Assembly (NCBI GenBank): GCA_951804945.1
Contig: OX638156.1
Span: 38,626,001-38,690,000, forward strand
Length of the DNA: 64,000 nucleotides
Direction of reading: 5' to 3'
Source: Podarcis cretensis
Taxonomy: Eukaryota
Made by a program: the position numbers and the translations under genes
Notes under the pieces: generated by a model
Database searches by the model: none
Seen by the model: the letters and a program-made list of their open reading frames with translations, nothing else
Told to the model about the DNA's origin: nothing
Part shown: piece by piece, positions 1-64,000 of the stretch
Layout of the letters: each line of letters opens with the position of its first letter
How positions within the stretch are numbered: position 1 is the stretch's first letter

Positions 1-25
1 ATATAACATGACTTTCTTTCCATAG

Positions 26-127
26 GATTCTCTCTTGCCTTATGGAGCATTTGTATACAGAGAAGATGGTGGAAGATTGTGAGCACAGGCTCCTGGAGCT
101 CCAGTACTTCATCTCACGGGACTGGAA
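26..127 (+). CDS. GLG1: GLG1 exon (ILSCLMEHLYTEKMVEDCEHRLLELQYFISRDWK)
   Basis: catag|G ... GGAA|gtgagt; not in the ORF track. Confidence 0.95.
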
Positions 128-3100
128 GTGAGTGCTGGGCATGGGGACCCTCAGGGGCCCTGCAGTTCTGTTGCAGGACTTTCTAGCAGCAGCAGTTGGG
201 TCAAAAAGGTCTTGTACTGTGGGGTCATGGGTGGCTTTAATTCTCTAGTCACTAGCTAAAGGTTCAGAAAGAGTTATTTTCATTCACAACTTGGAGTACT
301 TGATGTTTATACACAACCGTTATTCCCCAAATTTCTGTCAATGCCTGCTACAGGAGGGGGAGACAAATTAAGGTAGAGGTTCTGGCCTGGGCATTACCTT
401 CAAGAGCTGCCTCATATTGAATGTGCACCACAGGATAATGCCCTCTCACCCCAAATTTCAGCCTCCGCCTAACTATGGAGGGTGTCTCAGTGTAAGCATT
501 GTGTCAAAAGTAAAGTTTCCTGTACTTATGTATTATTAATAGTGTTTTATGAACTGGCAGCTCATTAAGAAAAAATTGTAGTGATGTACAACACCATCAA
601 GTTATAATTATGTTTAAACATTATACGATTATAAAAACATGAAATACAGAACAAATGGCTTAATGCTAACTGACATTCTCTAAACACACTTAAGGCCTTT
701 GTGATTACAGTAGGAACAGTGTTCTAAAGTACTGGTGCCACTATGCTTTTTAAAAACTTTAGTTTGCATAGAAACCAAATGAAAGTATGATAACTGTTGG
801 ATAGTTAGGAGGGCTTCTCCAGCTGACCACAGTTAGCTGGCTGGTATAAGAGCATAGGGCCTGTTTCTCATGAGGACATATTTCTTTCTAGTGTAGGGTT
901 TAAATTGTTTTTGCTCCTTAAGAGCAAAATTCTTATGTACGTTCACATTCTTATGTGTACCAATACACTTTAACATTTGCGTAAAATTTTATAGCCCCAA
1001 GTGGCTTACAGAAAATCTTCATAATTATATTAAAATCTCAAACTGCAAAACTGTTACACAGTTGGAATTGGTTGCAGTAAAAAAACACAGATATTTTATT
1101 GGCGAGACTTTAAATATGTCTCAGTTTTATTACTCAGGTGACTCGCAACTTGTGTGCATTTAACTTGTGCAGTTGATGGCTGACCAGTTGAAATTGCACA
1201 AATTAAATGCATGGACGTCTGAGAACTTAAACACTCTTTTTGCACATTGTTTTCCCAGCACAAAAAGAGCTTTTAAGCTCTCAGACTTGCTTACTGGGCT
1301 CTGGGAGGATCTTGAATAATCTCAGACAGTCCCATGAGATCTTGTGGAAAACTCTTTGCCTTGCCTGGGGGCGTGGGTGTTATAAGACTCATTCAGCACA
1401 ACAGCTCCAGAAGGTAAGGATAGTCATGTGGGAGAGATTTGACTATACGTGTTTTTGAGTATATGCACTGTCCCTGGAACATAACCCCTGTGCAAGTTGC
1501 GAGTGACCTGTGCCTATTAAGGTTTTCATTTCTGATTTACTACATTCTAGAGGTGAAATGTTGTGTTGAAGTGAAATGCTGTTAATCTTAGGTGTGTGAA
1601 GAAAGGGCATTTTAGAACCTCATGGTGGCTTCACTGATTCTTCTACTTTGACAGACTGGATCTTGTGCTCTACCGCAAGTGCCAGGGAGATGCATCCCGA
1701 CTTTGCCATACACGCGGCTGGAATGAGACGAGTGAGATGATTCCTCCTGGGGCCATCTTCTCCTGCCTGTACAGACATGCCTATCGTACAGAGGAACAGG
1801 GGAGGAGGGTAGGCACCAGTCAGTTGCTTTAGCAGTCCTCCTTTATTGGAAAATGAATGTGATTTGGGGGTGTGTGCTAGTTTATCTGTGGCTTCAAATG
1901 TAAGCTTTGAATATCTCTTTAAGGCAGCAGAGAAACTGAACAGGTTATACTGGGGGAAAGCATGGAGGCAAGCCAACTATAGTCCACTCTACAGGTCACC
2001 TGGATGCTTTGTGACAACTAAGTAGGTATAACAAATGGAGACCCCTGTGCTTCTGTTTTAACCCTTTGAGATTGGGGTTTAATGTTTGAGCCTCTGGAGA
2101 CAGGAGTGCAGGAATTCCCCTAAAACCCTTTAGGAAGAAGCCTCAGAAAACACTTTTGTAGCTAAGGTATGTGGTCTTGCCTCTGTTTTTTGTAGCTGAG
2201 GTCAGTGCTGAATATAGTGGGAAATCTCTTCATGTGAAGGGTGGAGAAACAAAATAGGTGGCTTGTTGCATGAATGGCTGGTGAAGTTGTGACCACCAGA
2301 CAAATAATCAGCATCCTGTAGGTGGTAATTAGAATGTGGTTGGTGATGAGCTGAGCTGCATAATCAGGAATCCATGTGAGTGCAGTTTTTGCTGGGTTGA
2401 GTCATTTCAGACTTGGGGGCTGTGGGAAGAAAAAGGGAGTCCATGTGTGAATGCTTCCCTCATGTAAACTTTCTCCACAGGCAGAACTAGCATGTTGGGG
2501 AGAAGTGAGTTCTGAAACATCACCTCCCACCACAGCCTGAAATAGTGAAACCTTGAAAAAGGTGCACTGCATGACTTCCTGGCCTTGTATTCCAGTGTAT
2601 AAACTTAAGCTGGGGAGGAGAGGACAGTCTGCTGCCTCTTCTTCTGCAGCCTAAGTGATACCCACATACCTTTTCCCCTTCCCACCTTCTGAAGTAAGAA
2701 GGTGGCTGGTTGCTGCTTTGTGCCTGCTTAGGAAAGAACTGTTGAGCAGACTTGGCAGCTGCTCAGTTGCTCTGCAAGTCATTCTCCCTGTGGGGGAGAA
2801 AAATGGAGTAGTGCCTTTCTCCTTTTTTTCTGCCTTCTTTTTCTGCCAACATGAATTATGGTGGGTCTCCACTTGCTATGTCTAATTAGTTTTTAGGTTT
2901 CAGTAGTAAAATCTGTGCAGGATGCCATGCACAACTGCCTGTCCCTGGCACCGTTTTCAGAGTACCAAGAATTTTAAATCCCCAAAGAGTCCTTGCCATG
3001 CTCTAGCAGATCCTTCTGACTTCTGCTAGCCTGGAGATTTGAGGTTATCCCTACCAATCTAGCACTAGGCTTGTTTGTCTGTATTTTATTGGCTTCTTCT

Positions 3101-6100
3101 CTTAAACAGCAAGCCAGCCCCTCCACACACGTGATGCCACAGTATCTCATTCACTTTTTGACAACTTGTTTAGACTTGTCCTTCAATTAAACACCTTCTG
3201 TCTGGATGTGGGGACTTGTCCATCTAAGCTGCAGGGAAGGTTAAAAAAATGAGGGGAGGGGCCGCATGGGAGGCCTGCTCTGGGCCTGTGTGGGAGGTGA
3301 CCAAGCATAGCATAAAGAGAACTTTACTTTTACTAATGCTGGAAAGAGCACCTTCCTTCCCAGATTTGAGCAGTTGGGGTTGTTCATCTGGAACAAATTT
3401 GTACACTTGTTCTTGGCAGCTATCCCGGGAATGCAGGGCAGAAGTACAACGAATTCTACACCAGCGTGCCTTGGATGTAAAACTGGATCCAGCTCTCCAG
3501 GACAAGTGCATGATAGATCTGGGGAAGTGGTGCAGTGAGAAAACAGAGACTGGACAGGTATCTCAAAAATTTAAACCAATAATCTCATGTTGAAATTGTT
3601 GTATAAATTAGAAAGCAAAACACATTCACTTTAAATGCCCTGGTTCTGCTATTTCTTCATAAACATTTTTGAATTTTACTAAATTTTAATGATCAAAAGT
3701 TTCTGTATTGCGTTTTGTGCTTTGATTTAGCTTAATTAGTGAAGGGAAGGCACTAAACCCATGTGTGCATCAGGAGAAAGCAAAGCATTGTTTGTCCCAA
3801 TTTATCCAACCTAGAGCAACCTGGAGTGGTGACTTGCTGATCCCAGGGGTTATGTTGCATTGCAGTGTCTCTAAACACCACTTTTAAAGTCCATAGCAGA
3901 AGTGTGGTGTTGGTTGGGGTGAAACATTCAAATCAAAGTTTATTAAACGGTCACAGACCAGATTAACTCGTACAGCTAGTCAGCAAAAGATAACACCAGA
4001 AGAACAAAGGACAATTTCAATACAGATTAGGTCATAACAACAATTTAAAATTAGACAGCATAAATAAAATTAAATATTTGCCTTCACCTGCATATTGACA
4101 TTGGAAAGCTCTTGTTTCCTGCGCCTAATAGCAGCTACACAGAATTTGGCAACATTGATCGTAATTTCAGGGACCTTATCTTCTACCAAGGCTCTCATAC
4201 ATAGGAGTTCTGGTTTATTTTTAAGCTTTTGTAGAACTGGGGCAATAAAGGTCAGACGTAAGTCCTCGTAATAACTACAGTGCAGCAATACATGCAGACT
4301 TGTTTCCACTTCCGATGAGCCACATGGGCAAACACGTGACTCATATGGTTTGCCCTCATATCTGCCTAACAACAGGGCAGAGGGCAGAACGTTGAATCTG
4401 GCCAGGGTAAAGGAGTGTCTGTACTTAGGTATTTGTAAATCAGCCAGATAATTTGCGGGTGAGAACCCTCTCCCAAAGTCTCTAATTGTGGCATGTTTAT
4501 CCATTTTGCCCATATGACATTGCAGCTCTATGTCCCTAATGCGTTGGAGCACTTGACTTCTGGCACTCTCATATCCTGCCGCTATTAAGATCTGCGGGGA
4601 GAATCCCAAGCTTCTTATCTTTTCAAACAGGGAAGCTTTCCAGGTAGAATCCTGTACTGGATAAGTACAGGAACTATAGATCAGCCAACCTACCTTCGCT
4701 ACCATTAGACTGGTTTGAGTTAAAACGCAGTTATAAAGCTTTGATTAACAAGAAAAAGCTCCAGGCACAAAGGAAGGAATGGCAGTGCCTAGTGGAGGCC
4801 TCCCAAAAGAAAGATTCTGCCACGTTTTGGAAAACAATTGCAAAAAGCTGGAGAGACTCCCCGATTGAAATCGAATACTCTATACCCGCTGGAGCATGGG
4901 AGGCCTATTTCCACTCATTATATTCATCAAATCAACTGGCCCCAGTTCTGCTTCCTGCTTCAAGTGAATTTGGCAAGGAATGGCCCCCTGTAACCACAGA
5001 AGAAATTACTGGCCTTATTCAATCTCTTAAATCAGGGAAAGCCCCGGGTGCTGACAATATCCCACCAGAAATTCTTAAGGCAAATGTTGAATGGTGGGCC
5101 CCTGTGCTAGCCGCCTTGTTCACTAGTATAAATCAAGCGGCTATTATCCCCGAGGACTGGGGTTTAGCCATCATCATTCCAATATTTAAGAAAGGAAACA
5201 GAACTGAGCCAGCTAACTATAGACCAATCAGTCTATTAAGCGTTATTAGCAAACTGTACGCTGCTCATTTATGTGATAAATTGGTGGAGTGGATGGAAAG
5301 AGAGCATATTCTATCAGAAGCTCAAGCTGGTTTTAGAGCAAAGCGTTCAACTATAGACCAGGCCCTTGTCCTTCAACACCTGGCAGACAAATACTCTAGA
5401 AAAGGGGGGTCTTTATATGCAGCTTTTGTCGATTTTAAATCGGCTTTTGATCTAATACCAAGGGACAGACTCTGGGAAAAGCTTGGCGCTACAAACATAG
5501 ATAAACGCTTATTACGCCTTATCCGTGGTCTATACGAAAACACCAGGGTGAGGGTAAGATGCGATCGGTCAGGCCATCTAACTAAAGAAATTCAAACGCA
5601 CTATGGGGTTAAACAAGGATGTGTCCTCGCGCCAACGCTATTTAATTTTTATATCAACTCTCTAGCAGTAAATATGGCGAAAGAAAATGCCCACCCTCCC
5701 AAATTGGCAGGTGTGCCCCTCCCGGTGCTTCTGTATGCGGACGACGCAGTCCTACTCTCCTTTTCCTGTGTTGGCTTGAGGAAGCTTTTGAGATCACTTG
5801 CTGACTATTGTCAAGCGGAACAACTATCAATAAATTACAGCAAATCTAAAATTATGGTGTTCTCAAAAAAAAGAAGGAAACACAAATGGAGAATTAATGG
5901 TCAACCTATTGACCAGGTAGCAACTTTCAAATACCTTGGGGTGAAACGAAAGATGTCCCAGAGACATAGCAAGGTGCATTTGGGTGGCTTTCAAGGGATT
6001 AATGAGATGAACCCATTTGTTCTGTGTTAAGATTCTTTGTGTCCCCTTTAGGAACTTGAATGTCTCCAGGACCATCTGGATGACTTGGCGGCTGAATGCA

Positions 6101-6326
6101 GAGACATTGTTGGAAACCTTACAGAGCTGGAGTCTGAAGTAAGTAAGCTTTGTCTGGAAGGGAAAGCTCCAGTATTGTAGTTGTTAGACTTGCACCATGT
6201 GAATAGCATGCTGATTTGTGGGTTGCCCTCCCAAGTAACTTCAAAAGGGTGCCATTTTCATGTATTTGAGTCATCGAAGAAAGAAGGTAAAGTATCAGAT
6301 CTTAATTGGTTGTCCAGATAAAGTAA

Positions 6327-6377
<51 letters not shown>

Positions 6378-8929
6378 TCAGCTGTATGTGTAAAAGTTGT
6401 GCCTTTCTATGGCAGGTATCATTTCCTTAAAATGGCTGTGTTTTGGTCAACTCTAGTTAGCTTTTATTTGGGGCAGCAAACTTTAAGGCAGCCTTCCCCA
6501 CCCTGCCCCCCCCCCCAGATGCTTTGGGCTTCACCTCTCATCACCCTCAGCCAGCACAGCTGGAAAAGCTGCTTTAAGCAATATTTTTTGCAACCTGTTC
6601 CTGCTCTCAATGACTTCTTACAGTAGCTGTTCTTGTCAACAGAAGTCTTCCTAGCTTGTCTCTAGGGATGCTCACATCCCAGGAGACTTTCGCACTCTGA
6701 TGTACAAACATAACATGAGCAACAGTGTGAACTGTCAGAAAAACTGGGTGTGGCCTTGGGTGGACTTATTGCTTTCTCTCTCCCTCTTGTAGGATATTCA
6801 GATAGAAGCCTTGATGATGCGAGCATGTGAGCCAATTATCCAGACCTTCTGCCATGTAAGTAACTCTTACTCATACTTGTTCTAATTTGGATAAGGATTG
6901 AGTGTGGAGTTCCTCCATTAGTATCAGTTGAGGGGAGGAAGACCATAGCCATGTGCATGCCTTGTAGTTCCCCCTTCATGTTAAGCATACCTTACTGGAA
7001 TGTCCATAATTCTCAAGGGCACAACCAGCCTTCTTGCATCCCCAGTTCCCTGCTCAGAACTTAGCCTTAATTACAGTGCTGGTTTCGACATCCAAAAGTT
7101 ATAGCAAGCAGGTGCAAGACTGCATGTGTGCTGTGATTCCATTGGTGCACAGAATGGGACAGTGGTAATTCAGTTTTCTGGCCTTTTTCTTCTTCCATTT
7201 TCTAAAAGCAAATATCTGGTTTGCTGAAATATCTGAATATAAAGGGTGGGTGAAACAATTTCCAGTAGTCATGTGCAGGACTTTTCATTGTTAGTTTATT
7301 GATGCTCATCGTGCACAAAACCAGAATAAATTATACAGAGTAGGAGCGAGTATGTAGAATTCAGCTATTGTTGCATAGTCTTTGTATATCTCTGGCATAC
7401 CAGACGTAGTTAAATTGCAAAATGTGTTTATGGCATTTAATAGATTGTGTTGCATTTTTGGGTCCAGTGGGGGCATGTGCAGCTGTAAAGCAACTTGAGA
7501 GCTCTGGGGCTAACAGGCCCTGACTAGTCATTTTAACAATCAGGTTTCAAATGTAAGCCAGAGAGGTGCAATTACCTTCTCCAGCTTTAAATCATGGGTC
7601 CCGTTGCTTCCTCAGCTGAGGTACAGAGACTTCCAGGAAGGGAGTTAGTTCCCGACAGGTTGTCATTAGTCTGTCTGTCCCATCCCCCCCCCCCCCAATA
7701 TCCCATTCAGGAAGTGGCAGACAACCAGATTGACTCAGGAGACCTCATGGAGTGCCTCATTCAGAACAAACACCAGAAGGAGATGAATGAAAAGTGTGCA
7801 ATTGGAGTCACACACTTCCAGCTGGTGAGTGTGGCTGGTTCTCCAGCATCCCCTAGTTTGACTGAGTCTGGGAGCCAGACATCCATTATCCCTTTTCACT
7901 CTGGAAGGCCAAAGGCATTTTCCTGTCTGCTGGAATTTGAACTGTTATGGCATAGTCCCCTTTTCAGTGCTGCCTTGGCTTATTTGCCACAAATAAGCTT
8001 CCGGATGTTGACTACTTTGTGCCTTTAGCCACGTTCCTTCCAAATCTGCCATTCTCATTTTGTAATTGGAGGCAGGCAGTGCATGTGGTTGGACCCATAG
8101 TGATTTGGATGGGCATTGCATTCTACCTTAGCCTCACTAGAAGGGATAACTTGAACTGAAGCTCAAAGGTGGCAAGGGAAGAAGCAGGGCAGAGAGATGC
8201 CATTGACTAGGGCTGCAGTAGCAGATATTCTTTGAAAGACTTCCTGTGCCTGACCTTGAGAGGAGCCTGTTTGCTTTTCTTTCTTTAGGTTCAGATGAAA
8301 GATTTCAGATTCTCCTACAAATTTAAAATGGCCTGCAAAGAGGATGTCCTGAAGCTGTGCCCCAACATCAAGAAAAAGTATGTGTGTGTGTGTCAGAAAT
8401 TTGGCCTCATGGCTTTTGAATGCTAGAGAAAAATTTGTCTCTTAATCAGAAACTGGTAACTGATACCCAAGAGTTTTACACTAAGATAGCCTGGTGTTAT
8501 AACACTTCTGTCCTCTTCAGGGTGGATGTGGTGATCTGCCTGAGCACCATTGTACGCAACGACACGCTGAGAGATGCAAAGGAGCACCAGGTCTCCATGA
8601 AGTGCCGCAAGCAGCTACGTGTTGAGGAGCTGGAAATGGTAAAAGTTGCCCTCTTGTTACTCTGAGGCTTTGCAAAGGCTTCTGTGGAGGGTTGCATCAG
8701 CTTGCGCTACCCTGAAAATATTTGGCTGCCCCTCAGTGCTAGTTTCCTTCTCTCTAATTACCATTTCTTATATTCTAAATTGGGCTTATAGCAGGCTTCT
8801 TTGCAAACGTTGGCTTTTCCTGGCACCTTGCCACAAGAAGGCAGTTTTTGCTGAGCCAAAGCCAGCCCCAGCTGTTGGGGTTTAAGAGTCTTGTTCAACC
8901 AGCTCCCTTGGACCAATAGAACTGCAAGC

Positions 8930-8980
<51 letters not shown>

Positions 8981-11900
8981 GTGTGTGTGTGTGCGTGTGT
9001 TTTAAGGGATTTTTTCCAGAGCTCTCCTGGGCAGCCAAACTGAAGACTGCATTGCACAAGTGTGTTATGTTTTGATTCATAGCTTTGGCCTCAAATAGCT
9101 GAAAGACTGCCTCTTCCCAGTTGACCTTCTAGGGCAGCTTTTCTCAACCCAGTATCTTCAGATGTTCTTGAACTACAATTCTCATCATCCCTGACCACTG
9201 GCCATGCTGGCTAGGAGTGATGGGAGTTGTAGTCCAACAAAATCTAGGGACCCAAGGTTGAGAAAAGCTGTTCAAGGGTGTTCAGACCTGTAGAGGGTAG
9301 TTCCGTCACCCTCAGAAGTTGAGGGAATGGCAGCCTGGGAGAGGGTTTTCTCTGTGACAGCCCCTACATTGCGGAAGTCCCTCCCTACAGAAGTATCTCT
9401 AGCATCTTCATCGCATAGCTGAAGACATATCTCTTTCATCCTGGCCTTTGTTTTGTGGGGCCTCTTTTGCTGAATTTAAAGCGTTCTGTTCCACTTGGAA
9501 AGGTTTTGCTTGTTTTATAATTATAACAGCTTTATAAATTTATATTATTGTTGTAATCCACTGTGCAGCATGAGGGTGAAGAAGAATGAGTAAAGAGATC
9601 CTATTAAATAAATATATAACCTCAAGAGTGCTGATGGTTGCCTGCAGAAAGCTTCCTAGTTAGAAGATAAACACTTGGTTCTCTCATGGGCTTTTTACTT
9701 TTTGTAATTGGTTTTGTTTGCTTTGGATGTTCAAGCTTTCCACCTTCCCTTTGAGTCTGAATCCTTTTTCAATGTGATTCATCTTGCAGACTGAGGATAT
9801 CCGCCTGGAACCAGACCTTCATGAGGCCTGCAAATCGGACATCAGGGACTACTGCCAGAACGTCCCCTATGGCAATGCTCAGGTGATCTGCCTTTTCAGT
9901 GCGCGCTCTCTCTCTTTCTCTCTCTTTCGATGTTTCTGCCTAGCAAGAAAGGCTTTGACCGGAATACATTCTGCATCAAAGCCCATTTCAGTCTGCTTTG
10001 ATTTACAAACCTTTTGCTTGTACTCTGACTCACAGCCAAGTCCACTGGATGGGCTGATCAGGTTCCTAAGCACCACTGGCAAGTGTTTCTCCAGCACGAC
10101 AGAGCACTTCTCCATGGGCTCAATTTTCCTCTAGCTCTTCCTTAGTCAGTGGCTACAAAATATCCCACCCTTCCAAAGGAGGCCAGTTTACATTGAAACT
10201 ACCAGGTTGACTGTTGAAGAAAGAGCTTTTACTCGCTGAGTTGAACTTTCAGCCACTAAACCTTCCCCCCCCCCCAGGCTAAGTGAACACAGTGACTTCC
10301 ATCTTATGAGTTGGCTTTTAATATAATTTATTTTGGTACTTCTAAACCCTCCTCAATTTAGCATCCTCCTTAGAATACTTCACCCAAAATGTGCTGTGGG
10401 CAAGACCTCCTCAGTGCCACTATTGCTCCTGTTTTAGATGAGGTGCTGCTTAAAATAATGCAGGGGTTTGGCTATTTTGTTCCATAGCCTTTGCTTTGTT
10501 ATTTTAAAGCCATTGAGTCATTTCCTTACTCCCAGATTAGCAATGCTGCCATCTAGCGTCCAGTTACCCTTGAGATGTTCTATTTATTTAACTGCAGATT
10601 ATTGAGTGTCTTAAGGAAAACAAGAAGCAACTCAGCACTCGCTGCCATCAGAAAGTCTTCAAACTCCAGGAGACGGAGATGATGGATCCAGAACTGGATT
10701 ATACTCTCATGCGTGTTTGCAAGCAAATGATCAAGGTAAGGGTGGCTGGTTGATGAGGAGAGGTTTAGAATTAGGCCACATCATGTTGCTTTCAGTGTAA
10801 CATTTTCTCTCCATGCAAGAGTACATGTAGCTGACATTGCCTTGAAATAGGAATCCACATGGATTTTTGTAGGAAGATTTTTGGACGTTTAAACTGGGTT
10901 TCTGCCTGCTGCTCCTCATGAAGACTTATCAGTTTTGTTGATTTCCATATTTATTTGTCTGCAAAGGCAAAATCTTTCATTGGGAATTGGCCCATCTTGT
11001 ACACAAACCCAGAGGCCATTTCTGCATGGCATGGGATGATTTGTTAATATTCACAATATTCTATGGTGCAAACCAAATCTGACCATTTTTAGTGTACAAG
11101 CTTGACTCTTCATTCTGGAAAGAGTCAAACGGTTCTAATCTTAAAACATCTCCTGACCTCAAGTATGTATTTTTAAATATCTAGCTATGAATATGCAGTT
11201 GATACTCAACCATATTCTAATCTTCTACCAGATACTCAAACATATCTGGTGAAAGATCAGAGAAGTAAAACTGAAATGGCAAAGTGTCAAACCCTGGTTG
11301 AGGGGCAAGCTTTTTCTCTCTCCTCTGCTGTAACTTCTGTAGAACTTCAGGCTTTCTCAGAACTTTAGGCAGGTGCATGCCCTAAAGGCCTGATACTAAA
11401 GGAGATACAGCAAAAAGGCTCTTGGAAGTGCAGCGGCTCTTTGATTTCTCTTCAAAGTACTCAGACCAGCAAGAGGATCATATAGAATTATAGCTGAGCG
11501 AAGCCCCACTTTTCCCATCTTCCTGTCCTGTTCTTGGTTCAGTGTGTTTCTAAACTTTCTCTGCAAAAATACATTGATTCAGAGGTGCCGTTCCCACCAC
11601 CTCTCCTGACATTAATGGGCATGGGTATTAACACAACACCTTTTAAGAATTCATTCCATGCCAAGCAACCTCTGGGTTGGCCTGGAAGTGCAGTGAGGCC
11701 TGACTTGTGCCTCTTCAGCACTTTGCATTCAGGCAACAAGAGTCCTGGCTTAAGATGGGAAGTGCTGTTGCTCTCCCCTTGCTTACTTGTTGGTGCTTTC
11801 TCTCCCTCTGTCAGAGATTCTGTCCAGAAGCAGATGCAAAGAACATGCTGCAATGTTTGAAACAGAACAAGAACAGCGAAATGATGGATCCCAAATGCAA

Positions 11901-14900
11901 GCAAATGATTACCAAGCGCCAGATTACACAGAACACAGGTAATGGTGGGGGTTTTCTTGGAATTGGGCCTGGGCTCTGCACTTAAGGGCTGTAATCTTTA
12001 TTACCTGAAATGTCTGATATCCCATCTGGACTACTTTAATGTGCTCTAGGTGGAGCTGCCTTTAAAATGTGCTCAGAAATTTCAGTTGGCCCAAAGAGCT
12101 GCAGCCAGACTGTTGACCAGGGCTAGATATAGGGAGCAAATGATTTCTTTTTAAAACATTTCCAATGGCTACTGGTCTGTTTCCAGGAACAATTCAAAGT
12201 GCTGGTTATGACCTTACTTATAAAGCCCTATACAGCTTAGATCCAAGCTATCTGAAAGACCATATTCCCTCATACAAACCTACTTGGCCCTGAGATCTTT
12301 GGGGGAGGCCCTTCACTCAGTCACACCACCCTCACGGCATGTTTGCCGGGCACATAAGATAGGACCTTCTTGGTAACTGCTCCCAGACATTGGAATTCTC
12401 TTCCCAGAGACGTTAGACTGGCTCCTTCCTGGTTGCCCTTCTGCTGGCAGGAGAATACTTTTGTATTCCAACAGGCTTTTAGGAACTGACCTTTTTTAAG
12501 GAAAGGGCTGGTGCTATGATATTTTATAGTTGTTATTTATACAGGTAACTCACATCTTATGCTTATTTTACTTACACGATTGTAGCTTTGTGGGCGGGTG
12601 GTAAATAAATAAATGGAGAGCCAAGGAAACCCACTCTCCATTTATTTATTTCCTCCCCACACTTGTGCATAGTTGTGATCACATGCTTATCCTGCTCTGG
12701 GAAGGCTGTGGGAGGGCTCTGGCAGCGTCCCAAGTTCAGCCTGCCAGACTAGACTGTCTTGTTTGCTTTGTTTGTGTGGCATAAATGTTTTGTCTATTCA
12801 GGTCTGCTGTAGGTATAATCGCCTCCAAGGCAAACTTTTCTTGAGTGTTAAAATAATTTGTCCTCTCCTTGCACAACCCCATGCCTTCACCATTCAGCAT
12901 TGCCTATTTGAAAACTGGTAGGATTTTTTTTTTATTTGTCTTATAAAAACATCTGATTTTAAGTTATTACCTATACTTGAAACGTAAGAGGAGATTCCCT
13001 AGCCCAATACTAAAGTTCATACTGTGCATACAAAAAGTGTCAGGTTCAGTTCATCTCCAGTTAAAAGGATCTCTGAAAGAGCTTGATATAAACCTGAATT
13101 TTTTAAAAATGCAGAGATTTAGCTATGCTATAACTATGTGTGTTTTCAGGTGTGATTGTATGTTCCTCAGCTTTTGCTGAATAAAGAAAAAAGTTTTAAG
13201 AACACCCCTTTCCCCCCTCCCCTGGGTTATTTTCCCATGGCATCGGGTTAACCATATCAGTCACCCACCCTTCGATAATTTCTACAGACATTATGAGAAC
13301 AGCCTGGAAGCAGCACCTGTACTGCTCTATTTATATGCAGTACTGGGCAGAACAAAAAAAAGTTGGAAACCAGCGTGGTTTGGATAATTGTCTTTAAATT
13401 TTCATATTCCTAACCCTGTGTGCATCATCAGTTGATAGCCACCACGGAAGGCTTTCATATCACCTCATCCATGACACTTGGCAATGATTTAGCATTGGCA
13501 TGCCCTCCCTATCACAAGCAGGACCTACAAACCACACCTAAATGTTACGTATGAATCAGAGATAGTAGTTGGTTGTGACCCTAACAAACCACAGTGTAAA
13601 GCTAAAGCTTGTTCTTGGCTTCCTTGTTCTTTTGCATCCTTTGAGCAGAACAAACAACATTGCTGATGTGGATATGATGCTAAGCCAGGGTTTGTTGCTT
13701 GCACTAGGGGATGAGGGAAGCAGGAGGAATCTCCATATTAATGGTCAACCATGACCATGAGAGCTGGGAACCAAGTAATTTGAATTCCACAGCTTGTTCC
13801 TTTTTTCTATGCTCCCACAGGATTGTGGGCATCTGCCGAGCCTTGTGTGTATGTAGCTGGTTTCCTGAGAGCCAAGGCCTTGCAACTTGGCTACATTATG
13901 GGCAACTCAGACAGAAAGAACTCCAGTGCTAGGCTGCTTAGTAAAAGTGGCTCAGTTCTGCAGCTGGCGCCTCATTCCAGCAGCCAGTTTTCATCACTAA
14001 TTTTGCTCCTTTCTTCCTTCATAGATTACCGCCTGAATCCAGTGCTCAGGAAGGCCTGCAAAGCTGACATCCCCAAATTCTGCCAGAGCATTCTGACCAA
14101 GGCCAAGGATGATTCTGAGCTTGAAGGACAGGTCATATCCTGCTTGAAGCTGAAATACGCAGACCAGGTGACTAAGGGGCATGTGTTTCACAAGGACCTA
14201 GGGCCAGAAGGTCCCCAAAGGGACTTGTTCTGCTATGTGACATGTGCCAGTCAACAAGCATGTTTAAAATACAGGCAGGTCTCAGAAGCTTAGGCCCAGT
14301 TATACAGGTTCTCTGGGATTTTGTTCCAGTGATCTGATTTAGTCAACCGAAACTTAAAAGTTACGTTTATTTAACTTAAAATTTAAAAAGTGTGCTGTGT
14401 AAATTTTACATGCTGAATAACTATCTAAAGAATTTTTCCAGCAACCAAGCATTTGAAATGAATGTTGATTAGGAGAGAAAAATGAATAAAACCCACTTAA
14501 TAAAACATTTTAAGATGGGACAGTTGAAAACATACAGTTCCATACATGGTTTAATGTTTGTAAGTAATAGAGTGTTTAACATTAATTTTATCAAGTCCTA
14601 AAAGTTAACCACTTATATTTGGAAAAAGCTGTAACTATATTGAAATTGCACAATTCATTATGTTATTAGCTAATTTTATGGAACAGTGAGTTTTTTGTAA
14701 TCCATCTGGTGTCACTGATCAGCCTAAGTGGTGCGATCATTATGTTAAAAGGAGTGATGTGTAAAGCAGCCCCTGAGAGTTGAGAAGGCTTCTTCTTGGA
14801 CCTGCAGACAGAAAGCAGAGGTGATCATTGAGCTGCTGGTAGCCTTCCTCTGCTTATCTTATCTCTTTATCAACTAAATGGCCCTGCTCTTTTCCCTCAT

Positions 14901-17900
14901 GAATATATCAAGGGATATTAGGAGACAGAATATGAGCATAGGTAAACAATGAAGGAGGACTCATCTCTGCCTTATCTCCCTGGAAGCATTCAGAATTCCC
15001 AGCTGTCAGAGGCTCACTTGCATGGGGCTTCTTCTGGTGTGGTGAATGTAACACATAATTACCCTCTTTGATCAGATTGCTTTGGCTTGCTGTATTCTTG
15101 CATCTTGAATTGAATTGCAGATTTTGTCTAAGTGCTGCCTCATTCTAATGTTTTCCCATATGAAGAATTCTCCCTATAGAAAAAAGCCATATACAAAGCT
15201 GCCTTTTGCTGTCAAAGATTGTCTTTAAGAGATTTTTAGTGCTAAAAAATGCACCAAAAATACATGATTGCTCAAGTTAGTTAAGATTAGTGGTTAATGG
15301 TTAGTAGTTAAGATTTGTGCTGAATGTGCATTAATGATTCTATGGCATGACTGTTCTTGTTCTCACCCTTAAACAGCGTCTCTCTCCCGACTGTGAAGAT
15401 CAGATTCGAGTGATTATCGAGGAATCCGCTCTTGATTACCGGTTAGATCCTCAGTTGCAGATGCATTGCTCAGAAGAGGTAGGAGCTTTCAAATTCAATC
15501 CTCCTTCACACTATATATGTTGGCAAGTTCTCATGAGCTCCTGGTAGTACAGTTTGAACTATGGCGATCTTGATTGAATCCCCCAGTAGTTTAAAATCAC
15601 CTTGTGGTTGTCACCTTTTGTGGCATTTGCAATTTGCAGAGAATGGATTTGCTCCAAGAGCTGCTTGTAGAGCAAAGCGTTACGGGAATCCAGCTTGGCA
15701 TTTTACACAAAAATTGTTCATGTTTCATATGGAATCATCCTGTCCAGAGTTAAAGTGATATGTTAAGTTCCTCCCCTTGGTCCTTTTCATGCTATGAGGA
15801 ATAGTTCCTTGTTTCATCGTAACTGATATTTAAGGACCTCTTTGAGAACAAGCCTCCCATGAATTTGGAAAGGAACAGGAAGCTTAAAAGCAGGAGTAGA
15901 TGGTCCCTAATAGTATTGCCTTGCCGAGCAAAAACTATATGATAGAAGCGGGGTGGAGAGTAGGTGCTGCTTGTCACCTCTGCTCATTTCCAGAAATTGT
16001 TCCAGGCTCTGCCAGGTGGAATTTAGCTTAAGTCAGGGAATAGCTTCCAGCCTTGGCCTTAGGCAACATCCACAATAGAGGACCTCTGGATAATGTTGCT
16101 AATCCTCTGGGCTATGTTACACTGTAAGCCTTTCCTCAGTAATAAAGGGATAACATGTACTGAACCAGAAAGTAAGGTTGCATTTGTTTGCCTTGCTAGA
16201 TTCCATGTTTTGGACCTTTTTTCACATAAATTTGTTCTATCTCCCTCCAAAAGGAGGCTAATTTGTTGGCCTGTGGTACTATAACCTAATGTATTTTATG
16301 TTTTGAAAGATATCTAGCTTGTGCGCCGAGGAAGCAGCAGCCCAGGAGCAGACAGGACAAGTGGAAGAATGCCTGAAAGTGAATCTGCTAAAGATCAAAG
16401 CAGACATGTGCAAGAAGGTAAAGAACTAGGTGTGCTTCTGTGCTAATGGCAAGGGGGAGAATGCTAGATTGTGTACAGCTCAATCTGATGGCATTCTCCT
16501 CACTTCGGAACTTCTTCGGCGCTGCAGCTTTGTTCCCTAGCTTGGATGTTCCAAGGATTCCTAGGGCTAGTTGTGATTTGATTTCCCCTCTGTCACTGCT
16601 CCTCAGTCCACTTCAGTCAGCCAAAGGAAGGCATCTATTCCTTCCCCTTTGCATTTTTCTGTTGCCACACTTCAGCACATCCCTTTCAAATTCTGACCTG
16701 GCAACAGTCATCAATGCCTTCATAACTTTGAGTAGACTACTATAGATGTGCTCCATTTGAAAGCAACTGGAGTCTTCCACACTGCAAAAAAAGCTTACTT
16801 TGTTTGAGAACTGCTCAGGGCTATAAAGCAGGGTTTAAGTATTCTAAGTATAATGAAGCAGCAGGAGGATGAGCAAGTTAAGATGAAATATGCAAATCAT
16901 TATATTGAGGGTGCATTGCAATTTTCTGCCCTTCTAGGAGGTGCTCAACATGTTGAAGGAGAGTAAAGCTGATATCTTTGTGGACCCCGTCCTTCATACG
17001 GCCTGTGCCCTTGACATCAAGCACCACTGTGCTGCCATCCCACCAGGAAGAGGGCGACGTAAGTCTTATAGCTTGCTAAGAAGCCCAGGAAGCATCTCTG
17101 CCACCAGTGGTGCTACTTCCACAGAGTCAATTGTTTTTAGTCTTATGTTCCTGCCCTTGGTATTGAACAAGTCTAGGCACAATTGCACTCTAAACAACTT
17201 GCTTAGGATAGATTTGTACACTTCCTAGAGGTGTGAAGGACTAGTGGATAGAATCCCCCCGCCAGTGGTAAAAAACAATATACTTGGGGGGAAACAGAGG
17301 AACTTCCATACAACTTTCATCATCATTGTTTAGATTAATGAGTAAAATCTTTTCTAAGCAATACGTATTTTCTAAAAATATATATAAAATATGTTAAACA
17401 CTGGGGTCACCAATGTGGTGCCCACAGGCACCCCTGATGATTTTGCCTGGTGCCCATGAAATCTCTGAGCCCCCCATTGCTCCCCCTCCCAATGAAGTGG
17501 TGTGATGGTCGTTACCTGTTTTGTCACCTTGAGAAACACATAATAGCAAGAGGGTGGGAAGATCAAGATCATGATGATCTGAGAAAAACTGTGCCTTCAA
17601 TCATTTGTAACACTCTTCCCACTGTTCTGCAGAGATGTCTTGTCTGATGGAGGCCCTGGAGGACAAGCGTGTGAGGTTGCAGCCTGAGTGTAAGAAGCGC
17701 CTTAATGACCGGATTGAAATGTGGAGCTATGCTGCCAAGGTGAGCAAAGCTGCTCGCTTTATTCCTCCAGGAAGACCTCTTCTGGGTGCCTAGGGATTGT
17801 TGGAGTTATGAGGGAATTGGAACAGATGGAAGGTTCCAGCATGATGCATGTGCTGATGCTGAAGGCCGTGAACACATGATGGAATGCCGCTACTGTAATG

Positions 17901-18140
17901 ACAATCCTTGACACAATATGCTAGATTGGTCTTGGAAGCGAGTCTGAGTTACCGACATGGACAGCCTTAATATGCATGTCGAGCATGGCTCCTCATCACT
18001 TCTGTGCAATTCTAAATTCCATCTGTTGAAAGCTATCCTTGCCAGGGCAAGTGCAGCACAAAATGTAACAGTTGCTGTTACAGAGCAGGGCCCCATCACT
18101 TGATATCTGAGCTCCTGGACTCTGAAATGGGGGGGGGGGG

Positions 18141-18191
<51 letters not shown>

Positions 18192-19263
18192 TTGGAAGGC
18201 AATACTATACTGCTGTTGGACAAGCATGTAGCACCCTAGTGGGGAATCCCCACTCCTCTCCAGACACCTTGCTGCACATACCCTGGCTTGTGTTTGCACA
18301 CTCTGCTGAGGAGAGATTGGTTACAGAAAGAACATCCTGAATCTCAAGGGGAAAGCTTGCAGTTGAAAGGATATAAGGAGCGTAGGACTCCTCTTGTTAC
18401 TTCACAGCTGTTGATCTTTTTTGTTCAATACCATGTGAGGGAGGGATAGGATCAGATACTTTAAAAAATCATTTATTAATGGAATTTATAAAGTTAACCT
18501 ATTACACAAAATCTTTGATTGATGCCCAAAACAAGCACAATTAAAGTACAATATAAAGTGATAAACTAAAACTTAAACTAAAAACACAAAACACAGTTTT
18601 TACAGCCAAGAAGACTAGTCCATAAAACAAGTTATTTCAAAGGCCCCTAGGTGAATAGAAAGGTCTTCACCTGGTTCTGAAAAGATCACAAAGCTGGTGC
18701 CAGGTGATTTTCTTTAGGAGGTGTGTTTCTTCACCCAGGTGCCACTACTGAAAATGCCATCTCCCTGCCCTACTTTGTTTGTTTATTTTTATTTGAAAGA
18801 ATTTACAAGCTGTTTAATATATATTTTAAATTTCTTAAGCCTGTGAAGAAAAAAAGAAGGTTCAGGTAAGCACCTATGAGAGAAGGAGCTGGCAGAACAC
18901 CAGCATAACATGGACAAACGGCCTAGCCCAGTTTATGATCCTGCAACCCTATTCTGGTTTATACAGGGTTGTAACAAATCGGGTGGTTTTAGAGAAGATT
19001 TTTTTGAAGCACTGACCCCTAAATTTCATCTGTACATTGTAGATATCTGTTACGATTGGTTTGGGAGCTGACTCTTCTTCCTCCTTGCCTGTCAGGTTGC
19101 CCCAGCGGAAGGCTTTTCTGATCTTGCCATGCAAGTGATGACCTCTCCATCCAAGAACTACATCCTCTCAGTGATCAGTGTGGGCATCTGCATCCTGTTC
19201 CTGATTGGCCTGATGTGTGGGCGTATCACGAAGCGAGTGACACGAGAGCTGAAGGACAGGTAG
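26..19263 (+). CDS. GLG1: Golgi apparatus protein 1 (GLG1/MG-160/ESL-1/CFR), 3' part, 17 coding exons; 5' exons outside window
   Basis: join(26..127,1655..1808,3420..3557,6052..6138,6793..6855,7711..7824,8289..8377,8521..8638,9790..9882,10598..10735,11815..11938,14025..14167,15377..15478,16310..16417,16938..17058,17633..17739,19096..19263). All junctions GT-AG and phase-consistent (1969 nt = 1 nt + 656 codons incl. stop). Encodes Cys-rich GLG1 repeats, a TM helix (YILSVISVGICILFLIGLMCG) and the tail RITKRVTRELKDR*. Confidence 0.97.
1135..1510. mobile_element. Old Tigger/pogo-like MITE
   Basis: Terminal inverted repeats CAGGTGACTCGCAACTTG ... CAAGTTGCGAGTGACCTG (one mismatch); the expected TA TSD is degraded. 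Confidence 0.6.
1655..1808 (+). CDS. GLG1: GLG1 exon (LDLVLYRKCQGDASRLCH...EEQGRR)
   Basis: acag|A ... AGG|gtaggc. Confidence 0.95.
3420..3557 (+). CDS. GLG1: GLG1 exon (LSRECRAEVQRILHQ...KTETGQ)
   Basis: gcag|CTA ... CAG|gtatct. Confidence 0.95.
3926..5935 (-). mobile_element. 5'-truncated, 5'-inverted non-LTR retrotransposon (LINE; clade uncertain, RTE-X-like)
   Basis: 12-bp TSD TTGGGGTGAAAC at 3914-3925 and 5936-5947. The 3' end on the minus strand reads ...GGTCTGTGACCGTTTAATAAACTTTGATTTGAAT. C-terminal ORF2 segment on the minus strand, RT segment on the plus strand. Confidence 0.9.
4070..4660 (-). mobile_element. LINE ORF2 C-terminal segment with Cys/His zinc-knuckle-like motif
   Basis: Uninterrupted frame ...RVCPCGSSEVETSLHVLLHCSYYEDLR... 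ending in a stop at 4070, followed by 3'UTR and AATAAA. Confidence 0.8.
4663..5943 (+). mobile_element. LINE ORF2 reverse-transcriptase segment (inverted relative to the 3' part)
   Basis: Intact motifs KAPGAD, NYRPISLL, QAGFR, FVDFKSAFD, GVKQGCVLAPTLF, LYADD, FKYLG with no stops or frameshifts; no endonuclease domain present. Confidence 0.92.
6052..6138 (+). CDS. GLG1: GLG1 exon (ELECLQDHLDDLAAECRDIVGNLTELESE)
   Basis: ttag|GAA ... GAA|gtaagt. Confidence 0.95.
6327..6378. repeat. (CTTT)13 microsatellite
   Basis: Perfect tetranucleotide run. Confidence 0.95.
6793..6855 (+). CDS. GLG1: GLG1 exon (DIQIEALMMRACEPIIQTFCH)
   Basis: gtag|GAT ... CAT|gtaagt. Confidence 0.95.
7711..7824 (+). CDS. 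GLG1: GLG1 exon (EVADNQIDSGDLMECL...THFQL)
   Basis: tcag|GAA ... CTG|gtgagt. Confidence 0.95.
8289..8377 (+). CDS. GLG1: GLG1 exon (VQMKDFRFSYKFKMACKEDVLKLCPNIKK)
   Basis: ttag|GTT ... AAAAA|gtatgt. Confidence 0.95.
8521..8638 (+). CDS. GLG1: GLG1 exon (VDVVICLSTIVRNDTL...EELEM)
   Basis: tcag|G ... ATG|gtaaaa. Confidence 0.95.
8935..8999. repeat. (CT)n + (GT)n compound microsatellite
   Basis: Direct reading. Confidence 0.9.
9135..9270. mobile_element. Palindromic hAT-type MITE
   Basis: 15-bp TIR CAGCTTTTCTCAACC/GGTTGAGAAAAGCTG; 8-bp TSD TTCTAGGG/TTCAAGGG; ACTACAA...TGATGGGAGTTGTAGT core. Confidence 0.8.
9790..9882 (+). CDS. GLG1: GLG1 exon (TEDIRLEPDLHEACK...YGNAQ)
   Basis: gcag|ACT ... 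CAG|gtgatc. Confidence 0.95.
10598..10735 (+). CDS. GLG1: GLG1 exon (IIECLKENKKQLSTRCH...CKQMIK)
   Basis: gcag|ATT ... AAG|gtaagg. Confidence 0.95.
11815..11938 (+). CDS. GLG1: GLG1 exon (RFCPEADAKNMLQCL...ITQNT)
   Basis: tcag|AGA ... ACAG|gtaatg. Confidence 0.95.
12015..12540 (+). mobile_element. Degraded L2 LINE 3' fragment
   Basis: Decayed ORF2 end resembling SRLDYCNAL..GLPL...KLQL.QNAAARLL; boundaries approximate. Confidence 0.65.
14025..14167 (+). CDS. GLG1: GLG1 exon (DYRLNPVLRKACK...KYADQ)
   Basis: atag|AT ... CAG|gtgact. Confidence 0.95.
15377..15478 (+). CDS. GLG1: GLG1 exon (RLSPDCEDQIRV...MHCSEE)
   Basis: acag|CGT ... GAG|gtagga. Confidence 0.95.
16310..16417 (+). CDS. GLG1: GLG1 exon (ISSLCAEEAAAQEQTGQ...DMCKK)
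   Basis: gaaag|ATA ... AAG|gtaaag. Confidence 0.93.
16938..17058 (+). CDS. GLG1: GLG1 exon (EVLNMLKESKADIFVDP...PGRGR)
   Basis: ctag|GAG ... CGAC|gtaagt. Confidence 0.95.
17633..17739 (+). CDS. GLG1: GLG1 exon (QMSCLMEALEDKRV...WSYAAK)
   Basis: gcag|AG ... AAG|gtgagc. Confidence 0.95.
18129..18188. repeat. G15 + (AG)n microsatellite
   Basis: Direct reading. Confidence 0.9.
19096..19263 (+). CDS. GLG1: GLG1 last coding exon (TM helix + cytoplasmic tail, stop TAG 19261-19263)
   Basis: tcag|GTT GCC CCA GCG GAA ... GAC AGG TAG. Confidence 0.96.
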   Translation, partial: VAPAEGFSDLAMQVMTSPSKNYILSVISVGICILFLIGLMCGRITKRVTRELKDR

Positions 19264-22200
19264 AGCCTGCCTTGGTAGTCAAAGGGAAGAAGGAAGGAAA
19301 GAAGGCCTGCCTGCCTGCCCGTTGCCCAGTTTGTACAGCCCTCCTCTGTATAGTCTCCCCTCCCACCTCTCCGGAGAGTACAAACAGATTAGAACAGCAG
19401 CCCGTGCCAGCTGAGTGTCCCATCTCGTCCATGGCTTCTCCACCCTCGGAACGAGTTGGCACGTGCAGCCTTGGCGGTCCAGCCAGCAGCTTCGTTACCC
19501 TGTCGTTAGCGACTGTTGTTTGCCTGCCTGTAGACAAGTTTTTTCTCTTTCTCTTTCTCTCTTTCTCATACTGTCGGAACTGCCTTCACTCCCCAGACAG
19601 ACTGACAACCTGCAGCTCAAGAGGTTTTTAAAGCAAATTTTTAAAGATCTGTTCCAGACATAGTGTTGGACAGTAGGTCTTGGTGTGGAAGTGTTTGTGC
19701 TCCTTGGCTTAGGCAGGAGGACCGAGGGGAAGGGACATCACCCACCATTCACAGCTGGCCTTGCTTTGGACATCTGGCTCACCCTGGAACAAGCATCTCC
19801 AGCACATAATCAGTCAGCAAGAGTTGCCTCCAGAGACCCGTCATCATCTCTACTGTTTTTGTGCTTTTGTTACTGTATTCTGTTGTACTTCTTTTTTTCT
19901 TTTTGTGGCTTGTTCCTCCGTTTTTGCCAACAGGCAATGCCTTCCATACTTCTCCACCCCCACTCCAATCTTTGGGGTTAATAAAATATTGACCAGATTA
20001 AAGAAACTTCAGTGGTCTTACAGGTACCCCCTGCAAAACCATACTGTATCTCAAGGGAAGCCGTAGGACAAGCTATGGTGGAGCTGTGGTCTTGGGTAGT
20101 AAGGCGGTGGGTTTTGGAAGAAAACGAGGATTTGGGTCCTCCCCAAAGGGGCTGGACCCATAGGGTTCTTATTTACAAGTTACTGAAGTTTCCTCCCTGA
20201 ACTGTCAGGGAGGGTGTAAGACTTCTTTTGCTGTCAAGAATCCATCTCAAGAGATCATCAGCCATTTGGGAAGTAGGGAAGCTGGCAGGGCTCCCTACAC
20301 TAAGCAAGGATGGGGGAGGGGAGGGGGGGATAGCTTTCTGAGAGTTGGATGGGAGAGGTATCTTTGCTGAAGTGATGCTTTTAGTAACAGTACCACAGTA
20401 CCTGTTTGCAATGAGCAGGAGTGTGCTCCTTGTCTGTTGATTGGAGAGCACAGGGAGGAACTCGAAGAAGAGGAAATACGCATGTGCAGGCTCCTTGTGT
20501 ATAGTAGGATATCTATCAGCCTGTTAGACATGGTTGCCTGTATGCTTTAGAGGGCTAAATCATGAGTCTGCCCGACACAAGGCTTGAATGCAACATCTTC
20601 TTCCCCTCCCTGCCCCTTTTCCTGCTTTGCTGCAACTGCTCAGTCAGATGTCAACTTCTCAGCATTCTGCATTAACGTCACAAAAGCGAGGGGCTTTTGG
20701 CAATGGGACCAGCTGATCTTAATGATGTGGACACTCAGCCATACCACTACTGTGAATATTTTCTGCTGCTCTTGAAGTGTTGGTAAAAGGCACAAAAGTT
20801 TTTAGCTTTAGGAAACCTTTATTTTTCATCCTACTGGAAAGCAAGTCGTGCAGAGTGTGGCTTTGTATTCCCGAGGATGGCAAACTGGAAAAGCTTGTGC
20901 AAGAATCTCACCCCACCCCACCCCTGAGGCCCACTGACTGTTTCAGGCCTCCAAAATTAAGGAGAGATGATTAGGGAAATCAGAGATCAGTGGGCGAGCC
21001 TGTGTGTACTGAAGGGTTTTTTTGGACTGTGGCCACTAGATTGGATTTCCTTCCCCTGCTTCTGATATTACTGAATCTATGAATGGTGACATTGGAAAGG
21101 GGTGTGTGCCATAGTTCCCCAACTAGTGTGTGCTCAGTGCATTCCAAAGCCTCTATTCCCTCCCCCCTCCCTTTCACCCACACCTGGATGCCCTTCAGTA
21201 TTGTGTTGTTCTGTGTTTTAACTCTGAGGCAAGGCATAGACTTCTTTATCCTAAGGAATCCACCTTGACTCTGAAATGGGTTGGCAATGGTGGAGGATGC
21301 TCTCAGGGCAACTCAAGTCACTTGCAAGAGAGGCAGCCAGCAGATTAATTGCAGGGCGCTTAGAGCTGCTATTCATACTGTAGGAGGCAAGGAATAACCT
21401 TGGTCATATCATCTTCCGAATCCTACACAATGTTGGGAAGAAACTGGTACTTGCATATGGTGACCCTGCAGCAAATGCTGTGAAAGGAGAGGATGCCCCC
21501 ACCATCCTGGCTAGCACATGCATTCAGATAAGATGCACAACGTATTATTCTTACATTGCTTCCCTTCAGCCAACTACAATTGCCTTCCCTCGATCCTAGT
21601 GGGAGTGCCCCATTGGTTAATGAAAGAAAAATGCTCTTCCCATAATCAGCAGCAGTGGTTTTTGCAGGCATATAGTGATGCTACCGAAGAGGAGGAGCTT
21701 GTGCGAGAAGCACGTAAGGGGGCTAGTTGCCTGGGAAGAGACAGAATGCCGAAGCCATTACAGCCAGCCAGTCACTCACTCCACTCTCTCAGTGACCTTG
21801 AATGAGCCATTGTTTTAAAGAGACGAGAAGCTGCCTCTTGAGTTCCAAGCTCTGCAGGTCTATGTCTCAGCATCACCTAAGCCTCCATGCAGTCTCCTCA
21901 GACCCTGTCAGTTTCAGTCTGACAGCTAAGTATTCCTGCTTTGAGGCTTATTTGAGGGACAACTGTTTACAAAAATGATCCTTCATCTAAAGTGGCATTG
22001 TATTGCAAGTGTTGTGCTTGTCATTTCCTTCTCAGAATACGTGCAACTGCTTGAGGAAGATGGAAGGGGCTGTGCTGCAGTTTGAATGTTTGAAAAGTAC
22101 TTAGGAATTGGGAGCTTGTTTTTCTGCTTCTTCCCTATAAGGTTCCCTGTTTGAACTTGTAGTACTTGCTGTCTTCACCACTGTGGCCTCGACTGTCTTG

Positions 22201-23161
22201 TAACACGAGCTCCTCCAGCTTCTGGACCCTGTGCTGCTGCTGCTTCTCCTTCCTTGTGTCTCATCTAAAGCTGTGCTGATGCTGTTCTCTTGGCTCTCAT
22301 CTCAAGGAAGGTCCCCTGTTTTGATGCATTGGAGATGGAAGTACGCGGGTTGGGCACTGCTCTATGCATAACAGGATTAGAGTACCTGCAGAAAAGCCCT
22401 GGTAGAGCCTAAGGAGCAGGGATTTCTAGGCTTTTAGTGGTGGCTCTTAGATGTAGCCTAGGGTATTCTCTTGTCCCAAAGTAAGCTAAGGAACTTGTTG
22501 AATTGGAAAACTGAAGGATCACACATCCTTTTCCGCTTCATAGTTTGTCCTGGCCCCCGGCTTGTGCTGACACCTGTTCTCATATTGCTAGTCCTTCTGG
22601 ACAGCTGTGACCAGCATGATAATTGGTTCCATTTCTGTGTAGATTCTGAGCATCAGGTGCGCCGCTTCTCCATCCGACACTTGCAGACTCCTCCATCCAG
22701 AGGCTCCCTAGCTGGCGCAGAGAATTAAATGACTTATCTCAAGGTTCTTGGAAATGCATCAGAGGCAGGCTGCAATTTCCCTTCAGGTATGCTTTGGAAC
22801 TCAATATAAGTGGTGTTTGATTGAAGAATAGGTGTTTGAGAGAAGCAAAACGCAGGTGCACAGAACAACTCAGGGTGGCATAAAAGGGTTCGTATTCAGT
22901 GCCCCTCCTGCAGCTTGCAAAACCAGCCCTTTGGAGAGACAGTAAATTGGTAGATGATACAGCTAATGTTGGCTGACCCTTAGTCCTTTTAAAAAATGTA
23001 ACATTAACAAAGGTTTTTTTTGTAAATTGTTTTTCCTTTCTATGTACAAAATCTTGGCTGTTCTTTCTTTTTACATGTTCATGCTGTGTAATTTTGAATT
23101 GTTAACGGAGATTCTGAACATAATGTGCATTTTTTTCTGTACAGATGAAATGGGAGAATTT

Positions 23162-23167
23162 AATAAA
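23162..23167 (+). terminator. GLG1: Probable main GLG1 polyadenylation signal (AATAAA); 3'UTR ~19264-23185
   Basis: AATAAA preceded by a U-rich block with TGTA motifs and followed by a U/GU-rich tract; repeats resume just downstream (CR1 at ~23270). Another AATAAA lies at 19980-19985. Confidence 0.7.
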
Positions 23168-23269
23168 AAAGAGTCTGCAGGTTTTTACTTGTTTTGCTTG
23201 TGTCTCCATCAACTGTGAATAAAAAGGGAATCTCCCTCCCCAAGTCATGCCAGACAAACTATCTCCTTT

Positions 23270-23910
23270 TCTTTTTAATCCAGAAAAACTTTTGACAGAA
23301 ACTCATGTGGTACCTTTGTTGACAAGATGGTAAAATGTGGGCTGGATTATAATTGTTGAATGGATCCACCGCTGGTTGAGCAACCATATCCAACGGGTGT
23401 TCATTGATGGCTCTATCTACCAAGAAAGAGGTCTCAATTGTCAGGGCTGTGTTCCTGGGCTGTTAAACACCTTTATAAACTACTTTGATTCAGGGGGTGT
23501 TTATCAAGATTTGCAGATGGCATGAGACTGAGACTAATTATAGCTCTCACTTTAAAAGATAGAATCAAAATTCAAAATGATCTTGAGAGGCTGGAACACT
23601 AGGTTACAAATAAGTGAAATTCAACTGAGATAAACATCAAATCCTGCATTTAGGTACCAAAAAAGAGCCAGATTTAGGTTGGGGTGGGGACCTAGCTTGG
23701 CAGTTGGGCATGTGAGAATTTAGGTTTCTTAGTCAATCACAAGCTAAACATGGACCTACAGTGCCGTTTTGCTGATATATAAGCAAACACAATCTTCAGC
23801 TTAAATTAACACAAGCATGGTGTCCACAACATGGGGAGTAAAAGTTCTGCTCTGATTGCTGGTCAAGCCACATCTGGAGTACTGTTTCAGTTCTGGGTGT
23901 CACATTTAAA
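23270..23910 (+). mobile_element. Degraded CR1 LINE RT fragment
   Basis: Decayed CR1 RT motifs (FD..., KCGLD...WI..WL..QRVFIDG, FAD, HLEYC.QFW) with stops and frameshifts; boundaries approximate. Confidence 0.7.
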
Positions 23911-25299
23911 TTACATTTACCATCTTGCATTTTTAGCCTCCCTTTCCACCAAGGAGCTCAAGGCAGCAGACATGGTTGCTCCTTCCCCTATTTTATCTTC
24001 ATAATAACTATATGAGGTAGGTGAGACTGGGATATAGTGGCTGACCCAGGGTGGGGATCTGGCCCTACCCACCACTGACATGTGGCCCTCAAAAGGTTGC
24101 CCAGAAGATGGTGTAGTTCAGGCTGAAAAAGGTTCCCCACTTCTTCTGTAGGTGCAAACAAATCTTACTTTGGAGCAAAGTTCATGATGCCTGTCAGCCA
24201 CCACACTTCTTGGTCTGCCTTATGTCAGTTTTCATGAACCAGCCCTGACCCAGATGGGAATTCCCTGTTTCCCAAAGTGATGGTATCTCTAAGAATGATG
24301 CCACAAGCCACTGTGTCTCACTGATGCAGTGTGGGGTAGGCATACTTGGCTTTGTTGAAATATTACATGATGAGGGGAAGATACATTTGGATTGGATCTG
24401 TATCAACAGTAGGCTCAAGTGTTGGGGAAGGGGGAGGGGACACTGGAACAGTGGTAACCCAATAAAAGCAGAGTGCTTCAAAACTGGGATGCCTGTCTGT
24501 GGCAAAGAGCTAGCCCAGGATGGAGAAGATGTATTTTTCTTCTTTGTTTTTTGTGCAGTTGGGAAAATATAGGGCTTAGCTGTTCAATGGTGAGTTCCTA
24601 AACTGGAGGAAGAGGATCTTGTTCTATGTGAAGTTGGGGCTTTATGAAAATACATTCCCTCCAACTTAATCATGCAAAGCTTCCCAATTTGGCTTTTTGG
24701 TTTTTAACCTAGTGCACCACTAAAAATTAATCTTCAACTTTCTTCATATGAAAACTGCTGAGCTTCTCTTGGTCTTGCACCTAAGGACTCTCTGTGTTTC
24801 ACCTAAAAAGATACAACGGCGTACAGATGGATGCATTTTTTAAAATGGGGATGGAGCAGTGGTCAACCATTGCATGCTTCTTTGTCCCAGCAGTAGGAGG
24901 TGCAGCCTAAAACTTGCTTCAGCGCACAATAGACTGGAGTCTCCTTTGTTCTCCACCCCCCCCCGACATTTCATCTGAATACTGTCCCAAGATGCAGGCA
25001 ACTTTAGGGACGGGGGGGGGGGGCTTTCTCCGCTCTGGAGGAACCAGGAGCCTCTTATCCAGCTGAGGATGGCGACCCTGCTGTGCTTTACAGATTGCCC
25101 GCAACTTTACGCCATTTTTGGAGCCTACGAGTTTACAAAAACGGATGGCAACATTACAGCGGACAACAATCACATTACTTACTTTTTTAAAAAATGTGAA
25201 CAGTCAGTGACAACCGAAGTCGAGCTTTCGTTCATTTATTACATTAACATATTTCCTTTCCTGCAAGTTGCTAGGGGGCACGGTGCCGGCACTCCTCCC

Positions 25300-26120
25300 C
25301 ATTTTCTTCTCCGTAATAGGCTGGGGTGAGAGACCCACCACGGAGCAGCTTCATAGGTCAGCGGAGTTCACCATGTGCAACGGTTCCACCACTTCGGCAG
25401 AAGCCTTACGAACGATCCCGCCAACAACAGCGACTCGATCGGTCCCTCGTTGCTTCCCAAAAGGTTTTTAAGATTTATTTTGCACTTTCAGGTATGCAAA
25501 AATTAATGCAAGCTTAAAGTATTATTTTTAATAAAGTAGCGGGAAGCTGCCTCGAGAATATGCGCCCCGCCCCCCGTAGCACTGGCAGTTCCTTGGCGAG
25601 CAGCGCGCACAAAACTCCCACTATCCAAAAAACTGCGTCCAGGATGTGCAGAGCAGCATTAACGCCGCCGCAGCTTAGGAACTGCACACTGCGCCTGCGC
25701 GTCGCAGAAGCTTTTCTTCCCCCCCCGCATCCCCGCCTCTCTGTCTCGGACTAGCACTCAAAGATAGCGGAGTGCGCTTGCGCGGACTCCGTAACCCCGC
25801 CCCCCGATTCTGATTGGCCGCCGCGCGGCTGATGTACGGCACCAGGTGCGCTGCTGTCGCGCGGTCCGGCCGTAAAGCGCAGGCGGGAAATCAAGGAAGG
25901 GAAGGGAGAAGGTCGCGCTCCGGAGGGGAAGCCGGCGTAAGTGAGGCGGCCCTTGAGTCGGCCCAGGCCTCGCCTGCCTCCCTTTCCCCTGAGCCATGTT
26001 GGGCGTGGCATGCTAATAAGCCCTGCGTGGGCGGGGCCGGCGCATGCAAACGAAGGCTGTGGAGGCGGGGCCGTTGCATGCAAATGTGGCCCCAGGGTGG
26101 GCTGGTGGGTTGCGGCAGGT
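25300..26120 (+). promoter_or_regulatory. PDPR: CpG-island promoter of PDPR
   Basis: CpG-dense; NRF1-like TGCGCCTGCGCG (25690-25701) and TGCGCTTGCGCG (25773-25784), GC box CCCCGCCCCC (25795-25804), inverted CCAAT ATTGG (25813-25817). Confidence 0.85.
25860..25936 (+). other. PDPR: PDPR putative non-coding exon 1 (start approximate)
   Basis: Consensus donor GGC|GTAAGT at 25937 inside the CpG island; next acceptor ttccag| at 28049. Confidence 0.65.
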
Positions 26121-26289
26121 GTGCCCTTTGCTGCTGGGGCAGAGCAGTCTTGCCCTCTCCCCACCTACAGAAATCTAGGCCTACTTTGCAAGGTGGTTGT
26201 TGCTGGCCATAACTCTGGAGTTCTTGAATGATTGATAAATTCCTCTTCGAATGTTAAGTTGTTGTTGTTTTGATTGTTAGATACTTCAG

Positions 26290-26495
26290 GGTGAGGAGAG
26301 TGTTGGACTGAGACTGATGAAGACGACCCTGGTTTGAATCCCTCCTGCCACGAAGCTCCCTGGGTGACCTTGGAGCACTCACAAACTCCCAGCCTCACCT
26401 ACCTCGCAGGGTTTGTTGTGAGGACAAAAGAGGAGGAGAGCCACACATTGCCGCCTTGAGCTCTTCTGAGGAAAGGTGGAACGTGAGTGTAATAA
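26290..26495 (+). mobile_element. tRNA-derived SINE (Squam3/MIR-like)
   Basis: gagtgttggact...ggtttgaatcc (B-box-like)...gggtgaccttgg...cctacctcgcagggtttgttgtgagga...ttgagctc; related copies at ~61930-62100 (+) and ~23920-24060 (-). Confidence 0.65.
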
Positions 26496-28110
26496 TCAGT
26501 AGCTGGCTTGGAGTGTTTGTCCTCCAGTTATAGGATCCTGGAGATGGAAGGATCAAAAATCCCGCTGTTGCAGGGAACCCGTTATTTCAGCATCCCTGTT
26601 TGGTGGCCACCCAGCCTCTGTTAAAAAATCTCTTGTGGAAAAGGCCACCAATTTCTGAGACAATCTGTTCCACTGTTGGACAGCTTGTACAGCCAGGAAA
26701 TACTTCCTCATGTTTAGGTGAAATTGCCATTCCTGCAATTTGAACTTGTGAGTCAGATCTTTCCCTCTAGAACAAATTAGAATAAATTTGCTCCTTCACC
26801 TCTGTAGCAGCTGTTCAAACATTTGAAGATTGCTATCATATTGCCCCTTAGTAGTCTCAGTGCTAAAAAAAATACACAACTCTTGCAGCCTTCTTCATAG
26901 GGCTCTGAACATTTTTGTTCCATGCCCCTCCCCAATGTTCTAGCTTGTTGATAGTCTTTTATTATTTCCGGCTGCTCTGTATCTTTTCCAGGTGGTCAGC
27001 AATCTTCTTCGTGCTCCAGATGTGGTCGTATCAGTGCTGAAAAGTGGGGTATGTTTATTTATTTCACCCAAGCCCTGGAATATTCTTTTCTCAGTGACAT
27101 AACTTGACATGAAATTGTGTCGGAGCACAATGGTTCTCCTTTGCCTGTGCCTTTGATGTGGTATGTGAAGTGTATAATATCTCACGTGGGGCGGAAAGGG
27201 TTGGGTTGAGAAAGATAGTACTGGGTTTTCTAGATGTTGCTTGTGGGGCGGCATTTAACGGGCTGCAGTCTCCTGTCTTTGTGTTCTTGACTTTGGCAGA
27301 TACAGCTTTTCTGTAACTAGTTCTTCCCCATTGCCTTTTTAAAAACAGCATTTTTGCCTTTCAAATCTCAGTGTATGATTTCCTGATAGCCTGCTTAAAT
27401 TTTAACTGAACAAAAGCAAGAATGTAAAAATTAAAAACATAACTTTATTTTTTATCATTTCCTTGTTATGCTCTACTATTGGAGTACTAGGTAACAGTGG
27501 TTCGGTATGTTCAGTATTAAAAAGCATTTGTTCTGTATGTGCTGTAACCAATTTAATTAATGGACCATGGCAACACAGTTCCCCACCCAGCCAAAAAAAG
27601 ACCTTTTGTTTGCAGTCTGTTGATGCTAAATACAAATTCAGTATTTTATGTCAAGCAATTCAGCATTTGAACAGAGTTGGACTTCCTGCCTGGTTTTTAT
27701 TTATTAATTAATTAGGGAATTGCTATAATTCTGCAAGTGTTGTTACGCAAAATAAAATAAAAAATCCATGCATCATTGGCTTTCTCTCACATATTTTTCA
27801 GTGATGTTCAGTTTGTGACAGTGTGTCCTTTGCAATGATCATCTTTTGCAGCAGGACCTGAAATCACCTCTGCCTAAGGCTATGGGTGGCTATTGTCTGC
27901 CTGGGTTTACAGAACCTGGCTGAGGGAACTTTTGCTCCATGTCAGTTACCTCTGTATAAGTCAAGGAGATTGTGATGCTGGCTGATGTCGTTTTAAGCCA
28001 TGATACAGTTTTGCAGATTGATTTTGCATAATAATGTTATGTTTTCCAGAAATAGCAACTCTCGGGATTTATCTGTGGGGCTCAGAAAGGGCTAAAGGAC
28101 CCTCATCAAG

Positions 28111-28337
28111 ATGTTCCTCCGGCTCTTGTCTGATGTCCGGTGGCAAAGAGCTAGCCCAGGATGGAGAAGCATGACCAGCTCCCGGCACAGTAGCACAACT
28201 GGAGCAGAACCTCACCTGACCCCTTTGCCATCACATGCACAGGTGGTTATTTGTGGGGGTGGAATCATGGGCACATCAGTGGCATATCACCTCTCCAAAC
28301 TCGGGTGGAAGGACATCGTCTTACTGGAGCAGGGCAG
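28111..28337 (+). CDS. PDPR: PDPR first coding exon (exon starts 28050)
   Basis: MFLRLLSDVRWQR...VVICGGGIMG...LLEQGR; GGCAG|gtaagt. Confidence 0.95.
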
Positions 28338-31300
28338 GTAAGTAGTTTTTTTCCCCCTTTGCAAAAGAAAATAGGTGTTTGAAGCAGCAAGTAATGCTGT
28401 GTGGTGGAACTGGGAAGGTCTTGTAGCAAAAGTAAAGTGTACACACACCTGTTAGCTAACTGTAAGATTCAAGCTGAGAGTTTATCTACATCTTCAGAAA
28501 AAGCATTTGTATTTTCTGGAACTGTACTGCTTCAGGTTAGGACCAATATTCAGATGTTCTCCTCACTTAAAAAACAAAACAGGAACAGAACCTCTCCTTG
28601 CATGTAGAAACCCAGCATGGTGGGGAGATGACTGGACTCAGCTAGAACCCTTCTCTGACATTCTTCTTTTCCACAGGTAGCGGTCCTTGTTCAGTAATAT
28701 CTTCCCTACATCTGATAGCTTTCTTATGCAGCATCTTATCTTTGGAATTTGTTTCAAATTGATTTGTCTCTGTCTTTCATGGGGATGAGGAATTGGTGTT
28801 CCTTCAGTTGTTGTTGGACTCCAACTTGCATCAGTCCTAGGAAGCATGGCCAATAGTTAGGGTGATGGGAGCTGCAGTCCCAGCAACATCTGGAGGGTTA
28901 AAACCTACCTTTTCTGTTTTCCTTGCTTCTGTTTGACTCAGCATCTCATACCTTGTTTCGTTTCCTTTACTTGTGCTTCTCCCTGCAATGGGGGTATCTT
29001 TAAAGACTGTCTGGCTGGTTGAAAATACAGCTGCTGGGCTACTAACTGGGACCAAAAGTTGGGAATGTTTTCAGCTGGTGGCTTGGAGCTTTCTTTAAAA
29101 GCCTGTCGTGGCTTGGGACCTGTGTACCTGAGACAGCACCAGTTCTCACATAAACCTACCCATGTGTTGGGATGGGGCGGGGGGAGGCTACAGGAATGCT
29201 GACAGTCTGGGGGTTTTGTTCCTGAGCAGTTGGAATGCTTATAAAATTAAATACAGTTGCACCTGCTAATACTGGTATAACAGGCTTCATTGCTACCAGC
29301 ACAGAGTCAAAGTTTCTGTAGAATTTCTGCATGCTTATTAAAATCATAGGGTGTAGACTCATGGTTATCAAGCTGTCTTCTTACACTTGTAATCAGGGTA
29401 GTAAAAATATTCTAAAGGAGTGAATTCCCCCCCATTATTTCAGTGCATACTTAAGATTGCCTTTGAAGCTCTGATTTCTGCTGATTTGGTGTATGGATTC
29501 CTGGCATGGTTGTTATTCCAGATTAATTAACTTTTAGTACATTGGTGTGATCTCACCTGTGTGACAACAGGGTACACAAGGGTGATCGGAATGAAATGCT
29601 TGTCATAAGAACATAAAAAGAGCCTGCTTGATCAGGCCAATGACCCATCTAGTCCAGCATCCTGTTTTCACAGTGGCGATCCAGATGCCATTGAGATGCC
29701 TGCAAGCAGGGCTGGAGCATAACAGTACTCTCCTCTCTGGTGGTTTCCAGCAACTGGTATTCAGGAGCATTACTGTCCCCGACCATGGAGGCAGAGCATA
29801 GCCATCATGACTAGTAGCCTTCAATAACCCTTTCTTCTATGAATGTCCCATGTCTTTAAAGTATCATCAGTAGTGTTAGCTGCTAGTTTGGCATTAGAGA
29901 TCAGCATTGTGTATGTTGTCTGAGTTAGTCTTTAAGACTGAAAGAAGCCCTGCCAGAAACCATCCGGTTCCTTTACGTTTCCTTTGCCAAGGAATGCTGT
30001 CCTGACCCTGTGTGCTGGTATTGCCCTGTCAGTGGCATGCAAGAGCAAATGTTTGCCCTTCCTTTGGCTCTGGTGGCAGAAATTGCCTCCTTGCACTTGG
30101 GCTCTCCTTGTGAAATCTGGAATGGAAGGCAAAGCGTGCCTCTTGTCAACACACAGCTAAAAATATCCCCTGCCATATCTTAGTGGCACACTTGGGCTTT
30201 GCATGCTCAGCACCCAAATTGGGTTTCACAAACTCCATCCTTTGTAAAACCAACACACATTTGCTGACTGTGCCTCACTTCTTCAGAGGAGCGCATTTTG
30301 ATTTTGTTGTGTGCTGGGAAGAGCATGGAGGAAAGCAAGGAAAATGAGATTGGGATCTACTTAATGACACTTTATTTCACTTCATACAAACTTAGCACTT
30401 CATATGGAATTTAAAAAGAAGCTCCTGTTTTATGACTGACCATCTAAGTAAAGATGAGGTGTTCCTGGCAATCTTGAAACTGTGTGCTGTGAGAGTATGT
30501 GATTGTTTTTTGATACTTCTAATTGTTTTTTAAACGTCTTACATACATTTTTAAAATTGTATTGTATTGTTTTATCACTGATGTATTTGCCACACTGGGC
30601 CCCTTTTGGAGGAAGGGTGGGATGTAAAAATAATAACTAAATAAAGAGGATGGGGCTTGAGGATCCATCCAAATGCAGAGCTTGTAAAGCATGGTGCCTT
30701 CCTAAAAGTGAATAATTGTGACAGGTTTTCCAATAGAAACCAGCCCAAAGAAACAGAGCCTTTCAGTTGCCTTTCTTCTAGCCCCTGGCAGTGATTTCAT
30801 CCAGTCCAGGTCCCCAAAAGAAGAGGAGTAGAAATATCAGGCTCATAGTCGCTGGTATGGTTATGTAATCTATCTGGTTCCAGGCAGGAAGTAGCTTCTA
30901 CTGGCCTCGGTGGTCTGTGATCCCAGTGTACAGGCCATGCCACCTTTGTAACACTTGCTGGTTGCAAAGTGGGGAGGTCTCCTTGGGGGGAAATATTTTT
31001 CCTTTCTCCAGGATACTGCCCATAATCCCCACTAAGTGCTACAAGTTTCCTGACTGTGGGCTCAAGAAACTGCCTTCTGGGTGTACCCACAGAGTCTTAG
31101 GAAGTACAGGCAAAGGTGCAAAAGGCCCCACTCTTTAATTGGTGGAAAGCCTTGCCTGCTCCTCCTCTTCCCTGCCTGATTCCATAGGAAATGACTCCCT
31201 GGGCCAACCACACTTAGCTGGTGAGCCAATTGGCCTGACTCTGGGTATGGCAGCTCCATACTTTCTTAGGGAGCCCTCTGCCACTGACTCATGACCTCTC

Positions 31301-34300
31301 CTCTTGGGCCAAACAAGCTTCCAGAGTCCCCACAGACCCTCCTGGGTTTCCCTCTTTCAGGCTAGCTGCTGGTTCCACGAGATTTTGTGCGGGCATCGTA
31401 AGCACAGCGCGGCACCTGTCCATCGAGCTGAAGATGGCTGACTACTCCAACAAGCTGTATCAGCAACTCGAGCAAGAGACTGGGGTAAAAACGGGTAAGG
31501 AGGGGTCACCTCACTGAGCTTTGTGGCTGAGCAGGGGGTGGGGGAGTCAAACATTAAGCAATTCGCCATCCTGGCATTCTCCAGAAGGGTTGCAGATATT
31601 AGCCACCATTTGCACCCATCTGAAATGAACCCTTTCTGGGGCGTTCCTGTACTTGTTCCAGGTTACGTGAGGACTGGCTCTATCTCTCTAGCTCAGACGC
31701 AAGACCGGCTGATCTCCCTGAAGCGCATAGCCTCACGGCTCAAGTAAGTGTAAGAGGAACGAGGAGGAGGAGGAGGAGCACCAGGCATGTGCCAGCCTTT
31801 CTGGAGTAACTTGTAATCAGGGCCTGGCCAGTTGGTGCTGGTCTGTGTGACAGGGCCTTTTCAGTGGTGGTTCCCTGGTTGTGGAATGCCTTCCCCTAGC
31901 AAAGGTGCTCCTCCTCTGTCATTATTAACTTTAAGGAGGAATTTGAAAACATTCCTGTTTCCCAAGGCTTCTGGTAGCTGAAGAACGCTGTTCAGGCACC
32001 TCATATCATTGGATGAAGGAATGTTTTTAACTGCTTTTAGAATGTTTTTTTTTTTTAACTGTAACTGATTTTCAGTGTTTTTAATGGTAATTGTCTTTAA
32101 AATATTTGCTTTCTTTGCCACCCTGGGCTCCTTGGGGGAGGAAGAGTGGGATGTAAATTCAATAAATATAAATAATAGTAACTGGCCTTTGCTGTGTGTT
32201 TTCTCCAACAGGGTCATGGGGATCCCATGTGAGCTCATCCCGCCCAAGAGAGTGACACAGCTCCACCCGCTTCTCAACATCCACGACTTGGTGGGGGCCA
32301 TGTACCTCCCAGAGGATGCTGTCGTTTCATCAGCCGATGTGAGCCTCGCCTTGGCCAGCGCTGCCTCTTTGAATGGTACGGCCCGGCCATGACCTTTTGT
32401 CGGCAATACCACTTGAGTACGAACCTCATTGGGAGAGACATTGCTGAATTGTCTGCTGCTTACATTTCTAATCTGCAAAGTAGATTACAGCCTTTAGCGC
32501 ATCCTTCCCCAACTCCAGATATTTTGGACTACAGCTGATGGGAGTTGTAGTACAAAATATTTGGAGGGCAATTGGCTAGTGACTGGAGCTTTAGTGTGTA
32601 TTCCCTTGCAGGCATCCTGTATGGAAGCCTTCCCCGACCTGGTGCTCCTCACATGTTTTGGAGCAGCCATGCTGGCTATAACGGATATGAGTTGTAGTCC
32701 AAAACCACTGGAGGGCAGCAGGTTTGGGGGAAAGTGCTGTGTGAAGTAGGTCTCTGCTCCCATTTTTCTGAAGGGAGAATTGAGACTGAGGGCCGAACTA
32801 CATGTAACCAAGAACTTCGGCTGCTGCAGCTTCACGTCAGGGTCCTCCCTCTCACATCTCAAGAGGAGGGGCTGCAGTTCAGAAGCAGAGCCCATGTTTT
32901 GCATGCAGAAGGTCCAGGTTCAATCCCTGACATTTTCAGGAGGACTGGGAAATCCTGGAAAGCCGCTGCCTGCCAGTGTAAAGGAAGCTTCTTGTGTTCC
33001 TGGAAAACGGGCCTTCATAACGACATCAGCTCAAGTTGAGCTACACAGTGCAGAGGCCGAGGGGAGAGCTCAACATGGGACTGGTCCTTTGGGTCATATC
33101 ACTCTGCTCTTTGTAGCACGTATCTCAGCTTTACGACTGCCATCCTACACAACCCTTGCCTGGTGTGCAAGTCTCACTGAATTCAACAGGGCTGCTGTGT
33201 AAACACATAGGAATTGTTTGCAAGAAAGAGTGACTTGCCACTAGCCACACAGCGAGAGTGTGGCAGAGTCCTCTTTCCCACCCACTATGCTACATTTACT
33301 TTCAGCTTGTGTGAATGCTCTTGCATGGTCTACTCTTCCGTCCCGCTAGAATCCTCATGGTCCACTGGAACATGTTAAATGTGCAAAGCAAAGTTGTATC
33401 CTTCGGAGCTCTTCCACAGTGGAGGCGTGATTAACCCGCTGTCTGTTAACCTTGGAACATACCCACGAAGCTGCCTTATGTCAATTTGGGCCATTGCTCT
33501 GTGCCACATAGGATCATTTCTTGCCATAGGAAGGCACAACCTCGTGCCCTCTTAAAGTGTTGGACTACAATTTATACAGTGTGTTTTCCACAAATGCGTG
33601 TGGTTCACATTTTTTTTAAAAAATCTAAGTATAGTAGTACAATAATGATACCTTATAAAAAATATATTACCACTACAAATGTAGCACAACCCTCCCATCA
33701 ATTACCAGTTCATTTAACATATTTCAACATTTAAGTGAACATAAATCTCACCAGTAGGTCAAGTAGAAATAACCAATAATTTCACATCCAAAAGTTGCCC
33801 CAAAGTTGCTGGTTAGTACCTAGCAACCCCCATCTCCCAGTCCTTTATACCACAAGTCCAAAAGGCCAGAAGCTTCCCTTGGCCTTCCCCTTGAAGTAGT
33901 TGGCCATGCTGTCTGGGACTGCTGGGAGCTGTACTCCCAGCACCTCTGCATTGCACCAGGTTGCCTGCCCCATGTCTGCTCTGACCTATAGCAGCTCCCT
34001 AGCCAACTGGGGTCCTTTTGAACATGCCAGAGATTGAATGTGCAAACAAAGCAAGTGCTTGAGCTAGGGGCAAGTTTAAAAACCCTCCTCCTCTAAGGAC
34101 ATATGAAGTTGGCTTTTTTTGAGTCAGAGCAACGTCAACCAAATCCAGTGTTTTTTATAGGAATCCTCCCAGAAATTGACCAGTGGTCCAGTGTTGGCAC
34201 CCTGCTCTGCCTTCTGCCCACCCCCTGCTTTAGTGCCGTCTATGTTACGCTGATTGCTTCTGGGCTACAGCAGTCTGCTGCTTAATCTCTCAGCTCATCT

Positions 34301-37300
34301 GTGAGCATGCTGGCTTAATTGACACTCTTGATTTGTGCTTCCTGTAGCGATTCCACTTTGGCCAGGGCCAGGCAAGGGGCAAGAGAGGTGACAGGTCCAA
34401 TGGATCTACTCTGCAAGCAGCTTTTCTTTGGAGTGGGGAGCAATTGGAGGGGGTTGGACTTTAAGTCTCTTCCAACTCTACAGTTCTACGATTCTAATTT
34501 CTGGCTCCCTTTTCCGCTTTCTCCACCCAGGTGCCCAGATCCATGAGCGGACGAGTGTTATCCACGTCTTGTGCCAAAAGGGTTGTGTGGCTGGAGTGGA
34601 GACTGACAGAGGGATGATCGAGTGCCAGTATTTTGTTAACTGTGCTGGGCAGGTCAGGTGCCAATTGTATTGTGTGGCTGCTGTTGCCGGCATGTGTGTG
34701 CATTGACTCAACAACTGCTGTGAATGAACTCAGATTTCTTCTGATGCTTCTTTTTCAAGAGGTTCTAGGGAATATTTTCCAAATTAGCAAAAGGTTGTTC
34801 TCTCAAAAAGGCAAGCCTTTTGTGCTGGCGCACACACACCCACACCCACACCCACACCCAGACACCCTCAGGGCTTGCAGGGCTTTGTGTTCAACCTAGA
34901 AAATGGTTCTTGTTGGGTTTTTCCTTCCATGCTGCACCACATGTCTGGTGTGAACTGAGTCAGGGCAAACCTGGCTTCCTATGCTGACTGCATGGCTGTG
35001 GGATTGGTGGGAGGGAAGGATCCTGCACTTCCAAGTTGGGTATTTTAGTCTGGGCTATACGTAGTCAGTGCTTACCATTGGAATTGTGAGCTGCAGAATC
35101 AGCTAGTTTAGTTAATGGTGAATAATTTATTTTGCCTCTAGTCGTAGAGAAGGGCAAGAAGCTCTAAGGCACTAGTGCCAGCCTTTGCCAAGTGGGTGCC
35201 CTCCAGATGTTTGCGCAGGATCTCCTTGCCCGCTCTCATCTGGCACTTTTTCTGTCTCGCTTCCCTACCCCCTTCCCTGCAGTGTTACCTGGCATGTGAT
35301 CCCATTAAGCTACACGGTCGTGCAACCTGCCTTCTGCTTGAGCGCTAACTTCCCTGCCTTCGTTTCAGTGGGCTTACGAGCTGGGCCTTTCCAACGAGGA
35401 ACCAGTCAGCATCCCTCTGCACGCCTGTGAGCACTTCTACCTTCTGACCCGGCCCTTGAAGACGCCGCTAGAGAGCAGCACGCCAAGTAAGGACCCTCCC
35501 TCTGCACCCTCTCATAGACCCTTTTGCCTTTCACGCAGGCACTCATGGTCATTGCTCAGTTGCAGTGCACAAATTCTGGACTCAGGACGGGGGGTGGGGG
35601 TGGTGGTCTGGGAAAGGCCTTTGGCTGAGACAGAAGACAGCCCACGTCAGCCAGCCAGTGGGCTGTATTGGGTCTGGAAGACCCATGGCTGCTTTTAAGG
35701 AATTGGGGAGGAAATGAACAAGGAGGCATTGGGTTCAAAAGTTGTGCTTTGTACTTCTCTCTGGGCAGCTGTGGCATGTGGGGTTGCCTTTGCTTGCCCA
35801 GTGGCTCTTAAGCAGCTTTTGTAAATCAGGGGTGGGGAACATTTTTAGCCTGAGAGCCACTTTCCTTCTGGACGACCTTCTGGGAGCTGCATACAGAGTG
35901 GTGGGTGTGGCAAGAGTGGGCGTGGCCAGACACACACCATCCAGGCAAATCAGAGATGCTGTGGTAGTTAAAGGGCGCATGTTGGCCAGGATAGCACACA
36001 GCTCGGTAGCTACAGAAGAAAGGGGAGGAAGTTTTCGGGGCTGGTTGGGATGCCACATTCAGCTAAAGCATCGGTTTTGATAGCCCCTTGCAAACAGCCT
36101 GCCTTGTTCAGCTGCTACACCAGAGGAAAGACTTTTGGTCATACAGTGGTACCTCGGGTTAAATACTTAATTCATTCTGGAGGTCCGTTCTTAACCTGAA
36201 ACTGTTCTTAACCTGAAGCACCGCTTTAGCTAATGGGGCATCCCGCTGCCGCTGCACCACCAGAGCACGATTTCTATTCTCATCCTGAAGGAAAGTTCTT
36301 AACCTGAGGTACTATTTCTGGGTTAGCGGAGTCTGTAACCTGAAGCATATGTAACCTGAAGTGTGTGTAACCCGAGGTACCACTGTATTTATAAAAGCCC
36401 AAGAATCAGTGCAAGGTCGACTGTGCCTCCCCAAAGCAGGTAGGGTCTCTAGCTTTCTTCCCTGACTGAGCTTGCAGGGAGCCTTCTGCCCACATGCAAA
36501 CAATCACTTCTTTCCCTTCCTGTTACCCCCACTCCCCATAGCTATTGTGGACCCTGATGGGAGGATCTACATCCGCAGCTGGCAGGGGGGCATTCTTTCC
36601 GGCGGCTTTGAGAAGAACCCCAAGCCAATCTTCACGGAGGGCCGGAATCAGCTGGAGATACAGAACCTGCAAGAGGACTGGGATCACTTTGGTACGTTGG
36701 GTGGACCAGGAAAGGGGGGGTGTCCCCAAGTCCTCCAGATGCACCTTTCCTAGTATGAGACATGTTGGCTTGAGCAAAGCATTGTGTGAGTGAGTGAGTG
36801 CATGGCTTGGTGAGTGACACCTGCACTTCCTCTTTGCTTTTAGAGTTAGTTTATAAAGTTCTCCTCCCTTTCCCTGCCTTGGCTGGCCCACTCTGGGCAC
36901 ATTGTTGATTGGTGCTGTGAGCAGAAAGCTTTATTCTGGGCTCTCAACAAGTGCTACAAGCAACAGAGTCAACATCTGTGGGCTACTGTGTTTGTAAACT
37001 TGGAACTTTCTTGATGGTGATGGGGTGGGGGCAATGAGGGTTTGGGTATGCTTGCCCATCCCTCCAAATAGTGATTGTTCTGTCTCATCTTGGGGAGTAG
37101 AGCCACTTCTGAGTGCCCTTCTGCGGAGGATGCCAGATCTGGAGGCTCTGGAGATTGTGCAGCTGGTGAATTGCCCAGAATCCTTCACTCCAGACATGCG
37201 GTGCATCATGGGAGAGTCGCCCAATGTGCAGGGCTACTTTGTCCTGGCAGGGATGAACTCAGCTGGCACGTCTTTTGGTGGAGGAGCAGGCAAGTAAGTG

Positions 37301-40300
37301 GCTCACCCCTCTCTGCATGGGAGAGGCAGAGGGCCAGGGATGAGAGCGCCGCTTGTAGAACTCTATATGCACCAGCTTCCTGTAGGTGCATTTAAAGTCT
37401 GTGTGCTGCTTCTCTAAGGCAAAGCTATGCCAGGGCCCTGCAGTTTCTAGCAGAAGGGGCTGCTCAGCTTCTCCTTGTCTGCTGCTAGTTTCTGCACATG
37501 CTGGCACATCCCTCTCTGTCCTCCATCTGGGCAACTGCAAGGCATTATCAGAGTTCAAGGGCACATCTCAAACCAGGCAAAAAGATTCAAGGAGGTGCAA
37601 AGCAGGTGCAGTAAGGGCTGTAGCTGGTAATGGGATATGGTCGGGGAGGAGACTTGGGGGCCAGATAGGGAGATTTTGAGGGCTGCATTTGGCTCCCAGG
37701 CTTGAGGTTCCCAATCCTTGAGCTAATGGATGTTCCTTGCGACATCCAGAGTTGCTGTGACCTTTCTGGTTTGGGCAGAGGGATTTTATGTTTTGCTCTC
37801 ACTTGAGCAAGGAGGGATTGCAAGCAATAATGTGTCCCCACTGTAGCTCTGTCTCCTACTGTATTATCTCTGGGTGTAATTACCGCCCCGCCCCCTGCCA
37901 AAGCACAGTCTGTTAACTGTCTGATCTCCTGCACTATTTAACCTTCTGGGCCTGCTTGTTTCCCTCCTTGGCCAGGTACATGGCTGAATGGATGGTGAAC
38001 GGCTACCCCTCTGACAACGTGTGGCCCCTGGACCTGAAGCGCTTTGGGGCTCTGCAGAGCAGCCGCACCTTCCTCCGCCACCGCGTCATGGAAGTGATGC
38101 GTAAGTAGCCTGCGGCTGGACTTGCTCGTGCCCCACGTTAAATCAGGGCTGTGTAGGGTGTTCTTTCTGGACTAGGAAGGTGATGGATTTGTGTCCCTTC
38201 CAGCGCTTTGATTCTGTGATTCTGTGGCCCCTCCAGCCCTGATTTATGACCTGAAAGTTCCCCGCTGGGATTTCCAGACCGGCAGACAGCTGCGCACGTC
38301 ACCCCTCTATGACCGGCTGGACGCACAAGGAGCCAGGTGGATGGAGAAGCACGGCTTTGAGAGGGCCAAGTACTTTGTGCCGCCTGGGAAAGGTGAGAGC
38401 GCTGTCCTTCCGTACGCAGCACTTGGAGCACGGGGTGCCAGCATCTTGTTGTTTTGACCCAAGTCCTGTGCTTCCTCATCTTCAGACTTGCTGGCCCTGG
38501 ATCAGAGCAAGACCTTCTACAAGCCAGACTGGTTTGACATTGTGGGGGCAGAGGTCAAGTGCTGCAAGGAGGCTGTCTGCGTCATTGACATGTCCTCGTT
38601 CACCAAGTTTGAAATAAGTGTAAGTGTAGTTGTGAGAGAGATGTGGACCAGCACTGTGGGCCTGGCATCTGCTTCTGTAGCTTGCTTGGGTGTCTAGAAA
38701 CCCTCTAAGTTTGTTCAGTTGATACAGAGCTGTCGTTACTTTATAAAAAGCGACTTTTGGCTGAACCATACAGATGAAAATGGCAACAGCAATTAAACAC
38801 TCTTGGGCAGACCAAAGCCTTTAAGGCAAGAATGGGGCAGCTGTGGCCCTCCAGATATTTATGGCCTATAACTCCCATAATCATCTTTCTGACCACTGGC
38901 AATGCAGATGGGAGTTGGAGTCCAGCCACATCTGGAGGACCACAGTTAACCCAGCCCTGCCTTAAAAGGCTCACGGGAATAAATAAAAGTATTGTGTAGA
39001 GGCACTAAGAGAGACCCCTGATAGGACCATTCCAGAGGTTGGGTGCTGCCATGGAGAAAGGTCTTCCTCCATGTATCAGCCAAAACTTGCAAGATGGACA
39101 TTTTGTGAACTTTGGCACTGAGCCTTTCCTCAAGTCTTCTGAGCTTCTAAGCCTTTATGATTCAAGCTGTATCTCTCCAGGCAGCTGGAATGAATCTTAC
39201 GGAGAGAAATGCACCTTGGTTTGGAGAGGGCCCGGGCTGTAAGGAAGCAAAGGGTTGCCCGTGTAATGTTCACAGCTATTAAGGCCTGGAAACTTGCCTT
39301 TTTGTGTGTTTTTAGGAAGGTGAGTTTTGTGGCAAGGCATTAACTAAAGTAGCAAAGTGGCTAAGAAAATGTGTAATTTAGGGTAAATACAGTAAGAAAT
39401 GCATACACTGAGGAATGCGGGCTTACTTGTGTCAGGAGCTGAAAGCCATTTCAAAAAGGGATGGACAAATCCTGCTTCTGCTGCTGTCTCTGATTTCTTT
39501 CTCCTTTCCCTCCTCTCCATGCTGCAGTCCACAGGGGACCAGGCCCTGGACGTCTTGCAGTATCTCTTCTCCAATGACCTGGATGTGCCTGTGGGGCACA
39601 TAGTGCACACCGGGATGCTCAATCACAACGGAGGATACGAGAACGACTGCAGCATCGTCCGCCTAAACAAGCGCAGGTAAGCTTATTCGGACTCATTCTT
39701 TTGCCTACTCTTGCTTCTGCTTTGAAGACTCACCTTCCACATTGCGCAATGCCTCTGTTAGTGCTGTGCCTCAAAGAAGAGGATACAAGAAGAGCAGATC
39801 TTCCCAGATTTGATTTGGAGGGGGGATACATTGTGTTTTGTGAAGGAGGGCTTCCTTTATTCTGTCCTGAATATACAGTGAATCAGTTTCATGACAGACA
39901 AAAGAAATTGCTCCTTTATATGCTTCCCCCCCCCTTCTTGAAGTGTTACGTTCACCACCTAGAGCCTTTGTTTATTTTCAATATCTATTTTTGTGGAAGT
40001 CCCATTGGCCCCCAACCAGCCTGGCCATTGGTCAGGGATAATTGAAATTGTAGTCCAGTAACAGGTGGAAGCCCAAAGGCTGCCCGTCCCTACTCTAGAG
40101 TCTATATTCCACAGATTATTATTTTTAATGTTTCTATATCCCACCTTCAAGAAGCTCAAAGTGGTGTACTTGGTTCTAGGCTTTAATTTGCTTCTCAAAT
40201 GAAGGGCTGAATTGAGCAAAGTGCTACAGGCTTGCCTTTGAGTTTGGTAAATACTTGGCCTGCATTCAGGGAAGCTTCTGATGCCAAATTTCACTGCCTG

Positions 40301-43300
40301 GGAGGCCGGTGGTCTCATTCTTCACGCCAAGAGAGTACAAGACAGGGCCCTCAAAGTTGCAGGAAAACCATTTGGATTATAGGATGTGAATTGTTGTTTC
40401 ACATTAGTTATGGGAATACTTTGTGCTCCAGTGCCTCTGCAGCTCAGGTACAGCTTTGTACGCTTCAAGGGGCACCTTTCAGGGCCATGTTGGAGGATGG
40501 AATGCCTCCCAGGGTGAATGCAATTGCAAGAACCTGAGAGCCTGGACTCAGTGATTATCCACCTCAGGAAAGTCGCAAATCCCAACAGGCTTTGCTTCAA
40601 GCCCTCTGTGGATGTGGACGGGTCCCCCATGCCACGATACCTCCCCACTACCTGGCTCCTGCCTTGTGCTTAACCTTCTCCATTGTACTTTGCATTCCAG
40701 CTTCTTCATGATTTCCCCCACAGACCAGCAAGTCCATTGCTGGTCCTGGTTGAAGAAGCACATGCCTGTTGACAGCAACCTGTTCTTGGAAGACGTAACC
40801 TGGAAGTACACAGGTGAGGCAGGAGGGAACATTGTGCCTGCAGGTGCTGGAACAGCTGGAGTGGCTGCAGATGCTGCTTCAGCAAGAAGTCGTGTTTTCA
40901 GTTGCTCTGGAGCCCCATGCTGGCTGCAATCCAAAACAAAGGGAGGGCAGCTGGTTGGGGAAAGTTGCTGTAAAAATATGAATGTGGCAAATAGGTTTTT
41001 GCAAATGTATTATCCAGGTATTCTCACAGGCAATGCAGGTTTGGTTGTGGCTCCCTATAGGCATCTGATCAGTGACAGATCCAAGCTTGGTGCTATGTAG
41101 TGTGGGAAACTCTCCCTGGACTTATATGCGAAGTTCATTTTGAATATAGGCTCCCATTTCACATCTTTTCTTAGAATCCTTTACCTCTTAGAAGATGATT
41201 TACCCCTTGCTTTCACTACTGAGGGTGGAACTATGCTCTCGCATGATGCCACCATCAAAAAAAGGCAGCCCCATGTTTCTCCTATCATTGGCTGCCCGGG
41301 CACACCACAGTTATGTCATGGCAAGGGTGCCTGAAGAGAGGGGAGGGTGGCTGTGGTTGAACTTGGTATGGGGTTTCCATCTTCAGTTGCAGTGCCATGT
41401 CAAGATTAGCATGCAATTCCTCTGGTAGCAAAGCTAGGTTTGTGGTCACCAGATGGGCGTGCTTTAGTGCTAGTGTTAATGAGCCTCCCTGCTTTAAATG
41501 AGTCAAACGTAAATCCTTGCTTGTTCCTCGGATCCACAGATGTTGTTGGAGCCCAGCTCCCATCATCCCTGACCATTGGACTTGGATGATGGGCTCTTCT
41601 TTCTGCAGCAGAATTTGATTTCATGCCTACTGTTATTTCCAAACCATATGCCTCCTCTGGCAATTATGGCCCTGAGCTGCGCCAAGGAAAACTGAGGGGT
41701 GGAGTTGACTTGGGTGGGACCTTCCCTTTCATTCTGCAGATTGCTCAGAGGTAGAAACCCTTGTGCTTTTCTCTACCTAGCATTGAATCTGATTGGCCCA
41801 CGTGCTGTGGACGTCCTGTCAGAGCTGTCCTATGCTCCAATGACCCCAGAGCACTTTCCATCCCTCTTTTGCAAGGTATGTCACATGTTTTTCAGTTTGT
41901 TTTAGAAATCTGCTTACTCCTCATGCAAAGGAACCGGTTCACACAATGGCCTGGTTCACACACTGTACTAAGGTGTGGTTTGTTTAACATGAGTTAGCCA
42001 GGAGTTGTCCCACAATCCAACAAAACCATGGCTTGTTAAAGCTTTGTTTGTTTTCAGACTTCTCCTGCATTGTGCCTTTGTTAGTTTGGGTCAGAGTGGC
42101 CATTCAAACTACAGTAGAGGAAAGGTGCTGGATTAGCATGTTAATACCAAGCTGTAGTTAAAACAAACCAAGGTTCACAAGCCAACAACAAACAATGACT
42201 CTAGCTGCTGGGCATCATTCACACACTGAATGCCTCTATCCTCAGGTTTGTCACCTAAGACCACGCATAAGGCAGAATGGCTGGGGTCATGTTAATGTTG
42301 TGTCTCAAAGTGGCTTTATGTGATGCTCTGGTTTTCAAACTGTCCTGGAGAAGCCTGGCTTTCTTCCAGCTTTTTATGGATTTGTGATGTGTAGCCAAGT
42401 TTTTTGTTGTTGTTCATTGCCTGCCCTTCTCCCTAAGGTCCCAGGTCGGGTTACAACATTAAAATACAATAATAAGATTGCTGCTGGGCATACCCTTGGT
42501 TTGTGTGGGGTGGTGGTGAGTCCAAGCAGTTCTAGACAGTGCCTTGTGCAAGCTGAGACTATGTCATTGAATTCAGCATACAATCTGTGGTGCAAACATG
42601 GGGGCAGGGCTTCACTCAAAGTTGGAAGAAGGCTCCTTAAAGATAGGACACTTTGTAGACTGATGCCTTTGTGGCAGGGCTCATACAGAGTTCAATTTTT
42701 GGCCAGTTTGCAGGGCACAGGTTGTGCGTTTACCAGGCAAAGTGTCCTGCCATGTCTTCGTCTTGCTGAATATTGCAATGATTACATTGCAGGGTGTTTC
42801 TTGCCTGTTCTGTAGCAGTTCTCAGATCAGAGAATATCTGTGGGTTGAGGACAGGAGTGGATGCATTTATGAAGGGTGCCTCAGTTATTCTCTGTGCTGG
42901 TGCAATAACATCTGGAGGACATCCTAGCTACCTTTCTCCTACATCATTCAAAGTGCTTTACATTCTTGGTAATACAACAGGCCTATAGGAAACTCTTTGT
43001 TATTGCAAATAAGGCAGGGAGAGGGCAGTTGAAGCTGAGAGAGAGCAGCTGGCATAAGGCCAACTCAGTTTTTATAGCCAAGGTGAGATTTCAACTAGGC
43101 CTTCCCTGATATGTAGCTCTCTTTTCTTTTATCCGCCGTGCTACATGAACAGTCTTACTTGCTACAGTGGCTCGTTTCATGCTTCAAAACACGACCCTCC
43201 TTCCAGCACCAGAAGGAATGTTCATTCTGTAAGGCTGGTTGGAAAACCTACAGTGGGACCTCTGATGCTCTCAATATCAATGAGCCAGTGAGGATATATC

Positions 43301-46300
43301 CTTCTAATTACACCCTGGTGATCACAAACTGGCTGCCCACAAACAAATTGTAAGAGACGCTTTTGTACACTGCAGAAACAGGGAGTGGTTTGGAATGCCC
43401 CGAGTCGTTCTGTCCAGCATGTAAAGCTTGGGAATTTATTTTTTCAAGTTTTATTTTTTTTAAGTATTCCTCTCCTCTCTCCAGCATATACACGAACCTT
43501 CTGTCCCCAGACAGAGAATCTTGTGTCCAATCCTTGTGAATGGAGAATGTTATCGTGGAAATGGGCCTGACCTCTGAACCCCACCCTCAAAAATGAATCT
43601 CCAAATGCAGGGGTAGCTAACCGTTTTTTTTAGCATGAGGGTCACATTTGCCATTTGAGGGGTTGCATGCACACATACAGCCCCCACTTCTGGACTGATC
43701 CATGCTAATCAGCTGTAGGGGGCAGTCATCACCTCCTTTCTGCTCATCAAATGATCAATCTGATTGTGGGCAGTGATGATTAAACGAGGGGGGACGGAAC
43801 GAGAACCGGGGGGACGGAACGAGAACCATTTAAACTACCTTCAGCTCCTTGCAGAAAAAGGTGGGATATAAATGCAACAAAATAAATATAAGTCACCCAG
43901 GAACCAGAAGCCAGGCACTTGAGGAGTCTTTTCTTGCAAGCTCCCAGCTGCTTGTGCTCATTGCAGAAGTGTTTTTTTTTAAAGAGTGTATAATGTTTAT
44001 TCTACCGTGTCATCTCTGCTTGCTTCTCTGGTGCTTAAGCTTCTTGATTGTCTCCTTCCTCTCAGTGGAGAGAGCGAACGACTGCTCCCTCTCTTCTTGT
44101 CCAGGGCTGCCCATGTGCTTTTGCCATCTTTCATTTTCTTCCTTTGCTTCCTGTTTCCTACAGGAGATGAGCGTGGGCTACGCCAACGGCATCCGTGTCA
44201 TGAGCATGACGCACACCGGAGAACCGGGATTCATGCTCTACATCCCCATTGAGGTGAGAGGTGCTTTGTTGTCTTCAAAACTTTGATTTGCAGGACTGAG
44301 GAGAACCTCTTCTCCCTTTTTCCACGGGATGGTATATAAAGATCCAGAGTAAAAGACTTGGCTTAGAAGTACAAGATAAAAATGTCCATTCTGTCTTCTC
44401 AAGCTCACCAGTTTGTCCTACTGTGTGTCTCAAAAAGGAGATCTACCTGTTGGGGCCTAACTTTCCTCGCTTTCAGACCACATTGTGAGCAGGAAAGAAT
44501 CCAGTCAAAATAGGCCCATATGAGTTGCACTTTGCTAGAACGGGCAAAAGGTCCAACTAAACCAAGCCACCTAAATATACTCAGCTTATAGGTAGGAAAT
44601 GTTTGCCTTCAGCATCAAACAGTGTCAGAGTACTCTGCCTCTTAATTAGAAAGGCTCCATTCAGTTTGTCAAATTGTTGTTTTTATCCATTGATAGACAA
44701 ATTAACAGAGAGTAGCTAATAGCGAATAATCTGTGAAGTGTGCCTTGCACTATCAGACCAAGGCAACTGTGAGCTGGCTGGGTCTGCTGGAAGATCTAAA
44801 TCAAAGCATCTGGAAGGCACCAGGTTGGGGGAGGCATTGCTACCACTTATTTTGTAAGGAAGAAACCCTTTTTTAAAAAATCCCCAAAAGGGGCATAACT
44901 TGGCATTAAATTCTGCCTGCAAAAGCCACTACAGGCAGCTTTTGGAATTGGCCACAGGGAAAATGCAATCAGATTCTTACACTAAACAACTACCTAGAGC
45001 AGGCATAGGCAAACTCTGGCCCGCCAGATGTTTTGAGACCACAATTTCCATCATCCCTGACCACTGGTCCTCTTTGCTAGGAATGATGGGAATTGTAGTT
45101 CCAAAACATCTGCAGGGCTGGAGTTTGCCTATGCCTGACCTAGAGTGCTGAGCAGTCTCTTTCTCCTAGGACATAGTTACAACAAGCCGCTTTTTGTAAG
45201 GCAACATGGCTTCAGTTTGTAGTTTGGTGACAGCAAAATGTGGAAGCTGAAGCTGCTGGGCAAAGTTTGGATGAGCAAACAAATCATGGTTTGATAAGCC
45301 ATAGTTTAATAAACCACGGTCAAGCGTTATGTGCAAACCAGGCTATTCAATGCAGTTTGCTGGGCTTGGTTGGTGGGATGTTGTCATCCGCAGCTTTCTG
45401 CAGCTGTCCAAGGACTGCTGCCGTTTTTCACTCTCTAGAGTTGCAGATGCCAAATGTTGCATTCAAATGCCTCTGTACTATTTTTCCAAACCCTCCCCTT
45501 GCAGTATGCTTTGCACGTGTACAACGAGGTGATGAGTGTGGGGCAGAAGTACGGGATCCGGAATTCTGGCTACTACGCCCTCCGCAGCTTGCGCATTGAG
45601 AAGTTCTTTGCCTTCTGGGGCCAAGATCTGGATGCTTTCACCACGCCGCTGGAATGTGGGCGCGAGTTCCGGGTTAAACTGGAGAAGGTGTGAAAGAGAG
45701 CTGGGCCATGGGGTGTGTGTGTTTGTGTGTGGCACAGAAAAGGCAAGCTGCCTTGAAACGAGTGCAACACAACCTCCCTGCAGTGTGGGCATCATGTTTG
45801 CCTTGGGGCTGGGGGAAGTGGATTCAGACCCCATCCTAGCCATCAGTTTCCTGGGTGGCACAGGGCAAGTCACTAATTTGTGGGCTTCAGCTTCTCTTCT
45901 GTTAAGCTGCAACAGCAACGTAAGAGGTGGAAGGTACCCCAAGGGTCATCTAGTCCAAGCCCGTGCAATGCAGGAATCTCTTGGTCCCTTGTAGATAAGT
46001 TCCCCATAGAATATAAAGCAGGAGCTGCCCTTTTGTCCAGCCCTGACTGATGCCCCCCCCCCCCCGCTCTCTCTCTGCAGGGCACTGACTTCATAGGGCG
46101 GGAGGCGCTGATGCAGCAGAAGCAGGAAGGGGTCTACAAGCGCTTCATCATGTTCGTCCTTGAAGACCACGATACAGATTTGGACCTGTGGCCCTGGTGG
46201 GGGGAGCCCATCTACCGGAATGGCCAGTACGCCGGCAAGACCACCAGCAGTGCCTATAGCTACACACTGGAGCGGCACGTCTGCCTGGGTTTTGTCCTGA

Positions 46301-46485
46301 ACGTGGACCCAGAGACTGGTGAGGAGCAGCCGGTGACACCCGACTTCGTCAACCAGGGCGAATACGAGATTGATATCGCAGGGCAGCGCTTCCAGGCCAA
46401 GGCCAAGCTTTATCCCTTCAGCTCCCTCTTCACGACCCGCCGGCGCAAGGATGAGATGGAGTTCAGTGGCTTCCAAGGGAAATAA
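28111..46485 (+). CDS. PDPR: Pyruvate dehydrogenase phosphatase regulatory subunit, mitochondrial; complete, 879 aa
   Basis: join(28111..28337,31361..31494,31662..31743,32212..32375,34531..34652,35369..35486,36542..36691,37101..37293,37976..38100,38237..38392,38486..38619,39528..39676,40701..40813,41781..41875,44164..44253,45505..45687,46081..46485) = 2640 nt. Arg/Ser-rich presequence, GGGIMG FAD-binding motif, DMGDH/GcvT-like C-terminal half. GSTRFCAG replaces the covalent-FAD His motif of DMGDH/SARDH. Confidence 0.97.
29603..29850 (-). mobile_element. CR1-type 3'-end fragment
   Basis: cataagaacataaaagagcctgc...ccatctagtccagcatcctg, the reverse complement of a squamate CR1-like tail; similar pieces at ~50135-50300 and ~53350-53600. 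Confidence 0.6.
31361..31494 (+). CDS. PDPR: PDPR exon (LAAGSTRFCAGIV...ETGVKT)
   Basis: tcag|G ... ACGG|gtaagg. Confidence 0.95.
31662..31743 (+). CDS. PDPR: PDPR exon (GYVRTGSISLAQTQDRLISLKRIASRLK)
   Basis: ccag|GT ... CAA|gtaagt. Confidence 0.95.
32212..32375 (+). CDS. PDPR: PDPR exon (VMGIPCELIPP...AASLN)
   Basis: acag|G ... AATG|gtacgg. Confidence 0.95.
34531..34652 (+). CDS. PDPR: PDPR exon (GAQIHERTSV...VNCAGQ)
   Basis: ccag|GT ... CAG|gtcagg. Confidence 0.95.
35369..35486 (+). CDS. PDPR: PDPR exon (WAYELGLSNEEPVSIPLHACEHFYLL...)
   Basis: tcag|TGG ... CCAA|gtaagg. Confidence 0.95.
36144..36385. mobile_element. Tc1/mariner-superfamily (Tigger/pogo-like) MITE, 242 bp
   Basis: Perfect 18-bp TIR CAGTGGTACCTCGGGTTA/TAACCCGAGGTACCACTG with TA on both sides; internal TAACCTGAA subterminal repeats. 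Confidence 0.9.
36542..36691 (+). CDS. PDPR: PDPR exon (IVDPDGRIYIR...EDWDHF)
   Basis: atag|CT ... TTTG|gtacgt. Confidence 0.95.
37101..37293 (+). CDS. PDPR: PDPR exon (EPLLSALLRRMP...GGGAGK)
   Basis: gagtag|AG ... CAA|gtaagt. Confidence 0.93.
37976..38100 (+). CDS. PDPR: PDPR exon (YMAEWMVNGYP...VMEVM)
   Basis: ccag|G ... ATGC|gtaagt. Confidence 0.95.
38237..38392 (+). CDS. PDPR: PDPR exon (LIYDLKVPRWDFQTGRQLRTSPL...PGK)
   Basis: ccag|CC ... AAAG|gtgaga. Confidence 0.95.
38486..38619 (+). CDS. PDPR: PDPR exon (LLALDQSKTFYKPDWF...KFEIS)
   Basis: tcag|AC ... AGT|gtaagt. Confidence 0.95.
39528..39676 (+). CDS. PDPR: PDPR exon (STGDQALDVLQYLF...RLNKR)
   Basis: gcag|TCC ... CAG|gtaagc. Confidence 0.95.
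40701..40813 (+). CDS. PDPR: PDPR exon (FFMISPTDQQVHCW...TWKYT)
   Basis: ccag|C ... ACAG|gtgagg. Confidence 0.95.
41781..41875 (+). CDS. PDPR: PDPR exon (LNLIGPRAVDVL...SLFCK)
   Basis: ctag|CA ... AAG|gtatgt. Confidence 0.95.
43788..43827. repeat. Perfect 20-bp tandem duplication (GGGGGGACGGAACGAGAACC)x2
   Basis: Direct reading. Confidence 0.9.
44164..44253 (+). CDS. PDPR: PDPR exon (EMSVGYANGIRVMSMTHTGEPGFMLYIPIE)
   Basis: acag|GAG ... GAG|gtgaga. Confidence 0.95.
45000..45137. mobile_element. Palindromic hAT-type MITE
   Basis: Perfect 17-bp TIR CAGGCATAGGCAAACTC/GAGTTTGCCTATGCCTG; perfect 8-bp TSD ACCTAGAG. Confidence 0.9.
45505..45687 (+). CDS. PDPR: PDPR exon (YALHVYNEVM...RVKLEK)
   Basis: gcag|TAT ... 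AAG|gtgtga. Confidence 0.95.
46081..46485 (+). CDS. PDPR: PDPR last coding exon (GTDFIGREAL...FSGFQGK*)
   Basis: gcag|GGC; stop TAA 46483-46485. Confidence 0.96.
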   Translation, partial: GTDFIGREALMQQKQEGVYKRFIMFVLEDHDTDLDLWPWWGEPIYRNGQYAGKTTSSAYSYTLERHVCLGFVLNVDPETGEEQPVTPDFVNQGEYEIDIAGQRFQAKAKLYPFSSLFTTRRRKDEMEFSGFQGK

Positions 46486-49400
46486 CTCAGTGCTTCATCT
46501 TTCAGACTTTTTAACGCTGCTGCTCGTTGGGACTTTGTATAGCCCCTCTGGTCTGTTACATTTTGTATATCATAACACTTTTTTTCCCTTTTCCTCTCCT
46601 CTCCTTCCATACATATCTCTTATTTTCTGCGCATCCTGGTTGTTTTCCAACATTGGCTGAAGCCCCTGAGGCCAAAAGGGCTCTGTTGTGTCCTGGGCTC
46701 CAGCCTCCGCTTGTCCAATCAGAAAGGACTCCTGTGCCCTGAGAACATGGGCCTGGTGGGACCTCTTGCACTTGGAAGCAGCCTCGGGCCCTTGGGATCT
46801 CTCCTCTCTTGCAACGTGCCACATCACCCCAGGGCCCACCAGGCACCTGTGCACCAACACCCAGTGGCCAGCCCTTGTCCTTTGCAGTTTTCTTCCTTGT
46901 GCTGCCTGTCGGAGAGGTCAGCAGGCAGTGTAAGGAAACAGTGAGTTTTTCTCCATGTTAGGAATGGGTGTGAGCAATCCATGAGCTGCACCACACAGGG
47001 TCAGCATCCTACAGAAAATTTGGCATCCCTGGAATGGAGCTGCCTGGGTGACTCCTCAGTGTCTATGGATTGTGTGGCTGAGGGTGCTTGCTTCTGGGTT
47101 TGCTGTGTTACAGAATCCTCCTTCCCTTCTGCTTTGTTGTTTTTTGTGTTCAGTCTTGGATTGGTTGGATGGTTGTGCAATATATGATGTTCAAAACCCT
47201 CACCTGTGCCACTTAGGGGCTGACAAGCCTTTAGTCAACAGGCCTCTAGTTGCTTAGAGGTTGGGGCTGAGGGCTGTGGGTGTAAGCTGCACCATCTTAA
47301 CAATGGCTGAGCCATGGGTTGTGTCTTGGCTTTGTGTTGGCACCTCCCCCCCATCCAAGTCCTGTGGGTAAGTGGTTGGTCACCTTTGCTTGGCCGCAGA
47401 ATGGCTCTCCTCCTTCCCAGCACTCGCCTCCTCTGCAGCTGCTGAGAACAGAATCTTGCATTCCATCTTTCACAAGGAGGGCTGTCCCATTTCAGGCTTT
47501 AGGGAGTGTTTGTGTTGGGTGGAGGGAAGAGCCTCAGCCTTCGCACTGTCATGGAAATGATTTGAGGCTGGGGTTTCTTTAAGCCAGGGGAATATGCCCT
47601 GAAAGGCAGGCATGCCATGCCGAAGAGTGTGACCTCTGGCCACTTGCAGCAGTCCAGTTAGCTGTCACTGCAAACAAGAAAAAGGAAACTGATCTTGAGG
47701 AAAGTGGCGGAGCATCTGTGCCTTGCAAATTCTCCCAGCAATACAGATCGGTGGGATTTCATGCTGCCACAGTTCCCTTTGAAAAATCCTTTAGACTGGC
47801 TCCCTGTGGCCGCTTTGTGTCTTTCCCTTCCTCCCTTTTTTCTACACGCCAGGCAACTCTTCTCTCCTCCTGTCTGAGTTGCTTGACGTATCGTAATGTT
47901 GCTGACCATTACCCATGCAATATTTTTCAGTTCTGCTGCCCTTTCCGAGGGCAAATGCCTGAGGTCCCTGCTCCCATACTCCAAGGTTGCCAGTCAGCAA
48001 AAAAAAATCTAGATAGGGTCTTCTGTGTAGATATCTCTTGAATAGAGTTCCTTGTAGCACTGATCCTGAGGCCTTAGGCCCATCAGAAATAGCTCCTCAC
48101 ACCAGGAGAGGCAGAACTGAACATTTCCCACAGCAGGCCTCAGCTGCTGGGAGAGGAGACTGAGAGACTGTATTACCAAGACTCTCAGGCAAGACCCCCC
48201 AAAACAGCAGAACAGATAGCGAGGCTTCCTCAGCATCTGCCCCAGGAAGTGTGTGAGATGCAGCTGAAGCCAGCTGGACCAAAGACCAGACGGTCCCTTT
48301 GCTCTCCCCCTTCTAATTGTGTTGCTTCCCATTTATTTTCCATAAATGGATGGGGGGCTTTTACAGTGAGCTTAAAAGGACTTGCTGCTTGCTGTATGTA
48401 TGACCATCCCACTTGGGCTTCTGGGAGCTTCTCAAGGCTCCCCTCCCCATGCTGTTTCCCAAACATGCATAAGTTTTAAAGTCCCTCCCACATCACTGTC
48501 AACTCTCGTAAACAGCAGGGTTGGTTTTGTTGCTAAATTTCTGGCCAGATGCAAGTAAATGGTACAGGGGCCTCCTTACCTCCAGCTACCTTTGCACCAA
48601 AGACAAAAGTTTTGTGGGTGGAATTCATAGCAGGCAGGCAAGGCAGGAAGGCAGAGCAGAGGTCCTTGAGCATTTGATCCTGTGCATGAAGGCCATCCTT
48701 GTGATACCTGCAAGGTCCTACCCAGAGAAGCCTCCACAATCCTGCAGAGTTTGGGTCTTCTGCCTTTTCTAAAATAATGTTTTGAGGGATTCCTTATCTA
48801 ACAGTCTCTCTCTCGCACACACTCCTGGTTCTTCCCTCCCTGCTCCTAGAATCACTCCTTCAATACTCCCTTTTCATTCTCAGATGCACTTTAAACACAT
48901 TTGTTCATTTTGACCTTGATTGCCAGCCCTCTGTGATCATTCCTTCATGGAATCAACTCCAAAACTAGCAGAGGTGTTTTTTTGTTTTTTTTAAGCATCA
49001 TTATTAAATTAAGAGCACTTGCCAGCATCTCTTCTGTGGAACAGGCACCGGAGATCTGGAAGCTGAGCGAACCTTCCCCTTCACTCTGGAGTGCCTTACG
49101 CCTCATGAATGTTACCTAACGGAGGGAGCAGAGTCATGCCTCAGCTCCATCCTGTATCAAAAACTCTGCTGCTTGGCTGCAGCAGGCCACCATGGCAGGA
49201 TTCTTGGGATGCTCTGGAGCCTTCTGACCCTCTCTGAGTGTCGCTGGCATCGACTGCTGTTGCTGCGCCTGCACCTCTGCAGAGAGTGTATATCTGTCTG
49301 GACTGGAAAACCAGGACGTTGGGAGATGCCCTGCTCCTCTTCCAGTGGAAGTTCCCAAGGACTCCTGGTCCAAAGCGCACAAAGGCCGGGGAGCAGCTTC

Positions 49401-49502
49401 CTTTCCTGTCCAACCGGGAAGCCTGCATCTTCATCATGCAGCATTTCTGCAGATATATTTCCTGACCCACTTTGGTTTTCGATGCTACCTGGTTTGTATA
49501 TC

Positions 49503-49508
49503 AATAAA
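49503..49508 (+). terminator. PDPR: Probable PDPR polyadenylation signal (3'UTR ~3 kb)
   Basis: TGTATATC-AATAAA followed by U/GU-rich sequence. Confidence 0.65.
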
Positions 49509-49756
49509 GAGTTGTTTTAACTACTGTTGCTGCAGAGTCTGTGACTTGTTACCCAGGCCCATCCAGGAGGCTGGCTGAGTTCTGAACTTGAACTCCCCAG
49601 CCTTTCTCAGTTTGCTGTCTGTGTCTGAGAGATTTCTGAGCCTGGTCTAATGCAGCAACCCCAACCTAGTACCCTCCAGGCTTTTTGGACTATGGCTCCC
49701 ATCAACCCCAGTGATGGGAAGGCTGTTCTGATGCCCCCAACCACAGTTCAGCAGCT

Positions 49757-49762
49757 TTTATT
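49757..49762 (-). terminator. Candidate polyadenylation signal of the fibulin-7-like gene
   Basis: TTTATT on + (AATAAA on -); the first such hexamer I found downstream of the stop at 51532. Confidence 0.5.
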
Positions 49763-51531
49763 GGGGATTACTGGCTAACTAGCGTGTGGGACAATGAGAA
49801 GTGGAGTTTAGGGGGCCTCCACTTTGACTCTTGCCTGGGCTATAACTTCACCAGACCTTTAGCAAGCCAGTCCCTCTTGACCTCAGCCCAGAGGGACTTA
49901 ATATCCCTTTAGTAACATTGGTGCCCATCCTTACACCCTCACATGGGCCACCCTTTGTTTTAACTTTTGCTCCAGCCACACATGATGTAGCAAGGGGTTG
50001 CCAAACCACTCGAGGAATCTGCACTTCACAGCAGCTTTGTCTGCATGTGACTCAGATTGCATGTGTGGCATCCGGAACTGATGTTTAAAGTAGGTGCTCC
50101 TTCAGTGAACTCTATATTGACGCTTGTAACTGAAAACAAGAGCACAAGAAGAGCCTACTGGATGAGGCCAGTGGCTCATCTTGCCCAGCACCCTGTTTTC
50201 ACAATGACCAACCAGATGCCTGTGGGAAAGCTGCAAGCAGGATCCAAGCACAAGAGCCCTCTCACCTCCTGTGGTTTCCAGCAACTGGTACTTGGAAGCA
50301 TTTCAGTTCATGAAACATCTTCAGGTCACAGCCATTTGCGGTGGGTGTGTGAGGGCAGAGAGACTTCAGAGGGTTGGCACTGGGTGTGCCTTGTAAACCA
50401 GTGGTGTCCCAATACATCTGCAGTGCACAATGCAAGCCACTTGGAGGGCCATTTAATGGTTATTTAAGAAAGGCAATACTCTCATTCTGTGAACCTCTCT
50501 TTCCCCTACAGGGACAGGACTGGAGAAGAGGGGGATTTGGTCTTTGTTTAGAAATTGGGCAGCAGGGGCTCTAGGCATCCTGCCCCTTCCCCCCAACCAT
50601 CCTGGGGTTAATGCTGACCTTTGCTTTTGTGTAATTTTTAGATTTCCAACCTGATTTCTTAAAAACCAGGTGACTTACTAGTCAAACAAGCAAAAAAACT
50701 TCCAAAAGCTTCCATCAACAGGTAACTCCCAACATGGGACCATGCCTATTTATCTGTCCCTTGGAAACCCCCCCACCCACGGTACCCTCCTTGAATGTTT
50801 TTGCCTGGTCACTGTCCCCCTCCCAACTCTTCTGGGCTTAGTCTGGCTTGTACTTACTTGTGTTTTAAAACGTAAGAAAGAGACAACCGCAAAGAACTAG
50901 AAATGCTTTGTAATGCTGGAAGGCACAGGCTAAGAACTACATCTTGCAAAGCACCCAGGTCCGTCTCTCGAGTCCAGGCATCTCTTGCCTACAGTTCTTC
51001 CCTAGCATTGCAAAGGATGCTTCTGTGCTGGTGCCATTCTTCAGACTTTGGTTATTTGCCTTTTGATTTCTAGGGACAGAGCCTCTTCCGCGACTCTTTT
51101 TGGTAAAACTGGAGGAACCCCCTCTGTTTTTTCCATAACTGGCTCCTGCAATGGTGGGAAGGCGTTCTTGTTGCGGCCATGGGGCACCCCGTTAATATTG
51201 GTGGGTTTGATCCCTTTGCCCAGTCAGGACTGAACAACAGGGCTGCACTTTCAAGCACAGATGCCCAGCTTCTGCCAGCTGTATCTGGGAACTGTGTTGT
51301 GCCTTCCTTGCTCTGTCCCCCCAAGATGGGGGCACTGCCCATATAGTGACAGAGGTGGGAGAGGGGACCAGTCCAGCATGGAGTCTTCCTCCAAGGGGCA
51401 CAGAGGGGAGGATACACCCAGCAGGGTGGCTTTTCGGCCCCTTTTGCAGCAGACTAGTGCATTTTGGAGGAGGCCAACTTGCATCCTCCACAGCTGCTGA
51501 TGCTCTTCTATGGGGCTGGTGAGGATGGGGC

Positions 51532-51892
51532 TCAGAATTCGTACTGGGAAACGAAGACTGTGATCTTGAAGATGTGTTTCCCCAGGAGGGTCTTCCGGGC
51601 AAACTCGCTCATCTCCAGCTCCACCTCCAGTGTCGTCGGCCCCACAACTGGCCGGGTGAGCACCAGCTCCCCTGTGTGCTGGTCCAAGCGCTGCACAACC
51701 AGCTTCCCCTGGCTGTTGCCCCCTAAGATGCTGAAGCGCAGGCTGTCTCCCACAAAGCGGCTGGTGGACATCTTGAAGAGGATCCTGGGCACAGTGCGGT
51801 TGGACGGGAGAGGCAAGTAATGGAACGAGATGGAGTTGGCCGCCCTCCGACAGGCGTTGTTCTCCATGGGACAAGGGCTGCGCTCGCATTGC
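51532..51892 (-). CDS. Fibulin-7-like last exon (fibulin C-terminal module)
   Basis: cctag|G CAA TGC GAG ... TAC GAA TTC TGA. Confidence 0.93.
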
Positions 51893-52259
51893 CTAGGAGA
51901 GGACATAGAAGAGGCACTCAGGCAGGGCCAGTTGGAGACATTGTGCCCCATCCAAGCAGGCCTGGAGGGGGTCCCCAACATTCCCTATACCCAGAAACAG
52001 CTTTATTGCACAGAGCCAGACCTTTGATTCATCTAGCCTGGTACTGTGTCCTGAGACTGGTGGCAGCCCATCCTGACCTGCTCTGCTACAGGAGATGCTA
52101 AGGACTAAACCTGGGACCTTCTGCGTGCAAAGTCATAGCCTGACCCACTAAGCTACAGGGATGAGTGGACCAAACATTGGGAATAACTTTGATGCAAGAG
52201 CTGTTGACAGTGGAATGGACTGTTGTGGGAAATGGTAAACTCTCCTTCCCTGGAGGCTT

Positions 52260-52313
<54 letters not shown>

Positions 52314-53288
52314 TTTTTTTATTTATACCCCGCCCTCCCCAGCCAAGGCCGGGCTCAGAGCAGCTTACAAGCAATAATAAAAACAAGATGAATGATTACA
52401 AACTTAAAAACAAAATTAAAATACAACATTAAAATAATGGAACATTAAAATATTAAAATGTAGCCTCATCGCAGGAGGAGAAGGAAAAGAAAAAAGAAAT
52501 CGCAGGAGAAGGAAAAGAGAGAGAGAGAGAGAGGGAGGGAGGGAGGGAGGGAATCAAATTGGCTGCAAGCCAAAGGCCAGGCGGAACAACTCTGTTTTAC
52601 AGGCCCTGCGGAAAGAAATCAGATCCTGCAGGGCCCTGGTCTCATGAGGCAGAGCGTTCCACCAGGCCGGAGCCAGAGTTGAAAAGGCCCTGGCTCTGGT
52701 TTAAGCCAATCTAACATTTTAAGCAGAGGTTGGATGGCCATCTGTCAGGGATTCTTCAGCTGTGATCCCTGCATTGTAGCGGGTTGGACTGGGTGCACCT
52801 CCCAACTCTACAATCCTATCTTTAACGGATGCCAGTCTAAATAACAAATTGGGGTGCTTGCACACAGTGAGATGGAAATAGCCGAGTCCTGCTGGCTTTG
52901 TGGAGACTCTGATTGGCTTAATAAGTGGTTCTGTAAATAGAAAATAGGAGGGGGCATCTTTAGACTCCAGCCCCCATCCGCTACACTGTGCCTCCGGAAT
53001 ATATTCCTCATCCTTTCAAATGTGGCAATGAGGCTTGCGGGGGAGGAGGGAACTTCCAGCGGTGCCAGTGCAAGTCCCCCCCTTCCTCCATAAGGCTCAA
53101 TGCTATGCCGGGGCTCGTAGAATTGTAGAACTATAGAGTTGGAAGGGACCACGAGGGTCATCTAGTCCAACCCTGGGCAATGCAAGAATCCTTTGACCAG
53201 CATGGGGCACAACCCCATGACTCTGAGATTAAGCGTCTCGTGCTCTGCCGACTGAGCTATTCCAGACTCTTGTTTTTCGTTTGGGCAG

Positions 53289-53319
<31 letters not shown>

Positions 53320-56300
53320 GAAGAAAGCGTTGGGAGATTGTTGGGAGACTGTATAAGAGCATAAGGCAAGCCTGCAGGACCAGTCCAATGGCCCCTGCTC
53401 TCAGGGGCCCAACACAGGGGCCCCAGCACAAAAACACTCCTCCACACCAGAGCTTCCAGCAACTGGTATTCAGAAGCTTTATAGCCACCCTGGCTGATAG
53501 CCTTATTCCCCATTAATTTGTCTAACCCTCTCTTAAAGATGTCTAGGTTGTTGGCCATCACTGCCTCCTGTGGGAGTGAGTTCCACAGTTTAACTATGTA
53601 CGATACAACAATGTGCTCACATCAGCTGAAAACAGTCCCTCGTCAGCCGATTCCCACAGCATCTCAATCCATACAGCATGCAAAGTGGGATGGCCACCAT
53701 CTCTGTTCTGGCTCAAGGGGTAGAAGAGCAAAGGGAAGCTCTAGGGGGCATTGGGGTGAAGGCTCTGGGAGGCTACGAAGTGCTTCTGCCCAGCGCTGCA
53801 GACAAGGAGTGGAGCAGTTGCTGGCAAAGGCTGCTGCTTCCATCCTGAGTGAACTTTAGCGCTTGTACTTACATGGCTGAAGTCTTGACGTAGCTGATAT
53901 TGAGTTGGGCCGTGGGGCATTCGGGCCGCACACAGCGGAAGCCCCCAAAGACGTTGATGCAGGTCTGTCGCTGGCTGCAGTTGTGCTGGTTCTCTGCGCA
54001 CTCGTCCACATCTTGCAAACACAACAGGGAGAGTTTGTTTGCTGCCATGCCCTCCTTCAGCCTCCTAGAACACACAGCTCAGGGCGGTTCCTCTCCCGGC
54101 TGACCCCCAATTATTCTCTCTCACCCCATCCCCCGCAAAGGCACTCACCGTTGCATGAATTGGTGTCACCCTGGAGCTGGTAGCCATGGGGACAAGTGCA
54201 CCGATAGGCTCCGGGCAGGTTCACACATTTGTGGAGGCAGATGCGGGTGTGGCGGCTGGTCTGGAAGAGCTGGCACTCATCAATATCTGGAGGGGAGGCA
54301 GCAAGAAGTCTGCTGAGTGACCCTACCCCCTCCAAGGGTAGAGCAAAATGGGACTTCCAGCCCCTGCTCAGCACTTCTAGAGATCAATGCCCAGGCAAGG
54401 CAAACTCACCAGCAAGGAAGGGCTACAACCAATGATGACTGGGGGGGGGGGGCAGTTTGGCTGAGAGGTACCTGGAGTTGTTTGCTTCAAGGATCAGACC
54501 CCATGAGCACAAATTGCCCCTCTGCACACCAGCACAAGCTGCAATGTGGGATGTCCACTGAGGTCCACTGAACTGGAGAAAAGACACTCTATTGGGGCAG
54601 AGCTAAATTGAGGCATGATCTTGTGACTGTTGCTTCCTGGGAATCTGATACAGTGCTTGGAATCTAAGCAGAGCCCTGAAGCTGGATCAGGCCAAAGGCC
54701 TGCTAGGCCAGCATCCTGCATCCACAGTGGCCATGTTAGATGCTTTCAGGAAACCCACCAGCAAGGCTTGGAGGCTATTAGCCTCCTCCTTTTCTGCTCT
54801 CCTGCCACATTATTTGCTTCCCATCAGGGGAGGCAAAAAAGGGTCTGATTGCATTACCGGGAGATGACAGCCCCCTCCACCCCATTTTTAAGTCAAGTTT
54901 TTGGCCTATGCTCTATAGCTACAGTAAGGGAAAGTGTTCAGGCACTAAAAAGCTACAAAATAACTTGGCCATAGCTGCCCTTGCCCAGAGTACTGCCTGC
55001 TGGTCATAACAATGGGCATTTTGGTAATGCAGAGTAATTGGGCTAGTGCCTGAATCATGAGGATGGTGCAATCCAGGCAGAAAACTCCCAAGGTGAGAAT
55101 GTAAAAGGTAAAAAGGAGCCCCCACTGGATCAGATTAAGGGGCTCCATCTTGTTCTGCCTTCCCCCCAAGCTGCTGCCTTCCAGAAGCTTTGGACTTCAG
55201 TTCCCACCAACCCAGCCCAGCCCAGCAAACATCTGGAGGGCATCAGGCTGGGGAAGAGATCCATTTAGAGCAGCATCCTGATCTAGACCAGCCTATAGCT
55301 CACTGGCAGAGCATCTGCCTTCCCAGGTTCAATTTCCAGCAGCGTCTCCAGGCAGCGGTGCCTGAAATCTTGGAGAGCAGTGGCTGGTCACTGAGCTAGA
55401 TGGACCAAGGGTCTAACTTGGTATAAGGCTTCCTATCTTCCCTGGGATAGTCTCCAGGAAGTCCACAAGGAGCCAGGCATGCAGGCAACAGGTGGGTTTG
55501 TCCCCAGTACTATGTGGCATTCAGCCCAGGACAGGTATATATACAAAAGATTCCCTGAAGTAAGAAAGTCGGAAGATCCCTGGCTTGCGTGTGGGAAGAT
55601 GGCGAGGGGAGGAAATCCCTCTGTTTCTGGGAAGCATGAGACACCAGCTCTGTCGACCTGCCAAGCCCGCTTCCCCCTTACCTTGGCAGAGGCCTCCTGC
55701 CTGCATCTGGAAGCCAGGGTCGCAACTGCACTGGCGTGAGCCCAGGTAATTCTCAGCACAACGGGGCTGTCGGCTAAAGGACGAGTTGCTGAGTGTCGCC
55801 CAATCTGTGGTCAAGAGGCAGCTGTCAGTTCTTTGCACCAATGCCCAACAGAGTAAAGGAGCAGGGGACAGAGACCCCCAGCCGAGTCACACAGCGCAGG
55901 CCTCTTATGAACCCCCCGTGCTCAGCCTAACCAAGCCAATGTGGAAACATCTCCAGACACCCACCTCTCCCTTTCCCAGTCCCCAGGGTCTTTTCTGTCA
56001 TGAGGACAGGGGTACCGCAGCCCCCTGCTACTTACAGGAGTACAGTGGGGCTTGGCAGGTGCTGCCTGACCAACCACTGGGGCACAAGCAGCTGTAGCGG
56101 TGGATACCATCCACGCAGGTCCCGCCATTGGCACAGGGGTTGCTGGCACACTCGTTGATGCCTGAGTTGAGGGAAGGGGAAAACTGAATTACACTCAAAC
56201 AGCCGTCATTTTGGACCAGCGGAGGGGAAATGCAGAACCTCTGAGTCCATGCTGCTCATTGGAATTGGTTTTCAGTACAAGAATGGAGCAGAGCTCACAG

Positions 56301-59067
56301 TCTTTCCATGTAAACACCAATTCCTTGTTGGTTCCTTCACTTGGAAAGCCATGTTATGGTTACAACAAAATTGCAGGCCCAGTTGGGAAAATTGGCCAGA
56401 GATCAACCTGTAGGTCTATCAGCAGGAGTGGGGGCTGTTAGGAGGTCCCCATTTTTATGATACCCGGCAACCTCAAGCTATTCCTTCTACCAGCCAGACA
56501 CACTCACCTTTGCAGACAGGCTGCTGTCCGCTCCACTTGTGGTTCTCCTGACACACCCGTGTCTCAGCACCCACCAGGAGGAAACCAGCATCACAGACAA
56601 AATGCACCTCGTGACCCACGGACGTCCTCTTTCCCAGCCTCCGGCCATTCAAGGGTGCTGGCAGGGGGGTGCAGCTCTCTGTTGGGGGATCAGAAAAGAC
56701 GGGAAAGTGAGTCTCCCCATGGCTCCTTTCCCCAGGCTCTTTTCCTATCCTAGCCTGTGGCTGTTGCTTTCTTGTATACATTAAGTAGCAAAATACTGCT
56801 TAAATGAAATAGTGTTATAGCCAAGGCTGGGGCTCTCATGAGGCAAACCAGGCAGCTGCCCAGGGCACAGACCTCAGAGGAGCTCAGTACTGACCTCTGA
56901 GGGGCACAGTTTTATACAGATCTGTTTTTATTATATCTTATACATTTCTGATAATATTTTGCTTTTATTTTATATTGTGAAGAGTTTTATCGTTTCTGAA
57001 GTAAGTCATACATTAGAATTGTTTTTCATGTAGATATGAAATAGACCACAGTTGAGTGGAGGTCACACACACAGTGAAAAGTGAGATTTTGATGTGCCTG
57101 AAATTGAAACTTTTAAGAGACTTAACATCACAATTCACAATAAATTCCAACTTTAGTATTTGAAAAAGATCATCAAAGATCGTTGCATTACTTATTCTTT
57201 CAATTAAAAATAAATTCAGCAGTTTCAAGTTTTGTGCTTTTCATTTTTTTCTTCAAAACATCTGTTTTTGAAAACTGAAATTGGCAGGGGGGAGGGGGTT
57301 GTGTGCAAGTAGTTAGCTTTGCCCAGGGTGCAAAATAGTCTGGCATCAGCACTGGGTGTGGCATTACAACATTATCTTTATATGTTTTTAGCTTTTTGCT
57401 TTTTATCTGGGTTGCTTTACTTTGTGTAAGCTGAGTCTGGTCCAGGATGGGATATAAATAAATATAAAAATAATAGTAATAGATGAGTTTTTAAAAACCC
57501 TGAGTTGTATGCAACTTAATAATAATAATAATTTTGAAATTTATATCCCACCCATCCTGATAGGTTTCCCCAGCCACTCTGGGCCTCTTACAACATATAT
57601 AAAAACACAACAAAGTATCAACTTGATTCTACTTACAGTGCACCCACTGAAGTTAATGAACCCAAATTAATCATGTCTATTAAATTCAATGGGTCTACTA
57701 TGAGTAGAGCTACCACTGGAAACAATTCCCCCTTTCCAGTCCTCATTTTTAAAGAGTTGATTAGATGCAGCGAAAAGCCATTCCCTAGACATTTAAAAAA
57801 CAAAACAAAACAGCCTCAGGGTTGCCCTGTGTCCTGCACACATCATGTGCACACACAGACACCTTTCTGCTTCTGCACTCTGTGCTTCTCTCTCCTTTTA
57901 CCATTGTGCTTGGCTGCCTGCTGGTGGAGACTGCCTTGCAAAACGGCCAGCTGCTTCTTGAAGTTGCGCAGGCTCTGCAGCTGGGCAGCCTCATGCGAAG
58001 ACAGCAGCTTCTGCATCTGCCGGATGGCACTGGAAACTTGCTGGTCACTTAGGCAGCCCTGCAGGGGGTGAGAAGGTACAAAGTAGCTTTGGCAGGGAAG
58101 TGGAAGGAACAGCCCACAGGTATCACCCACAAAGGCTCGTGGCAAATTGTAACTGATGCTGCGCGCACACCCACAAACACCCACCCACCACCGCTGCAGA
58201 GGCTCCATCCCTTGTTCATTTTGGCTGCCCTTTTCTGAACCCTTTTCACTTCCACAATGTCCTTTTGGAGGTGAGTATAGAATGTTTAGATCTGTGGTGG
58301 CCAAACTTGCCCCTCCAGCTGTTTTGGGACTACAATTCCCATCATTCCTGACCATTGGTCCTGTTAACTAGGGATGATGGGAGTTGTAGTCCAAAAACAG
58401 CTAGAGGGGCAAGTTTGGCCACCACAGGTCTAGATGGTGCCTCCAGGCCCACAATGCACACTATAGGCAAGATCAGGCCTCTGCATCCAAGGCATTCAAT
58501 TTGGCCCAGAAAAACACTTCTATGACATTCCTGTTCTAAGTCCCCACACTGCCCATTGCTGAAGTTTCATACACCAGCCTGTCTAAGTTGAGGGTGGTGA
58601 GAAAATGTTCTGCTTACAAGCTTAAGCCATGCTGGATGGGGGTGATGGGAATTAGAGCCCCAAACATCTGGTGGGCACCAGGCTGGGAAATCAGGGAGGG
58701 ATTTCACCCACCCATCCATCTACCCATCCATTACATTTATATCCCACCTTTATATCCCTCCAGGAAGCTTGAGGTAGCCTACATACTTCTCTTATCCATT
58801 TTGTCATCACAACAAGTGGTTGCCTGGCTAGACAAGAGCTTTAGCTTTGAACTCCACTCTTTTGTTTATCAGGGTCCACTCCTATGGACCAAGCACACCT
58901 GGGCTCTGCACCCAAACCTACAGGCACCATCCCCTGCCTCCTACTGGTTCCATACCACCAGCCCTCCCAGGTTCAGGATTCAGCATCATTTATCTTACCT
59001 GGGAGTTGCTATGAGGCAACTGTAGGATACCCAGGACCACCACAGCCATTATCTGGGGCAGCAGCAT
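51532..59067 (-). CDS. Fibulin-7-like secreted ECM protein (FBLN7 paralogue), complete, 427 aa
   Basis: complement(join(51532..51892,53873..54011,54149..54286,55682..55804,56036..56161,56508..56678,57902..58058,58999..59067)) = 1284 nt, all GT-AG and in phase. Signal peptide, coiled coil (SAIRQMQKLL), sushi, EGF/cbEGF repeats and fibulin C-terminal domain ending FVSQYEF*. Confidence 0.93.
52264..52716 (-). mobile_element. L2-like LINE 3' end with (ATT)n tail, nested in a CR1 3' end
   Basis: TTTTAA duplicated at 52258-52263 and 52717-52722; the flanks rejoin to a continuous CR1 tail ...ccctggaggcttttaagcagaggttggatggccatctgtcaggg... Confidence 0.75.
53115..53265 (-). mobile_element. tRNA-Lys(CTT)-derived SINE with CR1-derived tail
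   Basis: Minus strand: TAGCTCAGTCGGCAGAGCACGAGACGCTTAATCTCAGAGTCATGGG..., then ...GATGACCCTCGTGGTCCCTTCCAACTCTATAGTTCTACAATTCTA. Confidence 0.8.
53873..54011 (-). CDS. Fibulin-7-like cbEGF exon (DVDECAENQHNC...)
   Basis: gcaag|AT ... GCCAT|gtaagt. Confidence 0.93.
54149..54286 (-). CDS. Fibulin-7-like cbEGF exon (DIDECQLFQ...NSCN)
   Basis: ccag|AT ... AACG|gtgagt. Confidence 0.93.
55295..55430 (+). mobile_element. tRNA-derived SINE fragment (Squam2-like)
   Basis: tagctcactggcagagcatctgc...cccaggttcaattt...ctgagctagatggacc; related pieces at ~32870-32990 (+), ~60500-60650 (-), ~63335-63550 (+). Confidence 0.55.
55682..55804 (-). CDS. Fibulin-7-like exon (FSRQPRCA...CSCDPGFQ...CQ)
   Basis: acag|AT ... 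CAAG|gtaagg. Confidence 0.9.
56036..56161 (-). CDS. Fibulin-7-like EGF exon (INECASNPCANGGTC...)
   Basis: tcag|GC ... TCCT|gtaagt. Confidence 0.93.
56508..56678 (-). CDS. Fibulin-7-like sushi/CCP exon
   Basis: acag|AG AGC TGC ... WSGQQPVCK G|gtgagt. Confidence 0.93.
57902..58058 (-). CDS. Fibulin-7-like coiled-coil exon (GCLSDQQVSSAIRQMQKLL...)
   Basis: gcag|GGC ... AATG|gtaaaa. Confidence 0.92.
58292..58427. mobile_element. Palindromic hAT-type MITE
   Basis: 23-bp TIR CTGTGGTGGCCAAACTTGCCCCT/AGGGGCAAGTTTGGCCACCACAG; TSD GTTTAGAT/GTCTAGAT. Confidence 0.88.
58999..59067 (-). CDS. Fibulin-7-like signal-peptide exon (MLLPQIMAVVVLGILQLPHSNSQ); exon probably starts at 59122
   Basis: AAG-ATG context, hydrophobic core, phase-0 donor CAG|gtaaga; upstream polypyrimidine acceptor at 59123-59124. 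Confidence 0.82.
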
Positions 59068-60599
59068 CTTTCCAGTGTTGGAGCAGGTTCAGTGGATTCT
59101 CTGCAAAGCTTCCACAGTTGTCCTTGATCAGAAAAAAGAAGGAAGGGGAGTCTGTGAGAGGGCAGCTAGTGTTCCACCCGCATAAGGCAGGCCTTCCAGG
59201 TATCTTTGCAAGGAAGGAGGTGAGAGGTATTCTCAGATCACCGCAAACCTCAGTATTCCCATTCCCAAACTGTGAGCCACCCGGCTCCACTCCACAAAGA
59301 CATTCTGGCAGCAGTGCAAACGGAGATTGCCAACTGACCAAGATTTAAGAGCCTGGTCTGCTCCTGTACCTTAATTGGCACAGCAAAAAAAGCAGAGTCA
59401 CCTGCTGCTATCTAAAAACTATCACCAACAGCAGTCATTCCATCAGGCTGCAGAGAGAAGGAAGAAGAGGAAAGCAGGGCTGATGTCAACAGACAGCAGC
59501 CATTCCATCAGGTGAGAAAGCCAAGGGAGAGAAGGGATGCAGGGCAACAGACATTTAAAAGACAAGGCTTTCCCCGGAGAAAACTGGGAACTGTAGTCTG
59601 TCAAAGGTGCTTTAAATGCAAGGTGTGTATGCCCTTGGCTCTTTCCTTCATCTGTCTCCCCGCAGGAGCCGTTCCATCCGGCTTCAGCAGAGGGAGAGGC
59701 AGGAAGCAGGATACTCCATCGGCTCTAACATGAGACCAACTCTTTTGTCTCCTCTTCTGATTGAACTGTTCCCATCTCAGCTGGTCCTTATCTGAATTAT
59801 CTAGCTTTAAGAATGGGTGCTTTGGTTTGTTTCCCTACCCCCCCCCAAATCTATTTTGTTTCTTGTGTCTCTGAGACGGTAAGCCGAAGGACAGGGGCTC
59901 TTTTGTTTGGTTTGCCTTGATAAGCTGCGCTGGGAGCCCTTTTCTTGTCCCCCTTCTCGCTGAAGAGAGGGGTAAGAAAACACTTTGAACGAAACAAGGA
60001 AGATCAAACATCCTTAAAGGTAGCAACCCTAGAGCGGAAAGCCATTGACTCGGCCCCACCAGCACCCCGAGGAAGTGGATGGTGAGAAAAGGCTTAGCCA
60101 TCCTGGTGCCCAGCAGACGTTTCAGACTGTAACCCCCTTCAGCCCCAGCAACATAGGACCATGTCAGCCGACACCTCTGGAGGGCACCAGGTTGGGGAAG
60201 GCTGCTCTGCTAGAATCCTTGCGAGTTAACCCCTTCAGGGATACAGTGTTCAGACTTCCTTGAGGGGACAGCATAACTCGTGAATCTCTTTTCAAGCCTG
60301 CAACGCTCACAAAAGCCTAGCTAGGCACTAGGAAACTGCTTTGCACTGAGGCAGACCAACGGACCGCCTAACTCAGTATTGCCAACACTGACCGGCAGCA
60401 GCTCTTCAGACATTCCCAGCCCACGGATAGAACCCGGGACCTTCTGCTCCATCCCTTGGCTACAATCCTAACCCCAAAGCGCATCCGGGACGCCCATGCC
60501 TTCTACTAAGTGAGGCAACTGGTCCACCTAGCAGCTCAGTATTGCCTACACTGATCGGCAGCGGTATACCCAGCCTTCCCTGGAGACGATGCCGCTGGA

Positions 60600-61500
60600 C
60601 CAGGGACGTTCTGCGTGCAAAGCAGATATCCCTCCACTGCGCCCCAGCCTTTCTCCAAGCTGAAAGGTAGGGAGGAAGGCGCTTTTCCCCACCCCCACTT
60701 CAGGGAGGCTGGAAGTCTCGGCGCCGAGCCGCTTTGCTGGCACAGACGCGCGCCCCTCGCCCGGCCCTCTGGGCGCCCGGAGTCCCGCGAAAAGCAGCAG
60801 CCGAGCCAGCCCGCTTCGGGGGGGGGGGAGGTGGAGAGGCCGCTGCCGCCTTTGCTTGCAGCACGTGGGACCAGGCAGACCCTCCCCAGGAACCGAGACC
60901 CCCCCCCCTCCAAGCCTGCCTCCCCACGCGTCTCTCTCCCTAAAGGCACCTCGAGAAAAAGTTGCGCCGACCTGCGGGGCGGCTTCCCTGGAAGGCGCGG
61001 CCGTCGGAGCAGCAGCAGCAGCAGCAGCAGCAGATGGAGCCTCCCCGGGTGCGCGCAAGAGAGCAGCCCCTCGGCGCCTTGCAGACTGGGAGCGGGTCTC
61101 TCTTGCCCGCCCTGGCCGAGGCGGGGCGAGAGGTTGGCCTCGTTGGCACCAGCTCAACGGGCACGCCGGAGGCCCCGCGCGGCCCGGATTGGGCGGCGGC
61201 GGCGGCGGTAGAGGGCTGGCGAGGGGAGCCTGAGCGGGTCAGCCGCGTGCCCAGAAGATGCCCGCGGCCGCCTCCCCTTCCCCCTCGGCGGGAGAAAGCG
61301 GCAGGAGTGCCAACTAGGCCCCGCGACTGTGGGTGCTCGGGGCCGTGGGTGCCATGCAGCGTGCATGGTCCTGGCACCGAAATTCATGGGGGATTTTGTG
61401 GGTGCTCGGGCACCCAGGGCCCCAGGGAGTTGGCACCTATGGGAAGCGGATTGAGTGAGTGACCTCAGCTGGGGCGCTCCTTTCTCTCCCAGAGCGTCTA
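60600..61500. promoter_or_regulatory. CpG island, probable promoter of the fibulin-7-like gene (leftward)
   Basis: Very CpG-rich; GC box GAGGCGGGGC at 61118-61127, CCAAT on minus at 61188-61192; the signal-peptide exon has an acceptor, so an upstream exon is needed. Confidence 0.6.
61010..61033. repeat. (CAG)8 / (CTG)8 trinucleotide repeat
   Basis: Direct reading. Confidence 0.95.
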
Positions 61501-61503
61501 GGT

Positions 61504-61758
61504 CAGGGGTCAGCAAACTTTTTCAGCAGGGGGCCGGCCCACTGTCCCTCAGATCTTGTGGGGGGCCAGACTATATTTTGAAAAATAAAATAAAAATGAA
61601 CGAATTCCTATGCCACGCAAATAACCCAGAGATGCATTTTAAGTAAAATCACACATTCTACTCATGTAGAAACACGCTGATTCCTGGACCGTCCACGGGC
61701 CAGGTTTAGAAAGGGATTGGGCTGGATTTGGCCCCAAGCCTTAGTTTGCCTACCCATG
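61504..61758. mobile_element. hAT (Charlie-like) non-autonomous element
   Basis: Perfect 8-bp TSD GTCTAGGT (61496-61503, 61759-61766); imperfect TIR CAGGGGTCAGCAAACT/AGTTTGCCTACCCATG. Confidence 0.85.
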
Positions 61759-64000
61759 GTCTAGGTGGACTCCACACGGGGTGTTGCTGTTATTACAATA
61801 AATATTTTTTGGTTGCTTTCCCCAAAACGCAAAGTGCCTTACAAAACCAAACCTTAAAAGCAGATAGAAAACCAAGAAGCAACACAACCTAAAATTCTCA
61901 CCACAACATGCACAGATCCACCCTGTGTGAGAGCTAGTGCCGTGTAGTGGTTAAGGCTTTGGGAGATGGTCCTTGATGGACCATGAAGCTCACTGGGGCT
62001 GATCACTGCCTCTGGGACTAACCCTCTTCACAGAGTTATGTGCCACTTTGAGCTCCTTGGAGGAAAAGGTGGGGTGTAAATGAAATAAGTAAACAACAAT
62101 AATAAACTCCGCTCTAAAATATGTAGAAAGTCCTACGTCCTGGGTTAATAAAACCATTTTTGCCTGCTGCATAAAAACAGATGGTGATGTTGCCAGGTGT
62201 GCCTCCCCAGGGAAAGCAGATGCCATGAACTGGCAGGGCAACAGGGAGGAGGAAGAGGATCCCATTGAGCCGGAACTGGGACACACCAGGGCAAGCTGGG
62301 GGTGGGGAAGGAGATGTTGGTGTAGGAAATACTCACGGGGTGACAGAGGAGGACAAGGGGCTGGGGTCAGTGCATAGGAACCAGAACAGCAGGACCCAAC
62401 CCCAGAGCAAGAGGGGCCCCTGTCTCCAAGAACACACCAGGCTTTGAGGAGTAGAGGACACTCCAGGAGGCTGAGTCAGGCAAGGGCCCACAGCCCTGCT
62501 CACTAGGCCAGGTGGGGCTTACTAGCTCTGGAAGCAGGTGTGTGATTACTTAGCTGGAGTAGGCACAGGACAGGTGAGGCCAGATCAAGCCCAGATGCTG
62601 CAATCAGCATGAAAAGTATTAAAGGGCAGCAGAGCTGAGGGGATGTGTCTGCTCAACTGCCCATGTCGATGGACCTCAGCTTGGATGCAGCAAGATCTCT
62701 GCAGGACTGTGCTTCAATTTTGGACCTTGGACATGTGGAGTGACCCTGGACTGGGGACTTGGCATACTGACTTGCTGCCAGGTAGTCCAGGGGTCCAGGA
62801 TAGCATTCCACAAATGGGGAGCCACCACTGAAAAGGCCTGGTCTTGTGCTGCCCTTCTCCACACTTCCTTTGGAGAAGGGCTTCAGATGATTCGGTTCAT
62901 GTGGGGAGAGGTGGCCTTTGAGGCACTGGGTTCCTGAGCCACATAAGGCTTTTAGGGCAAAGATGGCACTTTGAATTGGGCACAGAAACTAAGTTGAGGC
63001 TCTTGTGTAGAAATAAAAAGTGGTACCCAGGGCTGTTTCTCCTGCTTCTCCAGGAACTGCAGCTGATAAAGGCACTCTGACAACTAGGTGAAAAGTCTGT
63101 GCATGAGGCAATTTTGAAGCAAACTCAGATGCTCTCGATCTGCTGGGGCTTTGGGCAGGGATCAAGCATGAAACCTCAAGGAGCCCCTGTGCTTATGTAC
63201 CTTCCCCTGGGAAGTGCAGACAGCCAAGGCTTCCTGACAACCAGGCTTTGCAGGAAAGCCTTTGAATGTGTTGGAGTTTGATAAACATGCTGCAGTGGTG
63301 AGCAGGAAGAAATAAGATTGTTGAAGGGATAAGCCATGCAGAATGTCCCAGATTCAATCCCCAGTGTCTTCATGCAGGGCTGAGAGAGACACCTGGACAG
63401 AGTCATACCTAGGCTCCCTTGTTCCCTTGGATGCATCTTATGATAAATATAATAATAATAATCCCCAGCAGCACCTCCAGGTAGGGCTGGGACTGGGAGA
63501 GACCCCTGATACCCTGGAGAACAGCTGCCAATTTACTGTAGACAATTGCTACCTGCTTTTTTTTAATAGAATTTTAGTTCTAAATGAACCTTTGCAGCCT
63601 TGGAGCATGGGCTGAGAAGCAAAGAAACGATCAGCTTGGCTCAGGTTTGCAACTGATCGAATCAGTGGAACATCCTGGAAAGCAAGGAAAGGGCCAGTAG
63701 GGGCTGGAGCAAGCCAGCTGCAAAAGCAAAGGAGCCCCATGGAATGCAGGCTGGTGCGAGGAAAGCGGAGCCTCTTTGCCCACCCTTTCCGCCAGGCTGG
63801 GTCGGGAGAAACCACAGCTAGAAAGCGGCACTGTTTCCTCAGGAACAAGTTCCCAGAAATATACTCGGAAATTACAGGGGGCTGCAGTGCAAGTAGGGAG
63901 CTTCCAAGACCAGCAGGAAAGATCTATATCTGCTTGAGAGGTGGTTATGCCAGAAATGCATGCACACACACAGGCAGGTCTATATGCTGAAAGAGCAGAG

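Follow-up and report, generated by a model that had tools for sequence, protein, structure and literature searches.

Introduction

Twin priming, in which both ends of the cut target DNA copy one RNA, usually accounts for human L1 insertions with an inverted 5' part. Such twin-primed insertions were reportedly described by Ostertag and Kazazian in 2001, and Ichiyanagi and Okada are said to have studied the junctions of L1, L2, CR1 and RTE elements in 2008, a work that may bear on inverted non-L1 copies. The inverted piece of such L1 copies ends against the second target-site duplication (TSD) without a tail (PMC2912911, PMC12016303), and its median length in the germline is 751 bp against 571 bp for the forward piece (PMC12016303). 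About 70% of inverted L1 copies have 2-5 nt of microhomology and 4.6% have none (PMC2912911). The median gap of L1 inversions in tumours is 14.5 bp (bioRxiv 10.1101/2024.08.27.596794), and in a set of 287 inversions the ends were at most 20 bp apart in 46% and more than 20 bp apart in 54% (PMC12016303). According to PMC4245944, 5' inversion was found for L1 in human cells only, except for one insert of Nimb-2_DR in chicken DT40 cells; this near-restriction to human L1 and human cells is put down there to both the element and the host, inverted inserts have TSDs of 10-20 bp, and those of Nimb-2_DR peak near 12 bp. Two other systems are relevant to the present case: cDNA snap-back is a known class of junction for R2 proteins (PMC11371274), and RTEX elements, whose members have a real ORF1, in some with an esterase (PMC3905857), are known in Anolis, for example RTEX-2 Acar (PMC4476161).

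Here we describe an insertion in a stretch of 64,000 nucleotides of Podarcis cretensis DNA, which was analysed at its full length and is called the window. We interpret it as a very young copy of a non-L1 LINE of lizards, likely of the RTEX clade, which is truncated and inverted in its 5' part and for which twin priming is the most likely origin, a reading to which we assign a probability of about 0.84.

Results

The insertion (Table 1) lies in an intron that starts at 3558 and that would measure about 470 nt without the insert. The PF00839 repeat gene that hosts it is one which we take to be GLG1-type. A Pfam search of the 29 residues of the downstream exon gave no match, and this exon was therefore assigned from its splice signals and frame. 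As noted in a preliminary description of this DNA, the insertion ends about 100 bp before the acceptor, whose AG is found 102 nt behind the right TSD. On the strand of the host gene, the element has brought in AATAAA at 4063, 4244, and 5829. The next intron carries a perfect (CTTT)13 microsatellite (6327-6379).

Table 1. Features of the insertion and of the flanking host exons (window coordinates)
Feature	Position	Strand	Remarks
Upstream host exon	3420..3557	+	Cys-rich repeat PF00839, E 6e-12
Left TSD copy	3914..3925	.	At the element 3' end; putative first-cDNA primer (plus strand)
Element 3' end	3926..3944	-	AATAAA (3944-3939), C, (TTTGA)2, then 2 nt (3926-3927)
3' UTR	3945..4069	-	
Non-inverted ORF2 C-terminal part	4070..4650	-	C-x-C-x9-H-x4-C knuckle; stop-free up to the natural end
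Extra bases at the inversion junction	4651..4656	-	TACAGG on minus; fold-back copy of 4666-4671
Inverted ORF2 piece	4657..5936	+	Starts just before RT, ends at the K-Y-L codons; 5936 common to the TSD
Right TSD copy	5936..5947	.	Its minus strand is the putative second primer
Downstream host exon	6052..6139	+	Acceptor AG 6050-6051; from splice signals and frame

The insert between the two TSD copies is 2.0 kb long. The perfect 12-bp TSD that had been proposed is the 12-mer TTGGGGTGAAAC, which occurs only twice in the 64-kb window. Both copies are flush with the ends of the element and their length falls in the 10-20 bp range. The probability that an exact 12-mer match would fall by chance within 15 nt of both element ends is about 6e-5. 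Pairs of identical non-simple 12-mers at most 10 kb apart number 121, so that the weight of the TSD rests on its placement and not on the repeat itself. The preliminary description had also read the element as two stop-free halves on opposite strands with an AATAAA and a TTTGA-like tail of its own, and all of this is borne out: the ORF list has a stop-free RT frame on the plus strand (4648-6030), which matches RVT_1 in Pfam (E 1e-35), and a stop-free C-terminal frame on the minus strand (4744-4070), and the AATAAA at 3944 of the minus strand is followed by two TTTGA units. The limits given for the halves (~4660 and ~4663) had to be revised, as the minus half extends to 4650 and the plus half starts at 4657. 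The two nucleotides at 3926-3927 are not matched by the two contigs of run X7 that extend to the element 3' end, and a loose end before 3928 shows more TTTGA-like units in another copy of the family.

These breakpoints were obtained by aligning contigs of 4 of 24 sequencing runs on 3562-6049, with 23 of 82 loose ends listed, and they define a forward piece of 4650-3926 on the minus strand and an inverted piece of 4657-5936 on the plus strand. In 4/4 runs, the family sequence departs from that of the window at three points, just after 4650, just before 4657, and just after 5936, and by eye the translated loose ends yield the residues that adjoin the breakpoints in P0001, a Podarcis muralis UniRef protein that is the best match among the longer proteins. 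The inverted piece meets the second TSD to the base with its RNA-downstream end, without a tail. The arrangement is that of twin priming, as had been suggested, with head-to-head pieces of which the upstream one is inverted, an intact TSD, and an internal deletion. The copy is immobile on its own because its ORF2 is short of 401 nt and has no endonuclease domain.

Both halves come from one element, as the preliminary description had held. Residues 235-664 of P0001 match the plus half at 96% and residues 797-885 the minus half at 97%, and of the 14 best relatives tested, 13 match both halves in opposite frames. The alignment to the family gives the expected order of an RT segment, a gap, and the C-terminal segment. 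The gap amounts to ~401 nt of family sequence when counted on P0001, and the near-full-length relative P0002 gives the same offset of 133 residues. No second copy of the family was found in the 64-kb window, a metagenome scan for the family returned two distant loci only, and searches of the Atlas returned only clusters without names.

A contig of run X5 has no differences over 1,280 nt from the RT half (4657-5936), in agreement with the recent insertion that had been proposed. By the rule of three, 0/1,280 corresponds to a divergence below ~0.25%, where the contig may represent the majority of many copies, and sequence identity of this order indicates that the copy is very young. The 3' half differs from the family contigs at several letters, for instance at 4133 with full depth in three runs, and is thus not identical to every variant. 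Run X5 carries an organism label other than that of the best-matching runs, and its identity could reflect either a very close species or a family that was recently shared. The depth climbs about tenfold toward the 3' end in runs X1 and X3; it is not a copy number, and the rise fits 5' truncation.

Several loose ends have other explanations. The contigs at 4438 (X1, X3, X7) agree with the 3' part and beyond it run into what is by eye an apparent sister family; possibly they represent a recombinant or a related subfamily. The loose ends at 4438, 4419, 4658, and 5483 resemble diverged sister families by eye and were dropped as truncation or inversion junctions, and a truncation hotspot at the hairpin described below was dropped for the same reason. 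A contig of run X3 leaves ORF2 3'-ward at 4426 and continues in foreign DNA for at least 255 nt; as a weak lead, it is a candidate for the outer junction of a second inverted copy, or else for a 3'-deleted or interrupted copy.

Elsewhere in the window, we have found a perfect direct repeat of 30 bp at 24499-24528 and 28140-28169, 3.6 kb apart in unrelated surroundings, and the sequence between its two copies showed no coding mobile element. There are also two short diverged repeat families, one at 9156-9260, 45010-45117, and 58311-58417 and another at 29607-29771 and 50138-50302. The copies are 76-82% alike in both families, which are probably old SINE or transposon fragments.

With regard to the clade, sequence scores indicate that the family is not L1, as the preliminary description had argued from the TTTGA tail. 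With human L1 as the sole L1 reference, comparison with human L1 ORF2p gives 94.8 bits for the RT of the window and 76.6 bits for P0002, and comparison with R2 proteins gives 55-72 and 55-63 bits, respectively; the scores with L1 are thus just above those with R2 and far below those of the 120 relatives listed (212-937 bits), many of which are non-vertebrate where a source is named. The plus-strand primer ends in GAAAC, so there is no T-rich endonuclease site, and the tail consists of TTTGA units without poly(A). Certain terminal Pfam families mark the L1 and L2 clades, and in the I group (I, Nimb, Ingi, R1, and others) an RNase H behind the RT is typical, if not universal. A Pfam scan of seven relatives detected the RT in 7/7 and an APE-type endonuclease in six, with no match to RNase H in 7/7 and no L1- or L2-type terminal domain in any of the seven. 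UniRef calls the lizard relatives P0005, P0007, P0009, P0018, and P0022 'ribonuclease H', a label that looks automatic since P0005, the one scanned, has no RNase H match in Pfam.

The ORF2 of RTEX is characterized by an APE endonuclease, an RT, and a C-terminal CCHC-type knuckle. Relatives of this family carry all three, with the C-terminal knuckle pattern found in 101 of the 120 listed, although the CCHC knuckle alone is not diagnostic of RTEX because L1 has a CCHC motif too. The RT also contains an RTE-group-like motif, G-V-K-Q-G-C-V-L-A-P, which presumably links the family to the RTE group. A FastTree of 119 RT sequences (the 120 listed relatives minus two with short alignments, plus the window), which holds no labelled clades, places the window in a group of 32 tips with a support of 0.985, and the named members of this group are Podarcis, Anolis, and Rhineura, all of them squamates. 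We consider it probable that the family is RTEX, an assignment drawn from sequence motifs and the occurrence of RTEX in Anolis.

The 5' junction is the point at which our analysis departs from the preliminary description, which had proposed a microhomology of 7 nt (TTGGGGT at the K-Y-L-G codons) between target and element. Behind 5936 the family reads GGGAATAAC in 4/4 runs, translating to Y-L-G-I-T, with the codons TAC CTG GGA ATA (Y-L-G-I) where the window has CTT GGG GT. The family thus lacks TTGGGGT, and the reading of K-Y-L-G into the TSD is a coincidence at the codon level. The strict overlap with the TSD is one nucleotide, the T at 5936, which is available at 537 of the 1,978 positions of the element. 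If one primer base is allowed to bulge, four pairs can form in a 1+3 pattern that is present at 8/1,978 positions, whereas a broader rule of pairing with one defect is satisfied at 36/1,978; as the bulged pairing was chosen post hoc, it is suggestive at most. A match of 10/12 to the TSD exists at 5603-5614, in the G-V-K-Q-G codons of the RT, and was treated as chance because priming happened elsewhere.

At the inversion junction, the extra bases, on which the preliminary description is silent, complete a perfect hairpin of 9 bp (4650-4658 / 4664-4672) with a loop of 5 nt. The element holds a single hairpin of this size, out of eight in the 64-kb window, and the chance of the fold-back is 0.001-0.004 assuming six free bases. 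TCCTG is already present in the family just upstream of 4657, so perhaps only two bases are new, in which case this chance is too small a figure. On that reading, the junction would consist of family letters at 4650-4654 plus an insert of 2 nt that perfected an existing quasi-palindrome. On the minus strand, which is antisense to the RNA here, the extra bases come after the loop in the 3' direction, so the strand that acquired them would have been extended from the right-hand end. Under either reading of the extra bases, this growing strand would be the minus strand, which in twin priming is the second cDNA. A fold-back insert on the minus strand is what twin priming predicts, and it supports this mechanism as an independent sign.

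Discussion

Two pieces of a common family, with their breakpoints, a gap, a TSD, and extra bases, are present at this locus, and twin priming could have generated them as follows. The endonuclease would cut the intron with a stagger of 12 nt, and the plus-strand end would prime on the (TTTGA)n tail, from which ~725 nt would be copied, to 4650. The minus overhang would then pair weakly in the RNA ~400 nt upstream of the stop of the first cDNA, and the second cDNA would copy 1,280 nt, to 4657. There it could fold back at the imperfect inverted repeat and add a few self-templated bases. Finally, the ends of the cDNAs would be joined over the one shared base and the gaps filled, leaving the TSD intact. 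Some observations speak against twin priming: the strict microhomology is just 1 nt and the better 10/12 site at 5603 was passed over, and the gap of 401 nt is large compared with the L1 median of 14.5 bp, although 54% of the 287 inversions have ends further apart than 20 bp (PMC12016303).

The size of this gap could also be explained if both cut ends had been primed on different RNA molecules of the same family. Inverted L1 insertions from two transcripts do exist (PMC11702581), and the RT half is identical to a majority contig while the 3' half has several other letters, but far more copies cover the 3' end, where a larger number of variants would be expected in any case. Moreover, matches to the family proteins show that the two pieces are ordered, do not overlap, and are close to each other within one RNA, and for these reasons we consider two templates very unlikely. 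We give even less credit to an ordinary 5'-truncated copy of 2.4 kb that was later rearranged, by inversion and deletion or by the collapse of a snap-back hairpin of the first cDNA. Quasi-palindromes can promote template switches and there is one at the inner junction; however, one breakpoint must then coincide with the TSD edge to the base, and the absence of differences in 1,280 nt means that almost no time has elapsed. In addition, a snap-back of the first cDNA would be expected to leave the loop antisense on the plus strand, where it reads sense. Least probable of all is an assembly or library chimera of repeat copies, since the outer junctions alone show opposite orientations, each anchored in unique intron sequence, have the 12-bp duplication in common, and lie in a window that contains no N, even if fold-back chimeras are a known library artefact and the contigs aligned from the four runs (some records were filtered out) come without flank depth or a joint spanning the junction.

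Twin priming therefore remains our preferred reading, and the locus is a clean example of it in an unusual family and not a new mechanism. The surprise of finding an inversion outside L1 is reduced by the published Nimb-2_DR insert, and the lizard copy fits the model that links TSDs of 10-20 bp to inversion (both PMC4245944). As judged from titles and the beginnings of abstracts in mostly open literature, Repbase Reports aside, we found no report of 5'-inverted RTEX or lizard LINEs, and in PMC6007223, PMC5389967, and PMC2718515 twin priming occurs in the reference lists only. That a reptile carries a natural inverted copy from a distant clade, and a very young one, implies that 5' inversion depends neither on L1 nor on a mammalian host, although one copy alone does not settle the idea about TSD length. 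We regard as rather doubtful a broader proposal in which the active lizard RTEX-like family, with TSDs of ~12 bp, twin-primes at a rate similar to that of L1 (10-30% of long copies), the length of the overhang, rather than L1 or a mammalian host, determines inversion, and the junctions routinely record cDNA snap-back. Because the family is young and abundant, its inversion rate can be counted in existing long-read assemblies of lacertids, which makes the idea about TSD length testable.

Among the known systems, the squamate RTEX elements such as RTEX-2 Acar share with this family a lizard host, relatives with an APE endonuclease, RT, and C-terminal CCHC-type knuckle, and an RTE-group-like motif, features that make this family a presumptive member. 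The fold-back is comparable to the R2 snap-back, where the 3' end of the cDNA primes extra synthesis on itself before joining (PMC11371274), but here it involves 2-7 nt and lies at the inner junction, in a copy of an APE-type LINE that was most likely twin-primed. The lizard copy resembles the twin-primed copies of human L1 in having an inverted 5' piece that adjoins an intact TSD of 10-20 bp, an internal deletion with little microhomology at the inversion point, and an inverted piece that is longer than the forward piece. It differs from them in its non-L1 protein, in its TTTGA tail instead of poly(A), in the lack of a TTTT/AA cut site, in its lizard host, in the single nucleotide of strict microhomology at its 5' junction, and in its gap of ~401 nt. 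Finally, Nimb-2_DR belongs to the I group and is a zebrafish element assayed in cell culture, whereas the copy described here is natural and its family has no RNase H match; nevertheless, both are non-L1 LINEs with TSDs of ~12 bp that have given rise to an inversion.

What the first reader, a model, noticed from the sequence alone, without database searches (positions are those of the whole stretch)
19258..20066. Hidden alternative GLG1 C-terminus: donor overlaps the stop codon, strong acceptor 674 nt downstream
Seen: the GLG1 stop sits inside a donor-like site, CAG|GTAGAG (intron would start at 19260). In the 3'UTR, a ~95-nt U/C-rich stretch with no AG (19836-19931) ends in CAACAG|G (19933|19934), which looks like a strong acceptor. 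Splicing 19260-19933 restores the Arg codon (AG+G) and extends the cytoplasmic tail by 43 aa: ...RELKDR-QCLPYFSTPTPIFGVNKILTRLKKLQWSYRYPLQNHTVSQGKP* (stop 20064-20066). From memory: human GLG1 has an isoform with a C-terminal extension after RELKDR that alters Golgi versus surface localisation and was reported as primate-restricted; its segment KGLVWS resembles KKLQWS here. Inference: the tail switch may be an old amniote feature or a convergent one. An AATAAA inside this exon (19980-19985) could link poly(A) choice to isoform choice.
Basis: partly seen in the sequence, partly recalled or inferred. Interest (0 to 1): 0.7.

Follow-up and report, generated by a model that had tools for sequence, protein, structure and literature searches.

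The report
Latent splice tail of reptile GLG1
The stop codon of a reptile Golgi-protein gene (GLG1) sits inside a splice-signal-like site, and removing a possible 674-base intron would add 43 amino acids much as in a known human variant, but the signals are only average, no relative's protein record shows this tail, and it is most likely a rarely used, unconserved side product.

Summary
The anatomy is right: donor-like site across the GLG1 stop, a 96-nt AG-free U-rich tract ending in an acceptor-like AG at 19932-33, a 674-nt potential intron and an open 43-residue tail. The parts are less special than claimed. The donor beats 7 of 29 real donors and arises with about 9% probability from Asp-Arg-stop codons alone. 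The acceptor beats 13 of 29, has no canonical branch point, and at least 12 nearby AGs score higher; 17% of AGs give tails this long. Only the AG-free tract is uncommon. The tail has no protein relative. Extended GLG1 records exist (26 of 215), all starting with Arg or Ser as a splice here predicts, but the 4 extended squamate records of 11 are unrelated to this tail. Likeness to the mammalian tail is borderline and partly needs a frameshift. No junction reads were examined, so splicing is neither shown nor excluded. Most likely a latent, little-used 3'UTR intron analogous to the known human long isoform.

The parts
19096..19263 (+). Last coding exon of GLG1 (transmembrane helix and short basic cytoplasmic tail), with the normal stop at 19261-19263
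   Evidence: Translation; 98% identity to Anolis GLG1 and 289 hits; exon map
19257..19265 (+). Donor-like site overlapping the Arg codon and stop; potential intron would start at 19260
   Evidence: 6.1 bits, above 7 of 29 real donors, 6 of 9 consensus matches; about 9% probability from Asp-Arg-stop codons alone; use not shown
19260..19933 (+). Potential 674-nt 3'UTR intron (retained in the standard mRNA, inferred)
   Evidence: Sequence only; splicing untested
19836..19931 (+). 96-nt AG-free tract, 76% pyrimidine, 53% T; no yTnAy branch-point motif in 19800-19933
   Evidence: tied 5th-6th longest AG-free gap on the + strand of the window
19932..19933 (+). Acceptor-like AG
   Evidence: 7.5 bits, above 13 of 29 real acceptors; one AG between it and the donor scores higher (19600, 10.0 bits) and one ties (19716)
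19934..20066 (+). Potential terminal coding segment: 43 extra residues (6 Lys/Arg, no Asp/Glu, no hydrophobic helix, no Yxx-phi, acidic dileucine, KKxx or PDZ-type end), stop at 20064-20066
   Evidence: no relatives
20001..20031 (+). Segment with borderline likeness to the mammalian long-isoform tail (K-x-L-x-W in the tail's frame, then T-G-x-P in another frame)
   Evidence: Best UTR match in 5 of 5 frameshift-tolerant settings, rank 5-44 in 128 kb; not significant at DNA level
19980..19985 (+). AATAAA inside the potential coding segment; weak poly(A) context
   Evidence: Downstream T fraction 0.20 versus 0.47 and 0.35 at the distal signals
23162..23223 (+). Two distal AATAAA signals in U-rich context, likely the main GLG1 3' end
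   Evidence: use inferred

Best explanation
The GLG1 stop codon lies inside a donor-like site and a U-rich, AG-free tract downstream ends in an acceptor-like AG, which most likely form a latent 3'UTR intron that would be removed in at most a small minority of transcripts and would add an unselected, lineage-specific 43-residue tail. Shown: the sites, the frame and their scores. Inferred: the donor is a by-product of the Asp-Arg-stop ending (any Arg codon ending in G before any stop gives GT); the U-rich tract can serve as a pyrimidine tract and draw some splicing, as in reporter genes; the standard mRNA keeps the intron, ends the protein at the normal basic tail and runs to the distal poly(A) signals near 23160-23240.
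For: Donor weak-to-average (above 7 of 29 real; 123 of 3405 decoys as good) and about 9% likely from codon choice alone, 30% for the bare GT. Acceptor average (above 13 of 29), no yTnAy branch point whereas 17 of 29 real acceptors have one, at least 12 AGs in 19200-23240 score higher. A tail of 43 or more residues follows 17% of 294 AGs. No relative of the tail among proteins of 77-2000 aa, 1.84 billion representatives or Pfam; no listed sorting motif. 189 of 215 GLG1 records end at the normal Arg; 7 of 11 squamate records do, and the other 4 carry tails of 1, 5, 49 and 64 residues unlike this one. Dao et al. (10.1101/2024.08.05.606557; abstract, passages, section 7 read): a weak stop-overlapping donor plus U-rich tracts gives cryptic splicing and destabilised extended protein, and many natural UTR acceptors go unspliced in their own genes.
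Against: The score-plus-AG-free-zone combination is rare (3 other decoys in 128 kb). All 26 extended records start with Arg or Ser, so gene models in many vertebrates use a donor at this position, and in primates it yields a described isoform. The best UTR match to the mammalian tail profile falls inside this very segment in 5 of 5 settings. In Dao et al. a far weaker donor reached nearly 100% splicing in some reporters. The protein searches see only cluster representatives, so a full-length extended reptile isoform could be hidden. The splice matrix rests on 29 introns only.
Confidence: 0.5

Rival explanations
1. The intron is spliced at an appreciable, possibly tissue-dependent rate and gives a real second GLG1 isoform whose tail arose independently of the mammalian one; the longer, basic tail would shift Golgi versus surface residence by masking or extending the normal end.
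For: 98-nt AG exclusion zone equal to the longest among 29 real acceptors (99 nt); rare combination; new stop lies in the last exon so the exon-junction decay rule would not apply (established knowledge); same layout is used in mammals.
Against: No relative of the tail; other squamate extended records differ; no canonical branch point, no recognised sorting motif.
Confidence: 0.2
2. The segment 19934-20066 is homologous to the terminal exon of the mammalian long isoform: the acceptor and intron date from the amniote ancestor, and the coding frame has since drifted by insertions and a frameshift after the Trp.
For: Mammalian tail profile: the two best hits in the 4-kb UTR (three frames) are adjacent and collinear at about 20016 and 20029; frameshift-tolerant scan puts the best UTR hit here in 5 of 5 settings, rank 5-44 in 128 kb; Gln-Cys follows the junction here and, one residue later, in the seal record.
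Against: Back-translated DNA profile ranks the segment 209-503 in 128 kb; acceptor-anchored test gives 0.7-18% of 9774 AGs as good, depending on gap costs; plain local alignments p 0.03-0.15; tests were chosen after seeing the match; mammal-type tail found only in 4 primate and 1 seal record among 148 candidates; no bird, turtle or crocodilian record in hand has it.
Confidence: 0.15
3. The stop-overlapping donor is used, but mainly with another acceptor in the UTR, giving a different and probably short tail; the 19933 site is not the main partner.
For: Higher-scoring AGs at 19600, 22035, 22141, 22913 and others would give tails of 3-24 residues; squamate records with 1- and 5-residue tails.
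Against: Those AGs lack long AG-free zones (19600 has another AG 4 nt upstream); the records are automatic models whose read support I could not see.
Confidence: 0.15

Closest known systems
Human GLG1 long isoform ('GLG2'; Ahn, Febbraio, Silverstein 2005, J Cell Sci 118:1725, PMID 15797922)
   Same: Same gene, extension after the same last Arg; mammalian records show a 24-25-residue tail whose first residue fits a splice at the same codon position. Only the title was seen (reference lists); the name GLG2, the localisation effect and species range are recalled.
   Different: Tail here would be 43 residues, has no significant sequence likeness in frame, and is not shown to be expressed. The mammal-type tail also appears in a low-quality seal model, so the open frame is not confined to primates.
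Cryptic 3'UTR splicing from a stop-overlapping donor to U-rich acceptors (Dao et al., bioRxiv 10.1101/2024.08.05.606557)
   Same: Weak donor at the stop codon, U-rich tract acting as pyrimidine tract, first AG downstream used, C-terminally extended protein.
   Different: Shown in GFP reporters in human cells; the paper notes that natural UTRs often stay unspliced; GLG1 is not mentioned in it.
Cryptic C-terminal targeting tails made by splicing across the stop codon (fungal PTS1 isoforms; recalled, and echoed by unchecked scan notes)
   Same: Stop codon inside a donor; optional intron swaps in a new C-terminus that could change localisation.
   Different: Those tails end in a recognisable, conserved address; this one has none of the six motifs scanned and no shown conservation.

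Membership tests
GLG1 / MG-160 / ESL-1 gene | Cys-rich repeat ectodomain exons, single transmembrane helix, short basic tail | tested here: met
   17 exons matched to skink GLG1 at 27-19260; last exon 94-98% identical to amniote GLG1
GLG1 long isoform (GLG2-type) | Donor at the second position of the last Arg codon that removes the stop | tested here: met
   Site present, GT at 19260-61, 6.1 bits; presence only, not use
GLG1 long isoform (GLG2-type) | In-frame downstream acceptor and open tail | tested here: met
   AG 19932-33, 43 open codons; 17% of UTR AGs give as long a tail
GLG1 long isoform (GLG2-type) | Tail homologous to the mammalian 24-residue extension | tested here: inconclusive
   p 0.03-0.15, 0.034; best in UTR with a frameshift; not significant at DNA level; 0.007-0.18 anchored
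GLG1 long isoform (GLG2-type) | Spliced mRNA is expressed | not tested
   No read-level result was obtained; RNA runs of close relatives are listed
GLG1 long isoform (GLG2-type) | Acceptor orthologous to the mammalian one / conserved in other reptiles | not testable with these tools
   No genome held; no related vertebrate locus found in metagenome contigs; squamate protein records show other tails
GLG1 long isoform (GLG2-type) | Tail changes subcellular localisation | not testable with these tools
   Needs cell experiments; no Yxx-phi, acidic dileucine, KKxx, RxR or PDZ-type end

The most novel reading that the evidence does not exclude
The GLG1 tail switch is an old amniote device: the same stop-swallowing 3'UTR intron and terminal exon exist in squamates and mammals, the coding frame has drifted, and what is kept is the ability to lengthen the cytoplasmic tail and so tune Golgi versus surface ESL-1, not the tail's sequence.
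Probability: 0.12. Interest if true: 0.55.

Novelty: new member of a known kind. Interest (0 to 1): 0.25.

Why it matters
GLG1/ESL-1 binds E-selectin and FGF and regulates TGF-beta maturation (PMC10202991, passage), so how much reaches the surface matters. If a reptile makes a long-tailed form through the same donor, the human isoform would be either much older than thought or easy to re-evolve from a latent donor built into the Asp-Arg-stop ending. If it is unspliced or noise, it is an ordinary example of a cryptic 3'UTR splice pair. The evidence in hand favours the ordinary reading.

Tried and rejected
Read-level junction test: no result obtained, so expression stays open. Run search: 24 runs listed, 18 hold half or more of the sampled words, no RNA holder listed on record; six raw RNA runs of a close relative (X19-X24) were offered by species label; none of this was used as evidence. 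Whole genome not held. Related loci in metagenome contigs: 591 pattern matches, none confirmed. Tail searches blank; weak evidence because only cluster representatives are searched. Rfam over 19300-28000: 0 matches. Earlier scan findings: none by sequence or place. Ahn 2005 not held. Paper searches listed no paper on a reptile GLG1 tail isoform; only listings were seen for most, and the library lacks most subscription journals. Rejected: proximal AATAAA as an end for the spliced form (would cut before the stop); the six-residue likeness as proof of homology (10% of 3000 random window peptides score as well); stop-codon readthrough as the source of extended records (4 of 26 replace Arg by Ser). 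MaxEntScan and SpliceAI were not available; a 29-intron matrix was used instead.

Full report
Setting. The window holds the 3' two-thirds of GLG1 on the + strand (17 exons matched to skink GLG1 between 27 and 19260; intron ends called), then PDPR on + from 28111 to about 46480. The last GLG1 exon is 98% identical to Anolis and 94-96% to birds, turtles and mammals, so a squamate is likely (inference). The UTR probably runs to the AATAAA pair at 23162 and 23218.

Observation.

Is it more than chance? I trained matrices on 29 of 31 automatically called introns of GLG1 and PDPR (one further call failed, two doubtful ones dropped). The donor scores 6.1 bits: above 7 of 29 real donors in leave-one-out, matched or beaten by 123 of 3405 decoy GTs. 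With the gene's own codon usage, an Asp-Arg-stop ending gives a GT at this position 30% of the time and a site this good 9% of the time, so no selection is needed. The acceptor scores 7.5 bits: above 13 of 29 real sites, matched or beaten by 143 of 4675 decoys; at least 12 AGs in 19200-23240 score higher, one of them (19600) nearer the donor. No yTnAy branch-point motif (pattern recalled) lies in 19800-19933, while 17 of 29 real acceptors have one. A 43-residue tail is not rare: 17% of 294 AGs give one. The AG-free tract is the one uncommon element: 98 nt between AGs, tied 5th-6th longest on the + strand, and only 3 other decoy AGs on both strands combine such a score with an AG-free zone of 70 nt or more. 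Of the 8 gaps of 84 nt or more, 1 ends at a known real acceptor, so such tracts are mostly not acceptors.

Protein records. The tail has no hit among proteins of 77-2000 residues, among 1.84 billion representatives or in Pfam; both large searches see only cluster representatives, so this is weak. Among 215 distinct GLG1 records with the tail motif (of 244 proteins fetched), 189 end at the normal Arg and 26 are extended. All 26 have Arg (22) or Ser (4) at the last normal position, which is what a splice after the second base of that codon gives, so gene models in fish, axolotl, turtles, alligator, squamates and mammals use a donor here. Ten carry the mammal-type tail; the other 16 are unrelated to it. 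Of 11 squamate records, 7 end normally and 4 have tails of 1, 5, 49 and 64 residues. The 13 other tails compared with this window's tail gave shuffle p of 0.10-1.0. Most are automatic models whose read support I could not see. A search with the aye-aye tail region found 4 primate and 1 seal record among 148 candidates; the seal model is flagged low quality.

Likeness to the mammalian tail. A profile of five tails gave p 0.034, and its two best hits in the 4-kb UTR were adjacent, in different frames, at about 20016 and 20029. Following that lead, a frameshift-tolerant scan placed the best UTR hit at 20031 in 5 of 5 settings, rank 5-44 in 128 kb. Against it, a back-translated DNA profile ranked the segment 209-503, and an acceptor-anchored alignment was matched by 0.7-18% of 9774 AGs. 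These tests were chosen after the match was seen. Remote homology is possible but unproven, and if true the frame is not conserved beyond the Trp.

Poly(A). The AATAAA at 19980 lies 84 nt before the tail's stop; cleavage 15-30 nt after it (established knowledge) would leave a spliced mRNA without a stop, so it could only exclude the long form. Its downstream region is 20% T against 47% and 35% at the distal signals. I see no support for coupling.

Literature. Ahn et al. 2005 was not held; I saw its title in reference lists, and its content is recalled. Dao et al. (abstract, passages and section 7; supplements not seen) show that a weak donor at a stop codon plus U-rich tracts can give anything from no to nearly complete splicing in reporters, that the extended protein is less stable, and that natural UTRs with such acceptors often go unspliced. 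PMC10202991, PMC13601173 and PMC4542293 were read as passages only. Nine paper searches listed nothing on a reptile GLG1 tail isoform.

What is open. No junction reads and no orthologous DNA were obtained, so the two decisive tests, expression and conservation, remain undone.

Verdict. Most likely (0.5) a latent 3'UTR intron with little or no use and an unselected tail; 0.2 a real convergent isoform; 0.15 an old amniote exon with drifted frame; 0.15 a different acceptor. It would work like the human long isoform; membership in that isoform class is not established. Interest 0.25; 0.55 if the amniote-wide reading holds.

Noticed in passing
window 28111-46482 (+): PDPR gene directly downstream of GLG1, 16-17 exons matched to turtle PDPR, with two short introns of 101 and 93 nt; GC-rich promoter-like stretch at about 25500-26100.
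   Followed up: partly
window about 51530-58100 (-): Fibulin-7-like gene: exons with Sushi, calcium-binding EGF and Fibulin_C domains; the name is my inference from the domain order.
   Followed up: partly
window 23011-23109 (+): Second 98-nt AG-free U-rich tract just before the distal poly(A) signals, ending in a poor acceptor (-2.6 bits); likely a UTR element, showing that such tracts occur here without splicing signals.
   Followed up: partly
window 21569-22913 (+): Several latent splice sites in the distal UTR score above the candidate pair (acceptors 21569, 21911, 22035, 22141, 22913; donors 21713, 22480, 22786); 21570-21713 would be a 144-nt cryptic exon.
   Followed up: no
window 19790-19850 (+): Best UTR hit of the back-translated mammalian tail profile ends at 19850, just upstream of the AG-free tract; scores lie within the background range.
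   Followed up: no
protein records P0194, P0126, P0202, P0175, P0189: Axolotl, bat, pit viper, wall lizard and alligator GLG1 models each have a different short extension after the normal end, suggesting a widely present latent donor with shifting acceptors.
   Followed up: partly
window 23240-25500: An earlier scan note (e1-7852127) places a TCR-like gene beside the GLG1 3' end in cat; I did not look for it here, where only about 2.3 kb separate the GLG1 end from the PDPR promoter region.
   Followed up: no
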